From Macrostomum hystrix (lineage: Eukaryota; Animalia; Platyhelminthes): DNA of 64,000 nucleotides. Both the position numbers and the translations under genes were made by a program. Of the stretch, positions 1 to 64,000 are shown in pieces; positions within the stretch are counted from its first letter, which is position 1; the number at the start of each line of letters is the position of its first letter. Below the pieces are notes generated by a model. It saw only the letters and a list, made by a program, of their open reading frames with translations, had not been told where the DNA came from and ran no database searches. The stretch spans positions 27,156,001-27,220,000 of the forward strand of contig CATNEN010000038.1 of assembly GCA_950097015.1 (NCBI GenBank), read 5' to 3'.

Positions 1-192
1 AGCTGTTTCGTCTCCTTGAATTGTAGCTCTCATGTTTGTTCGTAGGTGCAACTTCACAACCGATGGCCACAGGTGAGATGATTTTAGGCAAGCATTAATC
101 TCATCAGCAGGAGTGCCACGCGGAATCACAGGCAGCGTCTGTCTAAAGTCTCCAGACAGCAGCAGAGTGACACCACCCATCAGTTGATCGCC
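1..192 (-). pseudogene. Helitron RepHel PIF1-family helicase fragment (motif III GDFRQTLPV; ACLKSSxLW; LxxNMR)
   Basis: Manual translation of the minus strand; the frame is broken upstream of ~194. Confidence 0.85.
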
Positions 193-826
193 AGCCTCTC
201 TCTTTCTTCTATCCCAGGCTGGCTGGAGAGAAATATCGCCCTGCGCACTGGGACGCCACCGCACTCACCGCACTCAGTCTCAGTGCTGCTTGGGGGCCAG
301 TAGACAATCTAGGGGTTTGGGCTGTGTACATTCACGGCTTGAAATACAATGTACAGTCTGGGGCTTCGGCGCCCGGGGAAGGGAGGGGGTGGCTGTAATA
401 AAATTTGGCCCGCAGAGTGGCGGAGGGGAGTTGGGGTGGCTGTCCTCGGAAAACAAAAAGTGACTCACTTTGAGATGATGCAGCTTTGCTCTGGATTGAG
501 TAGAGATGTTCAAAATTGACAGCATTGTTGGAAAACATGTAAAGTGTAAGTGGATCAAATTTGGAGAAAATCTGACAAAGTGGGGCGACGATATGTCAAA
601 TTGAGTGATTTTTTGACGATTTTTGAGCAGTTTTATGCACTTTTGAGCAGGAAGGAAATGATTTTTCGGGAATTTGAGTAGCCTATTGCACTCAGCGTAG
701 GTGGTTTTAGGTATGTGCAAAGTTTGGTGCGATTTGGTTGAGCGGTTTCGGCGTCCATAAAGACAAAAGGTTGCACACACACACACACACACAGACAGAC
801 AGAGTTTTCACTTTTATATATATAGA
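1..826 (-). mobile_element. Internally deleted Helitron: 5' terminus plus PIF1 helicase fragment; runs off the window start
   Basis: Minus strand starts A|TCTATATATATAAAAGTGAAAACTCTGTCTGTCTGTGTGTG... at 826: TC start after A plus a subterminal microsatellite, typical of invertebrate Helitron 5' ends. Bases 192-1 translate to GDQLMGGVTLLLSGDFRQTLPVIPRGTPADEINACLKSSHLWPSVVKLHLRTNMRA. Confidence 0.8.
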
Positions 827-1330
827 TTTATATTTGCCATAACAACAACCTGGCAAACAACACAATCATCCATTGCTTTGCCCTCCCTTTAGAATTCACA
901 AAGACTTAAATTCTGATCCATAGAAAAGAACACTTAACATTTTTGAAAACTTCCATTAATGATAATATTAAACAAAAATTGAATGTTTACTAAAATTATA
1001 TAAATGTTTAGCATCATAAATACACTTTTTATAATAAAAAATGTTTAAGAAAGAATATTTTAACAGTTGTTAGGCCTATATATTTTTTAAAAAGTTGTTT
1101 TGTTTGACAGCAGATGAAATGACTGCAGACTAAATGACCACACACCTGTTTAACTAGTCTACTTCCAAAAATTTCAGAAATACTAAAGACAATTATTGTC
1201 CTAATAGGGCCTATACAATTTTTTTGTTTTTCAGATTTTCAGTTTTAAGCTCAATAATGTGTTCTCTTTTTATATATATTCTTCTTTTCACTATTTATTT
1301 ATGTACAAATCAATATATTATATTATCTTC

Positions 1331-1361
<31 letters not shown>

Positions 1362-2998
1362 CTATAGTTCTAAGCTTGAGCAATTATATAGACAATTCCT
1401 GAGAGGAACCAATAAAAATAGAGTTATTTTAATAAAACCCAATATATTGACTAGACAATTCTTTGTTCATTAGTATCCCTAAATACATTTTGAATCATAA
1501 AAACCAGTGCACAATTTCAAAGGGTGTCTTGCTGCTTGGAGACAATATAATTACCTAATGATAGGCCTAACAAAGTGATTTAATAATATTAAATAGGTGT
1601 CAATTTATTTAAATATAGTGATGAAAATTTTTAAGTAAAATTAGAAATTGGCTTATATAAAAAGCTGAGGGTTATCCTACAAAAAATAGAAATCTCCCAG
1701 AAACAAAAGTTTGCAATAAGCATAAATTGATAGTCAGCAAAAAGCCTGCAACAATAAAATGATGATGCAGATGTAGAATTAGAATAAGCCTTTGATAATT
1801 TTGGTCAGTGCTGGTTCAATACAGGCCCAATGATCTTTCAAGAAGTCTGCTGGTTTGGATATATTTTATAGGTCAGATTTAAAACGAATTCATGACCACT
1901 TAAAAAATAGTTACAAAAACTTTAACAATATTTCTCTAATTTACTTTAATTGGACAGATAGCTGACATAGCCTAGCAGCCACTAGGCCTAATGTGCATTG
2001 CCATGGAACTGGACCTAGAATGACAGCTTACATGTTGAAGATACATGTAGGGCCTACAAAATTTTTTTATTGCAAACAGTTTCGATTTTAGAAGATAAAT
2101 ATTAACTTAAGCTAGGCCTAAAGCCACTAGTACTATTTGACTATAGGCCGACATTTGAAAAAGAAGATAATGTTGCAGAAAATCAAACGTTAAAAAAGAC
2201 TTGCTTTGAATATAAAGCACCAACGAGTAACGCAAGCAATCCTAAAATAAAAAAAATTCACAGCTTTAGATGAAATTTAAAATCGTCCAATATCCACTCC
2301 ACATTGCATTTTTCTAGGAAACAGTTTTTCAAAAAATGTACGATTTTTCAGTTTAACTAAAGTCTACAGTAGTCTTAGACTCCTTGTACACTAGTCTGGA
2401 CTGCAGCTGCAGCTAGGGCTAAAAGAGGTAATTAGGTTATTAGACTAACGACAATGTAAAATTACGTGTGATGTCACATATCTCCGTGAACTTTACTCTT
2501 TAAACATTAAAATATTCGTTTGCAGTGCCACCAAGTAGCTAGGTTTGGTGACACGGATTAACTTTTTATCGCGAGCATCAGTAAAAATAACGAACATTCG
2601 TGTGTTTTAGCCTCGTTTGATGTCAGTGTGTAAGAGCCTTGAGCGCCACACTGTTATTAACTAAGAAGAGATAAAGATGAACTTTTCCGGTACATTCGTA
2701 CAGTTAGTAACAAATTTTTACCACATTTCAAATTTTTTAATTTTTTGGTACAGCCTTTATATTTTACTTTAAAACATTTTTTTCATAAAAAGCTACAATT
2801 TTTTTTTGTTTTATTGTTTGCAATTAAATAGAACTTTCTCGGTCTGCAGAAAGGTTCTTTCTTGAACTTACAATTTAACTTTGTGCTATTTTTCGTTATC
2901 GATATCATCGTTGAGCGAAAACGATTTGTAACTGTAGCTGTGATTTTGCGTTGTAATTTTGTTTTTAGACTTCCATCAGAGCCTAAATATTATCTATT

Positions 2999-5981
2999 AT
3001 GGCAGGAACTATGTGGATTAAGCTGCTTTTAATTGTTGCTGCAAGTTTTCTTAAGTGTAAGTAATGTTTTGTTATTTCTTCTACTGTCACAATACAGTGC
3101 TACGGAGTAATTGGCTAAAGATCCCAATGGCAATGCACAAATTTAGAGTAAGTAGCTAACATGCGGTCAGTACCGCACACTAAATATTCTACTGGCTCAT
3201 ATACTACCTAGGCCCTACTGAAAAAGTAAGATGTGGTTTAACACAAGGTCAATCACTACACTCTAATTAATTTGAATTAATTAGCAGTTAGTATATTAGT
3301 GCAGGGGACAAACTGCACATTAAACTGCATGTTACTAACAATTCTAAATTTGTGCATTGCTGTGTATATTGGTAGGGTCTCCAGTGAGAAATTAAAAATA
3401 AAAAAATTCCATCTTTTTGGTTTTCTTGTGTTACAGATCTTGCTTGTCTAAATTAAAGGACACCTCACTCATCAAAATTGGTCAAGTAATAAAAAAGTTA
3501 TTACTACTTTTAATCAACATTTTAGTTGTTTTCTTAATGTATTTTTTCCATAATGGGCTGTGATCCAGATGACTGGATAGATTTGACTTGGAAAACAAAA
3601 AATTGCAATAACTTTTTTATTTTTTAATGGATTTTAAAAGTTCCAAAAGCATATAGTTTATTTTTTGTTATCTACACTAGTTATACTGAGTATAACACTC
3701 AGTATTAAAGTATTAAATTTCAATTTTACATTGAATAGGATTACTATGCTGAAAAGATGTGTTTCTTTGTTTAGAATATAAAACTCTCTAAAGAAGTGGC
3801 AAAGCTATACATATTCCATAGGTTAACAAATAAACCTTGCATAGACATCAATTTACTATTTACAGTCAATTACAAAAGCCATCTGAAATGAGTAAAGGGG
3901 GTACATTAGAGAAACATGTATCTAGGAGATTCCGCTAAAGGAAAATAAAAAGGTTTGAGTATATCATATTCTGTATAAAATTCTACATAAAATTTGAATG
4001 ATATACACTTGGAAAACACTATAAACAATGATTGAAAAAAAAGAAAAAGAAAAGTTCAACCAAAAAAATTGCAAATTGAAAAAAATCTTCTACTAAAAAA
4101 TATTTGTTAGCCTAATATCAATTTTTATATCCTCATTCTTAATTTATAATTTGTTTATTTCAGACATTCAGTATCAATGTATTACAAAAATTTTTAAGTT
4201 CTACGTTAGGTAGTTTTTTCTCAATTTTGATCACACTGCAAATACTTTAACAAATAAAACTAATTTTGGCACCATATAACTATTTTGTTTTTGCACTAAT
4301 TGTAGTGTATAAACACTTGTTGTAAAGTAATTTTTTTCTTGTAAAGGCTTTATTTTCTTAACATAAAATTTATGTTCTTTGTTTTCATCAGAATATAGTA
4401 TTGTCTTTTAACTTTGTCTTTTTTTCAGTTTTTTTTCACTCACTAGAATCCCTAATCTTGGACCTAATCATTTAAATAGTCAAATTAGAGTTTTGTTGGT
4501 GTTTGAGATATGAGTACACTTTAATTTTGTTTAACATGTATATATGGGGAATAACACACCACAAAAGTCATATACCCCCAGTCAAACATGCTTAGAAGCA
4601 TAGCTGGTTGTGCATATAATGCCTCAACTAAGAGGCACAGTAAATAATTCTTGATCTATTGAGTATTTTATATGCTACAATTAAAATATATGATGAATGC
4701 GAACTCTAATAATGTTGCCAAAAATTCAATTTTTTTAATACTGAAAAATTCATAAAATAAAAAAATAAATGAATGTGCTCGAATACCAATGAAATTCACA
4801 ATTCTCAAATGTTAACAATTACATGTTAATTTCTTTTTTTTAGTATCTAACAACATAAGATACACTTTCATTTGTATATGCAAGGCATAAAATTCTTTAA
4901 TAGTAGATTTTAAGCTAACCTATTATCAATTGTCTAAGTATATTAATAAATATTAATAATCTTCCCTGAGTCTAACCAAACTCAGTACTAATTCCCGAAT
5001 CAGCAACATGAAAATGCTATTTGCAGCCTTCTGAATATCAGCTTCTTTGTGGCTTGCTATCTATTTTTGAGCTTTTGTTCTCTAGTTGTAATTTCTTTAT
5101 CAGTAGGATCTTTGGTGAAAATGTTTATCTCACAGAGAACATGTAGTGCTGTGATAGTGGTTCAGTAAAATATATTCAGCTTCAAGTTTCAGAAAATAAT
5201 TTCAGTTTCTTATATAGCTCAATATAGCTCAAAATATTGCTTAATTAGAAAGTAGGAAAATAAATTACTAGAATTTAGGATAGTTCAGTTTTTTGTTTAA
5301 AACTAGGACACTAAGCCCCCCTTGGGGGGCACTACTGTTCAGACAAAAAAATATTGTGTATTACAGAAGGACAAAACACACCTGAAAATGTACTAAATTC
5401 AATTACCTAAAAAGTTTATAGTGCCTAGAAATTAATTATTCAGTATTTAACATTTTTTAATAAAAAATACATTTTGCCCCACCCCCACCTCTAATACTGA
5501 CTCTTGCATTTTTAAATAATTAGGTAATGCTGGCCCTCTTGATCTTATTGCTAACACAAGCACCACCACTGAGGCCTCAACAATTGTGACTACAACACCT
5601 CCGAGCACCACTGCCAGCACCACACCAGCTGCAAGCACTACAGTAACTGACACAACCGCTACTACCAAAGCTTCAACTACCACAGTGATTGCTACTACTA
5701 CAGTTGCACCAAATACAACAACTTCGGTCTCAACAACCACCAAGCTGCCCACATCAACTGCCACAACCAAGGCCACAACTACTACAACTACCACTACAAC
5801 TGTTGCTCCCACACACGTGGCTAGTACAGCTGCTGGCACAGCCGATAAGGCTGGCGGCCATTTCGATGCCGGAAGCTTCTTTGGCGGCATCGCCCTTGCT
5901 CTGGCCTTGACTGCCATTGGCTTCTTAGCCTTCAGGATCTACAGGAACAGGACTGGCAGGAACAGCTACAATCAGATGTGA
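2999..5981 (+). CDS. CD164/endolyn-porimin (TMEM123)-family sialomucin, ~171 aa; exons 2999-3056 and 5524-5981
   Basis: Exon 1 MAGTMWIKLLLIVAASFLK(t)|GTAAGT splices in phase 1 to TAG|gt aat gct... and stays in frame with the Thr-rich ORF 5586-5981. Juxtamembrane FDAGSFFGGIAL matches the CD164 FDAASFIGGIVL signature, followed by a TM helix and a C-terminal YNQM (YxxPhi lysosomal sorting motif). Confidence 0.85.
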
Positions 5982-6187
5982 GCCAGCTTGCAAGCACGCT
6001 AAATTTAGTAAAAACTATAACAAGCTGACAAACTAAATAGATAATTGTTGGTTTATTCATTTTCGGGTAGGTATAGTTAGTGCTAATCTCTCTTACGAAT
6101 ACACGAATTTTATCCCTCCTTGATCCTCAAATTGTGCTTTAACACCTTTCCAGATTAGATTGTGCTTTCCAGATTAGATCCACTACT

Positions 6188-7260
6188 TGTACTCAATACC
6201 CGAGTCCCAGATGGACTAAATTGTACTCAGCACCCGAGTCCCAGATTGACTAAATTGTACTCAGCACCCGAGTCCCAGATTCACTAAATTGTACTCAGCA
6301 CCCGAGTCCCAGATTCACTAAATTGTACTCAGCACCCGAGTCCAAGATTCACTAAATTGTACTCAGCACCCGAGTCCAAGATTCACTAAATTGTACTCAA
6401 CACCCGAGTCCCAGATTCACTAAATTGTACTCAGCACCCGAGTCCCAGATTCACTAAATTGTACTCAACACCCGAGTCCCAGATTCACTAAATTGTACTC
6501 AGCACCCGAGTCCCAGATTCACTAAATTGTACTCAGCACCCGAGTCCCAGATTCACTAAATTGTACTCAGCACCCGAGTCCCAGATTCACTAAATTGTAC
6601 TCAGCACCCGAGTCCCAGATTCACTAAATTGTACTCAGCACCCGAGTCCAAGATTCACTAAATTGTACTCAACACCCGAGTCCCAGATTCACTAAATTGT
6701 ACTCAACACCCGAGTCCCAGATTCACTAAATTGTACTCAGCACCCGAGTCCCAGATTCACTAAATTGTACTCAGCACCCGAGTCCCAGATTCACTAAATT
6801 GTACTCAGCACCCGAGTCCCAGATTCACTAAATTGTACTCAGCACCCGAGTCCCAGATTCACTAAATTGTACTCAGCACCCGAGTCCCAGATTCACTAAA
6901 TTGTACTCAGCACCCGAGTCCCAGATTCACTAAATTGTACTCAGCACCCGAGTCCCAGATTCACTAAATTGTACTCAGCACCCGAGTCCCAGATTCACTA
7001 AATTGTACTCAGAACCCGAGTCCCAGATTCACTAAATTGTACTCCGAACCCGAGTCCCAGATTCACTAAATTGTACTCAGCACCCGAGTCCCAGATTCAC
7101 TAAATTGTACTCCGAACCCGAGTCCCAGATTCACTAAATTGTACTCAGCACCCGAGTCCCAGATTCACTAAATTGTTCTCAAAACCCGAGTCCCAGATTC
7201 ACTAAATTGTTCTCAAAACCAGAGTCCCAGATTCACTAAATTGTTCTCAAAACCAGAGTC
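6188..7260. repeat. Minisatellite, 34-bp unit TGTACTCAGCACCCGAGTCCCAGATTCACTAAAT, ~31 copies
   Basis: Direct inspection. Confidence 0.95.
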
Positions 7261-8361
7261 CTTATTTTTGTTACTCAAAGGCTTCCAAACTTTTTTAGCA
7301 AACATAAATTTGATATAATATGCCCAAAAACCGTTTTCCTGTTCTGATTTACTCCGTAATGTATTCCAGCAGTTTATGAATTCTAATCAAGCACATATAT
7401 ATTTCCTAACACGTTGAGTTAATTTTCTAGTGATTTTTTGTTGCTCAAAGTAAAAATAAATTGTGGGCCAATAGGGCCAACGTGGTGTCAAGTTTCAAAT
7501 GATTTACTAAATTCGTGTTTATCCTAGAATTTCTGTGTGTAAACTAGCAGCTTTTTGTGGCTTCACATTTTTTGTCGTAGATGCTGGCAAAATCACAGCT
7601 TAATATGAATATTTTGGATGTTAACATTTTTTTAAACAACGGGCGCCCGAAGCATAGGTTTTTTTCGAGTTCTTCTAAAGCATGTATTTGCTAATTCAAG
7701 ATATTTATCATATTTTTTTCTAGCACTTTTACTCACTTCAACTCCCGGCTTGTACTTTTAAATGATCATATTAATGGTCAAGTTGCATACTTCAAGTCTA
7801 ATGCTATTATTAAAAAAGCTGTTCAAATATATTTTGTTGTTTTTCTTAGCAGTAGTTCTTATCGGTCTTTTGTAATTTTTGTTTAACTAAAAGGTTTTTT
7901 TCGCTCCACTGGTTATGATTTTGGCTTGATGTCGGCGAAATGTCTACTATTAATCTATTTCATCAAATTCATCCACTGGCTTACGATTTGTTTCCGTTTA
8001 TTTTACGAGATCGTAAACAAAGCTTGTTTTTTATAGCTAGTTTACATTTTTCTAAGGCCAAAGCTATATTTTTCTGCCAGTACTTCCAGCTTCCATTCCC
8101 TGTGTTTATCCAGCCAATAAAAGTTTCACTGTCACTATTGGTGTTATTTGATAGCTAGTGTTTTTAGCTAGATTCATTCCAGATAAAGTTTTCCTTTGTG
8201 CACTCATTTTTATCTGTTATTTTTCAACTATACATTGCCCTTTCTAAAGAGTAATGTTTAATTATTACAAACATACGATACATCACTCGCTGTCAAATCC
8301 TCATGCTGAAAAAGTCATCAAATTTAACTGATTTAACATCATCCCATGTTAAATTGTATTT

Positions 8362-9452
8362 AGCACCCTCCCAGACCCTCAAACTGTATCCAGCACCCTC
8401 CCAGATCCTCAAACTGTATCCAGCGCCCTCCCAGATCCTCAAACTGTATCCAGCACCCTCCCAGATCCTCAAACTGTATCCAGCACCCTCCCAGATCCTC
8501 AAACTGTATCCAGCACCCTCCCAGATCCTCAAACTGTATCCAAACCCTCGCAGATCCTCAAACTGTATCCAGCACCCTCCCAGATCCTCAAACTGTATCC
8601 AGCACCCTCCCAGATCCTCAAACTGTATCCAGCACCCTCCCAGATCCTCAAACTGTATCCAAACCCTCCCAGATCCTCAAACTGTATCCAGCATCCTCCC
8701 AAATCCTCAAACTGTATCCAACACCCTCCCAGATCCTCAAACTGTATCCAGCACCCTCCCAGATCCTCAAACTGTATCCAAACCCTCGCAGATCCTCAAA
8801 CTGTATCCAGCACCCTCCCAGATCCTCAAACTGTATCCAGCACCCTCCCAGATCCTCAAACTGTATCCAGCACCCTCCCAGATCCTCAAACTGTATCCAA
8901 ACCCTCCCAGATCCTCAAACTGTATCCAGCACCCTCGCAGATCCTCAAACTTTATCCAGCACCCTCCCAGGTCCTCAAACTTTATCCAGCACCCTCCCAG
9001 GTCCTCAAACTGTATCCAACATCCTCCCAAATCCTCAAACTGTATCCAACACCCTCCCAGATCCTCAAACTGTATCCAACACCCTCCCAGATCCTCAAAC
9101 TGTATCCAACACCATCCCAGATCCTCAAACTGTATCCAACACCCTCCCAAATCCTCAAACTGTATCCAACACCCTCCCAGACCCTCAAACTGTATCCAAC
9201 ACCCTCCCTGACCCTCAAACTGTATCCAACACCCTCCCTGACCCTCAAACTGTATCCAACACCCTCCCAAATCCTCAAACTGTATCCAACACCCTCCCAG
9301 ATCCTCAAACTGTATCCAACATCCTCCCAAATCCTCAAACTGTATCCAATACCCTCCCAGACCCTCAAACTGTATCCAGCGCCCTCCCAGACCCTCAAAC
9401 TGTATCCAACACCCTCCCAAATCCTCAAACTGTATCCAACACCCTCCCAGAC
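8362..9452. repeat. Minisatellite, 30-bp unit CAGCACCCTCCCAGATCCTCAAACTGTATC, ~36 copies (same family as 13308-14620)
   Basis: Direct inspection. Confidence 0.95.
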
Positions 9453-10004
9453 CGCAAATTCGCAAATTTACTCTTGGATTGCTATATTTAATAGTCAACT
9501 GTTAACGGATGATAGTCAACTGTTTCCGATCAGCAAAGCTTAGGTACAATGCTCTTCAATTTATAAGTGTGTTTTGTATTGTTTAGTAACAAGTCCGCAT
9601 TTGATGTTAGGGTTATTGATAAGCGAAAATGTGACATGAGTACATTTGGTACGAGATTATGTTATAAGACTTAATGTAGCACCTTTCTCTTGGATACATG
9701 ATCCTGTTTATGCATCGCTGAATATAAGGTTGCGTAAACACAGGTAAGCAAATGTACTTTTAAAGTTAAAAGTTATATTTTCGAGCGAAATAAACATCGA
9801 AATATAAACAATATGAGAATCGGCGCTAAAAAAGGGGAAAATTCTACTGAATAATAATTTTATGCTGTACTGTGCATTTATATATTTTAACGCAAACTTC
9901 AGTTGCTTCTGCCAATATGCAACTTTTCTGAGACTATGATTTCTGCTGAGTAACTTTTCAGGATTCGAATGGATTTCTCCTGAGAAACGTTTCAGGGTTC
10001 AGGG

Positions 10005-12778
10005 TACTGTGGGTCTCAGAAGGATTTCTCCTGAGGCACTGTGGGTCTCAGAAGGATTTCTCGTGTGGCACTGTGGGTCTCAGAAGGATTTCTCCGTAGG
10101 CACTGTGGGTCTCAGAAGGATTTCTCCTGAGGCACTGTGAGGGTCTCAGAAGGATTTCTCCTGAGGCACTGTGGTTCTCAGAAGGATTTCTCCTGTGGCA
10201 CTGTGGGTCTGAGAAGGATTTTTCCTGAGGCACTGTGGTTCTCAGAAGGATTTCTCCTGAGGCACTGTGGGTGTCAGAAGGATTTCTCCTGAGGCACTGT
10301 GGGTCTCAGAAGGATTTCTCCGGAGGCACTGTGGGTCTCAGAAGGATTTCTCCTGTGGCACTGTGGGTCTCAGAAGGATTTCTCCTGAGGCACTGTGGTT
10401 CTCAGAAGGATTTCTCCGGAGGCACTGTGGGTCTCAGAAGGATTTCTCCTGAGGCACTGTGGGTCTCAGAAGGATTTCTCCTGTGGAACTGTGGGTCTCA
10501 GAAGGATTTCTCCTGTGGCACTGTGGTTCTCAGAAGGATTTCTCCTGAGGCACTGTGGGTCTCAGAAGGATTTCTCCTGAGGCATTGTGGGTCTCAGAAG
10601 GATTTCTCCTGAGGCACTGTGGGTCTCAGAAGGATTTCTCCTGTGGCACTGTGGGTCTGAGAAGGATTTCTCCTGAGGCACTGTGGTTCTCAGAAGGATT
10701 TCTCCTGAGGCACTGTGTGGGTCTCAGAAGGATTTCTCCTGAGGCACTGTGGGTCTCAGAAGGATTTCTCGTGTGGCACTGTGGGTCTCAGAAGGATTTC
10801 TCGTGTGGCACTGTGGGTCTCAGAAGGATTTCTCCTGAGGCACTGTGTGGGTCTCAGAAGGATTTCTCCTGAGGCACTGTGGGTCTCAGAAGGATTTCTC
10901 CTGAGGCACTGTGGGTGTCAGAAGGATTTCTCCTGAGGCACTGTGGGTCTCAGAAGAATTTCTCCTGAGGCACTGTGTGGGTCTCAGAAGGATTTCTCGT
11001 GTGGCACTGTGGGTCTCAGAAGGATTTCTCGTGTGGCACTGTGGGTCTCAGAAGGATTTCTCCTGAGGCACTGTGTGGGTCTCAGAAGGATTTCTCCTGA
11101 GGCACTGTGGGTCTCAGAAGGATTTCTCCTGTGGCACTGTGGGTCTGAGAAGGATTTCTCCTGTGGCACTGTGGGTCTGAGAAGGATTTCTCCTGTGGCA
11201 CTGTGGGTCTGAGAAGGATTTCTCCTGAGGCACTGTGGGTCTCAGAAGGATTTCTCCTGAGGCACTGTGGTTCTCAGAAGGATTTCTCCTGAGGCATTGT
11301 GGGTCTCAGAAGAATTTCTCCTGAGGCACTGTGTGGGTCTCAGAAGGATTTCTCGTGTGGCACTGTGGGTCTCAGAAGGATTTCTCGTGTGGCACTGTGG
11401 GTCTCAGAAGGATTTCTCCTGAGGCACTGTGTGGGTCTCAGAAGGATTTCTCCTGAGGCACTGTGTGTCTCAGAAGGATTTCTCCTGTGGCACTGTGGGT
11501 CTGAGAAGGATTTCTCCTGTGGCACTGTGGGTCTGAGAAGGATTTCTCCTGTGGCACTGTGGGTCTGAGAAGGATTTCTCCTGAGGCACTGTGGTTCTCA
11601 GAAGGATTTCTCCGGAGGCACTGTGGGTCTGAGAAGGATTTCTCCTGTGGCACTGTGGGTCTGAGAAGGATTTCTCCTGTGGCACTGTGGGTCTGAGAAG
11701 GATTTCTCCTGTGGCACTGTGGGTCTGAGAAGGATTTCTCCTGTGGCACTGTGGGTCTGAGAAGGATTTCTCCTGAGGCACTGTGGTTCTCAGAAGGATT
11801 TCTCCTGAGGCATTGTGGGTCTCAGAAGGATTTCTCGTGTGGCACTGTGGGTCTCAGAAGGATTTCTCGTGTGGCACTGTGGGTCTCAGAAGGATTTCTC
11901 GTGTGGCACTGTGGGTCTCAGAAGGATTTCTCGTGTGGCACTGTGGGTCTCAGAAGGATTTCTCCTGAGGCACTGTGTGGGTATCAGAAGGATTTCTCCT
12001 GAGGCACTGTGGGTCTCAGAAGGATTTCTCCTGTGGCACTGTGGGTCTGAGAAGGATTTCTCCTGTGGCACTGTGGGTCTGAGAAGGATTTCTCCTGTGG
12101 CACTGTGGGTCTGAGAAGGATTTCTCCTGTGGCACTGTGGGTCTGAGAAGGATTTCTCCTGAGGCACTGTGGTTCTCAGAAGGATTTCTCCTGAGGCATT
12201 GTGGGTCTCAGAAGGATTTCTCGTGTGGCACTGTGGGTCTCAGAAGGATTTCTCGTGTGGCACTGTGGGTCTCAGAAGGATTTCTCGTGTGGCACTGTGG
12301 GTCTCAGAAGGATTTCTCGTGTGGCACTGTGGGTCTCAGAAGGATTTCTCCTGAGGCACTGTGTGGGTCTCAGAAGGATTTCTCCTGAGGCACTGTGGGT
12401 CTCAGAAGGATTTCTCCTGTGGCACTGTGGGTCTGAGAAGGATTTCTCCTGTGGCACTGTGGGTCTGAGAAGGATTTCTCCTGTGGCACTGTGGGTCTGA
12501 GAAGGATTTCTCCTGTGGCACTGTGGGTCTGAGAAGGATTTCTCCTGTGGCACTGTGGGTCTGAGAAGGATTTCTCCTGTGGCACTGTGGGTCTGAGAAG
12601 GATTTCTCCTGTGGCACTGTGGTTCTCAAAAGGATTTCTCCGGAGGCACTGTGGGTCTGAGAAGGATTTCTCCTGAGGCATTGTGGGTCTCAGAAGGATT
12701 TCTCCTGAGGCACTGTGGGTCTCAGAAGGATTTCTCCTGTGGCACTGTGGGTCTGAGAAGGATTTCTCCGGAGGCACA
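10005..12778. repeat. Minisatellite, 32-bp unit GGCACTGTGGGTCTCAGAAGGATTTCTCCTGA, ~86 copies, with higher-order blocks
   Basis: Direct inspection; variant blocks recur at 356-bp and 386-bp offsets. Confidence 0.95.
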
Positions 12779-13145
12779 GTATCGTTTGCAGATGGATTTT
12801 CCTTTGATTTTTTGGAAGTCTTCAAGGGAGTAATTATGTTTAGTAGCTGAATAAAGTTTGAGCTTGAATATACAGTAAAAAGTCCGATGATGATTACAAG
12901 TGTAGGAACTTTAGGACTGAATGAGTATTAGGTATTGAAGTCAGAATTGCTCATTTTGGCTTCATGCTATCCAGCTAATGCACATCAAATGGAAGCGTTC
13001 ATATTTAGTAACTGCATGCTTTCTATTAAGCAAAATATATGAGAACTTCTCCCAGTATTATAGTCTAAACTGCCTGCTCACCAACACAGTGGGTCTTTCT
13101 TACATGCGCAGAAATTCAACCATCAAAGCAATCGACTCCACGCTC

Positions 13146-16100
13146 TCAAGAAGTTTCGGCCAGCTGAAAGGCTGCATTCGAAGCTCCTGGACTGTTGACC
13201 TCAGCGACTGCGGCTGCTTCTGATTTTCCTTGATCATCCTTCGAATGCATTTCCACTTGAATTTGAAAACAGGGAATGTCTCATTAATGGTTTAAAAATT
13301 TGCTTAATCCAGAACCATCCCAGATCCTCAAACTTTATCCAGCACCCTTCCAGATCCTCACACTGTATCCAACACCCTTCCAGATCCTCACACTGTATCC
13401 AGCACCCTTCCAGATCCTCACACTGTATCCAACACCCTCCCAGATCCTCACACTGTATCCAACACCCTTCCAGATCCTCACACTGTATCCAACACCCTCC
13501 CAGATCCTCACACTGTATCCAGCACCCTTCCAGATCCTCACACTGTATCCAGCACCCTTCCAGATCCTCACACTGTATCCAACACCCTTCCAGATCCTCA
13601 CACTGTATCCAACACCCTTCCAGATCCTCAAACCGTATCCAACACGCTTCCAGATCCTCAAAGTGTATCCAACACCCTCCCAGATCCTCAAACTTTATCC
13701 AACACCCTCGCAGATCCTCAAACTGTATCAAACACCCTCGCAGATCCTCAAACTGTATCCAGCACCCTCGCAGATCCTCAAACTGTATCCAGCACCCTCG
13801 CAGATCCTCAAACTGTATCCAGCACCCTCGCAGATCCTCAAACTGTATCCAGCACCCTCGCAGATCCTCAAACTTTATCTAGCACCCTCGCAGATCCTCA
13901 AACTTTATCCAGCACCCTCGCAGATCCTCAAACTTTATCCACCACCCTCGCAGATCCTCAAACTTTATCCAGCACCCTCGCAGATCCTCAAACTTTATCC
14001 AGCACCCTCGCAGATCCTCAAACTGTATCCAACACCCTCGCAGATCCTCAAACTTTATCCAACACCCTCCCAGATCCTCAAACTGTATCCAGCACCCTCG
14101 CAAATCCTCAAACTGTATCCAGCACCCTCGCAGATCCTCAAACTGTATCCAGCACCCTCGCAGATCCTCAAACTTTATCCAGCACCCTCGCAGATCCTCA
14201 AACTTTATCAAACACCCTCGCAGATCCTCAAACTTTATCAAACACCCTCGCAGTTCCTCAAACTGTATCCAGCACCCTCGCAGATCCTCAAACTGTATCA
14301 AACACCCTCGCAGATCCTCAAACTTTATCCAGCACCCTCGCAGATCCTCAAACTGTATCCAGCACCCTCGCAGATCCTCAAACTGTATCCAGCACCCTCG
14401 CAGATCCTCAAACTGTATCCAGCACCCTAGCAGATCCTCAAACTGTATCCAGCACCCTCGCAGATCCTCAAACTTTATCCAGCACCCTCGCAGATCCTCA
14501 AACTTTATCCAGCACCCTCGCAGATCCTCAAACTTTATCAAACACCCTCGCAGATTCTCAAACTTTATCCAACACCCTCGCAGATCCTTAAACTTTATCC
14601 AACACCCTCGCAGATTATCAAATCATGATTGCACTCCAAAATCAGATAATATGTAGCAGCTTACCTGACACAGCTGGAATATAATTTCGCTTCTCCAAAT
14701 AGCTGGCCATAAATCGATAGATGAAAGCCAACTGGCCCTATTGTAAGGGAGTGTTTAGGTTGTACGGGTCATTCCTCGAAATGACCAAATCTAGCCCTCG
14801 ATTTGACCAAAATCTGGCCCCTAAAATGACCAACTCTTGCCCTAAAATGACCAACTCTAACCCAGAATGACGACAACTGACCGAATCTGAGCCAAATCCA
14901 GAGCTGAATGATGCCCAGCCCTGACACAAAATTTTCTTAGTTAAGAATTCGCATTACTAAAACCCACTCATACTGGAGCCCATTCCTCCTCCCTCACCTT
15001 GGTCTGCACCATAAGCTTGCGGCAGTAGCGCAGTTCCATGACGGTCTCGAAGATGTCGATGCTTCTGGCACGTCGCTGCTCCAGCGAGCGCACGAGAATG
15101 TCCAGCGCGATGAGGGTGCCGGTCCGACCGACTCCGGCGCTGCAGTGGACGAGAATCGGCGGCTCGCTGTCGTCGCGCTTCCTCTGCGGCGCGTAATGGC
15201 GCATGTTGGCGAGGAAGTCGGCCAGGTCATCCACGTTGGGCACGCTGAAATCAGCCCAGCCTGTGTAGTACAACTGCACTACTTGCAACGGCTCCGTCTG
15301 GTTCCTAGAGTGAGTTCAACAGCAGCAAAATTATCGACTAGTCCATTCAACCGCCTGCCTTCCGCCCCTTCATCCACCCTCCCGCCCCTTCATCCATCCT
15401 CCTTCCGCCCCTTCATTCTCCTTTCGCCCCTTCATTCTCCTTCCGCCCCTTCAATCTCCTTCCGCCCCTTCATTCTCCTTCCGCCCCTTCATCCATCGTC
15501 CTTCCGCCCCTTCATCCATCGTCCTTCCGCCCCTTCATCCATCCTCCTTCCGCCCCTTCATTCTCCTTTCGCCCCTTCATTCTCCTTCCGCCCCTTCAAT
15601 CTCCTTCCGCCCCTTCATTCTCCTTCCGCCCCTTCATCCATCGTCCTTCCGCCCCTTCATCCATCGTCCTTCCGCCCCTTCATCCATCCTCCTTCCGCCC
15701 CTTCATCCATCCTCCTGCCCCTTCATCTATCCTCGTTCCGCCCCTTCATCCATCCTCCTTCGCCCTTTCATTCTGCTTCCGCCCCTTCATCCATTCTCCT
15801 TTCGCCCTTATATCCACACTCTTAGTCTCACCTGTCGCTGGAGCACGTGACCAGCAGGTTCCTCACAGTGTAGGTCCCAACCGAGCTCTCGCTCTCCAGC
15901 ACCACTCTGATCTCGTCGTAGATCTCCGATTGGCCAACCTCGGACGGCCAATAGGGCTCCGACTTTTTCTTCAGGCCCTCCTGGCACTGGGTGAGGGTGA
16001 CGATGAGCGCCACCCTGTGCTCGTAGATCATGCGCCAGTGGTCGTCCACTGTGCCCGGCAGAGGACCCTGGCTGGCTATGAACTCGCGCTCGCGATCCAG

Positions 16101-19100
16101 ACCCCTGAGCGGACGAAATGTGTTGAAACTGCTATTGAACCACCGTGCACCATAATTTAAAGACTCACCCTGTTTTCCAGCCAATCGAAAGACCCAGATT
16201 GTTTAAACAAGTTAAAAGCCCAAGCTCAAACGGATATCTAGGCGCCAGCAGTGCTCAAACAGATCTCGAGAAGCAAAGAGTGCTCAAAAGAATCTTGAGA
16301 CCTAAACAGTGCTCAATCAAATCTCGATCAAAATATTCCAAAGATCGCAACACGGTTTAAAACCATCCAAAGACCTGTAGAAGTGCTCAAACCTATCTAA
16401 AGATCTCTAACAGTGCTTAGACGCAACTAGTCTAATAACCTATTCAGTGCTGAAACCATTATTTAGGACCCGCAGCAACAGTCCACCCACTTGATATAAT
16501 TGGCGTTGATATAGTCATCAGGAGAACAAGCCATTCCCTCGTAGCTGGACTCCAGGGTCACCCTGGTGTGGTCGTAGGGCAAGATGTCGGTGTAGCGGTT
16601 CTTGGCGCGATTTCCGTCCTCCATGGCAGCATTGCAGGTCATTGATCGGTTCTGCTCCATGACAGCGCAGGCTTCTCGCAGCTCCTCGAACTGGCGGTGG
16701 ACCTCCAGCTCGCTGTCTTGCAGCATTCTGACCGCGTACTTGCCAAAGTCCTCGATGGCTACGCTGCATCTCTTAAAGTCGCTGTTTATTTTCAGGAAAA
16801 TAATTGAGAAGCGGTTCATTCGTTGTCTAAAACTCTAAAGTATTCACTTGGGGCGCTGCCGCGGAGAGAACTTTTAGGGGCTCGTCTTGTGATGTACACC
16901 CTAAACAGTAGAAAAACCTCTGGGGGGGGTTTTCAAATACCCACATTGTTTCTATCTCCCAAAATGCACTTCTGAGCCGCGGAGAGAAGGCTTGGTGGTT
17001 TGTCGTGCAATTTACACTCTTGAGGGCCAACCTCCAAGGCACAGTGAGAGTGTGCACTGCCTGATAATAAGAACGTCAGGGCAGATGTACACACCTGTGT
17101 GTATGTGCGTGTGTGCTCATGGCTCTTCGTCAACTGTCATCGAACAGTTCAGTTTTCGACAATCGGAATGTCGAAATTCAGCGCAAAAAAATGTTTATGA
17201 AAAACTGAATGAACTCACTGCAGCGGATAGCTGTTCTCATCCAGTCGATCCTGCCAGTGTCCATGCAGCCAGAAGCGTTTAATAAACAGGAAGAAAGTCA
17301 CACCTGCCACTGGAACAGCTAGCAGAGCCAGTAGTGAGATTGTGACAGCTAGAAGCAGCCCGCTCTTTTTGGTGGCGATCTTAAAAAATATTTAAATTAT
17401 TTTTCGTCTATTTCTACTATTCGATTACCGATCGCTGCGCTGTGCCTTACTTTCTATCTTCCCTCGCTGCCTTCTGATTGGTCAGTCCACATAGCCTCTA
17501 GCCTTATTCTCTTACCCCCACCACCCTACCCTCTTAGACCAACCCCTTATGTTCGCTTTCAGTCATAGAGCCCTAGTTGTATCATCCAATATTTTTCAAC
17601 AATTTTTTAAAGCTGAAAGTTCTTTTGTTTAGCTGTAGCCTAAATCCAGTTTTTATCTAAATAGGTAACATATATTCATTAGTAAGTTTGTAAATATATA
17701 CAGTTATGATTTTCCCATTTACATACCTCCAGACTAATAATTTCCGAATTTTGGCCACGATATTCAGCCCACACTTTGACACTATATCGGGTTTCAGAAT
17801 TCAATTCAGAAAATGTCAGCTGACACGAATCCTTCAGATGATGCTCATTGCACGACTGTCGAATCCCATTGTCTAGCTCAGCAAACAGACTGTTTGAAGC
17901 GCTCTGATTGGTCAGTGCTAGAGTTATCTGCTCGCTGGTTGAGGTGCTCCGGTGCTGAGGAGCTAAGGGTGCTGGAAAAAGCAATAGTCAACTTTAGTCT
18001 ATGGTCTAACTGCTTTATCCTAGGATCTACTTAGATAGTAGTTAATCCAGAGATCTAACAGTCAACTTGTTGATCTGACAGCTAACTTGTAGATCTGACA
18101 GCTAACTTGTAGATCTGACAGCTAACTTGTAGATCTGACAGCTAATTTGTAGATCTGACAGCTAACTTGTAGATCTGACAGCTAATTTGTAGATCTGACA
18201 GCTAATTTGTAGATCTGACAGCCAACTTGCAGATCTGACAGCTAACTTGTAGATCTGACAGCCAACTTGCAGATCTGACAGCTAATTTGTAGATCTGACA
18301 GCTAATTTGTAGATCGGACAGCTAATTTGTAGATCTGACAGCTAACTTGTAGATCTGACAGCTAACTTGTAGATCTGACAGCTAGAGCCACATTTTTCCG
18401 GGGCCAATAACACCAGGAAAGATTAAAATTGTAATAACAAAAAAGACATCTATTTGTCTTTTAATTATCGGATTACCTGTGTAAAACTCCTCTTTAAGCG
18501 ATGCAGTTTCACTGTAGACAATTTTGTTTGATTCGTGTTTATCGATTGCGTAAGTGGAAACCGTTACTTTCAGGCTATCAGAATGTCGTTGCTGAAAATG
18601 CCTAAAAATAATTACTGAACACGATTGGTCGAACTCGGTTAGATCAACAGTTTTATTCCAAGATTTGCCAGTAAGTTCGGATTTCATTGCGACAAGCAAG
18701 CCTCTGTAATCATGCCTTGTAGCATTACATTCTTTCGCAATTAGAACCCCAGCGCTGCCGTTTCTAAGGTAGGTCAAATTCAGCTCGTTGTTCTTTAAAT
18801 TGGCTGGTTCTGAAATGACAGCATTGTTTAATCAGATGTTTAATAAACAACATAGACAAAATCGAATAGCAAGTGACAACTCACTTGTCAGCGGCCGAAA
18901 AGTTGTCGGTTCCGAAGCTACATTATTCCTGATGACTGTTACATTAATTTCATATGTTCTGCCTGGCGTTAGCTTAGAAAATGTGACTCTGCTACCGTCT
19001 GTTGTCAGGTTTTGACATTCGACGTTGCCTTCGATGCAAACCTTGTATCTGTCTGAGTCAAAATTCTTCAGACTGACTAGAATGCTTGTGTTGGAAGGGC

Positions 19101-22100
19101 TAATGTTGAACTTTGACTTGTCAACTGGAGACATGCCTGAAAATGTTGATGCACATTGCCAACTCATCTAAGAAACCTCTGGATGAAAAATCTAGACTGG
19201 AAACAACCAGAAAATGCACATTCCCTAAACTGCACATTCCCTAAATGGTACATTCGATAGAATGCACAATTCCCTAAAATTCACATTCCAAAAATGCACA
19301 TTCCTAAAATGCACATTCCCTAAACTGCACATTCCTAAAATGCACATTCCCTAAACTGCACATTCCAAAAATGCACATTCCAAAAATGCACATTTCCTAA
19401 AATGCACATTCCCTAAACTGCACATTCCCTAAATGGTACATTCGATAGAATGCACAATTCCCTAAAATTCACATTCCAAAAATGCGCATTCCTAAAATGC
19501 ACATTCCCTAAACTGCACATTCCTCAAATGCACATTCCCTAAACTGCACATTCCAAAAATGCACATTCCAAAAATGCACATTTCCTAAAATGCACATTCC
19601 CTAAACTGCACATTCCCTAAATGGTACATTCAATAGAATGCACAATTCCCTAAAATTCACATTCCAAAAATGCACATTCCTAAAATGCACATTCCCTAAA
19701 CTGCACATTCCTAAAATGCACATTCCCTAAACTGCACATTCCAAAAATGCACATTCTCTAAACTGCACATTCCTAAAAAGCTAATTCCCTAAAATGCACA
19801 TTCCAAAAATGCACATTCCCTAAAATGCACATTCCCTAAAATGCACATTCCCTAAAATGCACATTCCCTAGAATGCACATTCCAAAAATGCACATTCCAA
19901 AAATGCACATTCCTAAAATGCACATTCCCTAAATGCAGATTCCCTAAACTGCACATTCCCTAAAATGCACATTCCCTAAAATGCACATTCCTAAAATGCA
20001 CATTCCAAAAATGCACATTTCCTAAAATGCACATTCCCTAAAATTCACATTCCCTAAAATGCGCATTCCCTAAAATGCGCATTCCCTAAAATGCACATTC
20101 CCTAAAATTCACATTCCCTAAAATGCACATTCCTAAAATGCACATTCCAAAAATGCACATTTCCTAAAATGCACATTCCCTAAAATTCACATACCCTAAA
20201 ATGCGCATTCCCTAAAATGCGCATTCCCTAAAATGCACATTCCCTAAAATTCACATTCCCTAAAATGCACATTCCCTAAAATTCACATTCCCTAAAATGC
20301 ACATTCCCTAAATGGTACATTCTATAGAATGCACATTCCCTAAATGGTACATTCGATAGAATGCACATTCCCTAAAATGCACATTCCAAAAATGCACATT
20401 CCAAAAATGCACATTCCAAATATGCACATTCCTAAAATGCACATTCCCTAAATGGTACATTCGATAGAATGCACATTCCCTAAATGGTACATTCGATAGA
20501 ATGCACATTCCCTAAAATGCACATACCAAAAATGCACATTCCAAAAATGCACATTCCCTAAACTGCACATTCCTAAAATGCTAATTCCCTAAAATGCACA
20601 TTCCAAAAATGCACATTCCAAAAATGCACATTCCAAAAATGCACATTCCAAAAATGCACATTCCAAAAATGCACATTCCCTAAAATGCACATTCCAAAAA
20701 TGCACATTCCAAAAATGCACATTCCAAAAATGCACATTCCAAAAATGCACATTCCCTAAACTGCACATTCCTAAAATGCTAATTCCCTAAAATGCACATT
20801 CCAAAAATGCACATTCCAAAAATGCACATTCCAAAAATGCACATTCCAAAAATGCACATTCCAAAAATGCACATTCCCTAAAATGCACATTCCAAAAATG
20901 CACATTCCAAAAATGCACATTCCAAAAATGCACATTCCTAAAATGCACATTCCCTAAATGCAGATTCCCTAAACTGCACATTCCCTAAAATGCACATTCC
21001 CTAAAATGCACATTCCTAAAATGCACATTCCAAAAATGCACATTTCCTAAAATTCACATTCCCTAAAATTCACATTCCCTAAAATGCGCATTCCCTAAAA
21101 TGCGCATTCCCTAAAATGCACATTCCCTAAATGGTACATTCTATAGAATGCACATTCCCTAAATGGTACATTCGATAGAATGCACATTCCCTAAAATGCA
21201 CATTCCAAAAATGCACATTCCAAAAATGCACATTCCAAATATGCAAATTCCTAAAATGCACATTCCCTAAATGGTACATTCGATAGAATGCACATTCCCT
21301 AAAATGCACATTCCTAAAAAGCACATTCCAAAAATGCACATTCCTAAAATGTACGTTCCCTAAATGGTACATTTAATTTAATGCACATTCCTAAAATGCA
21401 CATTCCTAAATGCAGATTCCCTAAAATGCACATTCCCTAAAATGCACATTCCTAAAATGCACATTCCCTAAATGGTACATTCGATAGAATGCACATTCCC
21501 TAAATGGTACATTCGATAGAATGCACATTCCCTAAATGGTACATTCGATAGAATGCACATTCCCTAAATGGTACATTCGATAGAATGCACATTCCCTAAA
21601 ATGCACATACCAAAAATGCACATTCCAAAAATGCACTTTCCCTAAACTGCACATTCCTAAAATGCTAATTCCCTAGAATGCACATTCCAAAAATGCACAT
21701 TCCTCAAAATGCACATTCCCTAAAATGCACATTCCCTAAAATGCACATTCCCTAAAATGCACATTCCAAAAATGCACATTCCAAAAATGCACATTCCTAA
21801 AATGCACATTCCCTAAATGCAGATTCCCTAAACTGCACATTCCCTAAAATGCACATTCCCTAAAATTCACATTCCCTAAAATGCGCATTCCCTAAAATGC
21901 ACATTCCCTAAATGGTACATTCGATAGAATGCACATTCCCTAAATGGTACATTCGATAGAATGCACATTCCCTAAAATGCACATTCCAAAAATGCACATT
22001 CCAAAAATGCACATTCCAAATATGCACATTCCTAAAATGCACATTCCCTAAATGGTACATTCGATAGAATGCACATTCCCTAAAATGCACATTCCTAAAA

Positions 22101-25100
22101 TGCACATTCCAAAAATGCACAATCCTAAAATGTACATTCCCTAAATGGTACATTTAATTTAATGCACATTCCCTAAATTGCTAATTCTCTAAATTGCACT
22201 TTTTTCAAATTTTTCGCATCACATCAAGTGAAACTCCCCACTACGTTAGATACGTTGCGGTGCCTGACGCACATTCCCTATGACGCAGTTTATATTTTAA
22301 GCAAACTTATTCGCAAAATGCTACTGATAGTGCACACTGCTGCTTACCAGTTGAATCACTGAAATTGTAGGCCGCACTATTAGCGTAAGAGTTCTTGCAC
22401 ACAATAATGGATATTGTGTAGCGTTCAGCGGGACTCAAATTACAGCAATAGCCTGACAGACTGGGGCTATCGATGCTAGCAATTCCTGCAATTGTATCAC
22501 TAGACACACTGTAGCATGCGGCATAGTAATAGACTCCTGTAGTATTGGACCCGATAAAGTTGAAGTTTATGCACGAATGGTTTTTGAATGCCACAGTTGC
22601 ACTAGTCACGGGCGAGACGGCTGCAGGGAGTACAGGGTTGAAATACTGTTTTAGAAAAATGTCGATATCAGATTTTAAACATAGTACACAATTGGAGGCG
22701 AGTGGCAGTGCGTTAAACGCGTTTGCCTCTCGCAGCAAGGTCCCTGAGTTCGATTCCGCGGCGAGGTCACATTCATTTGAGGCGCAGCCGCGGTGAGAAG
22801 GCTTGGGGGCTTGTCGTGCAATTTACGCCCTTGAGGGCCAACCTCCAAGGCACAATGAATTGTACACTGCCTGACGATGAGAAAGTCAGGTTGAATGTAC
22901 ACACCTGTGTGCCTGCGTACAGTATCTGTGTGCGTGTGCTCAGGAGTCAGCGAAATGGGCAGAATTGCCTCCTCACTGGCTGCGGGTCTAGTGTCACCAA
23001 ATGATGTGCCATTGCCCGCAGCCCTCCTGCAATTATTATTATTATTATCCTAAGTACACCAATAACAAACTAGAATTCGAATTCGAATTCGACTAATATA
23101 TTAGTCAGTCAAATTCCCAAATCAGTCGAATTCCCAAATCAGTCAAATTCCCAAATCAGTCGAATTCCCAAATCAGTCGAATTCCCAAATTTGTCGAATT
23201 CCCAAATCAGTCTAATTACCAAATCAGTCGAATTCCCAAATCAGTCGAATTCCCAAATCAGTCGAATTAGTGAAATCAGTCGAATTACCAAATCAGTCGA
23301 ATTAGTAAAATCAGTCGAATTCCCTTTTCAGTCGAATTCCCAAATTTGTCGAATTCCCAAATAAGTGAAATTACCAAATCAGTCGAATTCCCAAATCAGT
23401 CGAATTACCAAATCAGTCGAATTCCCAAATCAGTCGAATTCCCAAATCAGTCGAATTCCCAAATCAGTCGAATTCCTAAATCAGTCGAATTAGTGAAATC
23501 AGTCGAATTCCCAAATCAGTCGAATTAGAAAAATCAGTCGAATTCCCAAATCAGTCGAATTCCCAAATTTGTCGAATTCCCAAATCAGTCGAATTCACAA
23601 ATCAGTCGAATCAGTAAAATCAGTCGAATTACCAAATCAGTCGAATTCCCAAATCAGTCGAATTCCCAATTCAGTCGAATTCCCAAATCAGTCGAATTCC
23701 CAAATTTGTCGAATTCCCAAATCAGTCGAATTCCCAAATCAGTCGAATTCCCAAATTTGTCGAATTCCCAAATCAGTCAAATTCCCAATTCAGTCGAATT
23801 CCCAAATCAGTCGAATTACCAAATCAGTCGGATTCCCAAATCAGTCGAATTCCCAAATCAGTCGAATTCCCAAATCAGTCGAATTCCCAAATCAGTCGAA
23901 TTCCCAAATCAGTCGAATTCCCAAATCAGTCGAATTCCCAAATCAGTCGAATTCCCAAATCAGTCGAATTCCCAAATCAGTCGAATTCCCAAATCAGGTC
24001 TTTAAACTCACAGGTTTGATGAGTAGTAGACGTGGCAGTGCTTTCAGCGAACCCAGTCTTGCTAACAGTCACAGACAAGCTGATATTCTTGCCGGATTGC
24101 AGGCCACAGCAGAGTTCATTCAATTTGGTGATGTTCCTGAGTTGAACATTTGCGCATTGCAAATTGTAGGTCACATTGCTAGTGTTAGACTGTAACCAAC
24201 TGGCTTGAAGACAAGTTTCATTGCCGCTATCCACTTTTACCCATAGCACCGGAGCCACCACTGTGTAAAGAAATATTACAAGTGCATATAAATTTGGTGA
24301 AGAGCTAGAGTTTAGCAAGTAAAACATGCTATTTCCGGTTTTTATCAGGTTAACAGGGCAACAGGTAAATACTAACTGATTAACAGGTAGAGCTGGCGAT
24401 ATATCAACAGGTAAATACTAACTGACTAACAGGTAGAGCTGGCGATATATCAACAGGTAAATACTAACTGATTAACAGGTAGAGCTGGCGATATATCAAC
24501 AGGTAAATACTAACTGACTAACAGGTAGAGCTGGCGATATATCAACAGGTAAATACTAACTGACTAACAGGTAGAGCTGGCGATATATCAACAGGTAAAT
24601 ACTAACTGTCTAACAGGTAGAGCTGGCGATATATCAACAGGTAAATACTAACTGACTAACAGGTAGAGCTGGCGATATATCAACAGGTAAATACTAACTG
24701 TCTAACAGGTAGAGCTGGCGATATATCAACAGGTAAATACTAACTGTCTAACAGGTAGAGCTAGAGATATATCAATAGGTAAATACTAACTGTCTAACAG
24801 GTAGAGCTAGAGATATATCAATAGGTAAATACTAACTGTCTAACAGGTAGAGCTGGCGCTATATCAACAGGTAAATACTAACTGTCTAACAGGTAGAGCT
24901 AGAGATACATCAACAGGTAAATACTAACTGTCTAACAGGTAGAGCTGGCGATATATCAACAGGTAAATACTAACTGTCTAACAATTATTACTGTTTTCTC
25001 CAGTACAACCATAACAAATTTGAATTAGAATTGGAATTCGATTAATTCTTAGTCAGTCGAATTCCCAAGTCAGTCGAATTCCCAAATCAGTCGAATTCCC

Positions 25101-28100
25101 AAATCAGTCGAATTCCCAAATCAGTCGAATTCCCAAATCAGTCGAATTCCCAAATCAGTCGAATTCCCAAATAAGTCGAATTACCAAATCAGTCGAATTC
25201 CCAAATCAGTCGAATTCCCAAATCAGTCGAATTCCCAAATCAGTCGAATTCCCAAATCAGTCGAATTCCCAAATCAGTCGAATTCCCAAATCAGTCGAAT
25301 TCCCAAATCAGTCGAATTCCCAAATCAGTCGAATTACCAAATCAGTCGAATTCCCAAATCAGTCGAATTCCCAAATCAGTCGAATTCCCAAATCAGGTCT
25401 TTAAACTCACAGGTTTGATGAGTAGTAGACGTGGCAGTGCTTTCAGCGAACCCAGTCTTGCTAACAGTCACAGACACGCTGATATTCTGGCCGGATGGCA
25501 GGCCACAGCAGAGTTCATTCGATTTGGTGATGTTCCTGAGTTGAACATTTGCGCATTGCAAATTGTAGGTCACATTGCTAGTGTTAGACTGTAACCAACT
25601 GGCTTGAAGACAAGTTTCATTGCCGCTATCCACTTTTACCCATAGCGCCGGAGCCACCACTGTGTAAAGAAATATTACAAGTGCATATATAATTGGTGAA
25701 GAGCTAGAGTTTAGCAAGTAAAACATGCGATTTCCGGTTTTTATCAGGTTAACAGGGCAACAGGTAAATACTAACTGATTAACAGGTAGAGCTGGCGATA
25801 TATCAACAGGTAAATAATAACTGTCTAACAGGTAGAGCTAGAGATACATCAACAGGTAAATACAAACTGTCTAACAGGTAGAGCTGGCGATATATCAACA
25901 GGTAAATACTAACTGTCTAACAGGTAGAGCTGGCGATATATCAACAGGTAAATACTAACTGTCTAACAGGTAGAGCTGGCGATATATCAACAGGTAAATA
26001 CTAACTGTCTAACAGGTAGAGCTGGCGATATATCAACAGGTAAATACTAACTCACTAACAGGTAGAGCTGGCGATATATCAACAGGTAAATACTAACTCA
26101 CTAACAGGTAGAGCTGGCGATATATCAACAGGTAAATACTAACTGTCTAACAATTATTACTGTTTTCTCCAGTACAACCATAACAAATTTGAATTAGAAT
26201 TGGAATTCGATTAATTCTTAGTCAGTCGAATTCCCAAGTCAGTCGAATTCCCAAATCAGTCGTATTCCCAAATCAGTCGAATTCCCAAATCAGTCGAATT
26301 CCCAAATCAGTCGAATTCCCAAATCAGTCGAATTCCCAAATCAGTCGAATTACCAAATCAGTCGACTTCCCAAATTAGTCGAAATCCCAACTCAGTCGAA
26401 TTCCTAAATCAGTCGAATTCCCAAATCAGTCGAATTCCCAAATCAGTCGAATTCCCAAATCAGTCGAATTCCCAAATCAGTCGAATTCCCAAATCAGTCG
26501 AATTCCCAAATCAGTCTAATTCCCAAATCAGTCGAATTCCCAAATCAGTCGAATTACCAAATCAGTCGAATTCCCAAATCAGTCGAATTCCCAAATCAGT
26601 CGAATTCCCAAATCAGTCGAATTCCCAAATCAGTCGACTTCACAAATCAGTCGAATTCCCAAATCAGTCGAATTACCAAATCAGTCGAATTCCCAAATCA
26701 GTCGAATTACCAAATCAGTCGAATTCCCAAATCAGTCGAATTCCCAAATCAGTCGAATTCCCAAATCAGTCGAATTCCCAAATCAGTCGAATTACCAAAT
26801 CAGTCGAATTACCAAATCAGTCGAATTCCCAAATCAGTCGAATTCCCAAATCAGTCGAATTACCAATTCAGTCGAATTCCCAAATCAGTCGAATTCCCAA
26901 ATCAGTCGAATTCCCAAATCAGTCGAATTACCAAATCAGTCGAATTCCCAAATCAGTCGAATTACCAAATCAGTCGAATTCCCAAATCAGTCGAATTCCC
27001 AAATCAGTCGAATTCCCAAATCAGTCGAATTCCCAAATCAGTCGAATTACCAAATCAGTCGAATTACCAAATCAGTCGAATTCCCAAATCAGTCGAATTC
27101 CCAAATCAGTCGAATTACCAATTCAGTCGAATTCCCAAATCAGTCGAATTCCCAAATCAGTCGAATTCCCAAATCAGTCGAATTACCAAATCAGTCGAAT
27201 TCCCAAATCAGTCGAATTACCAAATCAGTCGAATTCCCAAATCAGTCGAATTCCCAAATCAGTCGAATTCCCAAATCAGTCGAATTCCCAAATCAGTCGA
27301 ATTCCCAAATCAGTCGATTTCTTAAATCAGTCGAATTCCCAAATCAGTCGAATTCCCAAATCAGTCGAATTCCCAAATCAGTCGAATTCCCAAATCAGTC
27401 GAATTCCCAAATCAGTCGAATTCCCAAATCAGTCGAATTACCAAATCAGTCGAATTCCCAAATCAGTCGAATTCCCAAATCAGTCGAATTCCCAAATCAG
27501 GTCTTTAAACTCACAGGTTTGATGAGTAGTAGACGTGGCAGTGCTTTCAGCGAACCCAGTCTTGCTAACAGTCACAGACACGCTGATATTCTGGCCGGAT
27601 GGCAGGCCACAGCAGAGTTCATTCGATTTGGTGATGTTCCTGAGTTGAACATTTGCGCATTGCAAATTGTAGGTCACATTGCTAGTGTTAGACTGTAACC
27701 AACTGGCTTGAAGACAAGTTTCATTGCCGCTATCCACTTTTACCCATAGCACCGGAGCCACCACTGTGTAAAGAAATATTACAAGTGCATATAAATTTGG
27801 TGAAGAGCTAGAGTTTAGCAAGTAAAACATGCGATTTCCGGTTTTTATCAGGTTAACAGGGCAACAGGTAAATACTAACTGATTAACAGGTAGAGCTGGC
27901 GATATATCAACAGGTAAATACTAACTGACTAACAGGTAGAGCTGGCGATATATCAACAGGTAAATACTAACTGTCTAACAGGTAGAGCTGGCGATATATC
28001 AACAGGTAAATACTAACTGACTAACAGGTAGAGCTGGCGATATATCAACAGGTAAATACTAACTGTCTAACAGGTAGAGCTAGAGATATATCAATAGGTA

Positions 28101-29539
28101 AATACTAACTGTCTAACAGGTAGAGCTAGAGATATATCAATAGGTAAATACCAACTGTCTAACAGGTAGAGTTGGCGTTATTCAACAGGTAAATACCAAC
28201 TGTCTAACAGGTAGAGTTGGCGTTATTCAACAGGTAAATACCAACTGTCTAACAGGTAGAGTTGGCATTATTCAACAGGTAAATACCAACTGTCTAACAG
28301 GTAGATTGGGCGTTATTCAACAGGTAAATACCAACTGTCTAATAGGTAGAGTTGGCGTTATTCAACAGGTAAATACCATCTGTCTAACAGGTAGATTGGG
28401 CGTTATTCAACAGGTAAATACCAACTGTCTAACAGGTAGAGTTGGCATTATTCAACAGGTAAATACCAACTGTCTAACAGGTAGAGTTGGCGTTATTCAA
28501 CAGGTAAATACCAATTGTCCAACAGGTAGATTGGGCTTTATTCAACAGGTAAATACCAACTGTCTAACAGGTAGAGTTGGCATTACTATACTTGTAAAAC
28601 TGATTACTTGAGTGGCATAGTTTAACAGGTGCATTGACATCATTGAAACAGGTTGCAACTTCCTAAATAACTAATTTTTTATCAGTTATAACGCAGTGCT
28701 ATATGATTGTAATGTTGAAATCAATTTTATGTAAAATTATTCTGGTGAAACGGATGGAATCAGCAAGTATTTATTAACGCTAAAATGATGTTGAGCATGA
28801 TAAGCATATAAATGTATTAGTCATGACGGAAATTCGTTAACATATGCTTGCTAAGCTGATAAATAATAAACTGATTCGACTGGGTTTAACAGGTAAATTT
28901 GTTTATTTACACTAAACTATCTTATTTTACAGTTTAGATTCGTGTGAGCTTTCTAAATTAGGCACGCTAAACAAATCACTTACAAGTTCGATTCTTCACA
29001 AAACTCATCTCGCTGGCTAGATACTGAGGACCTGTAGTCGGGGCACTAGCCATCACTCTGGCTGATACGCTGATGAAATACTCTAACCCGGACTCGGCAT
29101 ATTGGCACTGATAATTGTATTTGTCTGTGATATACGGTGATTCCCGAGATGAATTGTAGTCGCAAATAATTTCAAAATTCAGATTTGATGGAGAATCAGT
29201 GTCGTTTCGCTGCCAAGCAATTTCTATCATATGGCTAGTTGTTTTACTGACAGACAGAATCACTTTCGAAAGTTGAACTGGCGCCGGTGTCGTAGTTATC
29301 GTCGGCGTAGCAGTTGTCGTAGCAGATGTAGTTGTCGTAGCAGTTGTCGTAGCAGATGTAGTTGTCGTAGCAGATGTAGTTGTCGTAGCAGTTGTAGTCG
29401 TAGTCAGTGGGTCTGTACTAGTTTTAGCAGCGTCAGTCAATGAACTCACGGTAGTAGTAGAATTTGCATCTACAGACTCTATCTCGCCGGCTGCCATTAG
29501 CAGCAAACACGCAGCTATAAGAGTTTCAATCAGCCTCAT
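13146..29539 (-). CDS. Receptor-type protein tyrosine phosphatase 1 (R3-like: SP, mucin stalk, ~8 FN3-like repeats, TM, single PTP domain), ~1200 aa
   Basis: Exons (minus, all GT-AG and phase-consistent, total 3603 nt): 29539-28984, 27763-27515, 25659-25411, 24260-24012, 22620-22348, 19136-18885, 18809-18477, 17971-17727, 17379-17219 (TM LLLAVTISLLALLAVPVAGVTFFLFI), 16763-16491 (KNRYTDILPYDHTRV, DYINANYI), 16104-15832 (FIASQGP), 15304-14998 (YTGWADFSVP, VHCSAGVGRTG, MVQT), 14737-14665 (GQLAFIY), 13255-13146 (stop). Confidence 0.88.
13308..14620. repeat. 30-bp minisatellite (~43 copies) filling the last intron of RPTP1
   Basis: Unit CAGATCCTCAAACTGTATCCAGCACCCTCG. Confidence 0.95.
15355..15812. 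repeat. Polypyrimidine/polypurine degenerate repeat (CCTTCCGCCCCTTCAT(CCAT/T)C) in an RPTP1 intron
   Basis: Direct inspection. Confidence 0.9.
16970..17120 (+). mobile_element. Partial copy of the SINE at 22694-23048
   Basis: Shares GCCGCGG.GAGAAGGCTTGG..TTGTCGTGCAATTTAC.C.CTTGAGGGCCAACCTCCAAGGCACA...GTACACACCTGTGTG with the full copy. Confidence 0.75.
18068..18384. repeat. Minisatellite, 20-bp unit AGATCTGACAGCTAACTTGT
   Basis: Direct inspection. Confidence 0.95.
19211..22200. repeat. Minisatellite, 15-16-bp unit AAAATGCACATTCC(C)T, ~190 copies
   Basis: Direct inspection. Confidence 0.95.
22694..23048 (+). mobile_element. tRNA-derived SINE
   Basis: tRNA-like head with A box (AGTGGCAGTGCGTTAAA) and B box (GAGTTCGATTCC), unique body, (TTA)n tail; second partial copy at ~16970-17120. 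Confidence 0.75.
23103..28585 (-). repeat. Tandem triplication of a cassette [17-bp array, 249-bp FN3 exon, 45/46-bp array]
   Basis: 17-bp arrays (AAATCAGTCGAATTCCC) at 23103-23996, 25050-25395, 26220-27499. Exons at 24012-24260, 25411-25659, 27515-27763. 46-bp arrays (CAACAGGTAAATACTAACTGTCTAACAGGTAGAGCTGGCGATATAT) at 24358-24982, 25757-26151, 27861-28585. Confidence 0.95.
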
Positions 29540-30319
29540 CTATAGTCGGGGTCCAAATAAGATTGAATGCTATCTTGCGAAGTGAATAAGCACTTGGCTA
29601 GCGCTTATTGCAAACTGAATAAATATAAGAGCGAGCCGCTATTTGTTTACCTTGGCAAGCTGTGCATGGGCTAATGAATTTGTGTGTGCTAAACTACAAG
29701 TCACCACCTGGGCAGGTGTGGAGTGTGTGAGCCATGCCCATGCGTTTTCGTTTGTTAGAATGTCCACTGAGCGGCAGAGAAAGGTAGTTCTAGTAAATAA
29801 ACGATCCTACACTTGTACGGTTTTTAGGGATGACACCTGCAAATAGCTGCGTAATTTGAATTGCTACAGGTAACATTTGCATGTCTGAACTGTCCAAAGA
29901 GCATCACGAAATGTATAAATATTATAATAGGCTTAGCTGAAGCGCAATCAGAAAGACTTTCACCTGATTAAAAAGTCTGAAACAGAACACTTTCCCAGCT
30001 GAAAACAGACTCAGGGCCATGTACAATTTTTCTGCGAGTATCAGTAACCTCTACCTGGTACAATACCTTTACACACAAAAGCTTTAAAAGTAAATGAAAT
30101 GCTAATTGGGCTATTTGTGTTACTTTGGCATTCGCCATAATTTAGGCTAGAAATTTGCATTATGGTGACGACATTGCATTCATTAAAGTACTCGCAAAAA
30201 GTCAAAGTTGTTCGCATACTTAATGAACAATTTAGCATGAAAGTAAAATGTCTGCTTTTAAGAAGTTAAGTACAAAACACTTTTGCGACACTGCCAGTCT
30301 TCTTAATCTTCTCTTTAAT

Positions 30320-33300
30320 ATCTACTCTCTCACCTGTCTCTTCCATGTCTACTCTCTCACCTGTCTCTTCCATGTCTACTCTCTCACCTGTCTCTTCCAT
30401 GTCTATTCTCTCACTTGTCTCTTCCATGTCTACTCTCTCACTTGTCTCTTCCATGTCTACTCTCTCACCTGTCTCTTCCATGTCTACTCTCTCACCTGTC
30501 TCTTCCATGTCTACTCTCTCACCTGTCTCTTCCATGTCTACTCTCTCACTTGTCTCTTCCATGTCTACTCTCTCACCTGTCTCTTCCATGTCTACTCTCT
30601 CACCTGTCTCTTCCATGTCTACTCTCTCACCTGTCTCTTCCATGTCTACTCTCTCACCTGTCTCTTCCATGTCTACTCTCTCACCTGTCTCTTCCATGTC
30701 TACTCTCTCACCTGTCTCTTCCATGTCTACTCTCTCACCTGTCTCTTCCATGTCTACTCTCTCACCTGTCTCTTCCATGTCTACTCTCTCACCTGTCTCT
30801 TCCATGTCTATTCTCTCACTTGTCTCTTCCATGTCTACTCTCTCACCTGTCTCTTCCATGTCTACTCTCTCACCTGTCTCTTCCATGTCTACTCTCTCAC
30901 CTGTCTCTTCCATGTCTACTCTCTCACCTGTCTCTTCCATGTCTACTCTCTCACCTGTCTCTTCCACATCTACTCTCTCACCTGTCTCTTCCATGTCTTC
31001 TCTCTCACCTGTCTCTTCCATGTCTACTCTCTCACCTGTCTCATCCATATCTACTCTCTCACTTGTCTCTTCCATGTCTACTCTCTCACCTGTCTCATCC
31101 ATATCTACTCTCTCACCTGTCCTATCCATATCTACTCTCTCACCTGTCTCATCCATATCTACTCTCTCACCTGTCTCTTCCATGTCTACTCTCTCACCTG
31201 TCTCATCCATATCTACTCTCTCACCTGTCTCTTCCATGTCTACTCTCTCACCTGTCTCTTCCATGTCTACTCTCTCACCTGTCTCTTCCATGTCTACTCT
31301 CTCACCTGTCTCTTCCAAATCTACTCTCTCACCTGTCTCTTCCATGTCTACTCTCTCACCTGTCTCTTCCATGTCTATTCTCTCACTTGTCTCTTCCATG
31401 TCTACTCTCTCACCTGTCTCTTCCATGTCTACTCTCTCACCTGTCTCTTCCATGTCTACTCTCTCACCTGTCTCTTCCATGTCTACTCTCTCACCTGTCT
31501 CTTCCATGTCTACTCTCTCACCTGTCTCTTCCATGTCTACTCTCTCACCTGTCTCTTCCAAATCTACTCTCTCACCTGTCTCTTCCATGTCTATTCTCTC
31601 ACTTGTCTCTTCCATGTCTACTCTCTCACCTGTCTCTTCCATGTATATTCTCTCACTTGTCTCTTCCATGTCTACTCTCTCACCTGTCTCTTCCATGTCT
31701 ACTCTCTCACCTGTCTCTTCCATGTCTATTCTCTCACTTGTCTCTTCCATGTCTACTCTCTCACCTGTCTCTTCCATGTCTATTCTCTCACTTGTCTCTT
31801 CCATGTCTACTCTCTCACCTGTCTCTCCCATGTCTACTCTCTCACCTGTCTCTTCCATGTCTACTCTCTCACCTGTCTCTTCCATGTCTACTCTCTCACC
31901 TGTCTCTTCCATGTCTACTCTCTCACCTGTCTCATCCATATCTACTCTCTCACTTGTCCTCTTCCATGTCTACTCTCTCACCTGTCTCATCCATATCTAC
32001 TCTCTCACCTGTCCTATCCATATCTACTCTCTCACCTGTCTCATCCATATCTACTCTCTCACCTGTCTCTTCCATGTCTACTCTCTCACCTGTCTCATCC
32101 ATATCTACTCTCTCACCTGTCTCTTCCATGTCTACTCTCTCACCTGTCTCTTCCATGTCTACTCTCTCACCTGTCTCTTCCATGTCTACTCTCTCACCTG
32201 TCTCTTCCATGTATATTCTCTCACTTGTCTCTTCCATGTCTACTCTCTCACCTGTCTCTTCCATGTCTACTCTCTCACCTGTCTCTTCCATGTCTACTCT
32301 CTCACCTGTCTCTTCCATGTCTACTCTCTCACCTGTCTCTTCCATGTCTATTCTCTCACTTGTCTCTTCCATGTCTACTCTCTCACCTGTCTCTTCCATG
32401 TCTACTCTCTCACCTGTCTCTTCCATGTCTACTCTCTCACCTGTCTCTTCCATGTCTACTCTCTCACCTGTCTCATCCATATCTACTCTCTCACTTGTCT
32501 CTTCCATGTCTACTCTCTCACCTGTCTCATCCATATCTACTCTCTCACCTGTCCTATCCATATCTACTCTCTCACCTGTCTCTTCCATGTCTACTCTCTC
32601 ACCTGTCTCTTCCATGTCTACTCTCTCACCTGTCTCATCCATATCTACTCTCTCACCTGTCTCTTCCATGTCTACTCTCTCACCTGTCTCTTCCATGTCT
32701 ACTCTCTCACCTGTCTCTTCCATGTCTACTCTCTCACCTGTCTCTTCCATGTCTATTCTCTCACTTGTCTCTTCCATGTCTACTCTCTCACCTGTCTCTT
32801 CCATGTCTACTCTCTCACCTGTCTCTTCCATGTCTACTCTCTCACCTGTCTCTTCCATGTCTACTCTCTCACCTGTCTCTTCCATGTCTACTCTCTCACT
32901 TGTCTCTTCCATGTCTACTCTCTCACCTGTCTCTTCCATGTCTATTCTCTCACTTGTCTCTTCCATGTCTACTCTCTCACCTGTCTCTTCCATGTCTACT
33001 CTCTCACCTGTCTCTTCCATGTCTACTCTCTCACCTGTCTCTTCCATGTCTACTCTCTCACTTGTCTCTTCCATGTCTACTCTCTCACCTGTCTCTTCCA
33101 TGTCTACTCTCTCACCTGTCTCTTCCATGTCTACTCTCTCACCTGTCTCTTCCATGTCTACTCTCTCACCTGTCTCTTCCATGTCTACTCTCTCACCTGT
33201 CTCTTCCATGTCTACTCTCTCACCTGTCTCTTCCATGTCTACTCTCTCACCTGTCTCTTCCATGTCTACTCTCTCACCTGTCTCTTCCATGTCTACTCTC

Positions 33301-34225
33301 TCACCTGTCTCTTCCATGTCTATTCTCTCACTTGTCTCTTCCATGTCTACTCTCTCACCTGTCTCTTCCATGTCTACTCTCTCACCTGTCTCTTCCATGT
33401 CTACTCTCTCACCTGTCTCTTCCATGTCTACTCTCTCACCTGTCTCTTCCATGTCTACTCTCTCACCTGTCTCTTCCACATCTACTCTCTCACCTGTCTC
33501 TTCCATGTCTTCTCTCTCACCTGTCTCTTCCATGTCTACTCTCTCACTTGTCTCTTCCATGTCTACTCTCTCACCTGTCTCTTCCATGTCTACTCTCTCA
33601 CCTGTCTCTTCCACATCTACTCTCTCACCTGTCTCTTCCATGTCTACTCTCTCATTTGTCTCTTCCATGTCTACTCTCTCACCTGTCTCTTCCATGTCTA
33701 CTCTCTCACCTGTCTCTTCCATGTCTACTCTCTCACCTGTCTCTTCCATGTCTACTCTCTCACCTGTCTCTTCCATGTCTACTCTCTCACCTGTCTCTTC
33801 CATGTCTACTCTCTCACCTGTCTCTTCCATGTCTATTCTCTCACTTGTCTCTTCCATGTCTACTCTCTCACCTGTCTCTTCCATGTCTACTCTCTCACCT
33901 GTCTCTTCCATGTCTATTCTCTCACCTGTCTCTTCCATGTCTACTCTCTCACCTGTCTCTTCCATGTCTACTCTCTCACCTGTCTCTTCCATGTCTACTC
34001 TCTCACTTGTCTCTTCCATGTCTACTCTCTCACTTGTCTCTTCCATGTCTACTCTCTCACCTGTCTCATCCATATCTACTCTCTCACCTGTCCTATCCAT
34101 ATCTACTCTCTCACCTGTCTCATCCATATCTACTCTCTCACCTGTCTCTTCCATGTCTACTCTCTCACCTGTCTCTTCCACATATACTCTCTCACCTGTC
34201 TCTTCCACATCTACTCTCTCACCTG
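30320..34225. repeat. Minisatellite, 27-bp unit CTACTCTCTCACCTGTCTCTTCCATGT, ~144 copies
   Basis: Direct inspection; source of the spurious 1300-aa ORFs. Confidence 0.97.
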
Positions 34226-36014
34226 GTTCAAAGTGAGAGTTGATAACAAATAAAAACAGAACACTCGACCTGATGTTGTGCGCATGGCATTTTGCATCGA
34301 GTAAAGTAAACAAAACTATAGTAAACAAAATAGCCTACTAAATTCAACTTTCCAATTCACAATTTATATTTTCGACTTGACAAACGCACACAAATCAAGA
34401 TCTAAATTTAAACAAGCAGAACTTGCTGGTGATTGAGCTAACATTGATAATAACTTTATTATCAATGGCGGGTCAGTTTCTGCGTTAATAATTTAGTTTT
34501 CAACTAAAACAATTGCCGCTTATAGATTATAAACAATTGAAATTCCTCAATTAAATTCCATGCAAATGGTTAATCACAGAACGGTTCACGAACAATTTGT
34601 TTAGTTTAATAAGTTGATTTAAATGAATACTGATTTAAATCATTAGATCGATCTTCGTATAAAACAGGATACAAAATTAACTTACAAAATGAAAATAGTA
34701 AATTTGAAAGTAGTTATTGGCATTTAACAGCGCTATTTTTATGTACATCACAGCCAAACTAAATGAGACATTTTTTACCTTGCTTGCTACTAAAACGCGT
34801 TAGTTAGTAGTAGAATATGCGCGTGAATAAATAAAAAACTCATTCGATAATTCAATACAATAAGCAATTAAGTGACACTAGAATACAATGGCATGATTTG
34901 ATCTATAAGACTCAATCAATATTGGAATTGTAGGTTAAACAAAAAATAAAACGTGGCATTGTGCTTATTGTAAAAACTGATTTAAATTTAGCACCATAAA
35001 AACATCGAGTATGGACTGTTGCGCACACCAGTGATGTAGTAGCAATTACGGTGGAAGAATGTCCACCTATTTGGAGACAGACTGGGGGCAGAGAAAGAGA
35101 GTAGATTAGGCTCGAGATTAGGTATGAGATAGGGGAAGATAAGGGTTGAAATGGTGTATAGAGTATATAGAACAGATATATATTTTTGGAATCAATCGGA
35201 AAACACAACATGATTTGGCAAACAAAAATATCCTTGAAGTTTGTGAACAAACTAAAACAAAAAACTTGTTTGAACAAGAAAAAATACGTTAAAGCCTCTT
35301 TGTTAAATAAACAGAAGAGTTTGATATGTACTTTAAGGCGCTGTGAACAGTTGAGCTAAGTCAGACAGATTTTAGCATTTAGTTATGGACGCAACAATTT
35401 CTTTGCTGTGATAATAATGCAGTAACGATATGGTAAGATGGATTTTATTTATAACAATATCACTAAGGTCAGTCTCAATTTTAGTCTATGGCCAAAACTC
35501 TATCCGAAAGTTTTGTTTGTGGCCTCAACTCTATCACCTTTGAAATGTATTCAATTAACATAATTAACATAAATTCAATTCTATGGTAAGAATATAATAC
35601 TAGAGAAGTTAGTCTATGGCCACACCTAAGACATCAAATAAAACAATAAACAATAACTCTATGGCAATAACTGTTAAAAATACTTATACATATCCGTCCT
35701 GTCTTAATACTTCATTGGTGACTATTTTAATGAGCACATCACCACTTATTGGCCAGATTAAGACAGGATTAAGCAGCTTCATCGGCCTGAAATCCCGGAT
35801 TGGATGCGCCCGCCTGACTCTGTCGCGGCGTGGCATACACAGCGGACATCTCTATGTCTCTCGGATCTGAAAAGAATTACCAAACAATTATTTTACTGCA
35901 CAATTATGCAATGCTTTAATGTTTTTAGCATGTATTAAAGTAGTAAAAACGTTTCGAGACGGTTAGCGGGATTGAGCACTTGCAGTAGTGTCAATTCATC
36001 AGGCCATGTCAGCC

Positions 36015-37797
36015 TAGCCATTAGCCTCATCACTCAGTATCTATACTATCCATTAGCCTCATCACTCAGTATCTATGCTATCCATTAGCCTCATCACTCA
36101 GTATCTATGCTATCCATTAGCCTCATCACTCAGTATCTATGCTAGCCATTAGCCTCATCACTCAGTATCTATGCTAGCCATTAGCCTCATCACTCAGTAT
36201 CTATGCTATCCATTAGCCTCATCACTCAGTATCTATGCTATCCATTAGCCTCATCACTCAGTATCTATGCTATCCATTAGCCTCATCACTCAGTATCTAT
36301 GCTATCCATTAGCCTCATCACTCATTATCTATGCTAGCCATTAGCCTCATCACTCAGTATCTATGCTATCCATTAGCCTCATCACTCATTATCTATGCTA
36401 GCCATTAGCCTCATCACTCAGTATCTATGCTAGTCATTAGCCTCATCACTCAGTATCTATGCTAGTCATTAGCCTCATCACTCAGTATCTATGCTAGCCA
36501 TTAGCCTCATCACTCAGTATCTATGCTATCCATTAGCCTCATCACTCAGTATCTATGCTAGCCATTAGCCTCATCACTCAGTATCTATGCTATCCATTAG
36601 CCTCATCACTCAGTATCTATGCTATCCATTAGCCTCATCACTCAGTATCTATGCTATCCATTAGCCTCATCACTCAGTATCTATGCTAGCCATTAGCCTC
36701 ATCACTCAGTATCTATGCTAGCCATTAGCCTCATCACTCAGTATCTATGCTATCCATTAGCCTCATCACTCAGTATCTATGCTAGCCATTGGCCTCATTA
36801 CTCAGTATGCTAGCCATTGGCCTCATCACTCGGTATCTATGCTAGCCATTAGCCTCATCACTCAGTATCTATGCTAGCCATTAGCCTCATCACTCAGTAT
36901 GCTAGCCATTAGCCTCATCACTCAGTATGCTAGCCATTAGCCTCATCACTCAGTATCTATGCTAGCCATTAGCCTCATCACTCAGTATGCTAGCCATTAG
37001 CCTCATCACTCAGTATCTATGCTAGCCATCGGCCTCATCACTCAGTATCTATGCTATCCATTAGCCTCATCACTCAGTGTCTATGCTATCCATTAGCCTC
37101 ATCACTCAGTCTCTATGCTATCCATTAGCCTCATCACTCAGTATCTATGATAGCCATTAGCCTCATCACTCAGTATCTATGCTATCCATTAGCCTCATCT
37201 TTTTGACTTACTTGACTTAGCGGCAGGGAGCCTCCATGACGGACGCAGCGAGGAGGCGGCTGATGCCGCCCATATCGCTAACCCCTGGCAGATTAGCCTC
37301 ATCACTCAGTATCTATGCTATCCATTAGCCTCATCACTCAGTATCTATGCTATCCATTAGCCTCATCACTCAGTATCTATGCTAGCCATTAGCCTCATCA
37401 CTCAGTATCTATGCTAGCCATTAGCCTCATCACTCAGTATCTATGCTAGCCATTAGCCTCATCACTCAGTATCTATGCTAGCCATTAGCCTCATCACTCA
37501 GTATCTATGCTAGCCATTGGCCTCATCACTCAGTATCTATGCTAGCCATTAGCCTCATCACTCAGTATCTATGCTAGCCATTAGCCTCATCACTCAGTAT
37601 CTATGCTAGCCATTAGCCTCATCACTCAGTATCTATGCTAGCCATTAGCCTCATCACTCAGTATCTATGCTAGCCATTAGCCTCATCACTCAGTATCTAT
37701 GCTAGCCATTAGCCTCATCACTCAGTATCTATGCTAGCCATTAGCCCCATCACTCAGTATCTATGCTAGCCATTAGCCTCATCACTCAGTATCTATG
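36015..37797. repeat. Minisatellite, 32-bp unit GCCATTAGCCTCATCACTCAGTATCTATGCTA
   Basis: Direct inspection; shorter paralogous array at 57788-58235. Confidence 0.95.
37200..37291 (-). mobile_element. 92-bp 5'-truncated non-LTR retroelement 3' end (RTE-like) inserted in a minisatellite, with 12-bp TSD
   Basis: Minus strand ends ...TAAGTCAAGTAAGTCAAAAAA; flanked by ATTAGCCTCATC at 37188-37199 and 37292-37303. Confidence 0.75.
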
Positions 37798-38038
37798 TGT
37801 TCTTCATCCTCAACTTTAGTTGAGCGCAGAAAAGGTAGGTGCAATTAATCGGCAGCTCAATAAAAAACGGTTGTCCAGAAAAAACGAAACAAATGCTTTC
37901 AGGCCAGAAATTGCTTTGCAGTGGGGAGGGAGGGGAGGAGTGCAAAGAAGTGGCGCAAATACCAGGAAAATTGACAATAAGAAAATTTGCTCTTTTCTAA
38001 GGCACCTAATTATAAATTTTGACAATAAATAATTTAAT

Positions 38039-38193
38039 TCAAGCCGAAACATCGGACAAGCGGTGGCGATGTTCAATAGGAGCCGATAGCGAGCGGACAA
38101 CACTCAGCTCAATCACAAATGATGACGGATGCTGACAAGAATGACAGCTGCTGTTAACAGCGCACTTGCTTAGCAGAGCTGACTGTGTCACCG
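38039..38193 (-). pseudogene. Orphan duplicate of the putative RPTP2 terminal exon
   Basis: Near-identical to 58479-58630 with an in-frame 3-nt insertion; no upstream PTP exons in this copy. Confidence 0.45.
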
Positions 38194-38265
38194 CTAGATT
38201 GTGCCGCATTGTGAGAACATGTTTAGTTAGTCAGGACCAAGTTAAACAGGTATGACGGATTAGTT

Positions 38266-39648
38266 GAGAACAGGTGTGACAATGAGCAGAGAACAGGTGT
38301 GACAATGAGCAGAGAACAGGTGTGACAATGAGCAGAGAACAGGTGTGACAATGAGCAGAGAACAGGTGTGACAATGAGCAGAGAACAGGTGCGACAATGA
38401 GCAGAGAACAGGTGCGACAATGAGCAGAGAACAGGTGTGATAATGAGCAAAGAACAGGTGTGACAATGAGCAGAGAACAGGTGTGACAGTGAGCAGAGAA
38501 CAGGTGTGACAATGAGCAGAGAACAGGTGTGACAGTGAGCAGAGAACAGGTGTGACAATGATGCAAAAAACAGGTGTGACAATGAGCAGAGAACAGGTGT
38601 GACAATGAGCAAAGAACAGGTGTGACAATGAGCAGAGAACGGGTGTGAAAATGAGCAGAGAACAGGTATGACAATGAGCAGAGAACAGGTGTGACAATGA
38701 GCAGAGAACAGGTGCGACAATGAGCAGAGAACAGGTGTGACAATGAGCAGAGAACAGGTGTGACAATGAGAAAAGAACAGGTGTGACAATGAGCAGAGAA
38801 CAGGTGTGACAGTGAGCAGAGAACAGGTGTGACAATGAGCAGAGAACAGGTGTGACAATGAGCAGAGAACAGGTGTGACAATAAGCAGAGAACAGGTGTG
38901 ACAATGAGCAGAGAACAGGTGCGACAATGAGCAGAGAACAGGTGTGACAATGAGCAGAGAACAGGTGTGACAATGAGCAAAGAACAGGTGTGACAATGAA
39001 CAGAGAACAGGTGTGACAATGAGCAGAGAACAGGTGCGACAATGAGCAGAGAACAGGTGTGACAATGAGCAGAGAACAGGTGTGACAATGAGCAAAGAAC
39101 AGGTGTGACAGTGAGCAGAGAACAGGTGTGACAGTGAGCAGAGAACAGGTGTGACAGTGAGCAGAGAACAGGTGTGACAATGAGCAGAGAACAGGTGTGA
39201 CAGTGAGCAGAGAACAGGTGTGACAGTGAGCAGAGAACAGGTGTGACAATGAGCAGAGAACAGGTGTGACAGTGAGCAGAGAACAGGTGTGACAATGAGC
39301 AGAGAACAGGTGTGACAATGAGCAAAGAACAGGTGTGACAATGAGCAGAGAACAGGTGTGACAGTGAGCAGAGAACAGGTGTGACAGTGAGCAGAGAACA
39401 GGTGTGACAGTGAGCAGAGAACAGGTGTGACAATGAGCAGAGAACAGGTGCGACAATGAGCAGAGAACAGGTGTGACAATGAGCAGAGAACAGGTGTGAC
39501 AATGAGCAAAGAACAGGTGTGACAATGAGCAGAGAACAGGTGTGACAGTGAGCAGAGAACAGGTGTGACAGTGAGCAGAGAACAGGTGTGACAATGAGCA
39601 GAGAACAGGTGTGACAATGAGCAGAGAACAGGTGTGACAATGAGCAGA
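38266..39648. repeat. Minisatellite, 23-bp unit GAGAACAGGTGTGACAATGAGCA, ~60 copies
   Basis: Direct inspection; ~5-copy paralog at 58703-58824. Confidence 0.95.
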
Positions 39649-40037
39649 GGTTTTGCATGTATAAAAAGTGCAAAAAAAAATTAGCAATTGCTGCCATTTG
39701 TGCAGGCAAAACTGCTGATGTGTGTATAAACTATTTTACATGCATGACACTTTAATAAGCGATTATTGCACCTATAAATCAAACGCTCGTAATGGTATCA
39801 ATATTTCTGCTAAAAATTGTACTATGAAGCATTGTTTCGTCCGTATTTTTTATCCATTAATTTAGTCTACAGGTAATGTCAACTTAAGCCTTATTCGTAT
39901 GAGTTTCCACTTTAAGGGGTCTATTACCCGACGCATTTCCGAAATAGCAGGTCATATGCAGACCCGATGCATTCGTCTACTTAGATATGAAAGCGGGGTC
40001 GGACATGATGCATTCTCGATTCTCGATCGACAGTGTA

Positions 40038-41264
40038 TTTTAGGGCTGGGTGCAGTATTGTAGGGCTGGGTGCAGTATTGTAGGGCTAGGTGCAGTATTG
40101 TAGGGCTGGGTGCAGTATTGTAGGGATGGGTGCAATATTGTAGGGATGGGTGCAGTATTGTAGGGCTGGGTGCAGTATTGTAGGGATGGGTGCAGTATTG
40201 TAGGGCTGGGTGCAGTATTGTAGGGATGGGTGCAGAATTGTAGGGATGGGTGCAGTATTGTAGGGCTGGGTGCAGCATTGTAGGGCTGGGTGCAGTATTG
40301 TAGGGCTGGGTGCAGTATTGTAGGGATGGGTGCAGTATTGTAGGGATGGGTGCAGTATTGTAGGGATGGGTGCAGTATTGTAGGGCTAGGTGCAGTATTG
40401 TAGGGCTGGGTGCAGTATTGTAGGGATGGGTGCAATATTGTAGGGATGGGTGCAGTATTGTAGGGCTGGGTGCAGTATTGTAGGGATGGGTGCAGTATTG
40501 TAGGGCTGGGTGCAGTATTGTAGGGATGGGTGCAGAATTGTAGGGATGGGTGCAGTATTGTAGGGCTGGGTGCAGTATTGTAGGGCTGGGTGCAGTATTG
40601 TAGGGCTGGGTGCAGTATTGTAGGGATGGGTGCAGTATTGTAGGGATGGGTGCAGTATTGTAGGGATGGGTGCAGTATTGTAGGGATGGGTGCAGCATTG
40701 TAGGGCTGGGTGCAGTATTGTAGGGCTGGGTGCAGTATTGTAGGGATGGGTGCAGTATTGTAGGGCTGGGTGCAGTATTGTAGGGCTGGGTGCAGTATTG
40801 TAGGGATGGGTGCAGTATTGTAGGGCTGGGTGCAGTATTGTAGGGCTAGGTGCAGTATTGTAGGGATGGGTGCAGCATTGTAGGGCTGGGTGCAGTATTG
40901 TAGGGCTGGGTGCAGTATTGTAGGGATGGGTGCAGCATTGTAGGGCTGGGTGCAGTATTGTAGGGCTGGGTGCAGTATTGTAGGGCTGGGTGCAGTATTG
41001 TAGGGCTAGGTGCAGTATTGTAGGGATGGGTGCAGCATTGTAGGGCTGGGTGCAGTATTGTAGGGCTGCGTGCAGTATTGTAGGGATGGGTGCAGTATTG
41101 TAGGGCTGGGTGCAGTATTGTAGGGATGGGTGCAGTATTGTAGGGCTGGGTGCAGTATTGTAGGGCTGGGTGCAGTATTGTAGGGATGGGTGCAGCATTG
41201 TAGGGCTGGGTGCAGTATTGTAGGGCTGGGTGCAGTATTGTAGGGATGGGTGCAGTATTGTAGG
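40038..41264. repeat. Minisatellite, 20-bp unit TAGGG(C/A)TGGGTGCAGTATTG, ~61 copies
   Basis: Direct inspection. Confidence 0.95.
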
Positions 41265-41861
41265 CTTGAGGGCACTATTGAAGGGTTTGACGCAGACAAA
41301 GGCTGAAATTTGGCAGTGAAAACAACGTTCCGACTTTGGCCCTGATTAGGCGTAAATCTATATATTCTGGGCCGGGCGAGACACCCACCTCAGCCCGCTC
41401 ACTTGGACCTGGCAGCCAGGTGTACATAGCCAGGTGTACATAGCCAGGTGTACATAGCCAGGTGTACATTCAGTGATACTCATGCTTCTGGTTAGAGTCT
41501 ATTTTTATATATTTATTAAGCAATACTTGAGAACAGTAATTAGAACAGTTTATGACGCATTTTTGCATGCTTGAATGGCAGTCAGTCTGGGTGCAAAAAG
41601 CAGAGAAAATTCAGACAGAATCGTCTAAGGAAACTGGACTTCTACGAGCTATGATATGATAAGAACATTTTTGGGACTGTCTGCCCAGCTACTGTAATAA
41701 ATTGGCTGAGGTGACAACCAGATAGACATATTTGAGTCTTGAACATATTCTGCATGAATAATTGATCAGCCACTGGTGAGAGCAAAAACTAATAAAATAA
41801 CAGTTTCTTTTGGTTATTTATTGATTATGAGAAGCTAATTCACAGGTTATGATATTCAAAT

Positions 41862-42104
41862 TCATCTACTCGAGCAGAATTGCAAAGCTATGCAAGAATT
41901 TCGAGCTCTAAAAGCACTCAAAAATGTGCAGTTGTGATGAATCTCTGGCTGATCACGAGAAAGATCGCCCACAGCAACAATCTCAATGTAGTCAGCGCGG
42001 CAGTCGCTCTCTGTGTCCTGCCCCTCCACAGCAGCACCAGCAGCAGCAGTCGCTGGTATGCTAACAATCAAGTAGCAGCACTCGGACTCGAAGCCGTTAG
42101 TTTT
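41862..42104 (-). CDS. Putative terminal cytoplasmic exon of the lectin-Ig receptor (two YxxPhi motifs), in frame but preceded by TAG
   Basis: TTTCAG|AAA ACT... gives KTNGFESECCYLIVSIP...ADYIEIV...SSR*; phase 0 matches the donor at 42517. Confidence 0.5.
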   Translation of the reverse strand, partial: KTNGFESECCYLIVSIPATAAAGAAVEGQDTESDCRADYIEIVAVGDLSRDQPEIHHNCTFLSAFRARNSCIALQFCSSR

Positions 42105-42171
42105 CTGAAATCAGAGCAGCCTTGAGCACTCATTCAGTTTCGGAAATAAAACGGAAACACTACTGACAAGT

Positions 42172-42429
42172 AGCATTGTAGCCAAGTAGCCATTGTAGCC
42201 AAGTAGCCATTGTAGCCAAGTAGCCATTGTAGCCAAGTAGCCATTGTAGCCAAGTAGCCATTGTAGCCAAGTAGCCATTGTAGCCAAGTAGCCATTGTAG
42301 CCAAGTAGCCATTGTAGCCAAGTAGCCATTGTAGCCAAGTAGCCACTGTAGCCAAGTAGCCACTGTAGCCAAGTAGCCACTGTAGCCAAGTAGCCACTGT
42401 AGCCAAGTAGCCATTGTTGCCAAGTGGCC
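42172..42429. repeat. Minisatellite, 17-bp unit CATTGTAGCCAAGTAGC
   Basis: Direct inspection. Confidence 0.95.
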
Positions 42430-42517
42430 ATCGAGATTAATGGATAAGCAACGTGGCATTTCTCGGACAGGACTGTCCCTGTTTGCTCGCTGAAGTCTAA
42501 GTGACTCGTTGACTCAC

Positions 42518-45500
42518 CTAATTAGCAGGATGGAACACCTCAGGTGACACTTTAGATTCCTCCTGAATGCCTGAGCTTAGGTTGAGCCCGGCTGCTGAAG
42601 GCTCAGTTGACGGCACTCGGAGCTGCAATGGAAAGGTTCAGAGCCGTCGGCTTCTGAAGGGCACGATCGCCACATTGTCCTGCACTGACCTTCGAGATGA
42701 GCAGAAAGCATGCAGCGCAGACGACTGACACAACAACGAAAACGATGGTGGCTGAGACAGCAATTGTTTTCGTTGTTGCAGTCGTGAAAGTCATGAGCCC
42801 AGCCCCAGGGCAGTCGAGTCGAGCCATGGTGTAAACAGGTGAGCCGAAAGTCATGTTCTCAGGGAGGTTCTGTGCCGCACTGCAGTTGACAAAGACTTCG
42901 CTCCTGCTCATGTCATGCTCAACACCGCTGTCGAGCGACCACGTGGTAAGGAGGCCCCTGTTGTCTGGCACCTGCAGTTTCATATAGTACAGTGTGTTGC
43001 AACCAAGTCTTTCAAGAATCATACAGAATGCAACTCACCTGTGAAAGCAGAGAGACATTTTCTCCTTTGAGTTCGCCAGCTTGAAAGTCGCACGTGTGCT
43101 CAGGCATTGGGTGAGAAGCCGATGATCTGAACTGTACCGTTATTCTTGCCATGCTTTTGCAGCTTTCCAGGAATTTTATCGATAGACTCGATGGCGGGTC
43201 TGGCGGAAATTTTGAGGTGCTTTCATAAATTGCTGCTCAAGTATTTGTTATGAGGAGCAAATACGAGTTATTAGAAAAATTCTGGATGCCCACTCACACA
43301 GCACGTTGACTGGGGTCTGCGTCTGCACAGAGCCAAGGCTGCAAGAGTAATTTCCTGAGTGCTCAGAAAGTGCTCGAGCCACTGCTGTCTTGTGATCTTC
43401 AATGCAGGTACCGTTCGGAAGGCAGAGCTGGAGCCCGCTTGAGTTTGAGCACAGCATTGAGCTTTTGCAGTGCAGCTCGCATCTCACATCGAAACTCGAG
43501 TTGACGGCCACAAACTGATCCGCGGAGGCCGCTGAAAAAATATTTTGACCAGCTTGGATGATAAACAGATAAACGAAAAGGGATCGAATGCAGTTTATGT
43601 GACTGAAGTCTCTGTGACGAGTTAATGGTACGGATGCACTCAAAGGCATTGGAATCTAGTATCTATTATCGTTGATGTGGAACGAGTTTATCAACGAGTT
43701 CATGAGTTCCATGAGGCATAGTTGATGGTCAAATTGGCTATTGGCGTTTCAATTGACTTGGCTTTTTGACAACATGCCCGTAGAGATTGTGTCAGTCGAG
43801 GTTTTTTTGCTGTGGTCATTGTGTCAGTTGATGTTTTGTGCTGTGGTCATTGTGTCAGTTGAGGTTTTGTGCTGTGGTCATTGTGTCAGTTGAGGTTTTG
43901 TGCTGTGGTCATTGTGTCAGTTGAGGTTTTGTGCTGTGGTCATTGTGTCAGTTGATGTTTTGTGCTGTGGTCATTGTGTCAGTTGAGGTTTTGTGCTGTG
44001 GTCATTGTGTCAGTTGAGGTTTTGTGCTGTGGTCATTGTCTCAGTTGATGTTTTGTGCGGTGGTCATTGTGTCAGTTGAGGTTTTGTGCTGTGGTCATTG
44101 TGTCAGTTGAGGTTTTGTGCTGTGGTCATTGTGTCAGTCGAGGTTTTGTGCGGTGGTCATTGTGTCAGTTGAGGTTTTGTGCTGTGGTCATTGTGTCAGT
44201 TGAGGTTTTGTTTTGCGCAAAAATGTCTCGCTTTCAGGCCCTTATAATTCTTTAAAAGTTATAAACAAAGTAGAAAATCTGCTCACAGAGCACGGCGACT
44301 GAGGTCTGCTTGCTGACAGAGCCAAGTCTGCAAGAGTACTTTCCAGAATGCTCAGGAAGTGCTCGAGCCACTGCAATCTTGTGATCTGCAATGCAGGTAC
44401 CGTTCGGAAGGCAGAGCTGGAGCCCGCTAGAGTTGAAGCACATCTGTGAGTTGTTGCAGTGCAGCTCGCAGCTCACAGAAAACCTCGACTGGAGGGCCAC
44501 GACCTGAACTACCGAGATCGCTGGAATATAAATTACCATTGAAATTTCAAGCTCATCTTGTGCACTTCCTGCTTAAGAAATTACTTTAAACTGAACTCAC
44601 TCAGTACGCTGACAGTGGATGTTTTTGCAACCGATCCGAATCTGCACCTGTAGTCACCTGAGTGCTTAGGCTGAGCACTGCCAATGTGCAGCTCATGGCC
44701 ATTTATGCAGCTGCCGTTGGGAGAGCACAGCTGCAGCTCGCTTGAGCTCGAGTTGAGATTTACTCCATCGCAGTGCAGCAAGCAGCTCACACTGAACTTT
44801 GAGCTCTGAGGCACCAGCTGAGGCGCTGAGGATTCTGGAGATTTACAAACCATCCAATCGACATTGCTAAATCAAGGAAATTTAGAATTTCCATTTCACA
44901 ACAAAAGGTCTATAGTAAAAGAGCCGAACTCACTCGGATGCACAGTCTGAAGCCTGAGATCTGCGAAGCTCATGAAGTCGTCAGGATAAGATGACCCAGT
45001 AATATCCCTTCGCAGCAGCAAGTGTCTCACCTGGAATTCAGATAAAATCTCAGTGGGATCCAGAACTCATCAGAGCACAACTCAAGGCACAGAGCAGGTC
45101 TCACCTCCGCTAAGCAGTTCACGGTGAAGATCTCACCAGCCTCGATATGCGCCTCATGCTTGCTCACCGTCAGGCCGCACCGTCTCCAGAGCTGCTGAGA
45201 CTCTCTGAACTGGCTGTTCATTTTTCTTGAGCTGCAGTGATCACCTGAGAACAGCTGTCTGCTGCTGCTCGATGTCCAGATCTCGATGTCTTTGGCTCTC
45301 GGGTAGACATGTGTAGCGCCATCTAAAAGTGAGTACTTTCGACTAAGCAGTGGAAGCTGATGTGCATGAAAAAATGGAGCAGTGACTCACCCTCTCTGCC
45401 CTTCACAGTAACTAACCCGATAAGCACAGGCTCATTCAGCATCACTGCGAACCAATGAAATCCTCCGTCTGCTTGGCTTCTGTCTTTGCTGTGGAAGAAT

Positions 45501-48052
45501 TCGTAGCTGGGGGTAGAATTCTTTACCGTCTTTTCCTCTTCAGTGGAGCTTCTGTTGCTGAAGCAAGACGTTACTCCGCCGATCGTTTCAAAGGACGACG
45601 ACTGCCACGAGTTGAGTACTTGGTTCCTGCGAATCGGCAACTCACAGGCTGCAGTTGCCATGGAAAATTGCAATTCAGAAAGTAACTCGAGCAATTCTCT
45701 ATTATTCCTTATTGTGTTTAAATTTGCTTTCGGCCTTTATACTTTAACCAATTTCACCAGGTTGTGCTTCTGCATTGTGCTATTTTTTACCGTTTGTCTA
45801 ATTTCTCTGAGCTACGATTCGAAGTGTAAAAATGTCTCGCTTTCAGGCCCTTATAATTCTTTAAAAGTTATAAACAAAGTAGAAAACCTGCTCACAGAGC
45901 ACGGTGACTGAGGTCTGCTTGCTGACAGAGCCAAGTCTGCAAGAGTACTTTCCAGAATGCTCAGGAAGTGCTCGAGCCACTGCAATCTTGTGATCTGCAA
46001 TGCAGGTACCGTTCGGAAGGCAGAGCTGGAGCCCGCTTGAGTTTGAGCACAGCATTGAGCTGTTGCAGTGCAGCTCGCATCTCACAGCGAAACTCGAGTT
46101 GACGGCCACAAACTGATCCGCGGAGACCGCTGAAAAAATATTTTGACTAGCTTGTATGATAAACAGATAAACAAATAGCGATCGAATGCATTTTATGTGA
46201 CTGAAGTCTCTGTGACGAGGTAAAGGCAGGATATGAATCTAGTATTGATTTTCGTTGATGAGGAGCTGATTTCTCAACGAGTTCATGAATTCCATTAATC
46301 AGAATGGCCGTTCAATTGGCTATTGGCGTTTTAATTGGGTTTGGGTTTTTGCTACCCAGCCCTGTCTGTTTTGCTGTCTGCTTACCTTGTATTCCTCACA
46401 GTCAGTTCTGACTTTGCTCTAATTCTATCTAGTTCTCTACATTTTCCGCCTTCTGATTGGTCCGCCTCTCACTTTCTAGCCTCCTCTCTTACCCTCAGTC
46501 GCGCACTCTTTTGTTATCGCCAAGCCAACCCCCTCCAGTCTGTCCAACTTAACCATGCGTTATACGAGTCGGATATAGCCAAGGGCACAGCGCCCTGTCA
46601 CTTTCGCTTCTCTTCTCTCCATTGGCTACCCGCATGGCAGCTAAAAAATTATTACTTCTCCTAATTTCTCGACACTTCTTCCAAGCAATTCGGAAATAAC
46701 TCGAGCAATTCTCTATTATTCCTCATTGTGTTTAAATTTGCTTTCGGCCTTCACACTTTAATCAATTTCCCCAGACTAACTTCTGCATTGTGCTATTTTT
46801 TACTGTTTGTCTCATTTGTCCGAGCTACGATATGAAGCGCAAAAATGTCCCGCTTTCAGGCCCTTATAATTCTTTAAAAGTTATAAACAAAGTAGAAAAT
46901 CTGCTCAACTTGTGCACTTCCTGCTTGAGAAATTACTTTAAACTGAACTCACTCAGTACGCTGACAGTGGATGTTTTTGCAACCGATCCGAATCTGCACC
47001 TGTAGTCACCTGAGTGCTTAGGCTGAGCACTGCCAATGTGCAGCTCATGGCCATTTATGCAGCTGCCGTTGGGAGAGCACAGTTGCAGCTCGCTTGAGCT
47101 CGAGTTGAGTTTTACTCCATCGCAGTGCAGCAAGCAGCTCACACTGAACTTTGAGCTCTGAGGCACCAGCTGAGGCGCTGAGGATTCTGGAGATTTACAA
47201 ACCATCCAATCGACATTGCTAAATCAAGGAAATTTAGAATTTCCATTTCACAACAAAAGGTCTATAGTAAAAGAGCCGAACTCACTCGGATGCACAGTCT
47301 GAAGCCTGAGATCTGCGAAGCTCATGAAGTCGTCAGGATAAGATGACCCAGTAATATCCCTTCGCAGCAGCAAGTGTCTCACCTGGAATTCAGATAAAAT
47401 CTCAGTGGGATCCAGAACTCATCAGAGCACAACTCAAGGCACAGAGCAGGTCTCACCTCCGCTAAGCAGTTCACGGTGAAGATCTCACCAGCCTCGATAT
47501 GCGCCTCATGCTTGCTCACCGTCAGGCCGCACCGTCTCCAGAGCTGCTGAGACTCTCTGAACTGGCTGTTCATTTTTCTTGAGCTGCAGTGATCACCTGA
47601 GAACAGCTGTCTGCTGCTGCTCGATGTCCAGATCTCGATGTCTTTGGCTCTCGGGTAGACATGTGTAGCGCCATCTAAAAGTGAGTACTTTCGACTAAGC
47701 AGTGGAAGCTGATGTGCATGAAAAAATGGAGCAGTGACTCACCCTCTCTGCCCTTCACAGTAACTAACCCGATAAGCACAGGCTCATTCAGCATCACTGC
47801 GAACCAATGAAATCCTCCGTCTGCTTGGCTTCTGTCTTTGCTGTGGAAGAACGCGTAGCTGGGGGTAGATTTCCATTTAGTGTCAATCGCTGTCTCTTCG
47901 TAGTAGCCTCTGATGCCGAAGCAAGTCCTTACATATTTGATCGACCCAAACCACGACGACTGCCAGGAGTTAAGCCCATTGTACTTGCGAATCGGCAACT
48001 CACAGGCTGCAGTTGCCATGGAAACTTGCAGTGCCAGGATTAGCAGAAGCAT
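42518..48052 (-). CDS. Type I membrane protein with two F-type-lectin/discoidin-like domains and 5-6 Ig-like domains (SP-FTLD-Ig-Ig-FTLD-Ig-Ig-Ig-Ig-like-TM-tail), ~971 aa
   Basis: Exons (minus, GT-AG, phase-consistent, total 2916 nt): 48052-47743, 47674-47457, 47382-47286, 47186-46953, 46129-45896, 45648-45391, 45322-45105, 45030-44934, 44834-44601, 44520-44287, 43531-43298, 43199-43039, 42971-42690 (TM IAVSATIVFVVVSVVCAACFLLI), 42622-42518. Signal peptide MLLLILALQVSMATAA. Lectin motifs WQSS...AID...FFHS...WFAVML...V.V.GRED...R..DIEIW. Five 234-nt phase-1 Ig exons with F.V.C...HSG.Y.C. Confidence 0.72.
43786..44210. repeat. Minisatellite, 31-bp unit ATTGTGTCAGTTGAGGTTTTGTGCTGTGGTC
   Basis: Direct inspection. 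Confidence 0.95.
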
Positions 48053-48607
48053 GGCCTTGGCCAGTTTGAGAATTTCAAAATCAGTAAAAATTTGTGCTGC
48101 TGAAATCAACCTGCAGAATTTATAGCGGATTCACTATGACGTCCTATTTGAATGAATCGGCACCTGCGATATGATTTGATGATCCAGAGAGTAACACTGT
48201 TCACAGCAAATCGAATAAAGGCACAATCTGCTTTATTTCGAAGCTTGGACCATGTTGTGTTGCTGCTAGATCATTTGTCTGCACTTGTTCTTTCTTGTTC
48301 TTTCTTTTTTCTTGTTCGATAATATAGCTTTTTCAATCCTTTTTAGTTCTTTCTGCGTTCAAATTGGTGCGTGGCTGTCAGCAGTATGACGTGGCAGCGG
48401 TGTCGGGATGTACCATAGAAGACAGAATCAATTCGGTAAAAACTGTGAGCAATTTGGGTCACATGGGGGAGGCATAGCCGAGACGAAGAATGTATAATTC
48501 TTGAACGCGTACGAGTGCTTTGGCCATAGACGCACGAGTAAGCGTTCATGAATTTCATTCTTATTAGAGCCATTCTAACCATAGACAAAATTCATATTAG
48601 GAATAAA

Positions 48608-51600
48608 GTGTGGAGGGAGGAAGCTCGCACCGGCGGGACACAACGCCTGTGAGGTATGAGTCAGTCAAGGCCTACGGGCTAAGGTCTGCGATGCCTCACA
48701 CCTGCAGTCGCTTTTTGAGCAGGCTTGGCAGGAAGGAGCCCTGTGCCTTCGGGTACAGAGATCCTTCCACGCTGTCCCGTCAGCTGACCCATGGGTACAC
48801 GTCCCGCGAGTGTTCAAGGCTGACCCTAAGGCAGCCGGACAGAATGGGCAACAGCGCTGGATGACCCATCCAGGGCCTCTGGCCAAACTGGGTACCTCTA
48901 GCCCTGGCTGGAGGGAAAGGTGTCACCCTTTGACCTTAACAGGGTATGCGGCCAGTCTGCAGCGTTCGTGCACCTGTGCGTGATCAGGTACCTCTGGCTA
49001 CGGCTCTGAGGGACAGGTGTAACCCTTCGACCTCAACAGGGTACGCAGCCAGTCTGCGGGTCTGGCACTGCTCTAGGTATCCTCTTATGCCTAAGGTCTC
49101 ACCGCGCTGAGGGGCTGAAAGGTCCGGGGAGTTTATCCGGCCGTTGGCGGTTTTTATTATTATTTTTCTTTTCTCTCTTTCCAGCGACCTATGGAGTCCC
49201 ACTATAGCTCCAGCACGTCCCAGGACCCTGCTGAAACGCTGACCCCGGCCGGCAACGCAGATCCTCAGGACCAGCGTCAGGGCGACACCGGTTCCACCGG
49301 CGCTCAAAATCCATCCTGCTCCTCCGCCACTCAGGAAAACACCAGAGCGGCTGGATCAAAGAGCAAACGCTCCCCTGCCACGCAAGCCCGAAGCTTCGCC
49401 CGCCTCCAGGAATCCCGGCGGCGAAAACAGGAAGTACCGCCTCCGAGGAGGGGACTGGCAACTCTGCGAACATCGCGGAGGAAACGGCACCCAACAAGGA
49501 GGCGGACTCCTCACGCCGTCCGGGAAACCCGGAAGCGCGGAAAAGTGCCGCCCAGGCCTCTGGGAAGTCCGGTTCCTCTCGCGGCGAAACCTCTCACAGC
49601 CATCCAGAAACTCCGACGACTGCTGGGGGGCCCCTTGCGGGAGGCGCCGGCCAAACCACAAAGCCAAAGCACATTTACGCTGCTATGGCAAAGAGGCAGC
49701 CGGCCTTGGTTATCCGAGTCCAGGAGACGCCCCTCTCGACAGCGCAACTCGACCAGATCTGGCGCAGATTGGACTCCCATCTGGTCAAACTGGCACTGAG
49801 CGGCACTGTGCTGCATGTCCTGAAGACTGACATCCAGGACCAAGCCCTCATTGTCCAGCCTGCCGACAACCAGTCCGGACAGCAACTCCTCGAGATGCTG
49901 AAATCCTTCGACTGGGGCACGGCAATGGGCAACCTGTTTATCTACAGGGAAGACGAGCGCCCCCAGACACACCGTCATCGTGTTTGGATCCCAGCTCGCA
50001 GCGCCATCACCAACGCCGGAGAACTGCGCCGCCTGCTGTTAGCAATCCACCCGGATCTGCCAGCAAACGGTGTCGTGGTTCATGAAACCATCACCAGATC
50101 TGGTGGAGACGGTTTCACGGCCATCCTAGGACTGTCGGACAGCTGGATGCTCCGCTGCCCAAACATGTCCTACATCAGTGCAGGCCTCACTCGAATGCAG
50201 ATTTTCAGCTTCAAGTCCGACGCCACTCGCCCGCCGCCCCCGGAAAAGCGGAAACGGACGAACCAGAGCTCTGCCGGGTCCCCGCGCCCTGGAACACAGA
50301 CTCCTTGTCGTCACGACCACTCCGAGGATGCGGACCCTATTAGGGGCAAAGCCGCGCGAGCCGCAACAACAGGCGGACGTGGTAAGGGCCGGAAACCCGC
50401 CCGCAACACCATCCGTACTGGCCTGACTCAGCGCGCCAGACAGCTGTCGGACCCCAACAGTGGACGCCACCACAGCACCACCCGGCCCAATGTCTCATCG
50501 GAACCCCCGACGGAAAACCGGGCTGAGGATACGGACGCCGCTGTTGCGGCAGCCCCGGCCTCAGCTCTGGACCCGATTCAGGAGGAACCGATGGAGCTCG
50601 GGCAAAACACCGGCGAGGACGAGGAATCGCTCCTGAACAACTCGCCGTAGGCCAGCAGGTAGCCGCACGGACCACCCCTCCTGGGGTGAGCTTCCTGCAG
50701 CTGAACCTGCACCACTGCATCGCGGCCTCGACCAACCTGGCGCGTGTGGTGGACTTCGAAAAACCGGGCATCATCCTCCTCCAAGAGCCCTGGACGAAGA
50801 AAGGTAAGATTCCGAACATTCCTGCAGGTTTTGACTGTTTTTTCATGCCCCAAAACCCCAGGGCTGCTGTGTTCGCGACTACCGATCTCAAAGCTTGGTA
50901 TAGACCAGACCTCTCTGACAAAGACCTCTGTGTCATCCAAACCAACCACATTCTCCCGAACCGCACCGTCATCATCGCCTCTATCTACATTATTGTCAAC
51001 TTGGGGGTCATTGTCAACTGGGGGATCATTGTCAACTGAGAGATCATTGTCAACTGGGGGATCTTTGTAGCTGTAAAAAAGCTGAAAATTATACAGCTGC
51101 TAAAAAGCATTTACTGGACAAGAATAAAAAATACTACACGACTAAGTTGGTTTCATGATTTCAAATGATTTCCACTCGAAATTATTAACCTGGAAAGTCA
51201 CCTATAGAAAATTTTATCTTAACTCTGACTATGTCAGTACACTATATGGCTGTCGTCGGTGTCCCAATAGATTTGAGCACAGCTTATCGAGTCGGATTCA
51301 ATTGAAAATCAATCTAGAAATGATTTCCTACACGACTGAGTTGGTTTCATGATTTCAAATGATTTCCACTCGAACTTATTAACCTGGAAAGTCACCTAGA
51401 AAAAGGCGCGGGTTGGGCGCAGTGTGTCCCACCGGGGGAATACTGACTGGACGGCCTTTGCGGAATCCGTGAAGCGCCAGACCAACCAGTTAGAATCCGT
51501 TGTTCCTGCCACCTGTCAAGAAGTGGACGATCTAGCCGATCTGCTCAGCACGACCATCTTGACAGCTCATGAAACCTCTTGCCCCCTTAAAGCCTACAAA

Positions 51601-52600
51601 AGGCAAAAAATCCGCTCCCTGGTGGAACCCAGCGCTTGGAACCCTCCGGCGCAAGGCCAAATCCCTCCAGCGGATTGCGCGGAAAAGCAAGGACCCAGCT
51701 GACCTGACCGCCTACCAGAATGCGATTCGTGATTTTAAGCGTGACACCAGGAAAGCGAAGTTCGAAAAGTGGCGCCAATACTGCTCCGAGCTGGAGGGCG
51801 CCCGCCCAACCTCTCGCGTTGTAAAAGCGCTTACTCTTGACAAAATGTCGAAGCTCTCAGTGATCAAAAGACCAGATGGCCGGCTTGCTGAGAATCCTGG
51901 CGAATCGCTGGACATAATGCTCGCCAGCGCTTTCCCCCGGACCGCGCCGCTTCAGGACCCGCCGGACCACACTCCGGGTGGACACATCCTTGCGACCACC
52001 ATTATCACTAGAGAACGGACAGCTCGCACTGCTAATTCCTTCTCGCCTTTTAAGTCGCCTGGACCTGACAACATTTACCCCGCCTTCCTACACGAAGCGG
52101 TGAAAAATGACAGGTTTCTCGGCCTCCTTTGCAACCTGTTCAAGGCCTGTATCACCCTCGGGTACGTACCCAGGTCTTGGCAGGAAAGCCACTATCGTCT
52201 TCATCCCCAAGCCTGGGAAGGGAGACTACCACTCCGCCAAAGCCTTCCGCCCCATCAGCTTAACATCTTTCTTTCTTAAGCTGCTTGAAAGGCTTGTTCT
52301 TTGGCGCCTCCTTCACGCTGAGCTGAGGAACTCCCCGCTCTCCGCCAATCAGCACGCTTTTCGATCCGGACGTTCCATCGAAAGTGCTCTGCACGCCATT
52401 GTCGACAAGCTGGAGCGCGCCGTGCTTGGCACCGGTTTCGCTCTCTCGCTTTTCCTCGACATTGATGGTGCCTTCGACAATGTGCTTTTCGGAGCCTTTA
52501 GGCGAGCCCTGGAACGCCGGGCTACGCACGAGCACCTCACCCGCACCTATATGATCTCTCACCGAACTGCCACCTCGCACCTGCTTGGCCACTCCCGCTG
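48608..52600 (+). mobile_element. Degraded non-LTR retrotransposon (LOA/R1/I-group-like LINE): 5'UTR, ORF1 (~49191-50650, frameshifted), ORF2 APE endonuclease start (50686) and RT (to ~52600); 3' truncated
   Basis: GC-rich block. FLQLNLHHCIAAS...IILLQEPW (APE). KSPGPDNI, IVFIPKPGKGDY, FRPISLTSFFLKLLERL, QHAFRSGRS, LFLDIDGAFDNV (RT). Frameshifts near 51600 and 52190. Confidence 0.9.
50990..51400. other. AT-rich foreign insertion replacing part of the LINE endonuclease, with 18-bp tandem repeats (CATTGTCAACTGGGGGAT) and a ~63-bp direct repeat (51138/51331)
   Basis: Abrupt composition change and loss of the ORF2 frame. Confidence 0.6.
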
Positions 52601-53000
52601 TAATTATTCTGGTGAATCGGTCGGAGTTAGCAAGTATTTATTAAAGCTAAAATGATGTTGAGCATGATAAGCATACCATAAATGTATTAGTCATGACGGA
52701 AATTCGTTAACATATGCTTGCTAAGCTGATAAATAATAAACTGATTCGACTGGGTTTAACAGGTAAATTTGTTTATTTACACTAAACTATCTTATTTTAC
52801 AGTTCAGATTCGTGTGAGCTTTCTAAATTAGGCACGCTAAACAAATCACTTACAAGTTCGATTCTTCACAAAACTCATCTCGCTGGTTAGATACTGAGGA
52901 CCTGTAGTCGGGGCACTAGCCATCACTCTGGCTGATACGCTGATGAAATACTCTAACCCCGACTCGGCATATTGGCACTGATAATTGTATTTGTCTGTGA
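52601..53000 (-). pseudogene. Truncated duplicate of RPTP1 exon 1 3' part and intron 1 (matches ~28735-29130)
   Basis: Near-identical sequence; ITDKYNYQCQYAESGLEYFISVSARVMASAPTTGPQYL(T/A)SEMSFVKNRT. Confidence 0.9.
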
Positions 53001-53001
53001 T

Positions 53002-55165
53002 GGGTCCATGAGACTTGCCCGCAGGCGAACTGCCCGCCGAGATTTGCCCGCAGGAGATTTGCCCGTCGAGATTTGCCCGCCGAGGTTTGCCCGCAGAGAT
53101 TTGCCCGCAGTGCATTCTGCCCGCAGGAGATTTGCCCGTCGAGATTTGCCCATCGAGATTTGCCCGTCGAGATTTGCCCGTCGAGATTTGCCCGTCGAGA
53201 TTTGCCTGTCGAGATTTTCCCGCAGAGATTTTCCCGTCGAGATTTTCCCGTCGAGATTTGCCCGCAGAGATTTGCCCGCAGAGATTTTCCCGCAATGCAG
53301 TTTTAATCTTGCAAAAATCGACTTATACTTATCGAAATTATTTACCTGCCAGATTTCAACCGTGTGAATCTGAAACTCTTACTGCCGCAAATGCATAAGA
53401 TATTTCTTTGGCATTTCGCAGACACCTCAAATTTCCTTTCTGCTAAATTACTGTAGCCTGTTCTATAATCTTTTGTAGCAGCAATTTTTTGCTGGTGCCT
53501 GGTGGTAGGGATGGTAAAATCCCGGCTAGTTTCCAATCCCAGGATTGTCGGGTTCGGGACATTCCTGTCCAACTCCCATAAAATCCCCAGCATTTTCAGT
53601 CCCAGCAAATCCCGAAAAATTGAAATCCCGCTGAATGGTGGGCAATTTTAAGTCCTGAGATATGCTGCTACAAACACCTGGAATTCCAGGTGTTTGCTCT
53701 CAAATCCCGGTCCCGGTATTGGAATCTCTAGCTGGTGGAGCGCTGTCTGTTTCAAATTCACATGTCAGCCGCCTGGATTTTATCACCTCGATCTGCTCAA
53801 CCACCGAACGACAAATCCAGTAAATAAGCCATGGAGTCCTATATGGTGCATGTCGGGGACCCCACGACATTTTATAATCTGGCCCTTACATAGAGTATGA
53901 GTATGCAGAGCATTTTCTAAAAACATCGCCTTGTGCATGTGGCGACGGGCAGCTGGCTTATCTATATAACAAATTTAATGAAATTTAAAGACCTGCTTAT
54001 TAACTCCTCGCTAAAGATCCAGAAAGCAGTGTAAACAAAGTCTGATGTGATTCTTTCTCGCTAATTCTATCCTGGACCCCTATATCTCAATTCCCAGTCT
54101 TCGATAAAATGTCCATAAAATCTGTCTGGATTTCATTCTCTCTGGGTCTGGGTCTGGGTCTGGGTCTCTCATTCTCTCTTCTCTTTCTGATTGGCTGCAG
54201 GCACCCCACCCCTTTAGCCTCCTTCTTGTCTTGCGTGCCCCTTATTCCTTTGATCGCGCCTCCTAACCCAACCCCTCTCTTTGCCCACCCCTCCTTTCTC
54301 TCAACCCCCTGTTATCTCCTATAATATATAAATACACTGCCCTTCCTTACTGCTTAGTGTATTCAACTTTAGTCTGGTCAAGTTAGACTGCGACAACTCT
54401 ACATATATAAAGTGAATTTCAAGACAACGTTAATAACAAGCAGACCACATGGAAGCAGCTCCTCCCATCGCTGTGCGCTTTAGTGCAACAATTCGTGGGA
54501 AGCGCAAAGCAGCCTGCGAAGGCTACTACTTTACACTTGAAAGAACTAGCCTGGTCGACGAAGAGGTGTCATTTTGGCATTGTGAAGAACGGCGCTTGGG
54601 ATTCATGTCCTGCTCGAATCCACATCCGGAATGGCTTTAAAGTGCGACAGCTGAATGACCACAATCACGGACCTGACGGCTCTCGATTCCAAGTTCTTGA
54701 GGCTCTTCGGGAGATTAAATCGGATGCCAGGAACACCGTGAATTCGACGGCAAATATCGTCATGGAACACACAAATGGGCTGTCTGAGTGTGCAGGCATA
54801 GCCCTTCCATCTCAAAGCGCATTAAAGCGGCAAGTTCAAGATGTTCGTCAAACGCACCAAGTTCTTCCAGTACAGCCGCTCAACCGAGCCGAGCTCATTA
54901 TACCTGAAGAATTTCAATTCAACAACGGAGCACTGTTTCTGCTGCATGACTCCGGACAGGACAACAATCGAATTTTAATCTTCGGTAGCGAGGATAACAT
55001 TCAAGCCCTGCAATTGGCGACAGATTTCTTCTCGGACGGCACATTCGATGCCTCGCCGCCACTGTTCGCTCAACTGGTGACAGTGCATGCCGAACTTCAA
55101 GGCTTCATAAGACCACTCATCTACGCATTGCTACCCAACAAGACCGAAGCAACGTACTCTACTCT
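53002..55165 (+). mobile_element. Mutator/MULE DNA transposon, left part: terminal 14-bp subrepeats plus FLYWCH-MULE transposase fragment (54449-55165, frameshift ~54600)
   Basis: GAGATTTGCCCG(T/C) repeats at 53005-53295. FLYWCH motif GYYF...FWHCEE...CPARI...HNH. MULE DDE core FFSDGTFDASPPLFAQLVTVH...PLIYALLPNKTEATY. Truncated into the 27-bp array. Confidence 0.85.
53506..53730. mobile_element. hAT-like MITE nested in the MULE
   Basis: Ends TAGGGATG.../...AATCTCTA, internal AATCCC(G) repeats, 8-bp near-TSD CCTGGTGG/GCTGGTGG. Confidence 0.5.
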
Positions 55166-58100
55166 ACATGTCTACTCTCTCACCTGTCTCTTCCATGTCT
55201 ACTCTCTCACCTGTCTCTTCCATGTCTACTCTCTCACCTGTCTCTTCCAAATCTACTCTCTTACCTGTCTCTTCCACATCTACTCTCCCACCTGTCTCTT
55301 CCACATCTACTCTCTCACCTGTCTCTTCCACATCTACTCTCTCACCTGTCTCTTCCACATCTACTCTCTCACCTGTCTCTTCCACATCTACTCTTTCACC
55401 TGTCTCTTCCACATCTACTCTCTCACCTGTCTCTTCCACATCTACTCTCCCACCTGTCTCTTCCACATCTACTCTCCCACCTGTCTCTTCCAAATCTACT
55501 CTCTCACCTGTCTCTTCAATGTCTACTCTCTCACCTGTCTCTTCCAAATCTACTCTCTCACCTGTCTCTTCAATGTCTACTCTCTCACCTGTCTCTTCCA
55601 CATCTACTCTCTCACCTGTCTCTTCCAAATCTACTCTCTCACCTGTCTCTTCCAAATCTACTCTCTCACCTGTCTCTTCCACATCTACTCTTTCACCTGT
55701 CTCTTCCACATCTACTCTCTCACCTGTCTCTTCCACATCTACTCTTTCACCTGTCTCTTCCACATTTACTCTCTCACCTGTCTCTTCCACATCTGCTCTC
55801 TCACCTGTCTCTTCCATATCTACTCTCTCACCCGTCTCTTCCACATCTGCTCTCTCACCTGTCTCTTCCAAATCTTCTCTCTCACTTGTCTCTTCCATGT
55901 CTACTCTCTCACTTGTCTCTTCCATGTCTACTCTCTCACCTGTCTCTTCCACATATACTCTCTCACCTGTCTCTTCCACATCTACTCTCTCACCTGGTTC
56001 AAAGTGAGAGTTGATAACAAATAAAAACAGAACACTCGACCTGATGTTGTGCGCATGGCATTTTGCATCGAGTAAAGTAAACAAAACTATAGTAAACAAA
56101 ATAGCCTACTAAATTCAACTTTCCAATTCACAATTTATATTTTCGACTTGACAAACGCACACAAATCAAGATCTAAATTTAAACAAGCAGAACTTGCTGG
56201 TGATTGAGCTAACATTGATAATAACTTTATTATCAATGGCGGGTCAGTTCCTGCGTTAATAATTTAGTTTTCAACTAAAACAATTGCCGCTTATAGATTA
56301 TAAACAATTGAAATTCCTCAATTAAATTCCATGCAAATGGCAAAAAACACAGAACGGTTCACGAACAATTTGTTTAGTTTAATAAGCTGATTTAAATGAA
56401 TACAGATTTAAATCATTAGATCGATCTTCGTATAAAACAGGATACAAAATTAACTTACAAAATGAAAATAGTAAATTTGAAAGTAGTTATTGGCATTTAA
56501 CAGCGCTATTTTTATGTACATCACAGCCAAACTAAATGAGACATTTTTTACCTTGCTTGCTACTAAAACGCGTTAGTTAGTAGTAGAATATGCGCGTGAA
56601 TAAATAAAAAAACTCATTCGATAATTCAATACAATAAGCAATTAAGTGACACTAGAATACAATGGCATGATTTGATCTATAAGACTCAATCAATATTGGA
56701 ATTGTAGGTTAAACAAAAAATGAAACGTGGCATTGTGCTTATTGTAAAAACTGATTTAAATTTAGCACCATAAAAACATCGAGCATGGACTGTTGCGCAC
56801 ACCTAGTGATGTAGTAGCAATTACGGTGGAAGAATGTCCACTTATTTGGAGACAGACTGGGGGCAGAGAAAGAGAGTAGATTAGGCTCGAGATTAGGTAT
56901 GAGATAGGGGAAGATAAGGGTTGAAATGGTGTATAGAGTATATAGAACAGATATATATTTTTGGAATCAATCGGAAAACACAACATGATTTGGCAAACAA
57001 AAATATCCTTGAAGTTTGTGAACAAACTAAAACAAAAAACTTGTTTGAACAAGAAAAAATACGTTAAAGCCTCTTTGTTAAATAAACAGAAGAGTTTGAT
57101 ATGTACTTTAAGGCGCTGTGAACAGTTGAGCTAAGTCAGACAGATTTTAGCATTTAGTTATGGACGCAACGATTTCTTTGCTGTGATAATAATGCAGTAA
57201 CGATATGGTAAAATGGATTTTATTTATAACAATATCACCAAGGTCAGTCTCAATTTTAGTCTATGGCCAAAACTCTATCCGAAAGTTTTGTTTGTGGCCT
57301 CAACTCTATCACCTTTGAAATGTATTCAATTAACATAATTAACATAAATTCAATTCTATGGTAAGAATATAATACTAGAGAAGTTAGTCTATGGCCACAC
57401 CTAAGACATCAAATAAAACAATAAACAATAACTCTATGGCAATAACTGTTAAAAATACTTATACATATCCGTCCTGTCTTAATACTTCATTGGTGACTAT
57501 TTTAATGAGCACATCACCACTTATTGGCCAGATTAAGACAGGATTAAGCAGCTTCATCGGCCTGAAATCCCGGATTGGATGCGCCCGCCTGACTCTGTCG
57601 CGGCGTGGCATACACAGCGGACATCTCTATGTCTCTCGGATCTGAAAAGAATTACCAAACAATTATTTTACTGCACAATTATGCAATGCTTTAATGTTTT
57701 TAGCATGTATTAAAGTAGTAAAAACGTTTCGAGACGGTTAGCGGGATTGAGCACTTGCAGTAGTGTCAATTCATCAGGCCATGTCAGCCTAGCCATTAGC
57801 CTCATCACTCAGTATCTATGCTAGCCATTAGCCTCATCACTCAGTATCTATGCTATCCATTAGCCTCATCACTCAGTATCTATGCTATCCATTAGCCTCA
57901 TCACTCAGTATCTATGCTAGCCGTTAGCCTCATCACTCAGTATCTATGCTAGCCATTAGCCTCATCACTCAGTATCTATGCTATCCATTAGCCTCATCAC
58001 TCAGTATCTATGCTAGCCATTAGCCTCATCACTCAGTCTCTATGCTAGCCATTAGCCTCATCACTCAGTATCTATGCTAGCCATTAGCCTCATCACTCAG

Positions 58101-58824
58101 TATCTATGCTAGCCATTAGCCTCATCACTCAGTCTCTATGCTAGCCATTAGCCTCATCACTCAGTCTCTATGCTAGCCATTAGCCTCATCACTCAGTATC
58201 TATGCTAGCCATTAGCCTCATCACTCAGTATCTATGTGTTCTTCATCCTCAACTTTAGTTGAGCGCAGAAAAGGTAGGTGCAATTAATCGGCAGTTTAAT
58301 AGAAAACGGTTATCCAGAAAAAAACGAAACAAATGCTTTTAGGCCAGAAATTGCTTTGCAGTGGGGAGGGAGGGGAGGAGTGCATAGAAGTGGCGCAAAT
58401 ACCAGGAAAATTGACAAGAAGAAAATTTGCTCTTATCTAAGGCACCTAATCATAAATTTTTACAATAAATAATTTAATTCAAGCCGAAACATCGGACAAG
58501 CGGTGGCGATGTTCAATAGGAGCCGATAGCGAGCAGACACTCAGCTCAATCACAAATGATGACGGATGCTGACAAGAATGACAGCTGCTGTTAACAGCGC
58601 ACTTGTTTAGCAGAGCTGACTGTGTCACCGCTAGATTGTGCCGCATTGTGAGAACATGTTTAGTTAGTCAGGACCAAGTTAAACAGGTATGACGGATTAG
58701 TTGAGAACAGGTGTGACAATGAGTAGAGAACAGGTGTGACAATGAGTAGAGAACAGGTGTGACAATGAGCAGAGAACAGGTGTGACAATGAGCAGAGAAC
58801 AGGTGTGACAATGAGCAGAGAACA
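55163..58824 (+). repeat. Second copy of segmental duplication (27-bp array 55163-55996, unique spacer, 32-bp array, putative exon, 23-bp array), paralogous to ~33400-38400
   Basis: Unique sequence 55996-57788 is near-identical to 34225-36015, and 58235-58703 to 37797-38266. Confidence 0.95.
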
Positions 58825-61800
58825 GTAAGACAATGTATAACAAACCGAAGTACAGTAAAAAAGGTCAAACAAGGTAAAAATTTTTACCCGCATAGGGCCC
58901 GTCAATCGGTGGCAGGTAGCCGTTTCTGTCCAAGTAGCTCAGCATAAACCGATAGATAAAAGCCAGCTGACCCTGGAGGTTAAACGATGCGGTTGTGGTT
59001 AGTGAGTTAGTTAGTGAGAAAACCTAGCCTTGGTGTGATAACTCCCAATCCTATGAACTCAATCTCAACCAAAAATTTACCTAAATATTTTCGCGACCCG
59101 AAACTACTCTCCGATTGTGACCCAAAATGACTTTCTGGCACTGAGCCACAATGACGTATCTCTAACCCACAATGACCTGTCTCTGACCCACAATGACCTG
59201 TCTGTGACAAAAATGTACACAATTTATATCGAATAACCAGTACAAGCTCAGACTCGATCTCAACCCTCCTCCCTCACCTTGGTCTGCACCATGAGCTTGC
59301 GGCAGTAGCGCAGTTCCATGACGGTCTCGAAGACGTCGATGCTGCTGGCACGTCGCTGCTCCAGCGAGCGCACGAGAATGTCCAGCGCGATGAGGGTGCC
59401 GGTCCGACCGACTCCGGCGCTGCAGTGGACGAGAATCGGCGGCTCGCTGTCGTCGCGCTTCCTCTGCGGCGCGTAACGGCGCATGTTGGCGAGGAAGTCG
59501 GCCAGGTCATCCACGTTGGGCACGCTGAAATCAGCCCAGCCTGTGTAGTACAACTGCACTACTTGCAACGGCTCCGTCTGGTTCCTGGAGATGTTAATTT
59601 ATTCGCAAAAACTGAAAGCAATGAAAGCATTAATTAACTGTGCCTTTGATAGATATAATTTTAAACTATAAGAATTATTAAATGTGAAACCAAATGCGAG
59701 TATTTTGCTCACAAATCTATGAGAACTCTATGTGAAAACAAATGCGCATATTTAGCAAACAATCTATGGTAATTCAATGGGAAAACTTTTTTGAATACAA
59801 TGTATGGGAATTCAATGTGAAATTTTTGTGAATACTCTGCAAACAATCTATGGGAATTTAATGTGAAAACTTATGTGAATATTCTGCAAACAATCTATGG
59901 GAATTTAATGTGAAAACTTATGTGAATACTCTGCAAACAATCTATGGGAATTTAATGTGAAAACTTATGTGAATATTCTGCAAACAATCTATGAGAACTC
60001 TATGTGAAAACGAATAATAGGAAATGATTTAAATGATTTGTAAACTATCGATTTGAATTTTTCACTGTTTTATTTTACCTGTCGGTGGAGCACGTGACCA
60101 GCAGGTTCCTCACAGTGTAGGTCCCAACCGAGCTCTCGCTCTCCAGCACCACTCTGATCTCGTCGTAGATCTCCGATTGGCCAACCTCGGACGGCCAATA
60201 GGGCTCCGACTTTTTCTTCAGGCCCTCCTGGCACTGGGTGAGGGTGACGATGAGCGCCACCCTGTGCTCGTAGATCATGCGCCAGTGGTCGTCCACTGTG
60301 CCCGGCAGAGGACCCTGGCTGGCTATGAACTCGCGCTCGCGATCCAGACCCCTGAGCGGACGAAATGTGTTGAAACTGCTATTGAACCACCGTGCTCTTA
60401 ATAATTTAAACATGTGTACTGTGCTCAAAGAAAACTAAAGACCCAAAATCTACTCAAACTAATCAAGGAAATCTAACAAAACTCAAAACAATCTAAAAGA
60501 CCTATACAGTGCTCAGACCCTATCTAAAGGTGCTCAAACCAGTTTTTCAGAAATTTTTGTCGGATTAAACAAATATTACACGAAATCCCTTTCTGTGGTA
60601 ATATGTACTGCTAATTACAATGCTTCTATATCGAATTCTTTTTTTGTAAATACACTAACTTAAACCAAATCTTTCAAATTATCATTCGCTCTTCATGCTG
60701 CACTCACTTCACATAGCTGGCATTGATGTAATCGTCCGGCGCGTGACCGGGTCCTTCGTAGCTAGACTCCAGCATTACCCTGGTATGGTCGTACGGCAGG
60801 ATGTCCGTATATCGATTCTTAGTCCTATTACAGTCGGCCATTGCGGCGTTAAAGGTGAACTGGTTGTGCTCGCGTGCGACGGCCGCTTCGCGAATCTCTT
60901 CGAATTGTCGATGCACTTCTAGTTCGCTGTCGCGCAGCATGTAGCTAACGTAGCGGCGGAAGTTTGCTATGGCCACGCTGTGGGGAATTTCCGTCCTGTA
61001 AGCGGCGATGGTTGCAGAGGCTAGAATATTACCGACCATAGAGTGCTGCGGGTGTCACTCTGGACTACTGGGAGTGCCTGTTCCAGAGTGCTGCGGGTGT
61101 CACTCTGGACTACTGGGAGTGCCTGTTCCAGAGTGCTGCGGGTGTTACTCTGGACTACTGGGAGTGCCTGTTCCAGAGTGCTGCGGGTGTCACTCTGGGC
61201 TAATAGGAATGCCTGTTCCAGAGTGCTGCGGGTGTCACTCTGGGCTAATAGGAGTGCCTGTTCCAGAGTGCTGCGGGTGTTACTCTGGGCTACTGGGAGT
61301 GCCTGTTCCAGAGTGCTGCGGGTGTCACTCTGGACTACTGGGAGTGCCTGTTCCAGAGTGCTGCGGGTGTCACTCTGGACTACTGGGAGTGCCTGTTCCA
61401 GAGTGCTGCGGGTGTCACTCTGGGCTACTGGGAGTGCCTGTTCCAGAGTTCTGCGGGTGTCACTCTGGGCTAATAGGAGTGCCTGTTCCAGAGTGCTGCG
61501 GGTGTCACTCTGGGCTAATAGGAGTGCCTGTTCCAGAGTGCTGCGGGTGTTACTCTGGGCTACTGGGAGTGCCTGTTCCAGAGTGCTGCGGGTGTCACTC
61601 TGGGCTAATAGGAGTGCCTGTTCCAGAGTGCTGCGGGTGTCACTCTGGGCTAATAGGAGTGCCTGTTCCAGAGTGCTGCGGGTGTCACTCTGGACTACTG
61701 GGAGTGCCTGTTCCAGAGTGCTGCGGGTGTCACTCTGGACTACTGGGAGTGCCTGTTCCAGAGTGCTGCGGGTGTCACTCTGGGCTACTGGGAGTGCCTG

Positions 61801-62370
61801 TTCCAGAGTTCTGCGGGTGTCAGTCTGGGCTAATAGGAGTGCCTGTTCCAGAGTGCTGCGGGTGTCACTCTGGGCTAATAGGAGTGCCTGTTCCAGAGTG
61901 CTGCGGGTGTCATTCTGGGCTAATGGGAGTGCCTGTTCCAGAGGTTTGCATGAAAAGTGAGTAAATTAAAACGAACTATTATTAATCAAATAGCCAGTGA
62001 AACGGCAGGTTTCACAATCACGCGGTTCAAAGCGAACCTTTAAGAGCCTTTTAAGTTAAAAGTGAACTTTTTTGCTGAAGTGTTGATTCATGCAAATCAT
62101 GAAAACTGTTATTCATAAAAACTATTTTCTTGACTATGTTATATAGAAAGGCGAGATTTTATTCGATTTGTTACGCAAAAAGTATCTAAATTGTTTGAGT
62201 TGAAATGAATAGTTGATTTTTAATAAAAAGCTAATTTAAAACAAACAAATATAAAGTTCGCATGCCAAGATTATTTCCTTGATGCAAAGACAATTAGCAG
62301 CGCAGATTAGCAGACTCCTAATACTCACTTTGCACCAATGGGTCCTACTGAATACACTGCGGCTGTGGAC
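58479..62370 (-). CDS. Receptor-type protein tyrosine phosphatase 2, 3' part (5' exons beyond the window end)
   Basis: Exons 62370-62329 (tentative), 60977-60708 (KNRYTDILPYDHTRV), 60351-60079 (FIASQGP), 59584-59278 (WADFSVP, HCSAGVGRTG), 58972-58888 (GQLAFIYRF), tentative last exon 58630-58479. Intron phases are identical to RPTP1. Confidence 0.85.
59690..60010. repeat. Degenerate 47-bp minisatellite (GCAAACAATCTATGGGAATTTAATGTGAAAACTTATGTGAATATTCT) in an RPTP2 intron
   Basis: Direct inspection. Confidence 0.85.
61040..61942. repeat. Minisatellite, 45-bp unit CCAGAGTGCTGCGGGTGTCACTCTGGRCTAYTRGGAGTGCCTGTT, 20 copies
   Basis: Direct inspection. Confidence 0.95.
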
Positions 62371-62481
62371 CTGGTCATTTATTTAGTGAAAGCACAGCAA
62401 ACTTTAAACACAAACCAGTTGGCATTGTTGTTAATCTACATGTATTTCTTTAATGAAAAAATCATTTAATGAAAAAATGAA

Positions 62482-64000
62482 AGGGTGCGAAAGGGACAGA
62501 CAAGGTCAGAGAGGGTGCGAAAGGGACAGACAAGGTCAGAGAGGGTGCGAAAGGGACAGACAAGGTCAGAGAGGGTGCGAAAGGGACAGACAAGGTCAGA
62601 GAGGGTGCGAAAGGGACAGACAAGGTCAGAGAGGGTGCGAAAGGGACAGACAAGGTCAGAGAGGGTGCGAAAGGGACAGACAAGGTCAGAGAGAGTGCGA
62701 AAGGGACAGACAAGGTCAGAGAGGGTGCGAAAGGGACAGACAAGGTCAGAGAGGGTGCGAAGGAGACAGACAAGGTGAGAGAGGGTGCGAAAGGGACAGA
62801 CAAGGTCAGAGAGGGTGCGAAAGGGACAGACAAGGTGAGAGAGGGTGCGAAAGGGACAGACAAGGTCAGAGAGGGTGCGAAAGGGACAGACAAGGTCAGA
62901 GAGGGTGCGAAGGAGACAGACAAGGTCAGAGAGGGTGCGAAAGGGACAGACAAGGTCAGAGAGGGTGCGAAAGGGACAGACAAGGTCAGAGAGGGTGCGA
63001 AAGGGACAGACAAGGTCAGAGAGGGTGCGAAAGGGACAGACAAGGTCAGAGAGGGTGCGAAAGGGACAGACAAGGTCAGAGAGAGTGCGAAAGGGACAGA
63101 CAAGGTCAGAGAGGGTGCGAAAGGGACAGACAAGGTCAGAGAGGGTGCGAAGGAGACAGACAAGGTGAGAGAGGGTGCGAAAGGGACAGACAAGGTCAGA
63201 GAGGGTGCGAAAGGGACAGACAAGGTGAGAGAGGGTGCGAAAGGGACAGACAAGGTCAGAGAGGGTGCGAAAGGGACAGACAAGGTCAGAGAGAGTGCGA
63301 AAGGGACAGACAAGGTCAGAGAGGGTGCGAAAGGGACAGACAAGGTCAGAGAGGGTGCGAAGGAGACAGACAAGGTGAGAGAGGGTGCGAAAGGGACAGA
63401 CAAGGTCAGAGAGGGTGCGAAAGGGACAGACAAGGTCAGAGAGGGTGCGAAAGGGACAGACAAGGTGAGAGAGGGTGCGAAAGGGACAGACAAGGTCAGA
63501 GAGGGTGCGAAGGAGACAGACAAGGTCAGAGAGGGTGCGAAAGGGACAGACAAGGTCAGAGAGGGTGCGAAAGGGACAGACAAGGTCAGAGAGGGTGCGA
63601 AGGAGACAGACAAGGTCAGAGAGGGTGCGAAGGAGACAGACAAGGTGAGAGAGGGTGCGAAAGGGACAGACAAGGTCAGAGAGGGTGCGAAGGAGACAGA
63701 CAAGGTCAGAGAGGGTGCGAAGGAGACAGACAAGGTGAGAGAGGGTGCGAAAGGGACAGACAAGGTCAGAGAGGGTGCGAAGGAGACAGACAAGGTGAGA
63801 GAGGGTGCGAAAGGGACAGACAAGGTCAGAGAGGGTGCGAAAGGGACAGACAAGGTCAGAGAGGGTGCGAAAGGGACAGACAAGGTCAGAGAGGGTGCGA
63901 AGGAGACAGACAAGGTCAGAGAGGGTGCGAAAGGGACAGACAAGGTCAGAGAGGGTGCGAAAGGGACAGACAAGGTCAGAGAGGGTGCGAAGGAGACAGA
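62482..64000. repeat. Purine-rich minisatellite, 30-bp unit GAGGGTGCGAAAGGGACAGACAAGGTCAGA, running off the window end
   Basis: Direct inspection. Confidence 0.95.

What the first reader, a model, noticed from the sequence alone, without database searches (positions are those of the whole stretch)
41862..48052. Hidden F-type-lectin + Ig-domain transmembrane receptor (candidate invertebrate variable lectin-Ig recognition molecule)
Seen: 14 phase-consistent exons encode SP-[lectin-Ig-Ig]-[lectin-Ig-Ig-Ig]-Ig-like-TM-tail; the ORF track shows only fragments. Established: F-type lectins carry a QSS...AIDG Ca motif and an HX26RXDX4R fucose-binding triad. Here the domain reads WQSS...AID...H-X31-RED-X7-R, a spaced variant. 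Molluscan VIgLs (FREPs/CREPs/GREPs) pair Ig with fibrinogen, C-lectin or galectin domains and are mostly secreted. Inference: an FTLD-Ig membrane receptor would be a different combination, possibly a glycan-recognition immune or allorecognition receptor.
Basis: partly seen in the sequence, partly recalled or inferred. Interest (0 to 1): 0.82.

Follow-up and report, generated by a model that had tools for sequence, protein, structure and literature searches.

The report
Flatworm lectin-fold plus Ig membrane receptor
A free-living flatworm carries an intact 15-exon gene for a cell-surface receptor that alternates two very divergent F-lectin-shaped heads with antibody-type (Ig) domains and ends in conserved tyrosine motifs; it belongs to a large family seen only in the genus Macrostomum, but it fails the sequence tests for a fucose-binding F-type lectin, and what it binds is unknown.

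Summary
Every intron is GT-AG, phases are consistent and no exon contains a stop. The order is signal peptide, [lectin-like, Ig, Ig], [lectin-like, Ig, Ig, Ig], membrane-proximal domain, TM helix, tail.

- **Membership:** it fails the F-lectin sequence tests. There is no Pfam or PDB sequence match. The fucose motif has non-canonical spacing, its Asp varies among relatives and there is no CC pair.
- **Control:** canonical F-lectin domains are abundant in this genome (at least 131 hits) and pass those tests.
- **Ig:** one Ig exon folds as a C2-type Ig domain.

The family has at least 51 head exons and about 15 TM/tail exons in this genome. Database relatives are Macrostomum lignano proteins without functional names. 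Heads diverge most; TM and the tail motifs (YLxV, TxYxEI) are conserved.

I rate it a new variant of known kinds, of moderate interest. Ligand, expression and immune role are untested. The same stretch was flagged by another first-reader note. Exons were searched separately and never joined.

The parts
47743..48052 (-). Exon 1: start codon, signal peptide (MLLLILALQVSMATAA) and first part of lectin-like head 1 (WQSS, variable loop, FFHS, GFHWFAV, VTVKGRE); ends in phase 1
   Evidence: GGTGAGT donor; 51 similar exons in the genome
47457..47674 (-). Exon 2: middle of head 1 (DGATHVYPR..DIEIWTS..SGDHCSS..RRCGLT..GEIFTVNCLAE)
   Evidence: TTTTAG acceptor; the junction is reproduced in M. lignano P0007 and P0002
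47286..47382 (-). Exon 3: last strands of head 1 (VRHLLLRRD..FMSFADLRLQTVHP)
46953..47186 (-). Exon 4: Ig domain type A, 234 nt, phase 1-1
45896..46129 (-). Exon 5: Ig domain type B, 234 nt, phase 1-1. This is the exon that was folded.
   Evidence: AF2 pLDDT 84.5; Foldseek best matches are Ig C2 domains
45391..45648 (-). Exon 6: first part of lectin-like head 2. Its acceptor ctgcag|CC lies inside a relic of the signal-peptide coding sequence.
   Evidence: the same Ig-to-head junction is present in paralogue L009
45105..45322 (-). Exon 7: middle of head 2, identical to exon 2
44934..45030 (-). Exon 8: end of head 2, identical to exon 3
44601..44834 (-). Exon 9: Ig type A, differing from exon 4 by 1 amino acid
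44287..44520 (-). Exon 10: Ig type B
43298..43531 (-). Exon 11: Ig type B
43039..43232 (-). Exon 12: first half of the membrane-proximal domain (..ITVQFRSSASHPMPEHTC..); fold not established
   Evidence: homologous to M. lignano P0003 and P0007; no Atlas lead
42690..42971 (-). Exon 13: second half of the membrane-proximal domain (..NCSAAQNLPENM..DCPG) and the TM helix IAVSATIVFVVVSVVCAACFLLI
   Evidence: 15 copies in the genome at 85-93% identity
42539..42622 (-). Exon 14: juxtamembrane cytoplasmic segment. The donor GAG|GTGTTC is inferred. Read-through would end at the TAG of AATTAG about 20 nt further on.
   Evidence: this is the weakest junction of the model
41862..42104 (-). Exon 15: cytoplasmic tail with two conserved Tyr motifs (CCYLIV and ADYIEIV, 28 residues apart) and the stop codon
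   Evidence: 18 copies in the genome; the motifs recur in M. lignano tails
47850..47980 (-). Variable loop patch of head 1. It is about 65% identical to the matching patch of head 2 (about 45500-45625), while the next 900 nt are 100% identical.
44583..48030 (-). Internal tandem duplication with period 2352 nt: head plus Ig-A unit A (48030-46935) and unit B (45672-44583)
43710..44273 (.). 31-nt minisatellite inside intron 10
42123..42482 (.). 17-nt minisatellite inside intron 14

Best explanation
This is an intact gene for a type I membrane glycoprotein. It belongs to a multigene receptor family found so far only in Macrostomum.

The ectodomain carries two heads. Each head is a very divergent offshoot of the F-type-lectin / galactose-binding-like jellyroll, and each sits on a stalk of C2-type Ig domains. 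A membrane-proximal domain, one TM helix and a short tail follow. The tail has two conserved tyrosine motifs, YLxV and (T/A)xYxEI.

Shown:
- the gene model;
- the fold of the head, established on an M. lignano homologue;
- the Ig fold, established on the window's own exon;
- the size and clustering of the family;
- the pattern of conservation: heads diverge most, especially one loop patch between WQSS and FFHS, while the TM and tail stay conserved.

Inferred:
- The heads bind an external ligand through the variable loops around a partly conserved basic His/Arg/Arg site. The ligand is most simply a glycan, not necessarily fucose.
- Occupancy is passed on by phosphorylation of the tail tyrosines and docking of SH2 proteins (ITIM/ITSM-like logic), or else by YxxPhi-mediated endocytosis.
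- In working logic it resembles a Siglec: lectin head, Ig stalk, tandem Tyr motifs. It is not related to Siglecs.
For: Gene model: 15 GT-AG exons, phase-consistent and open. The junctions are mirrored in M. lignano proteins.

Head fold:
- The AF2 model of homologue P0009 has mostly high pLDDT over residues 25-203, with 10-residue block means of 67-98.
- Foldseek E-values are 1e-5 to 1e-4 to CBM32, galactose oxidase domain 1 and F-lectins.
- The ESM Atlas nearest named clusters carry PF00754 and PF22633, score 0.96.
- Sub-threshold PF00754 hits fall at the same place in four homologues.

Ig fold: pLDDT 84.5 and Ig C2 top matches, with invariant B- and F-strand cysteines.

Family: 51 head exons, 15 TM exons and 18 tail exons in the genome. 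Only 14 hits appear among 1.84 billion representative proteins. Of the eight looked up, seven are M. lignano and one comes from a JGI metagenome contig.

Divergence pattern:
- E1 is 54-73% identical among close paralogues, against 85-93% for the TM exon.
- Loop entropy is 0.91 bits against 0.41 for the framework.
- Within the gene, the loop patch is about 65% identical inside an otherwise 100% identical repeat.

Tail motifs are conserved across paralogues and species.
Against: - No RNA evidence was available for this genome. The E5-E6 and E14-E15 junctions are inferred.
- The head of the window's own protein was not folded, because its exons were not joined. The fold rests on a homologue whose head is about 31-35% identical to the window's head exons in alignment A3.
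- No sequence method links the head to any lectin: Pfam found 0 families, PDB profile searches found 0 relevant hits, and hhalign against canonical FTLDs of this genome gave probability 2.5%.
- The fold is also used for protein, lipid and collagen binding, so glycan binding is not implied.
- dN/dS in the loop is only about 1.2 on an uncertain alignment, against about 0.8 in the framework. Positive selection is not shown.
- In the window copy neither Tyr motif has a canonical -2 residue (C and A).
Confidence: 0.6

Rival explanations
1. One reading: a genuine F-type lectin domain, with fucose binding and Ca-stabilised loops, fused to Ig domains. On this view it is a fucose-recognising immune or allorecognition receptor.
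For: - The nearest solved structures are F-type lectins.
- A QSS motif on the first strand is shared with the canonical FTLDs of this genome.
- The His and both Arg residues are largely conserved in the family.
- hhalign, though not significant, places GRE-R on NRqDC-R and the second Arg on eRL.
- Canonical FTLDs are hugely expanded in this genome and could be the source of the domain.
Against: - The defining motif HX24RXDX4(R/K) (PMC5712786) is not met. The spacing is X31 and X7, there is no CC, and the Asp is replaced in M. lignano relatives.
- There is no h2DGx motif. 'AID' occurs in one head only, inside the variable loop.
- Pfam and PDB sequence searches are blank, while canonical FTLDs of this genome score E 1e-14 against PF22633 and 4e-23 against FBP32.
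Confidence: 0.15
2. A cell-cell or gamete recognition and adhesion molecule whose jellyroll heads bind a protein ligand rather than a sugar. The family would evolve fast because of sexual or cell-surface conflict.
For: - The galactose-binding-like fold serves non-glycan binding in several of the listed structural neighbours: APC10, IFT25 and the SUN2-KASH complex.
- The best Ig-fold matches include IZUMO1, NCAM and nectin-like adhesion molecules.
- The family is genus-restricted and fast-evolving, with framework dN/dS of about 0.8.
Against: The nearest neighbours of the head are carbohydrate-binding modules. There are no expression data to place it in gonads or at any cell contact.
Confidence: 0.2
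3. The model over-joins. Units A and B would be two genes or a gene plus a relic, or the locus would be an unexpressed recent duplicate.
For: - Exon 6 keeps a relic of the signal-peptide sequence, including an ATG.
- The 2352-nt repeat is 100% identical over 900 nt, so it is very recent.
- There is no RNA evidence.
- M. lignano gene models are heterogeneous, with some skipping exons.
Against: - Unit B lacks the hydrophobic core of a signal peptide, and unit A lacks any TM.
- All 15 exons are open with strong splice sites.
- The Ig-to-head junction with the same acceptor recurs in paralogues.
- A tandem two-head arrangement also occurs in M. lignano P0011.
Confidence: 0.1

Closest known systems
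F-type lectin domains (eel agglutinin AAA 1k12, striped bass FBP32 3cqo, lectinolysin, S. pneumoniae SpX/CBM47)
   Same: - A QSS-type motif on the first strand.
- The hydrophobic 'W(W/F)xVxL ... VxVxxR' core.
- A basic His/Arg/Arg set at roughly the right places.
- Tandem repetition of the domain within one chain.
- Variable loops in the region that forms the CDR-like loops of FTLDs.
   Different: - No detectable sequence homology.
- Motif spacing is X31/X7 instead of X24/X4.
- No vicinal Cys pair and no Ca motif.
- The domain is split over three exons, whereas the seven canonical FTLD reading frames examined from this genome are uninterrupted.
- It is combined with Ig domains, a partner not listed in the FTL reviews.
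CBM32 / discoidin (F5/8 type C) domains, including discoidin-domain and neuropilin-type receptors
   Different: No significant profile match. No kinase, CUB or MAM partners. The QSS motif is not a feature of these families (own knowledge).
Molluscan variable Ig-lectin molecules (FREPs, CREPs, GREPs)
   Same: Ig-superfamily domains combined with a lectin-type domain, in an expanded and diversified invertebrate gene family.
   Different: - Those proteins are secreted, with Ig at the N-terminus and fibrinogen, C-type lectin or galectin at the C-terminus.
- Here the lectin-fold domain comes first and alternates with Ig, and the protein is membrane-anchored with a signalling-type tail.
- There is no evidence of somatic diversification.
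Siglecs and other ITIM/ITSM receptors (a functional analogy only; based on own knowledge)
   Same: A membrane-distal sugar-binding-type head, a stalk of C2 Ig domains, a single TM, and two cytoplasmic Tyr motifs about 25-28 residues apart. The distal one reads TxYxE(I/V) in paralogues and in M. lignano.
   Different: The head is a jellyroll, not a V-set Ig. There is no homology. The window copy has non-canonical -2 residues (C and A). Phosphorylation and SH2 recruitment are untested.
Macrostomum lignano proteins without functional names (UniRef A0A1I8JJS2, A0A1I8H6B9, A0A1I8GJD6, A0A1I8JC46; NCBI PAA53557.1, PAA49974.1)
   Same: True homologues with the same head, Ig, membrane-proximal domain, TM and tail motifs. 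The architecture ranges from one head alone to head plus Ig plus TM.
   Different: They are a different species, and the listed models have one head (the fragment P0011 has two in tandem). Their names are only automatic labels such as 'Ig-like', 'Sushi', 'CUB' or 'Fibrinogen C-terminal domain-containing'. I found no publication on them.

Membership tests
F-type lectin domain (FTLD) | F-type jellyroll beta-sandwich fold | tested here: met
   [not shown]
F-type lectin domain (FTLD) | Fucose-binding motif HX24RXDX4(R/K) (PMC5712786) | tested here: not met
   Both window heads read H-X31-R-E-D-X7-R. The Asp is not conserved in M. lignano relatives (REY, SEV, RAD). There is no CC pair. The canonical copies examined from this genome read H-X24-26-RQDCCxER.
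F-type lectin domain (FTLD) | Cation-binding motif h2DGx | tested here: not met
   Only 'AID' without the Gly is present, in head 1 only. It lies inside the most variable loop and is absent from head 2 and from 22 paralogues.
F-type lectin domain (FTLD) | Significant match to the family profiles (PF22633 / PF00754) or to solved FTLs | tested here: not met
   - Window exons: 0 Pfam families at E<=1.
- Homologues: PF00754 E 0.008-0.44, below the cut-off.
- PDB profile searches: 0 relevant hits at E<=10.
- hhalign against canonical FTLDs of this genome: probability 2.5%.
- Positive control: canonical FTLDs score PF22633 E 1e-14 and FBP32 E 4e-23.
F-type lectin domain (FTLD) | Binds L-fucose or fucosylated glycans | not testable with these tools
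   This needs recombinant protein and a glycan array.
Galactose-binding domain-like superfamily (discoidin / CBM32 / FTLD fold) | Eight-stranded jellyroll, with the binding loops at one end | tested here: met
   [not shown]
Immunoglobulin superfamily, C2/I-type domain | Ig beta-sandwich with the B-strand and F-strand cysteines | tested here: met
   Window exon 5 folds with pLDDT 84.5. Foldseek top matches are FGFR1 D1, IZUMO1 Ig, FGFR2 D1, IL-18Ra and NCAM, E 2e-4 to 1e-3. C17 and C63 are invariant and the Y-x-C motif is present.
Immunoglobulin superfamily, C2/I-type domain | Pfam Ig model above the gathering score | tested here: not met
   Ig_2 scores 15-17 bits against a cut-off of 27, E 0.007-0.03.
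Molluscan VIgLs (FREP/CREP/GREP) | Secreted protein with N-terminal IgSF domain(s) and a C-terminal fibrinogen, C-type lectin or galectin domain | tested here: not met
   Here the lectin-fold domain is N-terminal and alternates with Ig. The protein has a TM helix and a cytoplasmic tail. The lectin fold is of a different type.
ITIM/ITSM-bearing receptors | Cytoplasmic (S/I/V/L)xYxx(I/V/L) or TxYxx(V/I) motifs | tested here: inconclusive
   The window reads CCYLIV and ADYIEI. The +3 residue fits, the -2 residue does not. Paralogues read TDYIEI and TEYIEI. M. lignano reads TVYLEI, TEYLDI and TEYTEI, which fit TxYxxI. Phosphorylation and SH2 binding are not testable here.

The most novel reading that the evidence does not exclude
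The Macrostomum family is a diversified set of membrane lectin-Ig receptors. Their F-lectin-derived heads would carry hypervariable ligand-binding loops under diversifying selection, and their conserved ITIM/ITSM-like tails would give inhibitory-type signalling. That would make it an independent, flatworm-specific invention of Siglec-like self/non-self (or mate/sperm) recognition.
Probability: 0.2. Interest if true: 0.8.

Novelty: new variant of a known kind. Interest (0 to 1): 0.55.

Why it matters
Flatworm cell-surface recognition receptors are poorly known. Here a lineage appears to have remodelled the F-lectin-type jellyroll beyond sequence recognition. It placed the domain on Ig stalks, anchored it in the membrane with conserved tyrosine motifs, and expanded it to dozens of heads whose loops differ most.

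If ligand binding and signalling are confirmed, this would add a new architecture to the list of invertebrate lectin-Ig recognition molecules. It would also give Macrostomum, where RNAi is available (own knowledge), a tractable receptor family for studying immunity or mating-related recognition.

The case also shows that profile searches miss such domains while structure prediction recovers them.

Tried and rejected
- **Pfam on single exons.** Nothing for the head exons and only sub-threshold Ig_2 for the Ig exons.
- **Head profiles against PDB sequences.** Both the exon-1 profile and the full-domain profile gave nothing relevant.
- **hhalign of the family against canonical FTLDs of the same genome.** Probability 2.5%, so it gives no homology evidence.
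- **One alignment of all fragments with P0013 first (A2).** Exons 2 and 3 were misplaced onto the Ig domain. I discarded it.
- **An alignment meant to fold Ig plus the membrane-proximal domain (A4).** Exons 12 and 13 were misplaced. I discarded it and folded the window's Ig exon alone instead.
- **Fold of the membrane-proximal domain.** Confidence is low in the P0009 model and the Atlas gave no lead. The 'Ig-like' label for it stays open.
- **dN/dS of the loop.** About 1.2 against about 0.8 for the framework. This is suggestive at most, because the loop alignment is uncertain and gene conversion confounds dS.
- **Literature.** Nothing on Macrostomum lectin-Ig receptors or on the M. lignano gene identifiers.
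  - I did not use the word search search for homologous proteins. Its length window excludes full-length kin of exon-sized queries, so the HMM search of representatives was used instead.
  - Model coordinates are not exposed, so I could not check whether His/Arg/Arg line a pocket.
- **Ideas rejected.** A human or contaminant origin (all relatives are flatworm), and a canonical fucolectin.
Full report
**Origin and rules.** The window is not human. It is contig C38:27156001-27220000 of a 220-Mb flatworm assembly. Seven of the eight database relatives I looked up are Macrostomum lignano proteins.

| Exon | Coordinates | Exon | Coordinates |
|---|---|---|---|
| E1 | 48052-47743 | E9 | 44834-44601 |
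| E2 | 47674-47457 | E10 | 44520-44287 |
| E3 | 47382-47286 | E11 | 43531-43298 |
| E4 | 47186-46953 | E12 | 43232-43039 |
| E5 | 46129-45896 | E13 | 42971-42690 |
| E6 | 45648-45391 | E14 | 42622-42539 |
| E7 | 45322-45105 | E15 | 42104-41862 |
| E8 | 45030-44934 | | |

- All introns are GT-AG, and ten of the 14 donors read GTGAGT or GTGAGC. Introns measure 65-823 nt.
- Phases are consistent and no exon carries a stop. The total is 3171 nt, or 1056 codons.
- Intron 1 is obligatory, because reading through it ends at a TAG.
- Each Ig exon is 234 nt in phase 1-1. Each three-exon head is an in-frame, phase 1-1 cassette of 573 nt, so the gene is built from shuffle-ready modules.
- The weakest junction is the E14 donor. 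The E5-E6 junction is inferred, but it recurs with the same acceptor in paralogue L009.
- M. lignano proteins read straight across the E1/E2 and E2/E3 junctions, for example P0007 'KGREYGKSF' and 'NCTQDVRYLLLRRD'. I could not check whether RNA supports those models.
AID ... H-X31-RED-X7-R) is literally present in head 1.

**The head domain.** No sequence method recognises it.
- Pfam gives nothing for the window's head exons at E<=1.
- Profiles of 24 exon-1 pieces and of the whole domain find no lectin among PDB sequences at E<=10.
- An HMM search of 1.84 billion representative proteins returns only 14 hits. One is a spurious repeat protein.
- Full-length M. lignano homologues give only sub-threshold F5_F8_type_C hits, E 0.008-0.44, though always at the same place.

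Structure does recognise it.
- I built an alignment of M. lignano proteins plus separately aligned exon pieces (A3, checked). With it, AlphaFold2 models residues 25-203 of P0009 with 10-residue block mean pLDDT of 67-98, lowest over the variable loop.
- Foldseek matches CBM32 modules, galactose oxidase domain 1 and F-lectins at E 1e-5 to 1e-4.
- The ESM Atlas agrees, with PF00754/PF22633 clusters at 0.96.

**Membership in the F-lectin family.** The family is defined by HX24RXDX4(R/K) and h2DGx (PMC5712786). Neither motif is met.
- The spacing is X31 and X7. There is no vicinal Cys pair. The Asp varies among relatives.
- 'AID' lacks the Gly, occurs in head 1 only and lies in the most variable loop.
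- The control is informative. This genome holds at least 131 canonical PF22633 hits, none of them at this family's loci.
- The canonical copies I read out show QSS..AIDGN..C(S/T)HT..WW..NRQDCCxERL. One of them hits FBP32 at 4e-23 and AAA at 1e-14, and two tested against Pfam pass its thresholds.
- hhalign of the new family against these canonical domains gives probability 2.5%. It does place the two Arg residues in register.

My reading is a very divergent derivative of the F-lectin or galactose-binding-like fold. It shares the QSS strand and a basic His/Arg/Arg set with F-lectins, but it is not a member by the family's own criteria.

**Ig domains and the remaining parts.**
- Window exon 5, folded with 30 paralogous exons, gives pLDDT 84.5. 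Its best PDB matches are C2-type Ig domains: FGFR1 and FGFR2 D1, IZUMO1, IL-18Ra, NCAM.
- The B-strand and F-strand cysteines and the YxC motif are invariant.
- The membrane-proximal domain (E12-E13) is conserved in M. lignano, but its fold stays open.
- E13 carries a 23-residue hydrophobic helix.
- E15 carries CCYLIV and ADYIEIV, 28 residues apart. Paralogues read TDYIEIV and TEYIEIV. M. lignano reads SYLSV plus TVYLEIV, TEYLDIV and TEYTEIV.
- These motifs fit YxxPhi. In most members they also fit the TxYxxI (ITSM-like) pattern.

**Family and evolution.**
- The genome has at least 51 head exons, clustered on C38, C8, C5 and C39.
- It has only about 15 TM exons and 18 tail exons of the close type. 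Several genes must therefore carry more than one head.
- Conservation is uneven among close paralogues: head exon 1 is 54-73% identical, exon 2 about 82-90%, and the TM exon 85-93%.
- Within exon 1 the stretch between WQSS and FFHS has twice the entropy of the framework.
- Inside this gene, a 2352-nt tandem repeat is 100% identical over 900 nt, introns included. It drops to about 65% exactly over that loop patch, which has a 94% identical stretch on its 5' side. Another first-reader note, s1-854628, saw the same thing.
- dN/dS is about 1.2 in the loop and about 0.8 in the framework. That shows fast evolution, but it is not proof of positive selection, and gene conversion of the framework is a sufficient alternative.

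**Mechanism.**
- Shown: architecture, folds, family structure and the conservation pattern.
- Inferred: the heads bind an external ligand through the variable loops. A glycan is the simplest guess from the structural neighbours; fucose is only one possibility.
- Also inferred: the conserved tail tyrosines couple binding to SH2-type signalling or to endocytosis.
- The rivals are a canonical fucose lectin (0.15), a protein-binding adhesion or gamete-recognition molecule (0.2), and an over-joined or silent locus (0.1).

**Novelty.**
- The sequences of the M. lignano relatives are public, but they carry only automatic or 'hypothetical' names. I found no paper on them.
- Two F-lectin reviews list CTLD, HTLD, pentraxin, CCP, TM and FA58C as partner domains, and do not list Ig.
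- I rate this a new variant of known kinds, of moderate interest. It would rise if ligand binding, loop diversification or inhibitory signalling were demonstrated.

Noticed in passing
genome-wide (G000: C1, C3, C7, C2, C39, C38); e.g. L025:1423-1845, L030:1405-1875: There is a very large expansion of canonical F-type lectin domains: at least 131 PF22633 hits, many in tandem arrays such as C1:8.455-8.498 Mb, C3:4.453-4.462 Mb and C1:6.621-6.637 Mb. The seven copies I read out are uninterrupted reading frames with the full QSS/AIDGN/CSHT/NRQDCCxERL signature.
   Followed up: partly
window 30248-34328, 38223-41299, 8303-9498, 12370-14541, 55164-56099, 61008-63973: The window is unusually rich in long minisatellite arrays, which produce long spurious ORFs in several frames. 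Two smaller arrays (17-nt and 31-nt units) lie inside introns of the receptor gene.
   Followed up: no
window 52107-52655 (+), with 51569-52279 and 49191-50650 upstream: A reverse-transcriptase fragment (RVT_1, E 5e-12) lies next to GC-rich ORFs that have no Pfam match. This is probably a non-LTR retrotransposon remnant just upstream of the receptor gene's start.
   Followed up: partly
window 28976-29539 (-) and 52846-53295 (-): Two ORFs share an almost identical C-terminal segment (..ITDKYNYQCQYAESGLEYFISVSARVMASAPTTGPQYL.SEMSFVKNRTCK). The first has a signal peptide and a Thr-rich mucin-like stretch. It may be a duplicated exon of another surface protein.
   Followed up: no
M. lignano P0003/P0015-P0018: These protein models join head exon 1 directly to the Ig exon, skipping exons 2-3. 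The skip is phase-compatible (315 nt), so it could be real alternative splicing that yields a truncated head, or it could be a model error.
   Followed up: no
window 41862-41955: In paralogues the protein stops right after YIEIVAVGD or YIEIVAVS. The window copy has lost that stop and runs on for about 33 more codons.
   Followed up: partly
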